A stretch of 64,000 nt of DNA from Setoptus koraiensis (taxonomy: Eukaryota > Animalia > Arthropoda): NCBI GenBank assembly GCA_048013815.1, contig CM106586.1, forward strand, positions 7,316,001 to 7,380,000, written 5' to 3'. The stretch's first letter is position 1, and each line of letters starts with the position of its first letter. Under the pieces are notes generated by a model, which saw only the letters and a program-made list of their open reading frames with translations, did not search any database and had not been told where the DNA came from. The translations under genes were made by a program, and so were the position numbers. Of this stretch, positions 1 through 64,000 are shown piece by piece.

Positions 1-2410
1 TGTATCTGTTCTGGTGCAGATGTGCTGGTTGTTGTGGTGCTTGTCACGGGCCTTCGTCCGGCGCCGGTCGGTCTCGACGAGCCCGAAGAGCCCGAAGAGC
101 CGGATGAGCCGGATGAACCGGATGAGCCGGATGAGCCCGACGAGCCCGATGAGCCCGGGCCGGTCGGTCGTCGGCCGCTCGACGACGAGCCGCTTGTGGG
201 TCGCTGCGGTTGCTGGTCGACCTCTTGCTCTTGCTGCTGCTGCGAGCCCGAGTTGTCGCCCAGATCGGACGAGCCCGAGTCGTCGTTGGTCTGCTGTTGC
301 TGCTGCTGCTCAACGGGGCTCTCGGTTGTTGTTGTGGTGGTGCTAGTTGTTGATGGTCGCGACGAGCTGCCCGTCGGTCGGCCACCCGAAGTTGGTCTCG
401 ACGAGCCCGACGAGCCCGATGAGCCCGATGAGCCCGACGAGCTCGAGCCGGTCGGTCGTCGGCCGCCGCTGGGTCGCTGGCCGCCGCTCGATCCAGACAG
501 GCTGGGTCGTCTGGTTGTTGTGCTGGTGGTTGTTGTGGTGGTTGTTGGTCTGGACAGTTCCTGATCTTGATTGAGATCGTTATCGTTTTGTTGTTGTTGG
601 TCGTCGATGTCGCCTCCGTTTTGTTGTTGAACGTCGTCGTCGGCGCCGCCCAATTGTTGCTGACCGCTCACCGGGCCGCTGCTTCCGCCGTTGGCGCTGC
701 TTCCGCTGCTGCCGCCGTTGGTGCCGCTTGCGCCGCTCTGAGTGGGCCGCTGTGCGCCGTTGCCCGAGCTGGGCAATCGTCCGCTAGAGGCGGGCCTCGA
801 CGGGGCGCTCGTGGTCGTGGACACGGGCTCCTCGTCGCCCCCGTTTTGTTGTTGCACATTGTCGCCGCTGCCGGTGTTGTCCTGCTGCGTTTGCTGATTT
901 GCATCAGAGTCGCCGCTGTCGCTGCCGGATCCGCTGTTGTTGCCGCTGTTGTTGGCGGTGTTGCCCGAGTTTTGGTCGGCCGATTGCTCGAACGAGCCAT
1001 TATCGCCGTTGTTTGTTTGTTGTTGGTCGTCGTCGTTGGTCTGTTGCTCTTGCTGCTGAGCGCTGGACGCGGACTCAGTGGTGGTTGTTGTGGTGCTTGG
1101 CGCGTCGCTCGCCGTTGTGGAGCCGCTGTCAGAGTCGCCGTTTTGTTGTTGCTGCTGCTGCTGATCGTCACCTGTCGAACCGGAAGTTGTCTGATTGTTA
1201 TCTGAGCCGCCTGAGCTGTTGTTACCGTTTGATTGTTGTTCTTCGTCGCCGCCGTTCTGCACTTGGCTGTCGTCGCTGCTAATTGGCTGTTGCGAGCTTG
1301 GTGTAGATGTGGTGGTTGTAGTTGTGGTTGTCGTGGATGTTGTTGGACGCTGACCGCTGCCGGCGGCGGCGCCGCTCGACGGTCGCTGCGAGCCGCCCGC
1401 TTGCGGTCTGTTGGAGCTGGGCGAGGGACGCGACGGACGATTGTTTCCATTGTTTGTGCCCTTGCCCGTTAGCGGCCTGGCCGTAGTTGTTGTTGTTGTG
1501 GTTGTTGTTGCTGTTGTGCCAGATGATTGCTCGTCACCGGTATCGGTCAGTTCCGATTGGCCGCCATTATCTTGACCGTCATCTGACTGCTGCTGCTGTT
1601 GCTGTTGTGGTTGTTGCTCGAATTGTGCGCCACCGTCCGATTGGCTTGATGACACCTGCTGCTGCTGAATTGGCTGCTGTTGCTGTTGCGCTCGGGTCTT
1701 GCCGTTGACCGACGGGCTCGCAGACCACAATTGTCTTGGCGCTGGCTGGCTGGCGTCGGGCGCCGCCGCTGCCGCCGAGCGGAAGCCCGAGTTGGGATTT
1801 GTCACTACGACGATCTGTCCGTTGCCGCCCGATGTCACAACGGTGGAACCGCCACCGCCGCCGTTTATTGGCCGACCGTAGCCATTGTTGAAGCCGCCTC
1901 CGTTGATGGGACGGTTTCCGAAGCCGCCGTTTCCGTAGCCGCCGTTGCCGTAGCCGTTTCCGTAACCGGGGCCGTAGCCGTCGCCGTAGCCCGGTCCGTA
2001 TTGTCTGGCGGTCAATTGTGGGCCGGCCGCGGCCGCAGCCGCAGCCGCACCGGAATTGGCACCTTTAGCCGCTTGTTGTCGCGCAACGGGCGACGCAAGC
2101 AACTGACCATTACCGGCGGCGGCGGTCGATTTAGCCGCCTGCAACCTCTTCACCGATCTTGGCGCCGATGTCTTGCCTTGGCTGGTCTCTCGGAGCAATT
2201 GCTGATCGCCAGCGTTGCCTTGAATGTATTCGGCGTTGGCCGACGAGTCGGGTTTAATGCCGTTCTCGTTAGAGTTTATCCTGGCCCGGTAACCGTCCTT
2301 GTCGGCGATGTAGTCAACGCGGCGCATGTCGCCGTTGTCGCCCTGGATCATGTAAAAGCCCGTGACGCGTCCGCTGGCGTCGCCCTTCTCCTGGCGGCGC
2401 GAGGATCCGC
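1..2410 (-). CDS. Cuticle protein, last visible exon: C-terminal part of an R&R (Chitin_bind_4) domain followed by a long G/S/T/Q/N low-complexity resilin-like tail; open to the window edge
   Basis: Manual minus-strand translation after acceptor ...gtcgccag| (AG at 2412-2411) gives GSSRRQEKGDASGRVTGFYMIQGDNGDMRRVDYIADKDGYRARINSNE, which fits the R&R consensus. It is followed by YGPGYGDGYGPGYGNG, T-runs, Q-runs and SSG/GGRPT repeats, with no stop down to position 1. It is missing from the ORF track, probably because it has no stop inside the window. Confidence 0.9.
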
Positions 2411-3335
2411 CTGGCGACGCGCAAATATACGTGAGAATATGATGTGATGTCGTGTTATGCAAATTCCGGTAGACGGGCGCGCAGTAGGGATGGTAGGGGT
2501 AGCCCGGTGACGGGTTGGCGGGATAACGGGTTGACGGGGTAGCGGGGTAGCGTGATAGGGGTGACGGGAGACGGTGAGGGGTGGATGCAAGGTCGATTAG
2601 TCGATTAGTTGGCTCGATCAGTCATTCGGTCGATCAGACAATTATCAGCGTGCGCAACTGGCCAATTGGCGGCCATTCAGTAATCGGCGCGCCGACACGC
2701 GGCCGCATGCTTCCGACCATCGCGGGTATCCGCGACTTCCGGTCAGCGTTGGCCGCCCGTCGCCGGTCAGTGTGCGCCGGACCCGATCGCTCGAATTGAG
2801 CGGCTCGATTGAGCGACCGGGCTGTGCGCGGACCCATCAGATTGCTAGAGCGCGCATCGGACGTCCGCGGTCGCTCGGATCGGAATGAATTTTAATTTGG
2901 AATTTTGTTTTGGAATTAATTTCGGTTCGATGTTTCGTCGAACGGGAATTAATTTTGAATCATTCTCAGCCGGTGCCGATCTCGTGAGCCCGATTCAATC
3001 CGGAACATGCGCTCAATTTGAAATCGATGCGGCCAATTAGACAGTTTGACGCGGCGACATGCGGCCAACAGACTCTGTCAAACAGAGACAGCGATTGTCG
3101 TCGAGCAAGCCAGTCGAGCAAACAAACGGACACTTGCTCATTAGCTCGAGCTGTCGCAGGCCGCTGCTCGCCGCAAACAACAAGTGGCAACAAGTGTGAC
3201 CAGTTAATTGATTTACTTGTTGCGTAAGTTGGCTTGGCCGCACTGGCTTGCCAACTTGCGAATAACTTAACGGTGTCGCCGGCCGCAAGCTGATGACTCA
3301 CGAGTGACTGGTGAGTGAATGGTCATCGCACTTAC

Positions 3336-3492
3336 CTTTGGCCTCGGCCGAGTAACTGAACGAGTACGGCTCTGACTTTCCATTTTGTTGTCCTCCTTCC
3401 GGATTGGTGTTCAATTGAATAGCGCCGGCCACTATTGCGACTAGCATCAATTGGGTAGCTAGTGTGGCACAGGTGAATACCTTTGCCTTGTG
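3336..3492 (-). CDS. Upstream exon of the same cuticle protein: signal-peptide core and start of the R&R domain
   Basis: Acceptor ctgacag| at 3493 and donor |gtaagt at 3335. The 157-nt exon reads HKAKVFTCATLATQLMLVAIVAGAIQLNTNPEGGQQNGKSEPYSFSYSAEAK(G). It ends in phase 1, matching the phase-1 start of the 2410 exon, and PYSFSY is the typical start of an R&R domain. The initiating exon is not resolved. Confidence 0.8.
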
Positions 3493-4392
3493 CTGTCAGT
3501 GTTACCAGTGAGTTAGTGTTAGCAGCGAGTTAGTGTTAGCAGCGAGTTAGTGGGTGATTGCGCGATTGGCCAACCGATTGTCATGTGCGTTGTCGTTGTT
3601 GTTGTTGTTGTTGTTGTTAATATCCATATATAACATACGTATTATATAATATAAAATTTATATTATACAATACGTAATAGGAGACGAGAGACGGCCGACG
3701 GGTGATTTAGTGACGGCCCAAGTGACGACAAACGGACAAACGGATTCAAGTTGGCAGCAAGTTGGCAGCGTCAAACGGGCGTCCAGTGAGCGGCGGCGGC
3801 GGCATAATGAGCGTCAGGTTTAGGCGAGAGCGGTTGTTGGTTGGTTGTTGGTCGGTTGTTGTGGCAGTGTCCGTTATGGGAGGCAGGATAGGTCAGAAGA
3901 ATAATTTAATTAATCATTAATTACTATTTAATACTATCGCATGGTCGCTTTGGCTGACGAATGGCCGCTGTGGCGACGGCCGCAAGCGGCCATCTCGTAC
4001 GCACAGTTAGCACAGTTGTTACGCCAGCGGTTTGTTTTGTTTTGTTTTGATCTGCTCTCTCTCTCTCTTTGGTTTGCTCTGCTCACTCTTTCTCTCTGGC
4101 AAGACCGTTCTATCAAGACAGTTCTGTCGAGACCGTTCTGTCGAGACCGTTCCGTCGAGACCGGCCGCTGGCTGGCCGAGCGGCGAGCGGGTCTTGCCAG
4201 AATGATCAGACACGGCCAGCGACAGCAAAAGCGACCGCCATATAGAGAGCGGGCAAGGCTACGAGAGAGCCTTGTCGCAAGCAACGAAATTGAATTAAAT
4301 TGATTCACATTGATGCTCGATTTGGCTCGAGAGCCAGAATGACACACCGCAGACCGGCTTACAGACCCGCCACTACGGACAGACCGGCCATT

Positions 4393-4443
4393 TGCGGACG
4401 GAGCGGCAACTGCGGACGGAGCGGCAACTGCGGACGGAGCGGC
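4393..4443. repeat. 18-bp tandem repeat (tgcggacggagcggcaac), about 2.8 copies
   Basis: Read directly from the sequence. Confidence 0.95.
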
Positions 4444-5371
4444 TCGAAGTGAGCGGCTGCAAGTGCGCGACCAAAGTGCCGCTCCAAGGGCCACAAATCA
4501 TTGGGTGGTTGCCATGAGTTGACTTGACATTATCAAGCTGATAATTATGCCAATGATGAGTCTTGTCACAAGACCGCAAGTTGGCGCAACCGTAGCGACG
4601 GGCCGCTTACCCGTCAGCTGTCAGCCGATATCATGTTGTGCGTATGTTGATGCTCATTTGTTCACTTTGGCGCTTCGTTTTGTCGCTAACTGGCGCCCGT
4701 TAGCGACACCAGCAGCAACAGGTGAACAGAGTGCTCACAACAGAGAGAGCAGTTCGTCAAGGTGAGGCCAGTGCAGCCTTGCGCTGTCAGCTCTGTTCGC
4801 TGGCTCGGTGTTCGGTCTGTTCGCTGGCTCGGTCGCCGGCTCGGCCGCTGGCTGGCGAGGCGACGCGCAATCAATCATAACCTATGGCCCGCTACAACCA
4901 GCTACAACTAACTATGACTGTCGAAACCGCGGCTGGCGAGCCAGCCAGCCACAGCCAGTCGCTTACGGGTGACGCTCACAGGTAGCCTGTCACGGGGTCG
5001 CGGGTAGCCGGTCGCGGTGCCGGTTGCGGGTAGCAGGGTACGGCCAGGTGAGCTCAGTGGCGGGTGGCTGTCGGTCATTACGAGCGAGACGCTGTCGTCT
5101 GGGCAGCTCAACCCTTTGTGTCCTTTGCGCAAATTAGGCCGGCATTTAGTGGCTGTCGTTGTTTGTGCGCCTCGGGCTGGTCGCCGTTGCCCGACACACA
5201 CATGCCGACCACACGATATCTTGACACATCTCGACATGTCAGACGCTGCCATCGGAGATTCACGCTCCAAGTTGGCACACGGAGGCGCCAAAAGAAGCGC
5301 CAAACAGGCTTCTGTTGTCTCGAGATTGCGCACTGACACTGGCCAGTCTGACAGTGGCTAATCTGACAGTG

Positions 5372-5410
5372 GCTAATCTGACAGCCAGATTAGCTGGCTG
5401 TCAGATTAGC
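5372..5410. repeat. Perfect inverted repeat, 17-bp arms, 5-nt loop
   Basis: gctaatctgacagccag-attag-ctggctgtcagattagc. Confidence 0.95.
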
Positions 5411-7033
5411 TCAGGTGTCAAACAGCAACACATGCACGCAATCTAATCTAATCTTGGCTCGTTGTCGACTCGTCGAGTCTCACAACGTCGTTGTCAGCGA
5501 CCAGCTAGGCGCTCACTGGTCGCCGGTTGCCGGTTGCTGGTTGCGTGCCACAAGCAATATGCAAACAATTGCTCGCGAATAGCTCGCCGTTCGTTCGTTT
5601 GTTTGTTTGTTTTCGTTGCTGGCTAACTGGTTCGTGGCACGCCATTTGTGGTCTGCGATGCGTCATGCGCGATTGCCAAGCCAGCCAGCGCCACTCACAA
5701 TTGTGAGCCGGCCAATCAAACTCGCGCTTGCCGTTGCAACGGTAGCACCTGTTGCTTCCGTGTCCGAGCTCCATGTGTCACTAGAGTTGCGTCACATCTC
5801 TGGCGGCTCTGGCCGCTTTGGCGGCGAGCTGCGTGTGTCGCCAGAGCCGCCAGAGTTGCGTGGCCAGAGGTGGCGCCTCTTGTGGCGAGAGGCGCCAACT
5901 CTGACAGGGGGCGCGACACGCAGTGCCAGTGCTGCCAGCGTCAGCTGGCTTTCACATTGTCAGCCCGACAATCAGCTGAGTGTGGCAATCAGCTGACAAC
6001 TGTGAGTGGCCAGCTGACGCTGACAACTCGGCTCTGGCTCACGAGGCCACCGACCGGCCACCAATCGGCTAAAACCAGCAGCTAAAAGCGGCAGCTAAAA
6101 CAACTAAAACAATTTGCTTTACAAGTCGGTCGACATTGAATGGCCGTGACACGATATTGACGTAATTGGCGATTGTCGGCCAACACGCGACCATTGGGCA
6201 TCGTTAATCACACTTTTTCTCTGATCGCTTGTGTCGTCCGGCCATCGGTCAGTAGCGGCGCGTCATTAACGCCGTGCGATTAACACGATGCCATTGTGCT
6301 CATCGTGCCGACACTGGCCAGTCGGTGTTGTCGCCGTTCGATATTCACGAGTCTGGCCGTTTATTCAGTCTGACCGTTTATTCAGTTTGACAGTAGATTC
6401 AGTCTGACAGCTGGTTCAGTCTGACAGTTGAATGGATGTGAGCGAATGTCAATGCCGAACCGCGATTGACTGCCGCTTCTCAGGCCAATTCGCGGGCCAA
6501 GTCCGACGGGCCGGCTCTCTCGATCCCGTGCCACGCGGCTCCACGCGGCACGGGCAGCGTCGTGTGTGTGCCCGCACTCGACGCCACTCGCCGTCTAATC
6601 GTGGACGCTCAATTGTCCGTGGGGCTCCAGCCGAGCGGACTGTGTGCGGATATTTTCGGCACAGCTTCTGTCGCGCGTATTTGCGACACAGCTTCTATTG
6701 CGCGCATTTGCGGCCGTGCAAGGCGCTAGCTGATCCGCGCGCCGTCCGCAACCGCAGAGGCTCGCGGAGCCACGGGCCGGCCCGAGCCGAGTGCGCATTC
6801 AGATAATGACGCGCAAATTTAGATAATCACACATTTGGATAATCGCTCATTTAGATCATCGCGGGCTCGTCAGGGCCGCGGCCGGCCGACGGCGCGAGCA
6901 ACAGGTAACAGGAAAATAATGGTTTGTCGCTCTGTCTTGGCCGCCCGATCTTGGCCGCCCGATCTCGGCTGCCGTTGAGTGTCGCTAATGGCGCTCGGCC
7001 AGCTTATCTGGCGGCTCGTCTGGCCCGCCGGCG

Positions 7034-7119
7034 ACGCCAGCAATGGCACTACCTGTGCCCACAACGCCAGCAATGGCACTACCTGTGCCGACAACGCCAA
7101 CAATGGCACTACCTGTGCC
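7034..7119. repeat. 30-bp tandem repeat, about 2.9 copies
   Basis: Unit acgccagcaatggcactacctgtgcc(c/g)aca. Confidence 0.95.
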
Positions 7120-7513
7120 ATTGACGAGCGCTGTCGGCAACGGCGACACCTCTGTCTGTGAGACGATCCGCTGGCTGGCTGGCTCGGCGCTGGAACGGGC
7201 CGGCGGGCGAGCGCGGCCGGCCACTCGAGCGCCACTTGACCACAATGGCAACGGCGTGCATCCGCTGTAGCGAGAATGATTGACATTGAGCGAGCGCTCG
7301 CCATTATCCGCACCGCATTGTACTACGGTTAGTGCAGGCCGCGCCGTACGGGCCGCGTTGTACGGGCCGCGCTGAGCAGGCCCGTCGCACCGCCAGCGAC
7401 AAGCGACCGCCGACTGGCTGGCGCGCACTCGGTGGCAAGACCTTGAATCGGGCTCACGCTCGGCCCGCTATTCAGAGCGATTCCGTTCGGCTATTTTGGT
7501 CGGCCGTTCGGCT

Positions 7514-7770
7514 GGCTCGATACGTCGGCTCGACACGTCGGCTCGACACGTCGGCTCGATACGTCGGCTCGATACATTTCGCACTCGATTTCGGCACTCG
7601 ATTTTCACGCTCGATCTTGGCACTCGATTTCGGCACTCGATTTTGACACTCGATTTTGGCACTCGCCGGGCGCGATTTGGCAAACTCGCGCGCTCGCCAG
7701 CTCGACCGGCCTGTGCAAACTTTGCATTGCAAACTTCGCATTGCAAACTTCGCATTGCAAACTCTGCATT
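7514..7770. repeat. 13-bp-period tandem array with a CTCGA core, followed by a 14-bp array (aaactt(t/c)gcattgc, 4 copies)
   Basis: ggctcga(t/c)acgtc x5 grading into gcactcgatttcg-like units, then the 14-mer array at about 7717-7770. Confidence 0.9.
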
Positions 7771-9655
7771 GCGAAGTGTCTTCCGACGGTCGAGTGGCGT
7801 CGCGACCCGCCAGAAAACAGCGCCACTCGCGAGCGCAACACTTGTACCAAAGTCGAGTGACACGGGCCGAGCGGCGTAATTGCGAGCGCCAATCGACCGT
7901 CGAATCGGATCAAATCGATTGGCACTCGAGCCCGCGATCGGAGCGCTCAATTTGCGGCCGCCAACAGTGCGGCTATTCCAGGCTCGGCTGTTCCCGCTCG
8001 GGCGCCCGGGCCTGAAATAGGCAAACGGTCGACGGGCGAGCGCGCTGTTTTGTCTGGGCAGCCACTCGCGACGAGCGCAACAATGGTCGGGCGCTCCGGC
8101 CGGCCCGTCCGCCGCTCGTCGCCGTCTGACCGCGCAGGCCCGCTGACTCGACGAGCGGCGGTCGGGCCAATGTTCGCCTGTGTCAGTTTCGTGCGATCGA
8201 GTGACAAATGTCGATCACGAGTTCGAGTGCCGGCCGGCGGGTGTCGGCGTTGCGCAATCGCTTGCGCAGCTTGAGTCCAATCGATTGGCCGATATCGATT
8301 GGCCGAGATCGATGGCGCGAAAACAATGAGAGCGTGACCGCGTCATCGATCGATCGCGGGGGCGCGTTGCGTCACAACGCCGCCGATGGGGCATGCAAAT
8401 TATTTGCAGCGGATACTCACCATTGTGTGTGTGTGTGTGTTGTTGTGCTTGATTTCGATTGAGTGCTTCGATTTACTCGATCGCAGCGGTCACTGTTTGC
8501 ACTGTTGGGTGCGATATCGGTTGTGTGTGATATCGGTTGTGTGATCAATTCACGTTCGGATGGGCGTATGGGTACGGTGTTCAAATTGACATAAATTGGC
8601 GATACGAGGAGACAAACGGAGACGGATGAAGAAGTGGACAGGTGAGTGTGAATGTCAACTTGGTCAAACTTGCGCAGGTAAATCGCTGGTCGATTACTGA
8701 CCGATTGTCGGCTGATGCGCGGCGTCCGCTGACGATTGATGCTAACTAACTAACTGATCGGTCTGTAATTAACTCAGGTGTAATTGGCGATAGATGCTTG
8801 ACGATGGCGAATTTAAATAACTGCACTAGTGCTGAAATATCAATGAAATTGTCTACTGCGACTGGACAGTTGACGCTGTGTAATAGCGGATAGGAATGGA
8901 ACACTTTTGAGCGAAAGTGTTCGTTGCTCGTCAAGTGTCTAAACTGCAACTGAAGCGTCCGCTCTCGTGCTGTGCCGAATTTATAATTCGCGGCGATAAA
9001 GTTCGGCTCGCGAAGGCCCGATCCGGTCGCCAACCAACCGGCCGCTCACCGGCCGCCAGTGAGTCGCTGAAATGGGTGCCCGCGCGACCGGGCCGGGCCG
9101 GCGACCGACGCCGTCGGCTTACCGATACCGTCAACTTACCGATACCGTCGGCTTGCGGCGGGCGCACATTATTCGCGGGAGTTTACAAGGCAATCGCGCG
9201 CAGTTTGGGCAATCTCGCGCAGTGTGGGCAATCTCAATCGCAATCTTATCGCGATAATTGTGCCCGACAATCGCGCACATTATCGGCGTGAGCGCGCTCA
9301 ATTGTTAGCGCCAGTCGCTCGCCAACTGGCCAACGTAAGCCGTGCCATATATAATAGGCGCCATACATAATAGATATAAAGCCATCGTTTGTGTCATCCC
9401 ATTATCGCCCCCCTTTCCCGCCCATCCGCTGGCACAAACTTTGCGCCGACAGTGTGCCGACCGTATGCCGACCATGTGCCAACAATGCGCAATGCGATTG
9501 GCGTTGGTGGGGCGCACACTGAGCCCCGCGCTCAACTCGTGCCAGCCAGCCACAGGTGAGTGGCCGACGAACGAGCCTGACAATTGTGAGCTTGTGAGAC
9601 AGAGCCGGCACAGAGCCGGCGCACAGCCAAGACGGCGAGCTCGGCGAGGGCGGAG

Positions 9656-9711
9656 CCGACTCACCTGTGCCGACTCACCTGTGCCGACTCACCTGTCCCG
9701 ACTCACCTGTG
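9656..9711. repeat. 14-bp tandem repeat (ccgactcacctgtg), 4 copies
   Basis: Read directly; each unit reads CAG|GTGAGT on the minus strand. Confidence 0.95.
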
Positions 9712-12700
9712 AGCCGCACTGAGCCGGCGGCCGGCTCGCGGGTGTCACTTGAGCGCGCGCGGGCCGGCTCAACTGGCACCGGCGCGTAGGTGTTGTTTGC
9801 ATAGTGGCTACTGTCGGCCGGCGAGCGACCACTTTTGCTGGCGGCCAGCTCGCACGGCCTCACAAGCTCGCCCGCCGATTCTTTCGATTCTCGGCCGGTT
9901 CGCAGCCGGTTCGCAGCCGATTCTCTGGCGGTTCTCGGCCGATTGGTCGCAGCATCGCAAACGTAAATGTATGTGGTGCGATATTGCCGCCGCTGCACCT
10001 GGCGACACCAACGCAAACAGTGGCGGCGACATTTTCGTTTTTGACAACTTCATTTTCGCATCCGCATCCAACTCGCACGGTCGACGTGACCGATCAGACC
10101 GACGCCGGGCGTTGTGACGCCAGCCGAACCGCGCCAGCCGAACCGCGCCAGCCGAAACTGAACTGGTCAACAGCTGATCGTGACAGCAGTGGACAGGTTG
10201 ACAGGTGCATTTGGCCGGCCCGACGAGCGATCAATCAGCTGGGCGCATCATGCGGCGAGGGGCTCGCAAGTTGCGGCTCACAACAAACCGCGCGGCCACT
10301 ATGCCGACGGTGACAGCGCCAACCGGCGGTGACAGCGGCAACCGGCGGCATCGCACTGCGTAATGGCAATTAATAGGCGGCGTTGCACGGCCGGCCCTTT
10401 AATTACCAAACTTTAATTACCGACACTCGATAAACGCAAATTGAGACGACGCTTGTATCAATATGAATTTTTAATTATCGCACAAGCGACACACAAGCGG
10501 CTCACGACGCAGGCGATAATGGCCGTGGCGCGCAATTATCAAGGTTTAATGGATCGCTATTCATGATTCATTCATGAATAGCCGTCGATAGAACAGGCCG
10601 TCGGGCTGCTCTATCAACGTCAACGGCCAGTGACGATCGCTGCTCGTGAAATTCACGCCGCGAATGCTGAGCCACCCATCGGCATCGTTCAATCATGAGA
10701 TTCACTAGATTCATTGGATTCATTGGATTCATTGGATTCGTTTGATTCATTAGATTCGTTTGATTCATTGGTCGGCCGCTTGGCTCGCCAAGCGTTTGAC
10801 CTTTGGCTGACGAAGGCTCTGGCTCACTGATTGGCCGCTCGGCCGCATTGTCGCGTCTTCATTGTGGTGCCGTCGTTGGCCGTGACACAACAGCGACGCC
10901 CGTGACACAACAACGACGCCCGTGCTCTTTACCTGAGCTCAGTTGGCCTTGCAAGACTCACTAGCTGACAAGTGGCTTGTCGGTGTCCATCGGCGAGCGC
11001 CCTCTGGCCGACTCTGTACAGAGTTCTCAGAGTCACGTTGACAGTGTCGGCTCGATTTGGCCGGCGCGCTTGATACTTGGTCAACAATCGCTCTGTCAAG
11101 CAACGCACGGCAACAGTGATGACGCAACACTGAGAGCACTGACTGACACTAACGCATTGTGACGCAATTTGCAACTTGCAATTTGTCACTTGCAATTTGT
11201 CACTGGGCTTGGCCATTGGCGACTGGCCACTGGCCACTGGCAAATCAAGCAAATCGTTCATCTCATTTGAACCCATTTCAATTGATGCACCCTCTACCGT
11301 GCACCATCCATCCAAATATCTAGCGTGTGTGTGTGTGTCTCGGCAAACAAATCGCAAATGTGAGCAATGTGCATTCGTGCAGCAAGACGCGAATAAATCA
11401 TACGCATGCAATGATGACGCAATGATAACTCGTGAGTTATGACTGTTGTGTGCCGGTCAACAACAGTCAGTGCAGCAAGCGACGACAAGCGATTTGACAG
11501 CACCAATTATACAATTAAACGCTGGCATATCTCGTTTCGTCGTTAATTATAACTCGAGCGCTCGTGTTTCCTCCAGCCAGCACTGGCATGTACACCACTG
11601 GCTGGACACACACTGGCTGGACACACACTGGCATGCACACAATTAATTAATTGGACCAACTCTCCACTCGCCAGTGCCAAGCGAACTCGAGCGAGCCGCA
11701 CAAAGGCCGCCCAATGGAACAGGTGATCTGTTACGATTATCACGTCTGTTTGTTTGTCTGTGCGCTTGTTTGTTTGCTTATTTGTTTGCTTATTTGTTTG
11801 TTTGTTTGCTGGTTTGTCGCTGGTTTGTCGCTCGTAATAGCGCCTAATAGCCTGTGATGGCCGGTTGACTGGCAGTGTCGCAACGGCACAATATGCGCAA
11901 CACACACACACACACGTACGACACCTGTCCGTTGTCCGACAACAACAGTCATTACGTAACAGCTATTATACGTAACGGCTATTATTGACTGACCCTTGAT
12001 GGTCTGACAATTGCAGTCACTGTATAGCGATACAGTACAGACTGTTTGTGAATGCGATACAGCACAGACTGTTTGCGAATGGTGCTGGTCGTCGTGGCCT
12101 GTTAATAACAATAAACGGGCAACTAATTACGACCAGCCAGACAATGCTCACCAATACGATAATATATTCCATTGTCGATTGGCGGTGATTTACAGGTCGC
12201 ACGCACACTGCCATCTTGGCAGTGTGATGGTCGCTATTAGTGTTGTGTGTGTTTGTATTCCGACACAACAATACACACGCTGTATTGCTGTTGTTGTCTG
12301 TGTTGGGCTCCATTGCAGAGCGCATTACAGAACGTATTACATAACCTAGGCGAGAACGTATGAGAGAACGTATTACATAACGTATTGCGTGTCGTACGAG
12401 AGAACGGCCAGGGAACGGCGCCGGCAACAAGTGCGCAAACGCTTGCCATGCGCACACTAACCGTGACACTGTCGGGCCGGCTTTTCGCACTTTTCGCGTA
12501 CGCGTCGAGCCGCGTTACATAATGGGCAATAAACAGACAACAATTAAACAATTAGTATTGATGCCTTTCCAATGATCGGCAAACGTCTCAATTCTGTCGA
12601 TGCATCGTCTCTGTCGATGCATCGTCTCAGCTAATCCATCGCTCGCGAGCTGGCGAGCTCACCTGAGTCAGCCTGTTGGCCGACTGTTGCAGTCGGCTGC

Positions 12701-13141
12701 AGTGGGCCACTGTTGGCATACTATTGGCGCATCAAGTTTGTTGCACCAATCACAACAACAATAATCATCGAATAATTTGTTTGCGAACAATTTGTCAAAA
12801 ACAACAACACCGGCAAGCCAACCGACGATTGCGCCATGTGTTAATTACAGCATTGCGTAATCGTGTGATAGCATGGTCGTAATGTCGTCTGGGTGTCAAT
12901 GCGGCGCCAATCGGCATCGATCTGCTCTCTGCCGGCTGGCTGCTGGGCGACCAGCTCGAGCCGGCAAGGCCACCCAACCAACCAGCAGCCTCGCCACTCG
13001 GCACCCGCAGCCGGCTGATTGGCGGCGATACCTCAAGTGATAAGTCACTTATCTTGAGGGATCGGCGCGTAATGCGCGGCCCGATCGCAGACGCACTTGT
13101 TGTCAGCTCGTTGTCAATTAGTGTTGCGCCACTCGCTTCGC

Positions 13142-13225
13142 CTACAACCACCAAGCTACAACCACCAAGCTACAACCACCAAGCTACAACCGCCAAGCTA
13201 CAACCGCCAAGCTACAACCGCCAAG
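13142..13225. repeat. 14-bp tandem repeat (ctacaacc(a/g)ccaag), 6 copies
   Basis: Three A-variant units followed by three G-variant units. Confidence 0.95.
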
Positions 13226-13615
13226 CCGGCGACACGGCGACAAGACCCACAACTAGCCATCAATTAGCGACTCGATTGATACTTTATTGCGCTCGCTCGC
13301 TTGCCACTTTTAGGCACAGTTTACACACTCGCTTTATAAGAATGGCTTTATAAGATACAGTGTCGCCTTATATGAATAGCGATACAGTGTCGCGAGTCGC
13401 GAGTATATACTGACAAGTGAGTATATCACTGTCACTGTCGCTGTCGTTAGCCTGTTGCTGGTTGGCTGTCGATGCCGGCAAACTGTTGACTCGACATTGT
13501 GAAACGAGCCACATTTTGTCAGCCGGCGTTTGGGTGCATCGGGTGAACCCTGCGCCGGCGTCACTCGTCGGGCGTGCTTATTCGTTACGAATTAGCTATC
13601 TGGTTACAATTTGAC

Positions 13616-13658
13616 TATAAATTGACTCATTTGTAACTTTCAAATGAGTCAATTTATA
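13616..13658. repeat. Perfect inverted repeat, 18-bp arms, 7-nt loop; each arm contains TATAAA and TGACTCA
   Basis: tataaattgactcatttg-taacttt-caaatgagtcaatttata. Confidence 0.95.
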
Positions 13659-13659
13659 A

Positions 13660-13660
<1 letters not shown>

Positions 13661-13696
<36 letters not shown>
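13661..13696. repeat. (CGT)12 microsatellite
   Basis: Read directly. Confidence 0.95.
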
Positions 13697-13985
13697 GACA
13701 GATAAGCAGCCACGATATAAGAGCGACTAATTAAATTGATTCCAATCAAATCAAATCTCAATCAGCGTGTGACGGCTTGACGGGCTGTTGCCAACGCGCC
13801 GACTTTTGCACAAGCCACCCATCATACCTAATGCACATACACGCTGCTATACATACCTATAACATGCGATTAGATGCCGATTATTGTCGCAACTCGCAAG
13901 CCATTATCTCTCAAAACTCAAAACTCGCAACTCGCTTGTCAGTGTCGCGTCGTCAGCGCCAACATGCCAACAATGATAATTATAG

Positions 13986-14116
13986 CTACGTTGAGGCTAC
14001 GCTAAGGCTGCGCTAAGGCTGCATTAGGGCTACGTTAAGGCACCGCGTTAAGGCTACGTTAAGGCACCGCGTTAAGGCTACGTTAAGGCACCGCGTTAAG
14101 GCACCGCGTTAAGGCT
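13986..14116. repeat. Compound array of alternating 11-bp (ttaaggctacg) and 13-bp (ttaaggcaccgcg) units
   Basis: Read directly; a 24-bp higher-order unit is visible at 14035-14095. Confidence 0.9.
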
Positions 14117-15338
14117 CCATTTGGAAAACTATATTAAAAATATACAAACAAACATGAATGTTTGTGTGATATATTGATTAATTGCGCTGCAATTCAGTTA
14201 CACTTTCGGTTGACTTATCAAGTTGACTTCTCTCTCAAATTGACTCCTCAACATGAGACACACATTTGACATCACATCACATCACATTTCCTGCCTCGCT
14301 TGCCTGTCTTAGCCAATGCCGTAATCAACTACCTGTGCGCGATATCTTGACAACAATCTCGACATTTGATTTGGAACCCTTTGGCTCCTTGTTGCCAACG
14401 ACGCACCGATCGGCAACCATCAGCCAACAGAGCCAGCCATCAATCACCATCACGAATGATAAATTGGCTTTAGAGCTTCTTTAGAGCCCATTTATGCCTA
14501 GCAGAAATTGGTAATTAAAACACTCGCACACAAGGACAATCGCTGTTGCGAGATGCCGAGATCATCGCTTGATACATCAGTCCCATGTGCCGAGTCTCAT
14601 GTATCGAGTCGCTGGCTGCCAGGGGACGCTCGTTGCTCAACGTGCCTTCGAGCGCGTGTGTCGGTGCGTCGATGCCGGTACGTCGGTGCCGGCACGGCAA
14701 GGCGACTGGCATTGAGCGCTCGAGAGCCAATTGGCTTTAATTGATCAAATCATATCGTCGCCAACTCTTCGCTCAGGTAAACAGCGCTAAACGTGCCAGC
14801 GACAATAGAGCTGGCATCTGATTAGCGCGTACGCAGCCGTCTCATTAGCCACCCAACGCGACGACTCGGCAACACGACAGCGAGCAACAAGAGCGACACG
14901 ACAGAGCCAACATAATGAGATACATAAGTTGGCGCTCATTAGCGAGCTAATCATTGTGTCGCTGCGACAAACGACACAACCATTAGCGCACCGACAATGA
15001 TTAGCGCAACGACAATGATCAGCGCAACGACGCTGATTGGCACACCGACAGTGATTGGCACACCAACGACGAGAACCCGAGAACCTTCGGGCGAGCTCAT
15101 AACGATCACCGCCGGTGATTGATTGTTGCGCGTTGGGCGCGCTGTTGCCGTCGGGCAGCGGCGCGGCACGCGCCGCCGGCCCTCCATCGCTCGCCGATGA
15201 CTATCCGATGACAATATCTAATCTAACATATGATAACACGAGGATAGGGGCGCCCGCCCGACGAGCCGGTACGGCCTTGTGGTGCGTAAGTTATGCACCG
15301 GCGAGCAGTAGGCAGTGCGAGTGGCGCCGTGCCGGCTT

Positions 15339-15440
15339 GCCGCTCCGATTCGCAATTCCGGCCGCTCCGATCCGCAATTCCGGCCGCTCCGATCCGCAAT
15401 TCCGGCCGCTCCGACTCGCAATCCCGGCCGCTCCGATTCG
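15339..15440. repeat. 22-bp minisatellite (gccgctccgat(t/c)cgcaattccg), about 4.6 copies
   Basis: Read directly; units abut with no unique spacers. Confidence 0.95.
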
Positions 15441-18400
15441 GCGCGCCGACGAGCGCAATCGGGCGCCACCCTGTTGAGCTTGGCGAGCGGGCCGGAGCGG
15501 GTCGATGGCGATGCCGGCCGGCAATCAACGGCGTGCGGCGATAATTGTTGCGCCGGGCTCTCGGAACGCCAACAACATTCATTATGTATGTATGATAATG
15601 ATTGCCGGCCAGCCGGCGACCAGATTGGCGCTGCCGGGCCGGCCCACAGCCGCGGATCGCGCCAACGCTGGGCAGGCCAGCCGAGCTTGGCCGGGCGCTA
15701 ATTAAAATTGATAAAATGATTTAAGGCCCTGGCATCTGGCGGCTGGCTGGCTGACTGGCTGGCTTGGTGTGATCTATGCCGTGTTGCTTGCACATCCTGT
15801 TGTCGCTTCCACTCCTCGCATGCTCATGAAGAGAGTCTTGGCTCATGAATCTCGCTTGCCGGCGTTTGTTAGCCAAATGAGACAGCCAGTGAGAGAGAGA
15901 GAGAGAGAGAGCGACTCGTCAAAAAGCAGACTAGCTGCGCGAACACAGCGACTAATCTAAATTGTGAATTAGAGAAGAAACCATCGCTCGCTTGTTAATA
16001 ACTTTTAGCCGGTAATTAATTCAGCAGCCTGAGCGGGTTCACTTTTCCGGCCTTGCCAACCGGCAAGTGTGATGGTCATCGTGGTCGTCGTCGTAGTTGT
16101 TTCTGGTCGGCGGCATCGGCGCCACAGTCGGCGTCATCATCGGCGCAGTTATCGTTTTAGTCGCGGTGGTCATCGCCATCGTCAGGGCATCAACTCGGCC
16201 GTCAAGCCGCTCGTTGGCCGCCGTGCACTGACACTCTCCAATCATTGGCCCAATCTCCAATGTGAGCGCACTATCGCAACAACCTGCCCAACCATTGGTA
16301 TTAATAGTCATGATAGTTGATTGTTAATCGACCATTATTCAACTATTGTGACTACGAGCCGGCCAAATGCATCGCGGTGGCCAGTTGGCGCGCTCGCTTG
16401 CCATCGCCCGATTGTCATAACGCAATCGGGCGGTGATTTATTATTAATTGCGCATTATACATGTTGCATATTGTATGCAGTTGTTGCGGCCAACCGTTGG
16501 CAAACCGTTGGCCAGTCGTGGGCCAATTGTTGGCCAGCGGGCCAATTGTGGGCCAATTGTTGGCCGGCGGGCCAGTCGTGGCCGCAACAACAAACACAGA
16601 TCACGTATCGCGCCACCGGCAACCGATGAATACAATCTTGTTTTCGCCATTTTTCGCAATGCATCAACGCAGCTCGTTATGGCCACCCAAGTCACAAATA
16701 AGTTTAGACCAAACTTATCGGTCATCTTGATTAGCCAACAAGCGCACAACTGGCCAGTGGCCACACAATATCGGCCTGGGTCACATAGTCGTTGGTGTTG
16801 CCTTGTTGGTGTTGCGTTGTTTGGGTTGGTTGTTGGTCTTGACTCGCGCACGTCGAGTGTCCGGTGTCCGTTGGCTCCGTTTGGCCTGGCCAGACAGCGC
16901 CACCTGTTGCGGCGCCCCACACGGCCAGGCCGGCCACAAGTAGCTGGTCGCTGTTTGGCTGTCGTTGCTGTCAATGTCGTGGTCGTGGTCGTTGGCGCAC
17001 AATTCAAGTCACTCCTATCTCACAGCCGACTGACAACAGATACAACAACAACAACAACAACAACTGCAACTCGTGCCCGTTATTTTTTACAAATTAACTC
17101 GTCTCAGAATAGCTCACCGTGTCAACTGGCTCGCTGTTGCCAGAAATTGCCCACTTGCTCACTTTGCGCTCACACAATTAGAAACAACCAGGTAAATGAG
17201 CCACGCTCGTCACAGTCAGACCACTTCTTGACAATGTTTGTTGGCTCTTGTTTGGCCATCAAAGCCAAACTCACTCATATTGTCACTTGTGACACAAAAT
17301 GTCGCACACTGTGAGCACACTTGAGGACATCAAGGCTCTGTTGGCAACATGTCGACTGTTTGTCGCTGTAGACACTGTTACACCAACAACTTTGTCTCGC
17401 TTGTCTTTCGCTAATAACACACAAGCGCACTGTTTTAAAGTTGAAATATTCAATTAATTCAAGCTCTCTCGTCATCTAGCCAGATAGCTCTCGATAAAGT
17501 TCATTCGAATTAGATTTAATTATTTTCTCGCTCAAATATCGAATATTAACTATGTCTGCCTCACTCACATACAGCAAGTGGTCATTGCCAGGTGAGGCCG
17601 CACTTACAGCACCAAACAGCACCACTTTTGCATTAGACACGGCTACCAATTTGCAGCCGACAAGACGCCAGCTGTTGGTCAGTTAACAACAACAAACAGG
17701 AAGAGCGCACAACCTTTCTGTTTTTCGTTTCGTCAAGCCTAGTCTGGTGACATATAATCATTTTTATTATTATTATCATTTAGAATTAAATTATACTTAT
17801 GCCACCCTCCGTCAACAACAAATAAACAACTATTGTAAGTCGTGAACTATGTTATATTATGTGGACGAGATCGATTAAATAGAAATAATGATTGAATATA
17901 TTATTACGGATAGCGCTCTTCTTTTCTTTGCACACACACACACACACTCACTCACACAACTGACAGGCAAAGCAAGCCTATTCGAAGCTTGATTGAGAAG
18001 CTTACATAACCAGCCGATCGATGAGCCGGCTAGCCAGACAGCCAGCTAGCCTGCCATTACAATGGCTACCACCTCACTTACACACCTACCAAACACACAT
18101 ATCCCACAATCCTATTAGGTGATAGGTCTTGATGACGACCATACTCGCCACTGGTGCAGGCTACAAGTCCAGTAACGCTGCTGCCGATCGATAACTGCCC
18201 ATTTATTTTGAATGTTTCTTTGCCATCGTTTATATTGGATATTGTTGTTAAGAGTCATTTGCATTTGTTAGCCACTTCATGCGTATCTATCACGCTTTAA
18301 ATTCAAGGTTCGCCATTTGTTTTCTGCCTACTATCAATTACCTTCGTAGGCTTTTCTTTTGTTGTGTTCGAGATAACATGTTAGTAGACAAAATATTTAG

Positions 18401-19082
18401 TCAACGATCACCAAAAGACAACAACAACCAGGCCCTCTCACTTTGTCTCTTGCATTACCTAACTCGCTCTCTTCTCGCTCGCTGGCAGCTTGTTTGCAAT
18501 ATAACAAATATGTGAAATATGTCCAAAAATTGTGTCGAATATTTATAAAACGTAAGGATAAACGTTCAAGAATATTTATTGTAACGATCTAATAAAATGT
18601 TATTCAAGCCAATGATCATCTAATAACATAGTCGACGAGTAATCATTTTGTGAGTGTGTGTGTGTGTGTTTAACCAATTGAGATAAGGAACATAAGCCAA
18701 TCTGTCAGGCTGCTCTTGGACTTTGACATGGTATAAACTTATCACTCTTTTTCTCGCTAGCCAACTCCTTTCGTGTCTATCCATCGTTCTTTTCATACAC
18801 ATGTAATAATAATTTCACCATAATAACATATTAGACGACACAAGAAACACATGTTTTACGCATACAGCGTGATAGCTGTACATCTATTCATTTAAAAATC
18901 GATGATCTGTTGCGTTGTCGTAAACTTTTCCTGCTACACAACCAAAGGCATCGTCGTCATATTATTATTAGATGATATAGTGATATCGATGTATTGCACA
19001 ATAGTAATGATTATTATATTAATCATAATAATAATAATTATAATAATAATAACAATAGAATATATACACATTGGTATTGGTA

Positions 19083-22000
19083 TTAATTGGCAGAAAAAAG
19101 GTTTTGATTCATTAACGACGATCCACTTCCATTGGCCTTGCGAAGACCTTGTGCTTGCTTGATTGTTCGATACCTGTTGTAAAGATGGCCAACAATGCTC
19201 AGTTCTTGCCGAGTGGTGGGCCGACCGAACCAATGCTCGTACCTCAGGAGATTCTTTTGAATTTCCAATTTCTCATCATGCAACTGCTCTGGGCTCATAA
19301 ATGCCGTATCATAAGGTCGATTGCACAATCTACGTTTTGTATTGAGACGCTTCTCTATGTCAACAACAAATCTGACCGGACATATCATGCCAAAGTTGCA
19401 TTCAAGCTTCAATCTCCTATCAGTCTGGATGTTAGAGGTGCCAGCACTCTGTTTGATACTGCCATTCTTTTGCACAACAGCGAGCGAATGGCGATTTGGT
19501 ATAACTCTCTGTCCTTCAATGCTATGTTCCACGTTCTTCCCATGAGAGCACTCTCCAGTTTCCAGTGGCTTATTACCGGCAACGATATTTTTTGTTGCGT
19601 ACGTATTTAAGAAACTCATGCTAAGAGAGCGTTCGGGAGAAAAGGCATTATCCGCGCAGAATTCCTTGATAGAAGAAGAACGTGACTGAAGGATTGCGGT
19701 ATCGATAGAGATGTCGTTGTTAGAAAATATCAATCTGAAGACTTTATCGACTTGTGGCTTCAAAGAATCCAAGCTCCCTTGAGATCTGGATGATGATGAA
19801 TGGTTGACTATGCTGTTGGTGGATAGGATAGAGCCATTGTTATTGTTGTTTTTATCTATGCTGTGGTAGTATTCGTAATGGTTTCGAATACGCTTCATCT
19901 CATTAAATCTTCTCCTTAGGTGTTTAAGTTCGAAAACAAGTTTCGACATGTCGGCTTGCTCCTCTGAGGCTGAAGGTCTACACAAAGAATGAGCAAGTGT
20001 CGCTGATGAAGATGCTTCTATTGTATAGTTACCATCCGAGAGTGTTTTGGAATCCGATAGACCCGATAAGTTGTTTGATTTTGAGGAATCACATGAATGT
20101 AAACTCGAGGCCTTGATACGTACTTTCAAATCTGCCATGCTTGCTTTTAGGAGTGCCAAATGTTCATCTATTGGGTCCAGAATACTATCAGTGTCAACCT
20201 CCGAATAATTGACACTGATTTCTTTGGATTCCAACAAGCTCACTATAGATACCGACTGTATTTTAGGTAGATTTGTGCCTCTTTCGCGTGAAGATCTAGA
20301 CAACTTCTGTTGTTTAATCGCATCAAGCTTATCGCTGGACAGTTTCTCTTCGTATATATCATCAGCTGGATGTTCAACCTTAGATTGCTCACCATCATTA
20401 TTACTAGTGATGGGTTTGTAATCAACGTCGTTGCCAGCTGAGTATGAACGATCTTTTTCTTTCCTCTGTATTCTTTTCGAAGATTCTCGACGATGATAAG
20501 ACAAATCGTGACTTCTATGGCGATTTCTTTTGATAGACTCTTGGCTCTTTTCAGAACACCGGGTGCGAATGTTGATGACATCAGTCTTATCGTATGGCTT
20601 CTGATTATCACCATCACCATATTCTGGTTTATACTTGGTCCTTCTTGCATGTGAACGGACAGCATTCCGGAGATTGCTATCTCTTAAGACATGAGGACTT
20701 TTGGTAACACTGTTGGACTTTTTTAAATTAAAAGGGCATTCTATTCCCACTTGATCGTCAATCGCAGATCGATTCACATCAATTAACTCATCGATACCAG
20801 CTTCTTCATCGTTTATAGATGGTTCAATTTGGAAATAAGTCTCTTCCTCTCTACCCAACTCTTGATTGCTGAATCTTCTGAAAGATTCGTAGTTTTCATA
20901 ATAAAGAGATGATCTTAGTAGTGTCTCGTCTGAGTTAAATCTTCGGAAAGTGTAAAATTCCATGGTCTCTCCTAGCTCATTCAAGGCACAATTATGAACA
21001 ATCAGTTGGGGATCACGACCAACCACTAATTCCGATGTTATGTCTGGCAGTACGTGGCTAAAAGGGTGGCTTGATATTGCCTTATCATCATAAGCTTGTA
21101 CTTCCTCAATAGATTGGATTATTGAGCTAGTTGATCTGTTTCGGAACTCTCTACTAGCAGTTGCATCTTTTTTGTTTGTCAGGTGCCTGTGGGTCTTTTT
21201 TGAAGAATCCTCATCTCTAGATCCATGCAACAGATATTCGACGCGCGAATTTTTCAATCTACAGGATTCGTCGAAATTGTTATCGTATTTACCACAGAGT
21301 CTCTGGACCAACCGTTTACTTCTACTCAAAGAGCCCGCTGATGATGATCTTCTTTTCATATGCTTCCTAATATTGCGTTTTTCCGATTGTCTTTTAGATG
21401 ATCTAGAGTGTCTCCCTTTATTATGGAACCTTCTAATTTTCTCGCATATATCTGGCTTCGTGGCGACACCTTTTTGGCTTGTTTCGCCCACACTACTAAG
21501 GTTATCATTTTGCAATTGTCCAAGCTTTTCAAACGGTGAATGAGATACATCTTGGTTTGAACTTGTGCTACTTCGCTTCCTGGATGAGGTCTTCTTTCGT
21601 CGAAAAAGTGATTTTGATTTTGGATTATTCCTGGCAAGGTAAATAATATCATCTTTTGTGGCACCACTAATAGATGTCTTGTCTCTATGCTGCTGCTTAG
21701 GGGATATGTGACGTAGACTTTGGTTAGAAACAGAATTGCATATTTCCTCTAGTGAATTGAACACGACATCTTCCAAATCCAAAGCAGGAATTGTGCCATC
21801 AGCAGCAGCTGAACTAACCGATTCTAGTTGAGTGTTTATCTCTGAAGGATTCACATCTTCCTCCCCATCATTTCCAACTTGAGTTTCCATCTTTTTACTA
21901 TTGATAGGCTTGGAAATAGAGCTAGTTTCTTCATTCGTATGGTCCATTTTTTCAGCGGATTCATCAACTTTCGCGCTACTGTTTACATTGCTGGTTGTCG

Positions 22001-24443
22001 CCGGGTCATTTGTTTCGTTTTTCTTCGTCTTGCTACTATGACTACGTTCTTTAGAAGACTGAGGAACTTCTGCGCTGGTAAACGATGTACTTGAGTCGAA
22101 AGATTGAGAATCGCTTGAGGATTGATCCATTTCTGACGATGGGGTATAGCTCGTAACAGAATGGCAGTTACTAGACGAATCGTCATCGGACATGGAATAA
22201 ATTTCAGATTGTTCTGAGGATTCTATTGAACCTGAGTATTCATTGGAACATGATGTAGTTTCACTGGGAGTATACGATTCATCGTCATCATCGTCTTCGT
22301 CGCATGAGTCCTCACATGACGATATGGGACTGTGACTTTCACAGCAAGAAGCGACACAGACAGAAACACCGGGCTTTATCTTGTCGTCCAAGCCTGATAA
22401 TCTATCGGATGCCAAAGGAGGAAGGCTAATTTTGTTACCGATCTTTTGATCAGCTTGACTCGATGTCGATGGTGTAAAAATCGATTGATTGTCGTTTATA
22501 CTACTTATTGTTGTTTCTTGTTCTGAAGTTGATTTAGTTTGCATCTTTTGAGGATCATTGTTGTATTTTCTTTGCAGACTTGATAGAAGATCATTTTCGA
22601 GACTGTAAGTGTCAACGACATTTCCTAATGGGTCAGTCACATCAGAATTAAAAATGTATTTGTAATGACTGATAAAACAAGCAACAACTCTATTAGTCAA
22701 TTCTTGTTCCTTGAGGCCTTTATATGAATCCGTGCGTATCCTGAATATGTTGGGACCAAATACTATGCCTAGCGATGAGGCGCACATCTTGTTAACAAGT
22801 TGTTTAAGGGTAACTCTGTAGAGAAAACAAGATAAGTACTTAAGGGAGTTATAATTATCAATTGGTAATTGTCTGACCATATTGGACAAGTCTCTGGCAA
22901 ACATTTGTTGCATGGGGTTACTACAATCAGTTGAATCTTCTTTTTTATGAGAAGCACATCGGATACCTGCAATAGTATCTGTGTCATATCTAGCATTGCA
23001 CAAGGCCATCTTGTCCATAGAACTTTGTGACTGATCATTTTCCGTATATTTTTTTGCTATAGCTATGAATATATGATTCATTCTCACTGGTATCAAAGGC
23101 TCAGGTAATTCACGTAGATACATTTTGAGCATAGAGGCTGATGTGGCAACATCTACTGATTCCGATTCTAATGGTGCGTCTCCTAAACGATCAAATAGTG
23201 TTCGTAATTTTTCCATTAATCTTTGATTACCGCTAACTCTGAACATTCCCTCGTGTGTTAATGATGCCGAGTTTTCTTCAATATAGTTACATAATCTAGT
23301 AACAACATAGGGTACAGGTTGTAGTTTGTGAGTTGTTTCTGTTCGACCAAAACACGTTAACGGGTAGCTATTATTGGCTAGCTGCAATGGACAACCATAC
23401 ACCTTATAGTTCAAATTGAGCTGCTTACGCGATGGAGATCTACGATTGTGTAAGGTAGGAACTTGACTTGACCTCTTCTGGATAGAACCTATTGATAATT
23501 TATTGCCTAACGGTAATAGAGGACTACTAGTGGTTCCGAGATGCTGTTCGTCTAAACGAGTGGTGGTGGCCTGACCTCCTGTTGATGCCTTGCGCAATGA
23601 CAATGGTGACGTTATTAGTTTTCTCACTCGCTCTATACGAGACTCGCCAATCAAGGCCACGGTTCTCGAGTGTTGCGCAAGCGATGAGGCAAAATTTGAC
23701 GAGTTTCCTGCTATTGGCAAACCTCCCTGGTATTGTAGATATTTTGGTAATTTAAGATCACGATGAGTTGGATTTGATAGCTTCCTGAGATTGGCCTTGA
23801 TGTTGTTGTGCGTTGTGTTGCTAGAATGTGCCACAGCTTTCTGCTGCTGCTGCTGTTGTTGTTGCTGTTGCTGTTGTTGTGACGAGGTTGGCTGGTTTTT
23901 TGTTGTTGCTGTTGAGCTGGCCACTTGAGAATAGTCGCCCAGTCGAAAAACACAATGCTCCGGAGGTTCCTCTCGTTGCGAATGATCTTCGCTGGCATTT
24001 ATCATCATGAGACTATCTATATCACAGGCGTCCACAATAGATTGTTGTTGTTTTTTTCCATCATAGGATCGTTGTTTGAAGAGTTTTGGCGCAGAGAACT
24101 TGTTATCTTTATGTGATGATTTGTTGTTGCTGTTAGTTGACTGCTCCTTGTTTGTGCCCTGGGTTGTTTGTTGCTGTTCGTTGGAACTGCTGCTGTCTGG
24201 CTGACTAACTGGTTGCTGCTGTTTGGCCACGGCGGATGTGGAGGGCACCATGCTGCTGTTGTTGCTACTGCTGCTAGTGGTGGTGAGCTCGAGCTGGGAT
24301 GTTTCATGACTGTAGTTGCTGGTTGTTTGGTCGTTGTTGGCCGTTTGGGATGGCTTGGGACGCTTGTTCTCTTTTCCAAAAAAATATTCATTGATGTTCT
24401 TAGAGGCGCTACTCAATTTGCGTTCCTCTCTTTTATTGCTCAT
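19083..24443 (-). CDS. FAM13: FAM13-family RhoGAP protein, 1786 aa, single open reading frame
   Basis: RhoGAP domain (VPYVVTRLCNYIE...HEGMFRVSGN with the arginine finger, KMYLRELPEPLIP, NKMCASSLGIVFGPNIF). The C-terminal motif RPYDTAFMSPEQLHDEKLEIQKNLLRYEHWFGRPTTRQELSIVGHLYNRYRTIK is characteristic of FAM13A/B/C. Confidence 0.85.
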   Translation of the reverse strand: MSNKREERKLSSASKNINEYFFGKENKRPKPSQTANNDQTTSNYSHETSQLELTTTSSSSNNSSMVPSTSAVAKQQQPVSQPDSSSSNEQQQTTQGTNKEQSTNSNNKSSHKDNKFSAPKLFKQRSYDGKKQQQSIVDACDIDSLMMINASEDHSQREEPPEHCVFRLGDYSQVASSTATTKNQPTSSQQQQQQQQQQQQQKAVAHSSNTTHNNIKANLRKLSNPTHRDLKLPKYLQYQGGLPIAGNSSNFASSLAQHSRTVALIGESRIERVRKLITSPLSLRKASTGGQATTTRLDEQHLGTTSSPLLPLGNKLSIGSIQKRSSQVPTLHNRRSPSRKQLNLNYKVYGCPLQLANNSYPLTCFGRTETTHKLQPVPYVVTRLCNYIEENSASLTHEGMFRVSGNQRLMEKLRTLFDRLGDAPLESESVDVATSASMLKMYLRELPEPLIPVRMNHIFIAIAKKYTENDQSQSSMDKMALCNARYDTDTIAGIRCASHKKEDSTDCSNPMQQMFARDLSNMVRQLPIDNYNSLKYLSCFLYRVTLKQLVNKMCASSLGIVFGPNIFRIRTDSYKGLKEQELTNRVVACFISHYKYIFNSDVTDPLGNVVDTYSLENDLLSSLQRKYNNDPQKMQTKSTSEQETTISSINDNQSIFTPSTSSQADQKIGNKISLPPLASDRLSGLDDKIKPGVSVCVASCCESHSPISSCEDSCDEDDDDDESYTPSETTSCSNEYSGSIESSEQSEIYSMSDDDSSSNCHSVTSYTPSSEMDQSSSDSQSFDSSTSFTSAEVPQSSKERSHSSKTKKNETNDPATTSNVNSSAKVDESAEKMDHTNEETSSISKPINSKKMETQVGNDGEEDVNPSEINTQLESVSSAAADGTIPALDLEDVVFNSLEEICNSVSNQSLRHISPKQQHRDKTSISGATKDDIIYLARNNPKSKSLFRRKKTSSRKRSSTSSNQDVSHSPFEKLGQLQNDNLSSVGETSQKGVATKPDICEKIRRFHNKGRHSRSSKRQSEKRNIRKHMKRRSSSAGSLSRSKRLVQRLCGKYDNNFDESCRLKNSRVEYLLHGSRDEDSSKKTHRHLTNKKDATASREFRNRSTSSIIQSIEEVQAYDDKAISSHPFSHVLPDITSELVVGRDPQLIVHNCALNELGETMEFYTFRRFNSDETLLRSSLYYENYESFRRFSNQELGREEETYFQIEPSINDEEAGIDELIDVNRSAIDDQVGIECPFNLKKSNSVTKSPHVLRDSNLRNAVRSHARRTKYKPEYGDGDNQKPYDKTDVINIRTRCSEKSQESIKRNRHRSHDLSYHRRESSKRIQRKEKDRSYSAGNDVDYKPITSNNDGEQSKVEHPADDIYEEKLSSDKLDAIKQQKLSRSSRERGTNLPKIQSVSIVSLLESKEISVNYSEVDTDSILDPIDEHLALLKASMADLKVRIKASSLHSCDSSKSNNLSGLSDSKTLSDGNYTIEASSSATLAHSLCRPSASEEQADMSKLVFELKHLRRRFNEMKRIRNHYEYYHSIDKNNNNNGSILSTNSIVNHSSSSRSQGSLDSLKPQVDKVFRLIFSNNDISIDTAILQSRSSSIKEFCADNAFSPERSLSMSFLNTYATKNIVAGNKPLETGECSHGKNVEHSIEGQRVIPNRHSLAVVQKNGSIKQSAGTSNIQTDRRLKLECNFGMICPVRFVVDIEKRLNTKRRLCNRPYDTAFMSPEQLHDEKLEIQKNLLRYEHWFGRPTTRQELSIVGHLYNRYRTIKQAQGLRKANGSGSSLMNQNLFSAN

Positions 24444-24835
24444 GATTGACCCTCTGTCTCTATAATGTGTATAATCTTATGACTGTTGCGACAATTAATA
24501 CACGTGTGTGTGTGTGTTCTGTGTTGTTTCCGATTGGTTTAGGTGTGTTGGAGCGATGATTGCCTAGAGGGGCTCAGATTGTTCTTAGCTGTTGTTTATG
24601 CCTTGCATAGTGATTCATGTGAGGACCAATCACAGATGTAGTTTGGGTAGCATGGGGCAGACAATATGGCATTGAGAAGGCGCCTTTGATTGGACATCAT
24701 CATCGTGATTATTTGATTGTATATTTCGGTTGTCGATGTCCCCGAGTGCAGGACTTGCAGTGCAACGGTATGGTCTGGTTGTTGAGCATTGCTGCACACA
24801 GCATTGCGTACCACGCAATCATTTGTCACGCTTCT

Positions 24836-24837
<2 letters not shown>

Positions 24838-24873
<36 letters not shown>
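24838..24873. repeat. (GTT)12 microsatellite upstream of FAM13
   Basis: Read directly. Confidence 0.9.
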
Positions 24874-24875
<2 letters not shown>

Positions 24876-25391
24876 CGTCGTGTAATGTTTGTAGTCCTCC
24901 AATGGTATTGAATTGAATATTCTCCCAATCGGTGTCTACCTAATATCCAGCAATAATAATTAGGCCTCACGCTACTTGTGTGGATTGCACAATAACGCAA
25001 TCAACAATAATGCAACAACGCTACTGATATTGATGACGATAATAATACATGATATAATGGTACGATTAGACTCATCGTGATTGCGGTGCTCTGGTTACTG
25101 GTCCACTGTTTTGCACAGCATGCGTGTGTGCTTTTGCGCAAAAATTCTATTGCTCCCGTTGGAAAGAATCGAATTTTAAACTAAACCCAATCTGGTCATT
25201 GTCGAACTATTGCGCCAGTGTGCACTATTCTGTAGCACGCACACGCATTCTATATTATGTTTACTATATACTATATATTGCGCATATATCGATATGTATC
25301 GATTCAGTGGTTGTTGATGTTGTTGTTGACGCTGGAATCGGTTACAGGCTGCTGGGCTATTGTTGTTGTTCTCACTTCGCGCACTACTGCA

Positions 25392-25394
<3 letters not shown>

Positions 25395-25426
<32 letters not shown>

Positions 25427-26100
25427 TCGTTACATAATTGATCTGATTATGATTACTACTAACTAGATTATCACTATTGGAATATTCCAATGGCTGGTTG
25501 GTGAATTTATTGCACTTGTATGCGCGTATAATCGTTATTATTGTTATTTCTTTCGACGCTGTGTATGTGTGTGTGTGTGTGCGTGTGTGTGCGTGTGTGT
25601 GTCTGTGTGTGTCTGTGTGTTTGTGCGTGTGTGCCTCGTCGCAAGAGTTCATCATACGGCTCATGCTCTTGCTGCTGCGGTGTGCGTGCGTGTGTGTTAA
25701 AACAACAAAAACAGGAATTATACTCCACAATATTCCCCCCCCCCCCCGAAACATTCATATACGCGCGCGCTTCACATTTGCCCCACTACTGTGCGCAATC
25801 CACCAATCTCAACCCATTTCTATCTAGCTTCTGTGCCGCACTGCTGCCCGCTTGCCTTCCTGTGTGTCTGTGCGCCTAGCGCTGTTGCTGCGTCGAGTGC
25901 GTATGAGTGAGTTGTGCATTAATTTGTGTGTGTGTGTATGTGTGTGTATGTGTGTGTATGTGTGCGTGTGTGTGTGTATGCAGTCTGGCCCGCTTTGTGT
26001 GAGAGCCTCTTTGTCTGCACAAACTGTACACACACACACACAGCGAGATAGACTCTGATAGAGGCGCTATGGAGGCCCCCACACACACACACGCACACAA
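25395..26100. repeat. Cluster of (TG)n/(CA)n and degenerate (TGTGTA)n microsatellites
   Basis: Runs at about 25395-25425, 25560-25635, 25926-25980 and 26028-26098. Confidence 0.9.
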
Positions 26101-27805
26101 ACTCATGCCTGGCCAGGCAACTCAGCACATTGCACAAGAATGCACAAACGAAGATGCATCGGTCTGGGCCGAGCTCGGGCAACCGGCTCGCTTGTGTCCC
26201 GCCCATCGCTTGTGTGGGCCGCAATCTGGGCCCGATGAATGATACTCGCACCCGAGGAGCGCGCGAACGGGCGGCCCGGCCTCCCATCGGACCCATCGGC
26301 GGGCGCCAATGGCTCATGTGGGCCGTATATAACTAGACCGTACACACAACAGTACAGTTGTTCGAATGAGCAAGCTCGTGCGGGCTCCGTCGAGCGAGCA
26401 ATGTGCTGAGCGAGCAAAATCGAATAGGAGCAATGGCGCGACCCGTTGGAGATGAGAAGCGAATCATTGAGTTGGTCGCGAGAACGATTGTGTGTGTGTG
26501 TCTAACTGGCCGTCTGTCTAGACGGCAAGCTGGCTGGCTGGCTGTGAATAAAATCGATTTGAACTGAACCGGATCGACGAACAGAAGAATCGAATCAGAG
26601 AAGAATCGGCGTGATGCTTGCGTGTGCGCGGTTGCGCGCGCTCCCCCAGCAGCTCCCATGTTCGCTGGCAAGACAGCTAGCGCCATGATGATGTTAAGTA
26701 GCGCAAAGCGTCTCGGTAAACGCAGCTAGCGCCATTAGAGCCCACATTCGTCAAGTAGATCGTCATGTATGCGTTCGGGCTGAATTGTTTGGGCACTGGG
26801 CGCTGAAGAGACACCCGGGCCTGTTGTTATACATGTACAACAACTGGCCAGCTTGTCGGCCAGCGCGGGCCGGACCGGGTAATGCTGACGCGCGCGCGAT
26901 GTGCGCCCTTAAGATATTCCAAATACACACATGAAAATGTGTGTGTGTGTGTGTGTGTGCCACGCATTCAGCCCGACATGTCAGCGGCTGCCAGCCAGCA
27001 GGAGCCCAGTGGAGCCCGCGAATAAATTACGCCATCTAGGGCCCCGGCCGTTTGCGGCAGTGGCTGGCGCTGACCGGGCCGGCCGACCGACTGGCCCGGC
27101 GGCCGGCGAGCGTTCGGGACGGCATTGTCCGATGTGCGCACCAAATCGGCACACAATTAGCCGCCGTCTCAAGGTAACCGAGGCGCCTGACGGCCAGTCA
27201 ATGCGGGGCCCTCAATTGTCCAGATTGCGACGAGCGGTGCACAGCGGAAGACGGCCCTCGCTTAATGGCGAAGCGATGGAGTGTGGCCCGCTCTGGGGCG
27301 CACGTTCGGCCCGCTGCGTTCAGTGCGAATGGCTGAACTCGTTCGGGCCGAAGCGACAGGCCCTGGCGCGGGCCAAGGGCACAAATGCAAAATCATGCTG
27401 GAGCGGGCGACGAGCAATTTGTTGGCGCACACACACTACATACGCCACATACTGCTGTGAACAACGCCATTAGCCGGCCGGCCTGCCAGACATGATAAAC
27501 GGGCACAACTCGTCGGCTGCCAAGATAGCCCGGCCGCCATTGTGCGGATTACAAACGACGCGTCGGTTGCCCTTGCCCAGATCAGTGATAAGTTATAACC
27601 CGGCCCGGCGCGCCAGGCGGATTATCCGTTGTGCACCGGCCGCCAGTGTCTGACGAGGGATCAATAGTGACATGATGCGCCCCGCACACACACACACACG
27701 CACACACACACTCTCACAACTTGCGAGCCACAACTCACACCAGAGCAGAAATCATATGCAGCGCACACAGCGTGTGTGTGGGTGGGTGCGAGCTTGCCAT
27801 TATTA

Positions 27806-27832
27806 CGTCATAGCCGTTAGTCGGCTATGACG
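27806..27832. repeat. Perfect inverted repeat, 11-bp arms, 5-nt loop
   Basis: cgtcatagccg-ttagt-cggctatgacg. Confidence 0.9.
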
Positions 27833-29510
27833 CTGGCGGGCCAGGACCGCGCAATATGCGCATACAAGCGGCAGATCGCCAGCGAGCCAGTTTTATGGCT
27901 TGCGAACTGGCTCGCTGGTCACTCGGCGCCACTCTGCCGCCACTGGTCACAACACATTTGCGATTGAGGCCCACACTTGATCATGATGTGCGCGTCGCTC
28001 TGGCTCTGACATCATCATGATATCAAATTGTGGCCAATATTGACTGCGTGTCCAGCGGCCAGCTCGACTGGTCAGTCGAGCTGGCCAGCGCCAGCCATCG
28101 CTGTGCGGCGTGTGCGATATGGCCGCGCGATAAGGCACGCGCTGTGCGGCTCGCCACTGCAACCCGTCGCACACTACAGCAAGCGTCGCGTCGACGTCGC
28201 AGCCTTGACCGACCAAAAAAGCGACTCGCCCGGCGGCCGGGCTTCCACTCGGTCAGCGCGACGATATGCGCCCGGCCGCCATAACCCGTTTCCTCCTACG
28301 CGCGCACCGCTGCCAGCCAGCACCAATGACACAGCGGCGGCCAACAAACGCCAGCTAATGCCCGGCTAATAGCCAGCAAAAGCACGCTGCATTAGCACCG
28401 TCAGCCGTGCAGTGCCGCCGGAACCATCATTTATGTATTGATAGTGTTGCGCAAACACGGCCCGCTGGCCGCGCCAGGCCACACTGGCGAGAGCTGGCGA
28501 CAGTGGGCCGCTTTTTGGCCCGACACGCTGCGCGCCACAACAGCTGACAGCCGAGGGGCCAGTGGCGAAACGGGCGCTGCCAGCGAGACGGGCGCGGGGC
28601 CAGTGTGTACGTTGCGTCACACACTGGCTTAGCGACGCGTGACAAAACACACACACACATATTACCGGACAACGACTAAATGCAACAACTACAACAAATG
28701 GGCGCGCTCAGCACAATCTACGCCCGCGACAACGCACTGGCGGCCCGGCGGGCTCGCAGCGGAAGTGTGCAAATGCGGCGCCACAGCGCGCCCCATAAAC
28801 GCGCCACTGCCGGCAGTCCGCAGTAAGCGGGCACAAACACGGGCTCAAGGCAATTATTATGATTACGCTCGTGATGAGTGCAGTCATTGGTCAGTGTCCC
28901 TGCAGTCCAATAAATCAACTTTATGCAAAGTCAATTTGTTCGCGCCCACTTCGACGACGCCCTCCCGCCGGTTGGCGCCTCCGAATTATTGCGGCACACA
29001 GGCCGCATTCCGGCGCACTGTCGGGCGCCACCGACTGTCTGGCTCGGGCGTCCGGCAAGCGCGCACCCTTGGGCCGGCGGGCCGGCTCGCAGGGGGCCCT
29101 GTTTTCAATCGTCGGTTCAATTTTGGTCGGTTTGTCGACGGTGGCGCCGGCAAGGCCGCGCCGAGAATAGAACGCGCACGCACACAATAATGATATTATA
29201 GTTATAATCTTGCGAGCCCGCGCCACAGCGAGAGCCCACGAGCGAGCGACAAATCCGCTCGTCCTTAAATACCAAGCCGCTCGATTATGCTGGTTCAGCC
29301 AGCTGAATGTCGCCACCAGGCAAGTGCCACGCTGCAAGCTTAATGGCGGCACATTCGCAAGAACGAGGCGCTGGGCCCAAGCAGCAACTGCCGGCCGGGT
29401 ACCGCAAGCCAGGCACCGTACCTGGCGGCCAGCGGAGTAGCTAGTTGCCGCTAGGTGCAGCGAGGATGTAATTATCGAGGTGCTGGCGGTTCGTTTGTTT
29501 TGCTCATTAC

Positions 29511-29549
29511 GCGCGCGTAGGGCGCTGCTATTTCGCGCCCTACGCGCGC
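29511..29549. repeat. Perfect GC-rich inverted repeat, 15-bp arms, 9-nt loop
   Basis: gcgcgcgtagggcgc-tgctatttc-gcgccctacgcgcgc. Confidence 0.95.
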
Positions 29550-32500
29550 ACACTATTCCGCCGAGCCGACTAACGAGGCACCGCGAGCGCGTCCTGTCGA
29601 GCGCTCACTTGAGCGCTCGCCGCTCGTGATTGATTTATCGCGGGGGCCAATTTGTTGTCGGCCAGGCCTCGTTTTGGGCAGCGGCCAGCGCAACATAAGC
29701 AGCGCAGCGCCAGCCTACTTTGGTGGCGCGGCTTCGTTTGCGGCGCGACTCGCCACCTCTGGTGAGAAGGTTGCGTTTGTTGCCCGCTGCACGCGCCAAG
29801 TTATCGCCAAAATAAATGCGCGACTCGCCTGGTGGGCACACGAGCGCGGAGCGCACTATTTTGTTGACTGTTTCGCTGGCTGTCTCGCCGATTGTCTCGC
29901 CGATTGTCTCGCTGGCTGTTTCGTCGACCGTTTCGTCGGCTGTTTCGATGGGCGGATTGCATCGCGAATGACATCATCGCGCATTACATATTTTGCGCGC
30001 GAATGGCGATGATCAGGCCGTGATCAATATCACGCTCTGGTTTTCTTGCGCGCCACATTGCGTCACAGCTGATGATTTGGTCGAACGGTGGTCGCAAGCG
30101 TTATGTAACAATTGCAAAGCGATTCGCCGCGTTCGATAATGTCCGACGGGGCGCCCTCGTCGCGGGCCCCTCCGACGGCGCGCCGTCCATCGGACTGGTC
30201 GCTAGCGGCGCCCGTGCCAATCGTGGGAGGATAGTAAAAATATACCTATTAACGTGCCAGTTATAGATGTAAGATCTAAGTATAGCCGACGGTCTAACTA
30301 TAGCAGGTGATTGAAGCATGCAGCCCGCGATCCGTCCATGGCCGCTATACGGCGCTCTAGCCGTGCCAATGGATTTCTGCCAACTCTGGCTGGCCGGCTG
30401 GCTCTGCCGGCGGAGCCGTGTGCAGCAATGCCGGGCCTATGCTGGCCAGCGCGGGCCTCGATACGGGCCCGAGCGTCGCAAATTATAGCTCGCGCGTCGG
30501 GTAGCGGCAGCAGTTTTGTGGGGCCCACAACTCGACGGCAACTCACTCAGCTCGGTCGCGAGCCGCCGATCACCGACCGGGCCGGCCATGGGCGACGGTC
30601 GGCCGGCCGGCCAGCCGACTCTCCCCCCCCCCACCCCCCGTATCAAGCCAGCGCTGCACAGTGCGCCAAAAGTAAGTGCCGGATATTAACCCTTTTGTTC
30701 GCTGTGTCATGACTATTTTATTAGATTGTTCGCTTGCTTGCAGATCGGTCACACAGTGTACAGTCGTCGGGCTGGCGCTGATGGCGCAAAGTTGCCAAAC
30801 GTGCCCAGCCCGGCGAGCTGCACGAGCGGCTCGCCGGCGCGTGCGAGTTCGCAAACTTAGATTGATTATGTAATCTATCACTTTGTGATAATAATATGCG
30901 CTCGTGTGCATTGTAATCACTTAGTATAACCCGGCGTGTCGCGTATTATTATTGTCTGTTTGTGATTGCAAGTCGCGCGTTGCGTCGCGTCTCCACTCGG
31001 CTTGGCGCGCCGACATGATGATGATCACTAGCGCTGCGTGTGATTGCCAGCAACTATCATCATATGATGTATACTCCAACTGGCATCCAACTGGCATCAT
31101 ACTGGCATCATACTGGCATATCTGACACCGACATTAGCCGTTGCGGGGCGCGGGCCGGGGGCCCATTCTATCAATGGCGGGGCCCCAGCATTGATAAAAC
31201 GGCTCGCATTGTTTGCAGTGTGTCGCAGCTTGCCGGCGCCGCCAACTGTGCCACCGGCGATGGGTGCGCTGTGACGCGCCCGTCGAGCCAGCCGAGCTGG
31301 CCGACATCGCGGGCCTGATTATGAAAATTGATACTAGGCCCAGTAGTTGCGGGGCCAGCGAAGCGCCGCCGCCACAGCGCTTGCCACTGCGGCCCGCACG
31401 CCCGACAGCCCGCCCGTCACAGCGCGATGGCGACTGGCTGAGCTGCAAATTAAGTTTCAAATTGATTATAAGACGACCTATTATAAGCCCAGATTGGCGC
31501 AAATATATATTGCGTGTCGCTACATGTAGCCGCGCGTGCGGTGTTTGCTCTCTTCGTGGCGCTCTCTTTGCGTGGCGCGCCCTTTGTGGGGCGACACTCA
31601 ATCCGGAGTCCGCACCAATCCGATTCAATGCGATGATCGCTGTTGAGAGCGCCGCGTGCCCAGCCACGCGCTCTGGCGAGACGGATAAATTTGGCGAGTC
31701 GCGGTCACGTTTGTTCGCGCAGTTGGCACGCTCCGAGGAATTGGCTGCCGCTTTGATCGATATCATCGCGCTCTGATATCCCCGGCGTGTCGCATACACA
31801 CCGTCGGTGCAACGGCATTGGGGCAGACACACTATGATGGAAACTGCACACAAAACGTGCCATACTCGCGCGCACAATAATAATGGCCGATACGCAAGAT
31901 ACGGCGACACGCAAGATGGGCGATAATACGCGACAGCGACGACGACGACGACGACGACGACGATATGATACGTCCACGGGCGCTTTGTTTACTTAGTGTT
32001 TTTCTATATAAATTAGCAACAACCCTGGCAAGACCGTTGCGCTGTCGCGTCGCGATGTGTCGCCTTGTGCAACAGTCAACTGTTTGTATAATGCAAATGT
32101 CGTCGCGTAACACATAGCGCAATGTTTGGCGTCTCGCGGCGCACGCCAGACAGGCCCGGCTATCTATAGGTACAGTTCAATGTCATCGCTCATTGACAAC
32201 ACACACACATTGACGACATTACATCACTGGCCGGCGTCGTGTGGATAGACAGCGAGGCGACAGTGAGGTGACAAACGCACAGTTACTGTAACCGAGTTAC
32301 AGTTAGTCTCGGAATTTGTGCGCGCCTCGTTGCGACTCGCAACTTGTCCGTTCGCTGGCAAGCCAGATTTAGCGACACTTTGGCGGGTGGCGCAGTGGCA
32401 ACCCTGGGCCAAGTACGAAGTGAGCAGCAGCGGCGAATCAGTGCAGCCCAGACAAAGTCGCCATGACGACCAATGCACCGGCCAGCTCCTTGGGGAACCT

Positions 32501-35500
32501 TGGCCGCCGGCCCCAAGTTTAAATAAAAGAAGATGTTATCTGCGATGCACCCATTATGCACCCAATACGTGCCGCCCGCACCAGCGCACCTGCCCGGCAG
32601 CAGGAATAATTCAATCAGGTGTAGCGCTACTATTTGCCAGCAGCAGCAGCAGCGGCGGCGCTGTAGCTGGCACGGGGCAGGCACGGGTAAACGGGGCCCC
32701 GCGCGAGAGACCTACTCTCGTATAATACGAGTCGTATTACGGCCCAGTGTGTGTGTGCGCGCGCGGGCGACACAAACTGAATGGGGGGGGGGCGCAAAAA
32801 ATGAACATCACTTACTTTCAATTTCATCACAAAATGTATATACGCCACACACTGTCTGCACGTTCCTTCGATACTAATGGAGGGATAGATCGATCGGCGG
32901 ATCGATCAAGCCAACTTGTTAAGCTGCCGCTGCCAACTAAGCTGATCTACACCGATTATCTATAGGTTAACTGCCAATTGTGCATCGCAGCCCATTTATA
33001 CACAGCCAACCGGATGGCGGGCCCCACACACATACCACTTACAATCGAGCCGGCTTGTTGGGCCAAGCTAAAGCTAAAAATGTTTACCTGGCCGGCTGGC
33101 TCGCGTGCAACTGAAACGCTGCACGCTCGATCGGCGCAATTTCACCCCAGTCTGCCCCTCCTGCCCCCTCTGCCCGTTCGCCAGTGAGCCCGCTATCCCT
33201 GCCATGCACGGGCACCGCGCCATCCTGAATTTCGGGACCTGAAAACGTTCGCATAATACACAAGGGGCCCGTGGCATAGAGAGAGAGAGAGACGCTCGTG
33301 ACAGCCACTTCACTGTAAAATAGAACGCGTCAGCGCCGGCACTCAAACAATTTTTGCTCCCCCACCTGGCCGCTGCCTCCTGCCCGCCGGGCGCGCCGGG
33401 CACCGGGACAGCCAGTGTCGGGCACCCCCTCGCACACTCGAGACAGCACACTTTCAGCAAACAAGGTACAGCGCGCACAGAAAGCATAGTCGACAAATCA
33501 TGGCCACAGCTCGCTCGAGGCTCAATGTGCGGCCTGGCCCCAATGTTGCCGAGCCTCAATGTGCAGCCGGGCCCCGACTGCTGAGGCGAGCCCACGTTGA
33601 ACGAGTTTTCAGTTGGTGAGCGGCCCTATTTTATATTGTATATTTATGCTGCTCAAATTAGGCAGCCAGAGAGAGGGCGAGGCCTCGAGCAAGTGCATGG
33701 CGCCGCCCGGCCTCGGGCCTCTCGTGGACGCACCAGCCCGCCGTGAGTGCGGCAGCCAGTATGGATTGCATCATAATCTGGGGCCCTCTTCATCAGCTGC
33801 CTGCATCAGTCTGTCTGGATCGGTGGAGCGCAAATGCTTTTTTGTTTGCTTGTTTGTTTGTTGTGTCGTCTTTATTATCCAGCTATAATCTGATTACTTG
33901 CTGGCGCGCTTGCCAGAATGCTGTGCGCCAGTTGTGTGTCTCGTAACAACTCGATACAACAACGCAACACATGCTCTCGATAGGCATCATCAATAAGAAA
34001 TTAGAGCGATAGAGTTGATTAAATTAAATGTGATTTATACTCGGTGTTTATCCGCAACTCAAAAAAGAACACAACCGGCCCGCTGGCCAAGCCGGCAGCC
34101 AGGCGCTCGCTAACGAGTCGTACAATCTGTTTTCATCTGGCGACAGCCTATGCGAGTAGCGACTTGTTAAACTATTGCCAGACTATCGCTCAGATGATAC
34201 AATATTAATACATGCGAGTATTGCTATTTGATTTATCGTCACAATATTGCGAGTGTGCCGCTCCGAAACTATCATTATAACTGTATATTGGCCAACAATT
34301 GGAAATTTATGACACAGAATTATATTACTGTTAGTGGCATGGGCATTGATATTTAACGCATTGATATCATCATATTTGTAAGCTAGCCGTGGGCCCCACA
34401 AACAGGTCCCACTCGTATATTGGCCGCCCCTTTTTGGCATGTGACCAACGAGCACCCAATGGGCGCACCAGTATGATATTGATTTTCTTATAGGGCATCA
34501 TTATTCACGTTCGCTACATTTCCACGCAACTGACACAACCTTGCTGCCCTTGCCTGTCGCCGGGCACTTTTGAGAGAGTCTACACACAGTCGATACTATC
34601 GAGCTCGATTAATCGTCGGCAGCAATTACGCCTGCTACGGTCATTCCAGAGGCCACTTGTAATGTTGCTGCACTTGTCGCGCCATGTGCCATGCCTGTCG
34701 GATAATGCCTTTTTTCTTGCATTTAGCTTGCTCCACAATGGAACGAAACGAGACGAAACGCGACGCAACGCAACAAAGTCAAACTGTCTAGGTAGTGCAA
34801 CTTGCAGCGTCAATGGGGACAGCCGTTGTTTAATCAACGGTTCACAATCAATATAGATTGCTCGGTGCGCTCGGTGTATTAAACCAAATGGGGCAGCCCA
34901 GCGCGACGAAAATATTCAACTCTCCGCCAGACGACGCCAAAATTTGGGAGCCCACGCAATGGGAGCGAGACTGGTGGGTGAGCGAGCCGAGAGTAAATGA
35001 GCGCGAGTTTAATCTACAAAATAACATAACATCTAAGTGAAATTGTCACTTATTTGAATAGGCAAAAAAGGCAAGGCCGGATACTAATGTCTGATATGTA
35101 ATGGGCATCGGCCTTTTGCCCAATGGCGGCGCTCGTTGCCATTCCATTTAGGGCTGGCCCAGTTGAACAGTGCAGAGCAAAACATCATCAAGTTTTATTA
35201 ATCATAGCAGTTTGATTATTATTTCATTTGCACTCTCTTGCTGGTGTCGTCTAACCAGCTCGCCAGACACTAACATGCTCCACAGGGATAGCACACGGAG
35301 AGGCCAAAGCGATTATTGCTGCTAGTGTCATTGGGAGCTCATTTAGTGGGTGTCGGCGATAATTGAAATAATGAAAATAAATGTCTTGATGTCTGACAGT
35401 TGCGACTTGTCAAGCGACACAAGGCTCGTCGCCAGGGGTATTGTGTCGCGATTCAACGGTAATCATGCTTGAATTTGGCGCGCTCCACCTGGCCACTGGA

Positions 35501-35838
35501 TCAGTTGTTAGTTGCGTAACAAGCGAAAGTGGCTATAGGCGGCGCCTGTCGCTCTATCACCTTCGTCTAGCACGCCATACTCGCCACCATGAGGGCACCT
35601 CTTTGGGCCCCTCGCTGACTAGCCCGACGAAAATTGTGCACTTGCCGACACACGGATTATATTTACACTTTCTGGGGTGCAGTGCGGCGCCATGTCGGTG
35701 CACTTGTCGCTGGTGGTTGTTTGAGAGACGGGATTACATGACTAAATACATTGTAGCTGCCACTATGCAACGCAAGCTCCAAAGATCATGTAGTAATAAA
35801 GCGAGATGCTGCTGTTGCCAATAATGATCCCAGTGTGT

Positions 35839-35892
35839 CCTATCCAGCATATCCTATCCAGAATATCCTATCCAGCAGATTCTATCCAGCAC
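35839..35892. repeat. 14-bp tandem repeat (cctatccagcatat-like), about 4 copies
   Basis: Read directly. Confidence 0.85.
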
Positions 35893-36621
35893 ATCGTGCA
35901 CTAACAAATTGTGTGTGTCACTCGCAGCCGCCACAAACCCGCTACCCCGCGGGCACACCCCGATACCCCGATGTGCCGGGCGGCGCAAGGGTAGCGCGGA
36001 TGACGAGAGAGAGAGAGAGTGTAACGATCACGCACACCGCTCACTATAGTACGCTGTGTGATGCTCACTCTGTTGCTACAAAGGGAACATGATGCCGATT
36101 TATAGCTGTCGGGTCTATCAATCCGTATAGACGAATATCGTATCAAATAAAGCAGAAGATCAGTTGCATATATCGGTTCATCTTGGACAACACCATATAT
36201 CTCTACTTAATCACATCACATCGTCGTCACACACTCGAATATTGTCTTTGTTTGGGCATCCATTGTGTGTCCATTTTCGGCCCCATAACAGCCATCAATT
36301 TCTCAGGGATTCTCGGCCTCCATTATTCCTCCGCTATCACCACTAACCCTATTGCCGCTGACAGTTGGACATTCGGAACATTCGGACATTTGAAAGTTCA
36401 AACACATGGAGCACCCCATCCTAACACTACTACCGTCATGTGGCACTAGACGACCCTCAACTTGCCAGACTGTCACCAGGCCCAGGCCGACACCCACGCC
36501 GTCGCCCCACAACCAGCAGAGCCGGCACCAACTAACGCCGGCAATAATCTCAACTGCAACAAGAATTTGTCCTTCAAATCGTGGCAATATCTCAGTGCAA
36601 TACCTCTCGAACGTCTTTGTG

Positions 36622-38397
36622 ATGTCGATGTTTCTATTTATATTGCCCTATTTAATTAGTACTCTCTTGTCACTAGAACAACAACAATTTACAATTTTAT
36701 CTTATGTTAACGCTCAAAATACGGGAGCTGATAGCACACCAATGTCGTCCAATCCACAGGTTCAAAGTGATGGTTCAATTGATGCCGACGATGACGATTC
36801 CGACTTCGATGAGTTCGCCGAATTCGACTCAATGGATCCGGATCATCACACTCTAGCAAGTAGCAAAATTGATAGTAATATTAACAAAGCATCCACTAAG
36901 GATGGTAGTGTTAAAGCTAAAAAGAAGAGTGCCACTAATCCAGCCACTGAAAAGAAAGAACCAACAGCACAGTCCAGTAGTGTCGATGCCAAGAGGAGCA
37001 ATGCTCAAGCAAAGAAAACAGCGAATCTTCGGCAAACAACCGATAATGAACCGCCCTCGGATATGTCACAACAGGCTTCACCTCCGAAACAGGATCTCAG
37101 AAGAACTCAAGATACGTCGAATAATAACAACGTAGGCCAGGAGGCTAAAAATATTCACAAGGACGACATACACGACGATGACAGCGATGATGATTTTGAC
37201 TATGTTGAGGACAAGACCAAGCCCAAGGAAGACATCAAAGTTGTCAATGCTCCGATGCCAATCAAATATACATGGGACACCTATTATGTCGAAATATTCT
37301 TCATCATAGTCATATCTCTTTATTTTGTCAATTTTTTCATTGGAAGTGGAAAAAATGAACAAATTGCCTGTTTGTGGTTTGAAGCCAATAGGAGTTTGTT
37401 AAGGCAAAACTTTGCACTGGTTGGAGGCCCACCGCAACTACCTTTACCTGCAGATGACAAGAATAAAGAGGACTCAGGTGATTCGCCAAGACCCAAACAA
37501 CAGCAGCAAAGAGGCCTCATAAAAGAAACCGAGTCAAGCTATGTGCTATGGTGCTCAGGGAGGGTCGGTATGGAGGGTATGCTAACCGAAATCAACTTGT
37601 TAAAGCGTCAAGATCTCTTGAGCATGTTTATGGATTTGTTGAAACCGTCGAGAGACAATTTTGTCCTTAGGATGCAGCTCAATCAGGACAGTATTGATAA
37701 TTTTGTTTTTTGTTTATCTCAAAAGTCTACATCTGCTAGACTTGCAAAAGAAATGATCGATATCAATACATTTTGTCCTGAAAGAAAACCTGTCTCTAGA
37801 TATGGAGTTAATAGCGAGAAACTTTATCTTATGAGCGAGATCAAAGAAGTGTCCACCTTTTTGTTTGACTCAAAGACGTCACAACTCATAAGCGCCTATG
37901 AGGATTGTATTGACTATATACACATAACTGACCAATATTCACTTGTCAAGCACCAAGAAGATATGCCGGTCGCTCAGAAATTATCCTCTGTTAGAAGAAT
38001 GGCCACGTTTTCATTCAATTTTCCAAGACAAGCCAACAAAACGCGCAGAGATGATAGTGGAAACGTCGACGATAATAGTCGCTTGAACACTGAGACAATG
38101 GTTTTGTTAGCGTTTACTATCATAGATAAGCTGAGAAGATTTCGTTTGAGTCGTGACGGAAAGCAAAAGAGTGAAAAGAATCGACAAAAAATTACCGATA
38201 TTCTCCAAAAAGCTGCCTTTGCTCAACGTCAAGAGGCTGCTCAAGCTAAGAAAGAGGAAATCCGTCGACAAGAGAAAGAGCGTATCTATGAAGAGGATGA
38301 CCCAACTAAGCAACGTAAGTGGGAAAAGAAAGAGGCTAAACGAGAGCTCAAGAAGAGCAGGAAAATGAAACAGCTCAAGGTAAAATCAAAGGGTTAA
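36622..38397 (+). CDS. CCDC47: CCDC47 (PAT complex subunit, DUF1682), single exon; likely start at MSMFLFILPY...
   Basis: Signal peptide, acidic luminal region, TM segment (YYVEIFFIIVISLYFVNFFIGSGKNEQIACLWF), YVLWCSGR motif and basic C-terminal coiled coil (RQEAAQAKKEE...DPTKQRKWEKKEAKRELKK...KQLKVK). The ORF is open from 36406, but ATG 36622/36628 directly precedes the signal peptide. Confidence 0.92.
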   Translation: MSMFLFILPYLISTLLSLEQQQFTILSYVNAQNTGADSTPMSSNPQVQSDGSIDADDDDSDFDEFAEFDSMDPDHHTLASSKIDSNINKASTKDGSVKAKKKSATNPATEKKEPTAQSSSVDAKRSNAQAKKTANLRQTTDNEPPSDMSQQASPPKQDLRRTQDTSNNNNVGQEAKNIHKDDIHDDDSDDDFDYVEDKTKPKEDIKVVNAPMPIKYTWDTYYVEIFFIIVISLYFVNFFIGSGKNEQIACLWFEANRSLLRQNFALVGGPPQLPLPADDKNKEDSGDSPRPKQQQQRGLIKETESSYVLWCSGRVGMEGMLTEINLLKRQDLLSMFMDLLKPSRDNFVLRMQLNQDSIDNFVFCLSQKSTSARLAKEMIDINTFCPERKPVSRYGVNSEKLYLMSEIKEVSTFLFDSKTSQLISAYEDCIDYIHITDQYSLVKHQEDMPVAQKLSSVRRMATFSFNFPRQANKTRRDDSGNVDDNSRLNTETMVLLAFTIIDKLRRFRLSRDGKQKSEKNRQKITDILQKAAFAQRQEAAQAKKEEIRRQEKERIYEEDDPTKQRKWEKKEAKRELKKSRKMKQLKVKSKG

Positions 38398-41300
38398 CTG
38401 CGGATAGTGGGATGTAAACAAAACAATATCTTCCAAGAATGTTCATACTCTGTGTTATATTCAGCAAATAGTTGGCATCTACATTTTCAGATGTCTAGTC
38501 CAATCAAAATACTAGTATAGAAGGGTTTATACTAGTTATTATGTATGTATTTATATATATCGATCTTTTGATACACACATGTATACTAGTGCTCTTCATT
38601 CAGGGGTGTCTGACCACGCCGTGTATGAGGTGTTGTTTCTACTTGGGTATAAGAGTTTAGGCTAGATAATATTATTATATATTTCAAAGAAAAACAATTT
38701 ATTGCACAATGATAATAACTACTATCACCCGAAAGCACTATTCCTCTTTTGTTTGTGTTTTTTTTACACAAACGAATAATGCAATCACATTATTAATTAA
38801 AACTATTTCAAAATTATATTGGCTATCTCGCTATATTGACGTCAACTTTACCTACGACAATAAACTGTGTCTCACACAAGCAAGCGCTGCCAAACATTTC
38901 TTTTTGATAAATGAGGATCGTTGACCTATTATCGCAAACTATTGAGAGTCGTCGATTAAATCAAGTAACTGTAAACTATTTGAGTGAACAATGATATCGT
39001 TCGCTCAAGCGAACAGTAAAGTTACGCTTGAATCTGTATCAATGGATCATTAATCACCTGTCATACTGGCCAACTTTTGTCCGCAGCTAACTAACTGGTC
39101 AACTGATGAAGCATTGGCTAACTTCACGCTTATTGTTTAGTTTCCGAAATCTTAGAAACCTCCATGGATAATGTAATTGAGTATAAGCCACGCTCTTTTG
39201 TTGGCGGTTACAGTAATCTAGCAAAGCTTTGAGAAATCCACCCTAGAGTTGAGTTTATATGCATTGAATGTGGAAAAGAAATAGTAGTTTTAGGTGTCTG
39301 TATTTTTATGTATGATTTGTGTGCTGTGTGTATGTCGTCGATTATCTATAGGACTAAAACAAGAAAAGCAAACTGTATGGTTCAGTTATCTCTCCTTTTT
39401 ACTCTCAAACAATGATTATAATCTGTCGTGTTCAAAAGCTGGCGAAAAAATCGTGCCTTTTCCTCTAAAACAATGGTCACGCCACTTGACATTATGGACA
39501 CTGTCCGGCCGAATACATCTAACAGCTATTTAAGTTGTGTCTGGTCAAACTCTCGTTAAGGTAGTAACTAGTTGGCTTGTTGGCTTGTAATGCAAGAAGG
39601 AAAAACGTCGTAAATTGTTCAACTTTCTCCTCCATATCAAATCACTCATAAAAGCTGATCAGTCAAAAAATTTTGTTTATACTTATGCTTACACAAGCAA
39701 AGTATGTATAAGCAAACTATAGCAACCGCTCTGACACAAGTTAAATCTTTCGATTAAACATTCAAGTTGTTCATCTATCTTGTTCTATCTCATACAACAG
39801 TCCCTGTATCCGTTCACCGTAAAACAATGCGATAAAAACGCAACATTGAGAGTCAGTGAATGAATTTGGGAGATTTTTGTCGGGGATGACTTCGTTGCTG
39901 CTATAAACAGTGGAAGTAATCAAGTAAAAAGAAACATTCCATGAAATATACAATAATAAAAAGAGTCCGGCAACTGTCTGCACTGACAAGCAGAGACAAT
40001 TCGAACATTCGAAGCTAGTCGCTCGGTTGAATTAAATGACCACTTGTTGTTGCAAATCTTTCAAAAAGACTTGTGAATCGTCAAGACTAATTATTTCTGC
40101 GATTCGGAATATTTCAAAAGCTTCTGGCAAACATGTCATATGAAAATCTACACACAGTTGAATCAAACAATTGAACAACGCCTGAGCTAGTTTTTGTTGC
40201 CAGAATGAAGCCAGTATCAGAAATAAACATTCGAACGACATCTATTCATTGATGAATGATCTCCTTAAATAATACACTTATTTTATTTGTGTGTTTCGTG
40301 CGAACATCGAAGAAATTATCCTTCAATCGATCACTAAACCTCTCTGAGATTTTCTTTGATGCCGAGAGAAATGGTACATTGGTGCCGATGGCAACAATTG
40401 AAAAAAGGCCATCTTGTTACTGCACAATTCATTAATAGTATTTGCGCCGTGGATGTGTGTATTTCGTGATCAAGAGATTAAGTCGCAACAATCAAACTCT
40501 GATGGATTATTGATATCTCAAGTGAGTGCGAAGGTGTATAGCTAGAAGAATAATAGATTAGGTGACAATTGAGCTACTTCATTGTGTCGAAGATTTGCTA
40601 GCTAACCGAACTTACAGTGAGAATTTTCTTGGCGTAGCAATCTAAATTTAAGCAGCTTCATATTAGATAACAGTTGAGTTATACATAGTCTCTCTTTTTC
40701 CTATGTATCACTACCACAAAGAAAGGTGGCCGAGCTACCACTAAGGCTCGAATCTGGAACACACGGTTGAACCGTTCTACTCAGATTGCGTCATGAGATT
40801 GCATGGACTTTAACTGCTCCATTCAAACTGTTAGATTATCTTTGTGGGCTACACGACATGAAAATAACAGTAACATGACCAAAATGAGAGAAAGAACGAA
40901 TTATCATGAACGTAATTTGATGTCTCACTTTTTGCACCTGTTCCTACTTAATTAACACATGACTCATGTGACATGAGCGATCATAATCAAGCCAGAAAAG
41001 CAGCTTCTGAAGGTTTGCACGACCCATCATTACAGTTGTTTGGGTCCATGAAGTAGTTCCTGCCCAAAGCATTGGGTACAGCAAGACATGTGTGTGATTT
41101 CTTTCAAAGTACATGTACATACTTGCGTTCGCGGTTTTGAAAGGATTGCTAAAATATCTTTCTGTCTCTTTTCATGTTGTTTACTCCTCCCTGAAAGTAA
41201 CAACAATGTTTGCCCGACCAAATCAAGAGAGAAAGGTCATAATGCGAATCGTTACATTATCAAAGCTGGCTTCACAAAGTACTTGTCACATCTGCAGGAC

Positions 41301-41645
41301 TCCTCCTATGTGGCTTAAACTGCATAACTTGCATCAAGAACAGTTCTAGTATCTACTTTCGTTTTCTCTTTTTCCACAGTCTGATGAAATTCTCGAGATA
41401 GATAAAAGTCAGGTCCACTTGGCTGCCGTTGATTCCTCTAGAGAACGGCGCCAATCGTTAAACAGGTAATTTCATTTTATGTACCTGTAGATAGATACAT
41501 CACTGACTATATTAACGGGCTAGTTTTGCTTCCCGGCAAGTTTAATGACGATTTATATGTCTAGCAGCAACACCACAATTAGCATTCATCAATTTAGATA
41601 TAGCAATAATTAAAATCAACAAGCAACTAAATTGATACCGGCAAG

Positions 41646-42764
41646 ATGCCTGTCATTCGTGTATCGAGACTTTATCTATCAATGGTTGCAATGTTGCTGG
41701 TGTTTGGTTGTGCCTCAATTGTGCAACAAGCCCGGTGTCAGAGACTCACTCAAGACATCTTGAGGCAGCCCAAACAACAGCAGCAACTACAGCAGCCGAC
41801 ACAGATACAAACTCCATCATCTTCGGTGACTTTACCTCCAAATTTTCAGCTGCCACCGGAACTAGCGCAACTAACACCTCAGCAATTGCAACAGTTGGCC
41901 CAACTGAGGGCTCTGCAATTGCAGCAGCAACAACAACAGCAACAACAGCAGCAGCAGCAACAACAACAACAACTTCAACAACAACAGCAACAACAGCAGC
42001 AACAACAACAACAGCCAACACCTTCGTCGTCGAGCCAGCAGGAGCTCAATCAGTTGAGTGCCCCTGGGCAATCGTATGCGCTTGGCGCACCAACAGCTCC
42101 TCAGGTGACCTCGTCCATGTCGGATCAATCTGATCGACGCGACCACGACGGATCTTATCATGAGGCCAACACTGAGCAAGAGGGAGTGAACTCGTCTGGG
42201 GACAATCAGTTCGGTAATAGCATTGGCAACAGGAATGCCAAACCTTCCGCTACTTCGACCCAGAGCTCGACTGCGCCTGCATCGGCCCCAGAATCTTCAG
42301 CGCCAGCCTCGGGAACTAGGTCGTCGGCACCTCAATCTGGCCCAACATTTGAAGTAAATTGGAACAAATGTCCACAATTGGAGCCGAGTGAAAGTGAAAA
42401 AAATAAAAAGACTCAGGTCATCACTAAATGCCTACAATCTGCGCCCATTCCAGCCAACCTAACTAGAGAGAACGTCGAAGCACATAGAGAGCAAATAGCC
42501 ACTTGTGCCTTGAAAGTAGAGGGTTGGTTCGACGATTCTGGAAACTATCGATACGAGAAGGCCGAAAACGAAATCAGGGGTAAGAAATTGGACAGTCAAA
42601 TAGAAATACAAGTATTGAAATTCCATATTGCATGCAAGGAAGAGGCAAGTTCGAAATTCCCTAGAGAGCAAAACAAACTTATAGATCAAGTTCAATTCTA
42701 TCAAGCTTGTATGGATTATTATATAAGTATCGCTTGTGAGATAGAAGTATCGGTAGACAGTTAG
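41646..42764 (+). CDS. Secreted protein: signal peptide, polyQ and S/T-rich linker, C-terminal six-cysteine helical domain resembling chelicerate odorant-binding-protein-like (OBPL) proteins
   Basis: Hydrophobic N-terminus (LYLSMVAMLLVFGCASIV). Cysteine spacing C-X19-C-X24-C-X42-C-X24-C-X8-C, with an OBP-like CALKVEGWFDDSGNY segment and terminal C-X8-C. The coding status is clear; the family call is by pattern only. Confidence 0.6.
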   Translation: MPVIRVSRLYLSMVAMLLVFGCASIVQQARCQRLTQDILRQPKQQQQLQQPTQIQTPSSSVTLPPNFQLPPELAQLTPQQLQQLAQLRALQLQQQQQQQQQQQQQQQQQLQQQQQQQQQQQQQPTPSSSSQQELNQLSAPGQSYALGAPTAPQVTSSMSDQSDRRDHDGSYHEANTEQEGVNSSGDNQFGNSIGNRNAKPSATSTQSSTAPASAPESSAPASGTRSSAPQSGPTFEVNWNKCPQLEPSESEKNKKTQVITKCLQSAPIPANLTRENVEAHREQIATCALKVEGWFDDSGNYRYEKAENEIRGKKLDSQIEIQVLKFHIACKEEASSKFPREQNKLIDQVQFYQACMDYYISIACEIEVSVDS

Positions 42765-42774
42765 ACTGTTGAAT
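42699..42774 (+). repeat. Direct repeat copy A (last codons, stop and start of 3' UTR of the OBP-like gene)
   Basis: 68 of 76 positions are identical to 46227-46301. Confidence 0.95.
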
Positions 42775-42891
42775 CTTAAAGCAGCTAACTTTAACAAGCA
42801 ATTGTATTAATGCAATCAAAACATCATATCAATCACTTGTCAAGTTCAGCAGACAATACAAGTTTTTACTAAAATGATATTATGTGTCAGA

Positions 42892-45800
42892 CTACAAACA
42901 ACTTATATCGTTTTCTTCTGGTTTGTATAATTTACCAAATTTAGCCATATAAATGTGCACAAATTCTTCCGCTTTTTGTCTGACCGCATCATTGCAAGTT
43001 AACTTGTCCAAAGTTTTACAGATTTTCAGTTCTTTTGTCATAACGGCGCCTGTTAATTTCTTGGCAAGAAACCTAAAGTCTTCTTTACTCGTGATTCGTG
43101 CTCGTTTGCAATCAGGCTTGTAGTAGTCTCGCAATTGTCTGACAATTGTTCGACTCATTTCTACCTTAAAGGCTTCCTGTATCTTTCTGGTATCCTTGGA
43201 TAGTGCATTATTGTCTGCATTCGGAGAATCTGACGCGGTATCCACAGATGCTGTATCGGCTGATGCAGCATCAGCACTTGATGGTGGCTTATCGTTGGTA
43301 ATCTGTGTCGTTTGCACAACTGTTTGCTCATCACATCTGGATGATTGTTTGGTAGTTGACGTCACAGTGACTGCAGCATTTTGCGTAGCAGCAGATCTGT
43401 CCAAGTTCAGTATCACAGTTTGGAGACGTTTTGTCTGACGATCAATAGTAACACTTGCAAACCAACTCTGACCGTCCGGTGTAGTATAATAAGATCCAGG
43501 GCAAGGGTATTCTTGATCCATCACTTGCTCAACGGTAAGCTGATCAGTCTTACTATTGTTAGGAAGAGAATCATAGTCACAAATGGATGCGGCCAACTTT
43601 TCATCCATGAAAGAGGCTTCGAGATCATTGGGATCACCGCCAGCTAAAACAATGACAGTTGGAATATTTGTAGGTTCAGGTATAATATCTTCTTCCATTG
43701 GGGGCTCATACAAATGTGAATCATAGTTTCCACCAACATCATAAATAACATCTTGATAAACTTGATCTTGGCTTTGGCTGCCCATAGGGGACAGCCAAGA
43801 GTTTTGTTGAAAATGGTTTTCATGAATCATGGGCAAGCCGGGAATTGCTGACTCAGATGTTGGAGGAACCGCTGCGACTAGAGGTTGGGCTGAGACATCT
43901 AGAATGTAGGGACTGTTATGACCCAAAGCCATGGCGGCTGCGGCGTTACCAGGAAATTGTTGATAAAGCGTTTGGTAGGTGTAAAGAGCGCCGTATTTTT
44001 GCCACCACTCCTGATAGTCTCTTTGGTAAACTTCCATCTCAAATTGATGCCTCCTTTCCTCCTTGCTGATTTTAGGTGGTGAGGGTGCCTCGACATTAGT
44101 TAGACTATCAAAGTGCCTCTTGTTTGTGGGATTTTCCCTTCCAGGAGCCGTGAGAGGTCCATATGATTTGAAAGGCGTCGTCCTGACGAAACGCTTGCTA
44201 CCGAATTTATCGTCTTCAAGCTTATTGGGGCTATCGTGTGCTTTTCTGTCTGCTTCCTTCTCATCCTCGTACCTCTTCTGACGCTCTAGCCTTGGTATCC
44301 TAAAAACCTCCTTGAGATCTTGCCATTTTCGTATCAATTTGGAGGCTAGCCCCCTTATATTAGGAGGTGGTGTTTGGGCTGCAGGCACAGGCAGTGATGA
44401 CGGGGGTGTAGATGGTGGGGGCGTGCAAGGTGGAGGGGTAGATGGTGGTGTAGACGGCTGAGCAGTTGGCTGAGTTACAGTTTTCTTTCCTTGGTTTGTA
44501 TTATTGCTAAGTAACTGCTGATCGGGTTTAGTAGTAGTGAAGGATTCGGCATTCCTTGGAGGTAGTTTAACGTCTTCATTCGACCATCTTTCGATGACAG
44601 ATAGTATCTTACTATCAGTCAAGAGATTTCTGTGAGGTATGGGCAATAGATCTAATAATTCAAGAATAGCAGCTTTGAGTGACGTGTCCTCAAGATCAGA
44701 CATCCAGATCCATAACAACTGCAAGCCATGGTAGTCCAGAAATAATTTTAGAAGTGTCTCATCTTTCGTGGCTTTGACTATATCAATTAATTTATGTCTA
44801 TTAGGAGCATCCTCCGCGCGATTCATTAGCCTACCTACTTCAATTACTTGTTGTCTATTTTTCAAACCTCCGGAATCAGATAATTTAATTATTTCTTCTT
44901 CTAAAGCTAGATCCTCAAATAGAAGACTATTCCTAATATCAATCTTGGATGATTTACTGATTTTATGATTTTCTTTATGTTCTGCATTTTTAATGCTTTG
45001 TTTAGATGATTTGCGTGATCCATTGAGAGTAATAGAGGACTCTCCAGTACCACCAATATATCCCCTACAAGAGGGAGCTTCACAATAACATTTTTGAGCC
45101 TTCTTACCGTATCTCTGAAACTGATAATCAAACGTAACTTCCTCACCTGCTTCAAGGTGTTTTTTGGTGAAAAAACCGATTCTGAGTTCACCATTGACGG
45201 TCCATTTTTGTGTCTCACAATTTGGCTCACAACTGTGATTTATAAACCTAGTCATATTGCCTTTGATAGTAGCGTCTATAATTTCATCACTACGCAACGC
45301 CATAAAATAATGGTGCTTGATCTTTTGTTTGGAGTACTTTTTTACCCTATGCTTAAATTCCTGAGGTTGTACAACCTCACCAACATACTCCATTATGAAT
45401 GCATTTGGTGGTAAACTAGTCATTGTGCGTAGACCCCAACCTTTTTTGTGTGTCTTGAATACTTCTACTTTGGCAGACTGGTGTTTCTGGAATCTTTTAT
45501 TAAGACAGTGATCACCAAGGGTACATCTATTGCCACATTCAATCATGAGCATTCTGTTTAAACAATCATCGGCGCATCCCATAATATTTCTAGATCGTTC
45601 CTCTCTGGTTAGTATACAATCACATACCATCCTCCTAGCCTCTTTTCTGCTACGAGATTGTAAATCCGTACGCTCAAATAGGTACAAATTTTCGACGATT
45701 TCCTCAAATGTTGGAGGTGGTGTCTGATGATGATTTTGGTCATGGTCATGAGGAGGATTTTGTTTTTGGTCAGAGGGAGGTAGCGGCGGCGCAAAATTAT

Positions 45801-46209
45801 GGTGGTTGTGATGATTCTGATGATGATTATGATTGTTATTAATATGATTGTGATGATGATGGTTAGCAGTATCAGAAGTATCATTCTTACTGGGGTCCAC
45901 TGATGAATTGTTGTTTTTAATAAAATTGATCAGGGTGGTATTCGTTGAATTGTTATTATTGTTACTGTTACTTTTGTCTTGTGTAGAGTTAATGTTATTA
46001 GCGATACTGTTGTAGCTATTACTATCAAAATTGTTGATACTATTACTACTACTTGTAGTAGGTAATGGACCAGTTAGACCAGCCAAAGAAGCAGAGGACG
46101 AAGAAGAAATATTATTACTATTGTAAGATACAGATTGGGATAGGCCACTCTCTAATTCGCTCTTCCTTCTCCATCTTGATTTAAGCTTCACCGATTCCAT
46201 GATGGCCAT
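42892..46209 (-). CDS. SETD2: Histone H3K36 methyltransferase SETD2/Set2, 1105 aa, single open reading frame
   Basis: AWS domain (CDC...GCADDCLNRMLMIECGNRCTLGDHCLNKRFQ), SET domain (KGWGLR...RFINHSCEPNCETQKWTVNGELRIGFF...DYQFQRYG), post-SET (CYCEAPSCRGYIGG) and C-terminal SRI domain (FKVEMSRTIVRQLRDYYKPDCK...KEDFRFLAKKLT...YMAKFG). Confidence 0.97.
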   Translation of the reverse strand: MAIMESVKLKSRWRRKSELESGLSQSVSYNSNNISSSSSASLAGLTGPLPTTSSSNSINNFDSNSYNSIANNINSTQDKSNSNNNNNSTNTTLINFIKNNNSSVDPSKNDTSDTANHHHHNHINNNHNHHQNHHNHHNFAPPLPPSDQKQNPPHDHDQNHHQTPPPTFEEIVENLYLFERTDLQSRSRKEARRMVCDCILTREERSRNIMGCADDCLNRMLMIECGNRCTLGDHCLNKRFQKHQSAKVEVFKTHKKGWGLRTMTSLPPNAFIMEYVGEVVQPQEFKHRVKKYSKQKIKHHYFMALRSDEIIDATIKGNMTRFINHSCEPNCETQKWTVNGELRIGFFTKKHLEAGEEVTFDYQFQRYGKKAQKCYCEAPSCRGYIGGTGESSITLNGSRKSSKQSIKNAEHKENHKISKSSKIDIRNSLLFEDLALEEEIIKLSDSGGLKNRQQVIEVGRLMNRAEDAPNRHKLIDIVKATKDETLLKLFLDYHGLQLLWIWMSDLEDTSLKAAILELLDLLPIPHRNLLTDSKILSVIERWSNEDVKLPPRNAESFTTTKPDQQLLSNNTNQGKKTVTQPTAQPSTPPSTPPPCTPPPSTPPSSLPVPAAQTPPPNIRGLASKLIRKWQDLKEVFRIPRLERQKRYEDEKEADRKAHDSPNKLEDDKFGSKRFVRTTPFKSYGPLTAPGRENPTNKRHFDSLTNVEAPSPPKISKEERRHQFEMEVYQRDYQEWWQKYGALYTYQTLYQQFPGNAAAAMALGHNSPYILDVSAQPLVAAVPPTSESAIPGLPMIHENHFQQNSWLSPMGSQSQDQVYQDVIYDVGGNYDSHLYEPPMEEDIIPEPTNIPTVIVLAGGDPNDLEASFMDEKLAASICDYDSLPNNSKTDQLTVEQVMDQEYPCPGSYYTTPDGQSWFASVTIDRQTKRLQTVILNLDRSAATQNAAVTVTSTTKQSSRCDEQTVVQTTQITNDKPPSSADAASADTASVDTASDSPNADNNALSKDTRKIQEAFKVEMSRTIVRQLRDYYKPDCKRARITSKEDFRFLAKKLTGAVMTKELKICKTLDKLTCNDAVRQKAEEFVHIYMAKFGKLYKPEENDISCL

Positions 46210-46226
46210 AGACAGGGTAGAATTTT

Positions 46227-46301
46227 TATCAAGCTCTTATGGATTATTAATAGGTATCGCTTGTGAGATAGAAGTATCAATAGACAGTTAGACTATTAAA
46301 T
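46227..46301 (+). repeat. Direct repeat copy B (degenerate copy of the OBP-like 3' end), just upstream of the SETD2 ATG
   Basis: 7 substitutions and a 1-nt deletion relative to 42699-42774; weaker similarity extends to 46208 versus 42681. Confidence 0.95.
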
Positions 46302-48034
46302 GATGATGTAGCAAACGATAATCAATAAATTTGTATGACATTCGCTGAGGATTTTCTTCATAAATATCTAAGTAGGATTGGTCGTATCTATCTTCCAGAC
46401 TGTGTAGAAATGTTAAATAATACATTCAAATATATATATATATCCAAGCTCGTTGTGCGTTTCGCGCAGCACCAAAAATACACACATACCCACAATTACT
46501 ATTTGTATTATACTGCGTGCGACTTTTTCTAAAACGATATTTCGAGTGCTTGAAAATTCCGCCAGGGGCGTGTTGGGCACACACGTAAAGCACACTGAAT
46601 CCATGAGTGTTACAATTAAATGTTCGATATTCCAAATCGATCCATGAAACACAGTAGTGAACAACAAAGTACAAAAACGTTTTGGACGCTAGGTGCGCAC
46701 CCAGTTTTGTCTGGCATATCAGGCTTCTACCCAAGTTGTTCGAACGAAACTGGCTGCTGCAAATAGAAAGCAAATTAGCGCCGCCCTATCGTATTTTTTC
46801 AATACTAAACCTGCCAGTGGAGAAAAGGTTGCATTGTATAGTCGAATAAAATAAAATGCGTTCGATGCTGTGAGAACAGTTTTTTTTCTGTGCAAAACAA
46901 AAATCAACTCTCGCTTTCTTCTATTTGCTCAAATACCCCTGCCTGGTCCTGTTGTGAACAAAACTTGTATGATCATCCGATGAGAAACCATTAGATTCAC
47001 GAGGGTACTGAACGCAGCCATGGGCATTTTGCCATATCATACCATTGAACCAACGAGCCAACTTTTACTCATGACTCATGTACAACCAATGGCCGTGCCA
47101 GACCATTGAACACTGCGTGTGCTTCAAAGCTTGAAATAAGTATGGCCACAGGGTGCATTCATACTCCACTGTGCGTGTGCACGAACGCCAGGGTACGCTT
47201 CACATGATGTGCACCCAAGAAAACTTTGCAAAAATACCCAATCGAATTGAGAATTCTCTTTAAAAGTCCCGCTCCGGAAGACACATGTTGACGCATGCGT
47301 TGTCTAACATCTCGCGCAATAAGTCGACTTTCTTGTCGTCTCTCTCCCTCCAACGCACTCTATAAGCTTTCTCGCTGTATCAGTGCTACCGCTGCCGCGA
47401 CGATGCTCCTGCTCCCTGCTCTTGGGGTATCTGGTGACTAATGCAGAAGGCAAAGCCAGTTCCTCGGTTCTGTACACATACACTCGCTTTAACAAACATT
47501 CGTCACCCTGGTGGACAGATTGAATTTATTTATGCGCAGAAGTACAAAACCGACATGAGCACTCGATATATGTGTGCTTTTTTTTGAAATCGGCGCTCAG
47601 TTCTACGCATATAATTCTCATTTTCTCTACTGGGGTGTCGAGTGTTTGTTGAAGCAGCTCCATGTAAGCATACACACACGCACACATACACCAACTCTGG
47701 TACACACGAACACACACACACTCAAACATACGGAACTCTGCCTTGGAGACACACGGACGCGCACACAAAATACTGTACTGTTGCGGTACAGCAGCGAATT
47801 GCTATCGCATAGGCACACATGCACATACATCCTTGCATACACATGCACACATTGATGAGCGAATTGCAGAACGCAAAATTCATATCACAACCACGTTATT
47901 AGACGATTACGGCCAAGATACACCAACACCAATACTTCAGTAATATTTAGTAATTAAAATATTTATATTAGTTACTTTAGTTAATCAATTACCAATTATT
48001 CATATATATATACATATATTCAGATTAATAAATC

Positions 48035-49814
48035 ATGAGCTACACCGGACCAGAAGAAGAGGCTACTGTAGCCGGCGAAGATGGACGCCCTAGAGATATG
48101 GACCCCGATGGTACAATTGTGTCAAATTGGCATGAGGTAGTCAATAGCTTCGATGACATGAACCTAAAAGAACCGCTACTCCGTGGTGTTTACGCTTACG
48201 GTTTCGAGAGACCATCGGCTATCCAGCAGCGTGCGATTAACCCTTGCATCAAAGGTTAGTTTTTGACCGCCGGACATCAAGTCTTCATTTTACCTATACA
48301 TCAAGAACTTAGCCCAATTTAGCCTAAGCTAATTCTTCTTTTTTACATCATCATCTCAACATACAGGCAATGATGTCATAGCGCAAGCTCAATCTGGTAC
48401 AGGAAAAACGGCAACATTCTCAATTGCTGTTCTTCAGAACATCGACACGAAAATAAGCCAGTGCCAAGCTCTTATATTGGCCCCTACTCGTGAATTGGCC
48501 CAACAGGTAAGATCCTAACAGATGTTTTCGGCCATCTCATACTCCTTCTGTCAAACGAAGGCGTGTCCGCATAGCCATGCTGGTTTTACGCATGCGTCTC
48601 CATTGAACCGTCGGAAGGGCGCGCACATGTTTCAAACCTAAAAGCAGCGTATGCTGCCTCAACTATTGGCATACTAAAATATTCCAATTCTTAATTTTTC
48701 ATACAGATCCAAAAGGTCGTCCTTGCATTAGGCGACTATCTAGGAGCCCAGTGTCATGCCTGCATCGGAGGTACCAAAGTTCAACATGACATTGATAAGC
48801 TTGCATTGGGTGTCCACATCGTTGTCGGTACACCAGGTAGAGTTTACGATATGATCCAGCGTAAAGTATTAAATCCTGCATATATCAAAATGTTTGTCCT
48901 CGACGAGGCAGATGAAATGTTATCACGTGGATTTAAGGATCAAATCTATGACGTGTTCAAGAACTTGCAAAACGATATTCAAGTCATCCTGTTATCGGCC
49001 ACCATGCCCGTTGAAGTACTTGAAGTCACCAAAAAATTTATGAGGGAACCCGTCCGAATTCTTGTTAAGAAGGAGGAACTCACTCTAGAGGGTATAAAAC
49101 AGTTCTACATCTTGATATCGCAAGAGGAGTGGAAATTCGACACACTTTGCGATTTATATGAAACCCTAACAATCACGCAAGCCGTCATCTTTTGTAATAC
49201 TAGAAGGAAAGTCGACTGGTTGGCGAAGCAGATGGAGATGAAGGACTTCACAGTGTCATCTATGGTAAGTAATTCGATATCTTTCGATCTCCACTTAAAA
49301 GCACTCACTATGAAACCTTTTCAATGGTTGTGTTGAGTCGTCGCAGTAGGAGTAAATAATATAGACTGCGTACCTGTGGGTGAGGAGAACTAAGACAATT
49401 CGGTGACTCCTCAAGGGTATGCTATACATTCCTTATGTAAATGATTTCATATCCGTCTAACGCTTTCACTTTTCATTCAAACTCCAAATCAAATCGCAGC
49501 ATGGAGAGATGGATCAGAAAGCTCGTGATGTTATCATGAAAGAATTTCGCAGTGGATCAAGTCGTGTATTAATCACAACAGACCTATTGGCTCGTGGTAT
49601 AGACGTTCAACAGGTATCTTTGGTTATTAACTACGATTTACCCAACAACCGCGAAAATTACATACATCGTATTGGTCGTGGAGGTCGTTTCGGTAGGAAA
49701 GGAGCAGCAATCAATTTTGTAACAGAGGACGATAAGAGGGCCCTTCAAGATATTGAACATTTTTACAACACGGTAGTTGAGGAGATGCCGAGCAACGTTG
49801 CTGATTTATTGTAA
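48035..49814 (+). CDS. EIF4A: Eukaryotic initiation factor 4A (DEAD-box helicase), 410 aa; exons 48035-48254, 48367-48506, 48707-49264, 49500-49814
   Basis: Q motif ([27 protein letters not shown]), [33 protein letters not shown] and [13 protein letters not shown]. All three introns are GT-AG and join in frame to 1233 nt. A probable 5' UTR intron ends at ttcag 48023, with a candidate donor gtaagc at 47664. Confidence 0.98.
48517..48630 (+). ncRNA. Candidate H/ACA snoRNA in eIF4A intron 2 (target not identified)
   Basis: H-box-like AAACGA at 48553-48558, then a hairpin closed by gcgtgtcc/gggcgcgc with an upper stem tggttt/gaaccg, ending in ACA (48625-48627). The 5' hairpin is unusually short. 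Confidence 0.35.
49289..49431 (+). ncRNA. SNORA21: H/ACA box snoRNA in eIF4A intron 3, double guide for two 28S rRNA PTC uridines (SNORA21/ACA21, snR10-type)
   Basis: Hairpin 1: stem ctccact/agtaggag, pockets AAAAGC (49297-302) and CGTCGC (49339-44), upper stem actca/tgagt, H box AAATAA (49354-59) 15 nt from the pocket; matches 28S GCGACG-U-C-GCUUUU. Hairpin 2: stem gcgtacc/ggtatgc, pockets GTGGGTG (49376-82) and CAA (49412-14), upper stem aggag/ctcct, ACA (49426-28) 14 nt from the pocket; matches 28S GAUUG-U-U-CACCCAC. The rRNA sequences and SNORA21 name are from recall. Confidence 0.85.
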
Positions 49815-50208
49815 TAGTGCGGATCATTAGGCATTTTTCAAATAATTCATATAAAGTATAGGAAGCGGGTACAGACTAGGCGCTTCCTGAAGGTACATAA
49901 AGAACTCATTTGAATCTGTCTAGGAGACATACAACAGACACCAATCATCTAACTAGCGAATATAGGAACCAAAATTAGTATTCAAAAAGTTACCACCATC
50001 TTGGGCAGTTCTCACGATTCGCAGTATTGTCTCCCATTGTTTCTGGATCATCCTACGAATCCAAACATTGTAACGATATTCAATATATATTGCTACAACA
50101 GAATAACAATAATTCCCTCTAAATTAAAGTTGATTGGTATCATCTTTTTTTATTCTATAACTATCACGTTCTCTGCTGTTTTTTTGATTTTACATGTGTT
50201 CTTCTATA

Positions 50209-50952
50209 TCAACCCGCCTTAATCAACAACCCTTTACCGGGAATGAGCTTCTCCGCTAAATAGTTGATTGCTAGCCTGTACTCTACTCCTTTACTATCAT
50301 CGAAGTCACAGTTTAGTAGGAGACTAATACACTTCGTCCAATAATGTCTGATGTGATACTTGGATGAACCAAAAGTAGCAACAACTGAAGGAGGTGTCTG
50401 AGAAGTTGCTAGGAGGGCGAAGAATTTCTCCAGAAATTGTACACCCAGCTGGAGGCACTTACTTTCGATGATCTCTCTTGGCGTGGCATTTGCATCGGTA
50501 TTGGCGGACGAAACTAAATCAGTTCTGTTGGTTGATGCAAATTTGATTTCGTAACAAACCTCAATGATCGAAATGAAGAAATCAAGCCATACCGGATTTG
50601 GCTTGTCGGAAATCTGTGATAGGAATCCTTCCTGTTCTAAACGCAGATACTCATTGAGCCTGAGAAGAATGTCGACTTTGTAAACTATGTCGTTAAGCGG
50701 CTGCACAAGATTTGGGATTTTTTTGTCCTTCAAATCAATATCATCGACCAAGTTGAGTCTACCAATAATGCGCTCTAGCGGCAAGCTTGTTAGAGTAGAC
50801 GAGTTCTCGAGTCCAATCTGGTGAAGCCTATTGAAGAGATGGTTGAAGTAATCGCCAGCGTCCAATCTGTCGACATCACAGAGGTCGCACGTGAATATCC
50901 GAGACTCTCTAATGACCATTTTGTAACAAAAGTAGTAAGGAACTGAGTTCAA
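50209..50952 (-). CDS. Uncharacterised protein, about 236-247 aa, with one N-terminal C2H2 (matrin/U1-like) zinc finger
   Basis: FTCDLCDVDRLDAGDYFNHLFNRLH (C-X2-C-X12-H-X5-H), then a complex helical-looking sequence; a long ORF in AT-rich DNA. Confidence 0.7.
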   Translation of the reverse strand: MNSVPYYFCYKMVIRESRIFTCDLCDVDRLDAGDYFNHLFNRLHQIGLENSSTLTSLPLERIIGRLNLVDDIDLKDKKIPNLVQPLNDIVYKVDILLRLNEYLRLEQEGFLSQISDKPNPVWLDFFISIIEVCYEIKFASTNRTDLVSSANTDANATPREIIESKCLQLGVQFLEKFFALLATSQTPPSVVATFGSSKYHIRHYWTKCISLLLNCDFDDSKGVEYRLAINYLAEKLIPGKGLLIKAG

Positions 50953-51210
50953 TGGTCGGAAAAAGAAGTCAAATCTCTTCTAATAATAAATTGTAAATGA
51001 ATATCTTGGTAACTTAGTCAGACTGTGTCGTCGTCAATGAATAACTCGCCTCTATCAGCGAACCACTGATTTCAAACCCAAAACCAGCGCGCAATTCGAT
51101 TTAGAAAAGTTGCACCAACTTAGTTACTAGTTGACAAGAACATGGTATTATAAATATTAAACTATTTAATTATCAACAATACAAACTGTAACAAAAAGAT
51201 AACCAATATA

Positions 51211-54033
51211 TCAACTAGAGTGAACCGTAATCGAATTCGTTATCAAGTTTCCTTTCACAATTATTCTGTCGATCAAATTATGTTTCATCTTGAATTGCAT
51301 GGATTTGAGTTCCGGATATGAAGTGGCTCTTCCATCGGTGATAACTGTGCTCTGATTAGATATTATGACTGATATTACTGTTAGACCATCTTGGAAAACT
51401 ATATCATTGAAATGTGATTCCCACTGACCGCGTCCAGCTATCTTCACAGCATTTTGCTTGATATCAGCCAACCTATATCCGTTAACTAGACTGGGTTGAA
51501 CAGCTTGTTGGAAAATAACATCACCAAGGAAAGTTTTAGGCCCATAGATTACTTGATTTCTACTGACAGATAGAATTCTGTCTAGAAATTGCTGAAGAGG
51601 AACAGAGTTGATGCTTATTGCATCAATATCGCATCTGATCTGACTGTTGTCCAACAACAAATTGTTGAATTTTAGTAGCTTATGATCGTTAGGATATTGT
51701 TGTGGCGCAGGGCGTAAATGTATACGGAACATATCAAACTGAACTATGTCTATACCATTTATGGCCTCTCTAGAGTACACTCGATTACTTATGAGATTCT
51801 TACGGACATCTACCCTTCCTACAAATGTCACTTTGCCAGTTATGCGCGCATTAGAGTGTCGCGTTAGGATATTTGAAAAAGGTATTCCATTAATCATGGA
51901 ATTTGTTTGATTAAGCAAAATTAATTGATCACCTATCTTATATGAATTCATCCTTTGCTCAACAGGTAGACCATTGATTTTAAAATGCTCAGATAAAACC
52001 CTGAGTAAGGCCATGAACTCTTGCGACTGGTGAAAGATTGGAAAGTTTCTCGGTTGTATATGGTCATGGAGAATTAAATGGTTCGTATTAAACCCACCAG
52101 TTGCATAAATAGGGTGGTTCTCAAATATCAATCGAGTGTTTACATATTGAGGATATCTATCAAGTCTGACCATGCTATTCATCCAATTGGGCACATGATT
52201 AATTGATGAGAAACTGCATTCAGAGATTTCCACAGGGCCATTGAATGATATCCTACCAAGGATCGGTGAGTCTAGTCTTGTACTCTCGTGACGAGTCAAT
52301 AAATCATCGATCCTCATTCCATTCAGTAGGCCTTGCCTATTATCACTCCTTTTCAAGAAGAGCTCATTAACTGTCAATGGTGATTTCAATAACCTAATGC
52401 CGTTTAGTGAATTAACAAATGAAGACTTGGTGACCAAGCTAGCAGCAGTGTCCACCGATTGGTCTAGATCCAATCTGTCGAAATTTCTATTGTCACTGGA
52501 CAAGGTTATTGCAACGGAGTCGATACCATTTAGGAATAGTAATTTACTAGGCTCAGCATAGGTTGTTACTGGATCATCATTCAAAACAGTTATCACCTCA
52601 CTAGGCAACGATATAGAACTGACACGACCTTGGGTCGAAATTTGATTAAACTGAGGTGATTGTAGGAATCTCTTTTGGTGCCTTATAAAGATTGGACTGT
52701 TTGAATCCAGCAAGTGTCGGGAAATTATGTCATTGGGGATGGACAAACCATTTAGGCTATCAGCGTCAAGTTGATGGTCGATCGTTACAGATGGCATGTT
52801 GTGATGATAATTAGTCCCTCTGCTTGATGTGAAAACGCCGGGAACAATCGGATCGAAACTGATTAGCGATCTTATATTTGCCGGCCTGTCTAATCTTACA
52901 ATTGATTGATCAATAAAGCTTCCGAAATCTCCCACACCATTGGCTTGGAGAGCATCAAGGCCATACATAAATCGTGACGAACCTACTAATACTACAGGTT
53001 GTGATATATGTTGAATCGGCGATGATCTGTAGTTGCCATTCATAAGGTTGTGACCTAGTTCTAAGCTAATCCATTTTGATGAGCCGTAATGATTACCAAG
53101 CTCGAGCACATTCCCGCTCATAGACATCAAATTGATTATGTCAAATTGGCCTTTGAAGATGAAATCTTGGTTCAATCTTGTAATATTGCCGTTTACCATT
53201 CGTTTCGTAGGAATGAGGTTCGATTTTGTCACAGGATTCACAATATCCTGTGTAAGTCTCAATCGATGGGCCCCATTAATCATGGGCTCGTCAATTAGGT
53301 GGGCATTGTGTACCATTGGTGTGAAAATATTGTGGATTCTTGATGGTGCTCTCGATAAAATCAGTGGTGTTGCTAAGGTCTGGTTTTCGCGAGTGGTCAT
53401 CATTCTGTTCACACTCAGAGGGTATAGACGATTGCAACAACCAGAGCGCAAGATGTTGTCGAATGTCGACCGATCGAATATTTTTGTTCCTTCAAAATAG
53501 AGCCTATTCTGTCGGTCGTAACGCGCAATTGGTGAGCTATCAAAGAAAACTCGCTTTATAACAGGGTTGATGTCCATTGAATTGATTCTATTCAACTCAA
53601 TTGAATTCCGGGCTTCAACGGATTGAATCCATGTGGGGGCGGTAAAACGCTTCTCTCCATTGACTTTCCTAAACCTATTCTTGTAGATATAACTGTTGGT
53701 GTCACCAAGCTTTCTTGCAGCTTCATTGTTCAACTCAGACACACGATGTCGAAATTGATTCAAGTAAAGACGAGTGCTATTGACCATTTTCCAAGCGTCA
53801 GTGGGATCCATGAGAACTCCTCGATGTATGATAAGCTCATTGAAAGATATTGGTCCTGTAAGGACAATATTCCCGCCAGGCGGGACAGCGGAGTCTAATA
53901 TACTTTTGAGATATTGGTGTTCGCGCATATAATTTGCGAGGCGGTAGCCAATATCGACGCGCCAATGGTCGTAACTTCTTTGAGCCAGACATGCATCCAA
54001 AAGAACGCTCCATATAAGAAAAAATAAAAAAAT
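51211..54033 (-). CDS. Terminal 940-codon exon of a secreted beta-repeat protein resembling the arthropod Nasrat/Polehole/Closca eggshell family
   Basis: Acceptor tatccag| at 54034 with branch point CTAATC at 54060-55. The exon begins IFLFFLIWSVLLDACLA (signal-peptide core with no Met). Repeats include INGIPFSNILTRHSNARITGKVTF, LNGMRIDDLLTRH...ILGRISF and INSVPLQQFLDRILSVSRNQVIYGPKTF. The coding status is strong; the family call is tentative. Confidence 0.6.
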   Translation of the reverse strand: MFLFFLIWSVLLDACLAQRSYDHWRVDIGYRLANYMREHQYLKSILDSAVPPGGNIVLTGPISFNELIIHRGVLMDPTDAWKMVNSTRLYLNQFRHRVSELNNEAARKLGDTNSYIYKNRFRKVNGEKRFTAPTWIQSVEARNSIELNRINSMDINPVIKRVFFDSSPIARYDRQNRLYFEGTKIFDRSTFDNILRSGCCNRLYPLSVNRMMTTRENQTLATPLILSRAPSRIHNIFTPMVHNAHLIDEPMINGAHRLRLTQDIVNPVTKSNLIPTKRMVNGNITRLNQDFIFKGQFDIINLMSMSGNVLELGNHYGSSKWISLELGHNLMNGNYRSSPIQHISQPVVLVGSSRFMYGLDALQANGVGDFGSFIDQSIVRLDRPANIRSLISFDPIVPGVFTSSRGTNYHHNMPSVTIDHQLDADSLNGLSIPNDIISRHLLDSNSPIFIRHQKRFLQSPQFNQISTQGRVSSISLPSEVITVLNDDPVTTYAEPSKLLFLNGIDSVAITLSSDNRNFDRLDLDQSVDTAASLVTKSSFVNSLNGIRLLKSPLTVNELFLKRSDNRQGLLNGMRIDDLLTRHESTRLDSPILGRISFNGPVEISECSFSSINHVPNWMNSMVRLDRYPQYVNTRLIFENHPIYATGGFNTNHLILHDHIQPRNFPIFHQSQEFMALLRVLSEHFKINGLPVEQRMNSYKIGDQLILLNQTNSMINGIPFSNILTRHSNARITGKVTFVGRVDVRKNLISNRVYSREAINGIDIVQFDMFRIHLRPAPQQYPNDHKLLKFNNLLLDNSQIRCDIDAISINSVPLQQFLDRILSVSRNQVIYGPKTFLGDVIFQQAVQPSLVNGYRLADIKQNAVKIAGRGQWESHFNDIVFQDGLTVISVIISNQSTVITDGRATSYPELKSMQFKMKHNLIDRIIVKGNLITNSITVHSS

Positions 54034-54139
54034 CTGGATACAGAATAAATGAATGATTAGATAGTTGAATTTTTCAGCATGATGGTTTCAGTGTGAAGGT
54101 GGTTTCAGGCAGGGCAATGTGCCAAGATAATGGGCCGAG

Positions 54140-54780
54140 AACATGTGCGTCCAAAAACAGCATGGCCATGCGAATACGCCTCTGTTTGACAGCAAATGCG
54201 TGGAATATCTGTGAGTGGACTTACTTGTCGGGCCAATTCACGAGTAGGGGCCAATGTAAGAGCTTGGCACTGGCTTATTTTCGTGTCGATGTTCCGAAGA
54301 ACAACAGTTGAGAATGTTGCCGTTTTTCCTGTGCCAGATTGAGCTTGCGCTATAACATCTTTGCCTGTATGTTGAGATGATGATGTAAAAAAGAAGAATT
54401 AGCTTAGGCTAAGTTCTTGACGTATAGGTAAAATGAAGACTTGATGTCCGGCGGTCAAAAACTAACCTCTGATGCAAGGGTCAATCACACGCTTCTGGAT
54501 GGCTGGTGGGCGTCCATCTTGGCCGCCCCCGACCGCAGCCCGTTCCTCTGGTCCGGTGTAGCTCATGATTTATTAATCTGAATATATGTATATATATATG
54601 AATAATTGGTAATTGACTAACTAGAGTAACTAATATAAATATTTTAATTACTAAATATCACTGAAGTATTGGTGTTGGTGTGTCTTGGCCGTAATGGTCT
54701 AATCACGTTGTTGTGATTAAATTGTGCGTTCTGCGATTCGCTCATCAATGCGTGCATGTGTATGCAAGGATGTGTGCGCA
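54140..54780 (-). other. Inverted partial duplicate of eIF4A (5' flank, exon 1 at 54566-54467, intron 1, exon 2 at 54364-54225, start of intron 2); candidate 5' exons of a chimeric gene
   Basis: The reverse complement aligns to about 47821-48631. The exons encode [80 protein letters not shown] with no stop, and GT-AG sites are intact. Confidence 0.95.
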
Positions 54781-54906
54781 ACTTACGCAACACGAGTGCG
54801 CCGACGGGAGGGCGGGATTGTCGCAAACCGCAACTGTTTGCGCGCTCTACCCGCGCTACTGGACACTTTGTTCATATCGCAGCGTAGCGGGATTTGTGGA
54901 ACAAAG

Positions 54907-54988
54907 TTTATATGTGCCACCATGGTGGCACAATTCGTTTAGCAGATATTACTGGAGCTAGCTTTACGATTCAAAGCACGAGTATAAA
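54907..54988. promoter_or_regulatory. Candidate bidirectional core promoter: divergent TATAAA boxes flanking a perfect 20-bp palindrome
   Basis: TATAAA on the minus strand at 54912-54907, palindrome tgtgccaccatggtggcaca at 54913-54932, TATAAA on the plus strand at 54983-54988. It lies between divergently oriented genes. Confidence 0.4.
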
Positions 54989-55817
54989 CCGTTTCTAGCC
55001 GAACATTAACCCGAGAGAACAACGACAGAGACTTGTTGCACATGGCACATCCAGCCGGATCATATCATTTTCGCCCTGATCATTTTCGCCGCACAATGAT
55101 GCCTCGAAATGCTTTGGATCAGCCAGGGCGACTGGCACGAAGAACGCTTTCCACAGTTACCCAAGCCGATCGACAGAGGGTGCTGATGCTCGTCCGTTAT
55201 TGGTTTATGTGTGTACCGGTGCCAGCCTAATCTGCAGCCGCCCGTCGCGCGGCAGTAGCGATCCCCAACGCGAACATGGGACCAATGGACCGTGGGTCCC
55301 CCTCGCAAGTCTCAAACGTGGAGTGTGTCGATTCCAAGTTTTCCTCAATTCTATAACAGATCCGGGGGAAGGGGCGAGAGCGAAACTTGGGCTCGTTTCT
55401 GCGAGGCCCAGCAGCAACAACAAATCGAACATTGGCTCCATCTCTGGTTCGACGAATGAAAGAAGGGCAACGGGGAGATAATGTGGGGGAAACAGCACGA
55501 CAAGTTGTTTCGTCTGCGCACACAACTCTATGCCATAGACTCTATGGCATAGACTCTATGGTGTGTGTTATAATAAGTGTGTGCGCGCGCGTCGCGATAT
55601 GCGCACAAGTCATGCGTCGTTTGGGATGTTTAGTTTTTAATTTTTGTGCCAGTCGCAACTTGTCAAAACTTGATCAAATGCAACCCAAACTCGCTGTTTG
55701 TTACAACGATTCGCACATATAGAACAGTAAGCCACCAGTTTACACCACACAATTACCACACAAGCATACATCAAATCACAACACTTCTTTTTCTGGCAAG
55801 TTAGACCAATCAAGAAT

Positions 55818-57182
55818 ATGAAGAAAATCATGAGTCAAAGTGAGAGTCAGCCCATAGTGAAAAAGAAGAAAGTTAAACACGAGAAACCGTCCTATAGTTA
55901 CAACGCACTCATTATGATGGCCATCAAGTCGTCGCCACAGAAGAGATTGACATTGAACGGCATCTATGAGTACATCATAAGCAACTACCCATATTACAGA
56001 GACAACAAACAGGGCTGGCAAAACTCAATCAGACACAATCTGAGCCTAAACAAGTGCTTTGTAAAAGTGGCAAGACACTACGATGACCCAGGCAAGGGCA
56101 ACTACTGGATGTTGGATCCGTGCTCGTCAGAGGAAGTGTTTATTGGCGGCTCAACAGGTAAACTAAGAAGAAAGAACACATCGTCCTCGAGGAACAGGCT
56201 TGCGGCCGCATTTAGGCGCTCGCTGCTGGTCAACAGCCTCGGCTTTAACGGTCCCGTGGCAAAGGCCGCCGCTCAATTGGGCCAGCTGATACCCCCACCG
56301 CACATGCAAAAATTCCAAAATAATTATCATCATCAATCAGGCAATCACCCCATGATGGGCACCTCATCTCACCTAGCGGCCACGCCAGTGGTGGCACCAG
56401 CAGTTCAAGCGTCCATTGGCGTCGGATCGACAGCCCCGAGAAACACTACAAACGGTGCAACGCCAGCTAACGCACCAGCGCAACAGCATCAAAATGTTAT
56501 AGGCGCGCTCGCTAATTTACCAGCCACCAGACAACCGTTGCCACGCAACAACAATTTGGGCTCGTGCATACCTAGCTTGAATCATCACCACCAATCACAG
56601 TCACTGACTGGACAGCCTTTATCATTGTTTGGCCTGCCGTTAGTGTCACAACCGCAACCGCAACCACCACCGCAACAGCAACAACAACCACAAGCTGGCC
56701 AACAGCAGCAGCAGCCTATAAGTCTGCGACAGCAGCATCAGCTTCAGCAACAGCAATTTCTCAATGAATTGTTACAACACCATTTAAGACAACTGCAATT
56801 CCACCAACAGCACGCCAGCCACCACCACCAACAGCAACAACAACAACATCACCAGCACCACCATCAACAGCAACTGCAGTTGCAGCTACAGCTTCAATTG
56901 CAGCAGCATCATCAGCAGCAGCGCCAACAACAACTACAACAACACCAACAAGCTTTGAAGCACCACTACGCAATCAATACTAATGACAATGACAATGATG
57001 ATATCGCAATGAAACATCGCAACCAAAAAGTCCATTCACCGAACCGTCATCACGACGAGCACGACCAGGCGTCAAAAATCGAAATAGCAGCAACCAAATT
57101 AAACGAAGGTCAATCAAATGATAATAGGAAGGCCAGCACAACTAATAAATCATCATTTGCCATAGACAATTTACTTAGTTGA
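55818..57182 (+). CDS. FOXG: Forkhead transcription factor FoxG (sloppy-paired/FOXG1 class), 454 aa
   Basis: Forkhead domain [31 protein letters not shown]...[36 protein letters not shown], the FoxG-diagnostic [12 protein letters not shown], a Q/H-rich tract and a terminal eh1 motif FAIDNLL. The N-terminus may lack an upstream exon. Confidence 0.95.
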
Positions 57183-60100
57183 TCAACACACATACACACG
57201 CACACAGCTCGCTCTATTGAGCTCACTCATGATCGTGATTGCATCATTAAATGTTTGATGATGGTGGCCGGTGATGATGCCAAACGCCAAATGGCACACA
57301 ATGCATGTATTTCAATTGTAAAACATCATTATTAATCATAATTGTAAATATAAATATACATAAATATATATAAATACATGTTAATGCACACAGAGATGAT
57401 AGGATGTTTGTGAGTGTCAAATACACTAAGACTCGATAGTTTTTCATTCATTCATTTGTTCGTTGGCCGCAAATTTAAACCAATCTGTCGTATGACAATT
57501 TGAACTCTAATGACTTTATATACGATCGCATGATCATTTAAAACCGCCAGCTCATTGAGAGCATTGTTTCACTGGATGCGTTCGAGAGACAAGAGTAACG
57601 GACGTTTATAGGTTCGCTTGGCTTGTTATTCGCACACAAATGATACAATTAGTGTTGGCATATACACGTCATTGATTTGCTAGCAACAAGCGGTAATGGT
57701 GTGCGTCTGGGGTGCTCGAGAGGGCCACTTTTGCCAGCACAAAAAGACAACTCAAGCCGTTTCACTGAATCGACATCAAAAGCTGCCAGACACATTGTTG
57801 TCTGTTGTTTTCATGTTGAATCGTTGTATACAACGACAACAACAACAACGACGATTCTATCGATAGCATCGGGCTGTGTTTTTGATCGTCATCGTAAGTG
57901 GTTGATGTTACTTCCTTTTACAAAGTGTTTGCAGATCGTTTTACTAATGGGTGCTTATGATGATCTCATTATAGTACACAAATGGACAATAACATGTATC
58001 GCATCAACAACAACAAACAATGTTTTATGTTGCTGCTGTCATTCTCGTGTTCAGCTACGCCATGATGGCTGTTGACAAAAGCCACAACCAATTGGTGCAC
58101 GGATATATCTAACGCGATTGTTAGCGTGCTTCATCATGATGGTTCCATATATGGGCTATATGACGATTAGCAAAGCCATTTATCAGAAAGAGGAAGAGCA
58201 GCAATCTATATATATATTCAACGGCGGCTATTTGTATGCTGTTTGTTCCTGCTAATAGGGGCATGCGACCAAAATTCGCAGATGCTCCTATTGCAAATTG
58301 AGTCATTGCAGTAAAGAGAATAGCCGGCCAACGGATAGTGGCGGCGGCGCTATCGGAATATTCAAAATAGTATGACAATTGTCACTTTCTTTACCACAAC
58401 ACCACTGTCGTTGGACAACAATGACAGTTGATGCTCTCAAAGTTGAATCCCCCTATTGGTAGCTCGTGGCAGCTGAGCTGTTGATCAATTACGGCCAATG
58501 GTCAAGTACCGGCGCTTATGAGGCCGACGTTATGTGTTTAAAAGGCGGTTATCGTATCTCTGCGGCGTTAGGATTGTTCATTTCACAATGACAATTGGAA
58601 CGTTTCTATTAATAACCGCGCGTTGTTTTGCAGTGTGGTATATGGCAACACACTCACACATATCTGTTTAACAATTGTATATAGTTGTAATTTGACCGAC
58701 TCACTCTGTTCAGCAGGCCAAACTGACCACTGCCAACCATAACTGACATACACACAAACACCACGATATGCATGACCGTATCACGCGTTAACACCGACGA
58801 GATATGCGATACAACAACAACGGCATCAGTATCAACACCGGCAAACATGACAACAAACTAGCTCTGTCATCTTTGCTGCTTGACCATCATTAGCGTGCTC
58901 ACTCGGGTACATGTCCATGCCGACGCCTTTATGGATGCCGTTTGATCGCCCTCAACTGAGCCTTGTGACCGCCGGCAACAATGCTGGCTCTAGAAAGCAA
59001 ATCTATATTTTTGTCGTGACATCTAGTTGATATAGCTGTCACGACAAATGAATTTGCCGACCACGAAACATATACGAGCAAAGAGCAAAAGGGGCCAGCC
59101 GCGGCCACATCCAACAACAGAGTTGTGCTGTCACTGCTGACACTGTTGTCACCCCGTGCCGTTTCGGTCAGAAAATCAATTAGCTGCATTGGCCCACGTC
59201 GTCATGGCTGGCCGGTTAGGGCCCCAATTCTCAGGCTCCGTTGTAAGATCGGTTTTTGCCGAACGGATAGTTTGTTGGGGGATGGTTGCGCTGCCTCGAG
59301 TGGACAATTGCGAGATATTCTAAGAAAAAAAAATCCTTTTAAATCTGGCGCCGCTGCGCGCACTTTTCATTACCGGGCTCACCAGACGAACGTGGGCGAC
59401 TTGAAATTCGGTTGAGCGCCCTAAAAGCGCCTCTGTCCCATGGTGCCCGCATCGCATGCCGGAGAAATGGAAAAAGAATCGATATTATTTTATGTTTTTT
59501 ATTATTATTATTGGCATTATATAACAAATGGACGCAAGCATAACACTGCCATATCTGCAATTCTGCCAAATGTCGCGGCGGGTGATTGGGGAACACAAGC
59601 AAATGCCGCCTGTCCCCCGCCACGCCACAGTGAAGATCGAGAGAGAGAGAGAGCCTTGAGTAATTTGATAGTAATTCCGAAATTGTCCACTACCACCAAC
59701 TGTCCAACTGTAAACCTGGTCATGTGACTGCAATCAAGCCGTGTGATTGAAATGATGGCGCGCGATGAAGCCGCCGCCGCCGCGTGATCCACGACCGACG
59801 AAACGACAATCAGCAGCCGTCAAGTTTGCCAGCCGGCCGGCCGATATCAGGTGATGAATTTGCATTACAAAATATTGACACATGTGAACCTGTTGCTTTG
59901 TGTGTCGCTGTGTGTAGGACAGGTGAGCACAGGTACAACTTTGTATCAAACGCCAGCAAAACAATGATACCTGGATACCGGCGCAATGTGTACCGATCAG
60001 CAAATGGCAAACATTTAAACCTGACATCTATTGTGAACAGCATTTATGTGCCAGCCAACGTCCAACTGGCATGCAAGCAACACCAACTGACGGCTGCCCA

Positions 60101-63100
60101 GTATGACGCAAGAATTATTTCATAATTTAATAATCGTTGTGCAAGTGGATTAAGAATAAAGCCAATTTTTTTCCATTTTGTGCCCGCTGCCGCTAGTGCT
60201 GTTGCCGCTGCCGCCGCTCCATGCTGCCACGATGACCAGTGGTCATGGCGAATGGCCAGTTCACTCGAGTTGGTTAATGTGACTGGGAACACTTGTTTTG
60301 TTTGTTGTCAAACAGACGCGCAGTCAGCCAAACAGTGTGTTCACACCTGAGCTCCGACGATGGTGTCTCAAACACGACACAGTGCCAATAAGTTACCATT
60401 ACTGGGTGCCGTATGATGGACACGCCGACCTGGACCGGGATTTGCATCGTATGCAAATCACAAGCATAAACACGACGAGCTTGATATAGCGCGTTCTGGT
60501 AAACAGAGGGGAGAAAGTGAGTGACAGCAACCGAAAGAAGCACGGCATCAACACAAACCGACCGAATGATACAACAGAACCACTTTTTAAGGCCAGGCTG
60601 ATGGTGAACCGTGCGGCAGTGGAACCATTAGCACATATCACCCGATTTTCGGTCTGATGGAATAAAGCGGGGGAGCTTGAGATTTAGCCCACGATGATTA
60701 GCCATAGGAGATAATGTGTGTGCAAGTTGTTCTAATTGTTGCGCGGCGCAAGTGACCGTCCGCAACCAGTCATTATGTCATGGCGCCACTAATCTACAAA
60801 TGTGTGTGTGTTATCGTGGCGAGTCAAGCTGTTGGGTGGTCATCGGGCACCCAGGTCATCAACTCTGAAAACTCATACACCCACAATATATAATTAAGCG
60901 GCCAACTGTTGTTTGTAATTATTCAATTATCTAATAGACGTTTAACGGACAAACGTAGGCCATGTTTGCACCGGCACACATTGATGGCTTCAAGAACAGC
61001 ATGATGCAACATTTGCTTCAGGTAGCAGGTGCTCTCAGGTGAGCGGCTGTGGGCAATGTTATGAGGGGATTAGTGGACACACATACGCACATTGTGTTTG
61101 TACCTATAAATTTATTTGTAGTTGTTGCAACAACTGACAAACATTCTTGAGCGTTGTTCTCCACACACACAAACGCAGACAGTATCTAATGCGATTCTAT
61201 TCACCTGACAGATTACTCGATTGGTATTGGCACATGAAGAAAGAGTGGATGGAGCCAAGTGCAAAAAGAGAGATTACGGCCACGCCGAACTGGACCACCG
61301 AGACGCCGTTTGATTTACTGGCCCGGTCATTTGTATGTTTGTGTTAAACAACCAATTTATTGTAGTTGTTGTACATACATTAATGTAAAGTCGCACACAC
61401 AAACAACAACAACATCAACAGTTGCATTTATGTTATGTGTGCCGCTATGAGTCTCGAATATTACATATTTGGACTTGAGAATATGAAAACAAGTTCCTGT
61501 GTATCCTTTGGCCGTCGCATATCGAGAAAATGGAGAGAGAGAGAGAGAGAAAAAAAAACGAAACGCTAATGACACCTTATTCAAATCTCGCATCGTGTGG
61601 CCGGGCAAGAAACTTGCGCGACAAGCGGATTAAAATTGATATCATATCACCTGTATCACTGGTATCATAATGCAGCACATAAACATATTAATGTGGGCTT
61701 AATCTGTCTCGCTGAGTTCACCACCAGATCAAGCGCGATACACAAAGGCCACCGATCTAATGTATGGCTGTATTTTTGCTGCCACCAGACAGCCAGCAAG
61801 GGATCTGTCTAACCAATATAATGCATTATATATCAATATTATCGCGCCTCATTAATCAAGATTTTTCCCATCTGTCATGTGTGTTGCATTCGAGGGACAA
61901 AGTTTGTTAGTTGAGAAGCAAGCAACTAGTTTCAGCAACAGATAATATGTTGGTAATAGCATAAGCGTGCAGATTAGTATCAGCTGGACCAACACCGCAA
62001 CTGGCGGTGGTGGTGGTGAATAGCTTTATTGTTGCGTCCAACAACAAACCAAAACAATTTTTCCTAGTAATCCGAACACAGAGAATATGCCGATCTCAAA
62101 TGGAGCATTGGACTGGGTCCGCGCGATATCTCTCCGACAAAGAGAGGGCGCGATTGTAAGGTGAGTCTGACAAGATGCCCCTTGGCAGAATAGAGAGTCC
62201 CCTCACATTGGCGCATATGAACACAATACAATATTGCTCATAGGCACCGATTGTGTCACGTCCAGAGCCGCAAGTCATGCCATACGGCCATACTGTTGTA
62301 TAGGCTGATTAATTGATGGTTTGATCGACTGCGGCCAGAGATCTGATCAATTTGAAAGAAATTTGATGCTCCCGATGGATGGCACAGAGCGAGTCACCGC
62401 CATTGTGTGTTGCATGTCTTTATTATGTCATGATTAGTAGGCTAATGAAGCGCCTATCAGCGAAAAGCATCACACTGACAATGTTGTTTGGTGCCCTATG
62501 GGACAATTGTTGTGGTGGAATCATGTTTCATCGGATTGCAAAAAACTGGTCTGAGGTGTACCACCAATGGAGACACTTATCGGCGACAGGCAATCAAATG
62601 GCCAGCCATCGCCAAACAAATTGATGAGCGCTCACGAGGACATTCAATGGTAATAGAGATTTTATTTGTCGATTAAATAACAATGGACAATGTTTTGTTG
62701 CTGTTGCTGTTGTTGTTTTGCGCCATTCGTTTGCCTGTCGTATAACAACAATGTAACAGCCATAAATGTTTGCTTGGCTCGGGCCCAAGTGGCGCCAAAC
62801 AAACTTGACCAACATGTAGCAGACCCTTTTGATGTTTATGGGCTTCTCTAGAGTTCTCTACCTGGCCTGTGCAGGCTATCTATCTGTTTACAGCGACCTA
62901 TTTGACGAAATAGTAGTTACATCTACTGCCATTTGAAGCCAATGTTTGAATTCAATAGGCCCAACCGATAATGGATAAATAGCAAACTGACACCAAGATG
63001 AAATGGCCGCGATATACGCAGCACTACACAAGTAGCGAGTGAAATGGGCTCATAAATGTTCAAGGGGCAAATTGTTGTCTTCTTTAGTGATCTAGAATGA

Positions 63101-64000
63101 TGATGAAATCATCATTGAAGAAGACGTGTGACGCAAAAGAAGAGAAAGAGAGCGAAAACATATGTCATGGGGAAGATTGTGCAAGCCTTGTCACTTTCTT
63201 TATAAGAATGATCTAACTGACAACTAATTGTTTATTCTTCCCTTCTCTTGCACTCTGTTGTGTTTGTTCGTTGCTTCATGTTCGAAAATATTTGTTGCTG
63301 TTGTTTGTAACATTGAAAAACGAACCGATGAATAATCAATATTTGGCATTTAGATCAGACGAGGATCAGCTGGATGGACCAGGCGAAAAAGAGGAACATC
63401 AATATTCGCGAGAAAGGAGCAGATCTCTCTCCCTCTCTCTATTGGAGGGTAGACAAATAGCAGCGTTGTAACAAAAAATAACAACTACTACTCTAACTCA
63501 GCAAATTGCCACTAGGAAGGAAGAGGGCTTTAGCTGCAGCGCTGATACTCTGTTTATTGTCCGTATTGTGTGTTGGTTTTGTTTGTACGAAATTATGTAA
63601 ACGACGACGCAACAACAACAACAACAACAACGGCACAACAATAATAATAGCAGTGATAATCCCCACACACTCTAGTGAGAGAACATGAAGAAGCAACAAT
63701 AGAGTTGCGTAACAGTAGCCGACAAGAAACTATCCTATAATGGGAGAGAGGACACGGTACAGCAACAATGATGTCATAATTTTCTTCTAAGCTGCAACCA
63801 CCATCAGCTGATGAGTTATATAGAAGCGAGCACTCTGATTGATTATGTAGTTACGCTAGTTCTGGCAACAATTAATAATAGGCTATATTGTAAGTGTGAC
63901 ATGAGGCAAAAAGGACCAACAACTACCGAGCAAATGGGCTTACGTTCTTCCGACACTTTCAAACATTTCAAATCAATGGCTGCGTTTCTCTGATCTAACA

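Follow-up and report, generated by a model that had tools for sequence, protein, structure and literature searches.

The window, a 64,000-nucleotide stretch of Setoptus koraiensis contig CM106586.1, carries an intact eIF4A gene on the plus strand together with an inverted partial copy of it. The parent coding sequence (48035..49814) consists of four exons (48035-48254, 48367-48506, 48707-49264 and 49500-49814) and its 410-residue translation is a full DEAD-box eIF4A; introns 1 and 2 lie at 48255-48366 and 48507-48706. SETD2 (42892-46209, minus strand) stands head-to-head with this gene, a pairing also found at an outgroup locus (L005). The partial copy occupies 54780-54034 on the minus strand and lies directly 5' of a 940-codon open reading frame (ORF) plus stop codon (51211..54033, minus strand), which, judging from its homologues, encodes a secreted, repeat-containing protein of an unnamed family. 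Between eIF4A and this ORF is a conserved gene of 237 residues (50209..50922, minus strand), which has 87% amino acid identity to its orthologue in a second species (SRR33593474, called species 2 below) with a dN/dS of 0.06, and a weak homologue of which adjoins eIF4A in L005. This gene provides context only and is not part of the chimera.

The two arms of the inverted repeat (47820-48511 and 54220-54780) are 92-95% complementary. By blastn the homology spans 47820-48592 versus 54780-54146, and past 48592 a weaker similarity of parent and copy (z ~3) reaches the acceptor of intron 2. Taken with the alignment, these bounds place the duplicated parental segment at 47820..48706 (plus strand), which comprises the 3' 205 nt of a putative 5'-UTR intron, exon 1 with its ATG at 48035, intron 1, exon 2 and intron 2. 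In the copy (all minus strand) the 3' part of the putative leader intron (54578..54780, acceptor AG at 54579-54578) is 93.6% identical to the parent with indels of -1 and -1. Copied exon 1 (54467..54577) contains 11 nt of leader, an ATG at 54566 and 100 nt of coding sequence (54566..54467, 33 codons plus 1 nt) versus 220 nt in the parent; the net loss of 120 nt is in frame, residues from R20 up to GFER are gone, the aligned part is 86.6% identical and the exon ends in phase 1 like that of the parent. Copied intron 1 (54365..54466, 102 nt, GTTAGT...ACAG) is 99% identical with one 10-nt deletion, and copied exon 2 (54225..54364, 140 nt), which encodes AQSGTGKT and PTRELA and ends in phase 0, has neither an indel nor a stop relative to the parent, from which it differs by 6 non-synonymous and 3 synonymous changes (9 in total), among them AAA for AAT at codon 2 and ACT GTT for ATT GCT. 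Copied intron 2 (54034..54224, 191 nt, GTAAGT...TCTAATC...ATCCAG), homologous to the parental intron 2 (86.5% identity, many indels), now precedes the 940-codon exon. At the outer edge of the duplicated segment is a GTAAGT (54781..54786), a putative donor of a new non-coding first exon.

Because the copy retains intron 1, intron 2 and part of the leader intron, it is a DNA-level duplicate and we rejected a processed pseudogene or retrocopy. Blastn detected no homology between the upstream flanks of parent and copy beyond 47820/54780, and an Rfam scan of 46000-56500 (E up to 0.1) gave no match. Capture of the eIF4A promoter was also rejected: the first homologous position, 47820/54780, falls within the putative leader intron, and it is the parent that has the ancestral SETD2/eIF4A flank. 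An origin by staggered-break inversion was likewise unsupported, as it needs the copy's flank to be the ancestral eIF4A promoter, but L005 shows that the parent's SETD2/eIF4A flank is the ancestral one.

An independent low-depth DNA-like run (X2) gave contigs colinear with the window across the junction of ORF, intron 2 and exon 2 (53631-54288) and again from 54784 outward. The X2 contigs leave a hole at 54289-54783 and Logan contigs break exactly at the repeat, as might be seen with a mis-assembled inverted duplicate. However, independent contigs span the junctions of unique and repeat sequence, and species 2 has the same structure on a single Logan contig that begins and ends in the same inverted repeat. 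The duplicate is thus not an artefact of a single assembly, a possibility that the first-pass annotation of the window had raised. Nor does the ORF behave as a startless pseudogene: it is under purifying selection, with a dN/dS of 0.13-0.18 at a dS of ~0.7-1.0 against the species-2 orthologue and 2.8 kb free of stops in both species. Hence, we regard an artefact or a dead locus as extremely improbable.

The 940-codon ORF opens with IFLFFLIWSVLLDACLA, followed directly by QRS. Its first Met is residue 36, and no in-frame ATG, GTG or TTG was found between the upstream stop and 54000. In homologues P0002, P0003, P0005, P0024 and P0009 a Met, an n-region and an h/c-region immediately precede QRS or QDS in a single ORF, and a species-2 paralogue (L003, ATG at 744) is built likewise; ahead of the conserved QRS..HW motif, this paralogue and all of the more distant homologues carry a Met of their own and a normal signal peptide. 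The window gene and its species-2 orthologue keep only the h/c-region (hydrophobic core plus cleavage region), and the species-2 orthologue lacks the Met36 of the window. This comparison indicates that the recipient gene lost its own Met and n-region, and identifies the first 17 codons of the big exon (53983..54033, minus strand) as the ancestral h- and c-regions. IFLFFLIWSVLL plus DACLA/Q has the form of an h-region and a c-region with small residues at -3/-1 and aligns with the signal peptides of the homologues; in species 2 the changes in these codons are hydrophobic-for-hydrophobic. As the ORF has no usable start yet is under purifying selection, it must therefore be translated through an upstream spliced exon.

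A protein search with the full-length query matched only the species-2 orthologue, a search with the N-terminal 200 residues found nothing and no protein fragment of the chimeric gene from its own species was found in the protein collections. No Pfam family matched the 940-residue protein or its close homologues. Assignment to the EPTP/EAR-repeat proteins was rejected, since the protein lacks the EPTP domain (PF03736), which occurs only in distant relatives (P0010, P0014 and P0016), beside repeats resembling residues ~710-920. AlphaFold2 gave pLDDT values of 26 (2 sequences) and 33 (13 sequences), too low to bear out the beta-repeat fold named in the first-pass annotation, and a PDB profile search and ESM Atlas features (scores at most 0.75) gave no usable assignment for the 940-residue protein.

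The copy is on the same strand as the recipient and the splice phases are compatible, the exon 2 donor CAA/GTAAGT being phase 0 (54225/54224) and followed by a phase-0 acceptor AG at 54034/54033. Upon joining exon 1, exon 2 and the ORF, the frame is open for 1020 codons and gives 1020 residues with a single terminal stop. Of eIF4A, the translation retains only counterparts of parts of exons 1-2: motifs I and Ia remain, most of the Q-motif region is gone and nothing is left from motif Ib onward; the chimera lacks the full motif set of a DEAD-box eIF4A (Q, I, Ia, Ib, II (DEAD), III, IV, V and VI, in two RecA-like domains). IFLFFLIWSVLLDACLA is the sole strongly hydrophobic segment of the predicted product and the hydrophobic core falls at residues 81-92; the classical N-terminal Met plus short charged n-region is not found. 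The first-pass annotation had described much of this architecture: a signal-peptide core whose first Met lies downstream of it, an inverted exon 2 copy 191 nt upstream with a phase-0 donor, a 100-nt exon 1 that lost 120 nt in frame, stop-free copied exons and a product of about 1020 residues, the 6 non-synonymous and 3 synonymous changes of exon 2, and a GTAAGT at 54786-54781 with an AG ending at 54578. These features were all recovered. An exact search of metagenome contigs for the spliced junction of exon 2 and the big exon gave 0 matches. Three oligo-dT/polyA runs (X22, X25 and X26), chosen by the species label of runs holding eIF4A exon 3, gave 0 reads on 50000-55900, the organism evidently being absent from these runs.

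Examination of the N-terminal region of the species-2 orthologue, as the first-pass annotation had advised, gave the same arrangement: an eIF4A exon 2 copy, a phase-0 donor, a 155-nt intron and an AG at the same place. The comparison at the copy covers the 69 nt of exon 2 that are visible, then the intron and the ORF, and these 69 nt are stop-free, with a phase-0 end. LFLFFLLW of species 2 is directly preceded by an in-frame TAG, whose AG is the acceptor. Therefore, without splicing the conserved hydrophobic codons cannot be translated. In both species it is eIF4A intron 2 that precedes the ORF, so the natural donor for this intron is the phase-0 one of copied exon 2.

These data bear on where translation of a chimeric transcript would begin. 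Introns near the 5' end generally raise expression, and the eIF4A residues are poorly conserved. Hence, the eIF4A part could be a 5' leader with expression-aiding introns, the start being a near-cognate codon or a product of re-initiation. However, exon 2 has no in-frame ATG (its only ATG opens a 3-codon ORF) and the species-2 big exon begins with a CTT codon that in the genome is preceded by TAG. Moreover, near-cognate codons in frame first occur within or beyond the hydrophobic core, and their use would destroy a signal peptide whose protein sequence is conserved. We therefore consider such a start improbable.

Divergence at 4-fold sites between the window and species 2 is 0.69 for the chimera ORF and 0.77 for the neighbouring gene, which indicates that the fusion is old and maintained, and predates a species split at a 4-fold divergence of ~0.7. 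The first-pass annotation had proposed the birth of a chimeric gene by exon capture and had viewed the locus as a snapshot of the process. The homologues and species 2 favor the first element, the model of an in-frame eIF4A ATG and exons, whereas the second fails because the arrangement is shared across a 4-fold divergence of ~0.7. Copied exon 2 of species 2 has an in-frame deletion (-18) that removed motif Ia (PTRELA), whereas in the window it is the Q-motif region that was deleted. As the two species deleted different helicase motifs, it would seem that the reading frame matters, not helicase function. Indels specific to the copy are divisible by three in the exons (net -120 in window exon 1 and -18 in species-2 exon 2), whereas the unambiguous non-coding ones are -1, -1 and -10; this in-frame argument comprises only two clearly independent events, for a chance of ~1 in 9. 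The chimera thus appears to be maintained by selection, which is relaxed on the eIF4A-derived residues themselves. Given an arrangement that is old and conserved in a second species, the locus is therefore very probably a working hybrid gene. A search of metagenome contigs with the two-species alignment gave 0 related loci, and a search for the copied exon 1 of species 2 via its forkhead neighbour returned best forkhead matches from other, more distant species.

Mismatches between copy and parent are unevenly distributed, with 22/237 in the exons versus 1/102 in intron 1 (Fisher p=0.004). Two species-specific sites are common to copy and parent, and copy-parent divergence is 1-7% versus a species divergence of ~0.7. 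Gene conversion appears to maintain the likeness of copy and parent, a reading that draws on few informative sites (2-3 against 1) plus the divergence levels. Islands of divergence that persist under gene conversion have been discussed as a sign of selection (PMC3728101). Recurrent conversion from a functional parent could be enough to preserve splice sites and an open frame even if the copy were dead, and the exon 2 changes are nearly neutral, as they would be for a pseudo-exon too.

The near-neutral substitutions of exon 2, the signs of concerted evolution and the ~1 kb of unexplained sequence upstream (54787-55817) could also fit an eIF4A copy that is a non-coding relic in the first intron or leader. 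Another upstream exon would then supply the ATG and n-region, the eIF4A exons would be skipped and conversion rather than selection would keep them. However, the intron before the ORF is wholly eIF4A-derived and the homologues have no intron there, so the extra upstream exon becomes a further invention. The candidate exon that ends at the 54786 donor is phase 2 from its own ATG and gives stops if joined to 54033. In addition, the copy-specific indels are in frame within the exons but not within the introns, and conversion leaves unexplained why the exons are more divergent than intron 1. On this evidence, we consider a non-coding relic unlikely.

We favor as the likely explanation an established chimeric gene on the minus strand in which the eIF4A-derived ATG and two exons are spliced in frame to the 940-codon exon, and we infer its transcription, splicing, start-codon use and targeting as follows. 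An inverted DNA-level duplication would have reproduced the 5' portion of eIF4A that runs from a point within the putative leader intron through intron 2, and the copy would have landed ~5.3 kb away. There it would have joined directly to the opening codons of a neighbouring secreted-protein gene with a single exon, a gene that lost its own ATG and n-region. Transcription would start from a non-eIF4A promoter somewhere in 54577-55800, the 5' end being either a new leader exon that uses the GTAAGT at 54786 or the result of initiation inside the former intron. Translation would begin at the eIF4A-derived ATG at 54566, with exon 1 (33 codons plus 1 nt) and exon 2 joined to the 940-codon exon by removal of both copied introns. 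The predicted 1020-residue precursor would consist of an 80-residue eIF4A relic, the signal-peptide core (residues 81-97) and the mature protein from QRSYDHW. The relic is no helicase and would act as start codon and open-frame spacer. Conversion from the parent would keep the 5' part of the copy eIF4A-like, and the copy-specific in-frame exon changes would persist.

The hydrophobic core is most likely an internal or long signal sequence that would be cleaved after CLA; otherwise, it may be a signal anchor. It is unusual for a signal-peptide core to follow an 80-residue extension, and targeting might suffer from it. Long signal peptides exist, for example viral glycoprotein leaders of 50-150 residues. 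The predicted product resembles these in having a hydrophobic core and a small-residue cleavage site (C-L-A/Q) ~80 residues from the predicted N-terminus, but here the remnant of a cytosolic helicase forms the extension, and targeting and cleavage are putative.

Chimeric genes made by partial DNA duplication are known; Sdic and similar genes of Drosophila are of this DNA-level kind. In Drosophila chimeric genes that arose by partial DNA duplication or illegitimate recombination (e.g., Hun Hunaphu, PMC1463047), as at this locus, an intron-retaining partial copy gives a neighbour a new 5' end while the parent remains intact. Here, however, an old secreted-protein gene received the graft and lost nothing but its ATG and n-region. 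The donor is a housekeeping helicase, the donated fragment has no obvious function as a protein, and the duplication is inverted and only ~5 kb away. The present chimera, whose expression is putative, also is old (4-fold divergence ~0.7) and seems still to exchange sequence with its parent. Primate L/M opsins are paralogues homogenised by conversion with selected islands of divergence. The GOT1 paralogues in Tigriopus (PMC3728101), which also combine conversion with selected islands, provide a parallel to a copied intron 99% identical to the parent and exons 87-94% identical, although here conversion is deduced from the few informative sites and divergence levels given above.

If transcripts confirm the chimera, it would be a clean and datable example of a gene surviving the loss of its start codon with a borrowed one, the borrowed part being two exons and two introns of a neighbouring housekeeping gene still exchanging sequence with its parent. 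A signal peptide then could tolerate or exploit an 80-residue foreign extension, and frame continuity alone could be a selected property of captured exons, different helicase motifs having been deleted, both in frame. A broader and rather doubtful proposal is that the locus is one case of a recurrent, genome-wide remodelling in a compact mite lineage, in which short inverted duplications graft a neighbour's start codon, first exons and introns onto a gene and conversion with the parent then preserves the graft over long periods; the 80-residue pre-sequence might then add regulation (a membrane-anchored or slowly targeted precursor) rather than be a mere spacer. If the chimera is real, gene-model pipelines will get such loci wrong and call a helicase-domain protein, or else a truncated ORF beside an eIF4A pseudogene. 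Should the transcript include an upstream ATG at ~54874, that codon would start an overlapping upstream ORF.

The intact parent eIF4A gene lies on the plus strand (410 aa; ATG 48035; coding exons 48035-48254, 48367-48506, 48707-49264 and 49500-49814). A repeat finder paired 47820-48511 of this gene with 54220-54780 as inverted arms that are 92-95% complementary. Alignment together with blastn put the limits of homology at 47820-48592 and 54780-54146, and fainter copy-parent similarity (z about 3 versus shuffles) reached to ~13 nt from an AG at 54034. Given these bounds, the minus-strand copy runs from part of the leader intron through intron 2. It comprises the 3' 203 nt of the putative eIF4A leader intron (93.6% identity to the parent; copy indels -1 and -1), the acceptor and 11 nt of leader, a start codon (ATG 54566) in a context identical to that of the parent, exon 1 with 100 coding nt versus 220 in the parent (86.6%; +3, -120 and -3), intron 1 of 102 nt (99.0%; -10), exon 2 of 140 nt (93.6%; no indels; six non-synonymous and three synonymous differences) and intron 2 of 191 nt (86.5%; many indels). 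The two copied introns are absent from the eIF4A gene of outgroup contig L005, as residues 13-306 are encoded there by a single unbroken ORF (4748-6298, minus), a lineage-specific gain or loss.

A 940-codon open frame (54033-51211, minus), the first residues of which are IFLFFLIWSVLLDACLAQRS, follows the AG immediately. None of ATG, GTG and TTG occurs in frame before 54000, and the first Met is residue 36, which is Arg in species 2, a second species known from Logan contigs. The more distant homologues P0002, P0003, P0005, P0024 and P0009 are each encoded by one ORF, opening with Met and a brief n-region and continuing through a hydrophobic core to a cleavage site of small residues, which a conserved QRS..HW(K/R).D directly follows, and P0006 has its own Met and hydrophobic leader. 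A species 2 paralogue (L003 744-3914; 1057 aa, about 27-31% identity to the 940-aa protein) begins at an ATG of its own with an ordinary signal peptide of the same layout, MTLFTILLLLLLFISQEILA followed directly by QDS; the genome of the window probably has a paralogue too, outside the window. Only the last 17 signal-peptide residues remain in the window and in species 2, hence the loss amounts to the Met plus at least about three residues. In species 2 the codon preceding LFLFFLLW is TAG, the AG of which is the acceptor. The hydrophobic codons of the two species differ by five replacements, all hydrophobic for hydrophobic, which argues that these codons are translated, and this is possible only by splicing from upstream.

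The intron preceding the ORF is eIF4A intron 2 in both species, because its donor and first ~100 nt have clear homology to parent intron 2, the homology in species 2 extends through GGGCGCGCACA.GTTC..AACCC, and the last 75 nt in the window align to both parental introns (z about 3). Branch-like motifs are found 20-30 nt 5' of the AG (TCTAATC in the window, TACTAAA in species 2), and the splice phases match, copied exon 2 ending in phase 0 at its donor and the 940-codon exon beginning in phase 0. As copied exon 2 contains no in-frame ATG, only exon 1 (ATG 54566) or sequence further upstream can supply the start. Exon 1, exon 2 and the 940-codon exon together give 1020 codons with one stop, the terminal one. 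All that the first-pass annotation had seen directly, namely the startless ORF, the inverted eIF4A copy, the shortened in-frame exon 1 and the open joined frame, was borne out.

The structure is real DNA. Contigs of X2, an independent low-depth, DNA-like run, match 50006-54288 and 54784-55900 of the window colinearly; one of these extends from the ORF through the intron and 64 nt into copied exon 2, and the sole gap in coverage is the high-identity repeat itself. Among 5.8 billion clusters the 940-aa protein had a single close homologue, P0001 of species 2 (78% identity). The P0001 gene lies on a 5.8-kb Logan contig, L001, with the gene order of the window: the 940-aa gene, a conserved 237-aa gene (50209-50922, minus, in the window) and convergent eIF4A. 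An identical 30-nt piece of eIF4A exon 2 stands at either end of L001, in opposite orientation, and thus the inverted repeat of the window also delimits this contig.

The locus had been proposed to be a snapshot of gene birth, a view that the divergence from species 2 contradicts. At 4-fold degenerate sites the divergence was 0.69 for the 940-codon gene, 0.77 for its 237-aa neighbour and 0.13 for eIF4A. The 940-codon ORF is stop-free in both species with a dN/dS of 0.13-0.18. By these comparisons the fusion is older than this deep split, and the gene has remained functional ever since. Where a duplication predates a split of ~0.7 substitutions per neutral site, unconstrained copy sequence would be expected to differ from the parent by far more than the 1-7% found. 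Within exon 2, two sites are common to copy and parent within each species, none is common to the two copies, and nearly all singletons are on the copies. Our reading of this pattern is that gene conversion acts in the 5' portion of the repeat and fades in intron 2. Conversion by itself could make a dead copy appear intact, and this is the main caveat to the chimeric-gene reading. Copy-parent mismatches number 22/237 in the exons versus 1/102 in the intervening intron (p=0.004). Copied exon 2 of species 2 has lost PTRELA through an 18-nt in-frame deletion, and the exon 1 deletion in the window removed most of the Q-motif region. The loss of different helicase motifs in the two species argues that in the chimeric gene the eIF4A residues are dispensable as helicase, but that the frame is required. 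The exon indels are multiples of three whereas clear non-coding indels are not, a pattern with a chance probability of about 1 in 9 (counted conservatively as two independent exon events).

In the 1020-aa product residues 81-92 are the sole strongly hydrophobic stretch. This core would act as an internal or long signal sequence cut after CLA97 to give a homologue-like mature start, the alternative being a signal anchor. The remainder belongs to an unnamed secreted-protein family having recurring (L/V/I)NG(I/L/M)..(D) motifs, for which an exhaustive HMMER search gave about ten further members (25-31% identity), and which is distantly related to the repeats of large EPTP-domain proteins of spider and amphioxus. 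Pfam, PDB and Atlas searches with the 940-aa protein gave nothing firm, and two AlphaFold models were both unusable, so that the 'beta-repeat' name given to the protein is putative. Three RNA runs, the species label of which is evidently mismatched to the source organism, had 0 reads on the locus; the spliced exon 2/940-codon-exon junction had 0 matches in metagenome contigs, and a search for protein fragments of the chimera found none. On the comparative evidence we consider the chimeric gene probable, with its expression a prediction.

eIF4A and its non-coding parts evolve much more slowly than the neighbouring genes (4-fold-site divergence 0.13 versus 0.69-0.77; window 48707-50200 versus L001 4300-5550). 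The window and species 2 share 87-90% identity in introns 2 and 3 (intron 3, 49265-49499, 89.8%) and 94.8% in the 390 nt 3' of the stop. An Rfam scan of 46000-56500, intron 3 included, gave no match at E up to 0.1.

The ATG and introns of eIF4A were copied but its promoter was not, as blastn found no homology between the copy and parent flanks upstream of 47820/54780. SETD2 and eIF4A are head-to-head both in L005 and in the window (SETD2 42892-46209, minus), and therefore the ancestral promoter stays with the parent, so that the chimera must be transcribed from a ~1-kb region that also lies 5' of the divergent forkhead gene at 55818. A GTAAGT at 54786 coincides exactly with the limit of the duplicated segment and is a candidate donor of a new leader exon, and an ATG at about 54874 would, if transcribed, create an overlapping upstream ORF. 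The chimera is thus old, not nascent, and without the eIF4A promoter.

In L005 a weak homologue of the 237-aa gene is convergent with eIF4A and a forkhead gene directly follows SETD2; neither the 940-aa gene nor the eIF4A copy is present at that locus. Comparison of window 40000-57200 with L005 showed the SETD2/eIF4A/237-aa-gene block to be inverted relative to forkhead in the window, with the 940-aa gene and the eIF4A copy at the forkhead-side junction. This altered gene order places the copy close to the breakpoint of an old rearrangement. The SETD2 ORF is flanked on both sides by a 72-nt direct repeat (82% identical; 42723-42794 and 46250-46321). The expected promoter region contains a perfect 20-nt palindrome, TGTGCCACCATGGTGGCACA (54913-54932, ~130 nt upstream of the GTAAGT at 54786), which may be a factor-binding site. 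Past a (TG)n tract at about 55547-55561, X2 word depth rises from about 8 to 240-310 toward and into the forkhead 5' end (55547-55900), which could reflect a collapsed simple repeat, or else sequence that is repeated or shared with a contaminant. The best named match of the forkhead gene is from the eriophyoid mite Fragariocoptes setiger.
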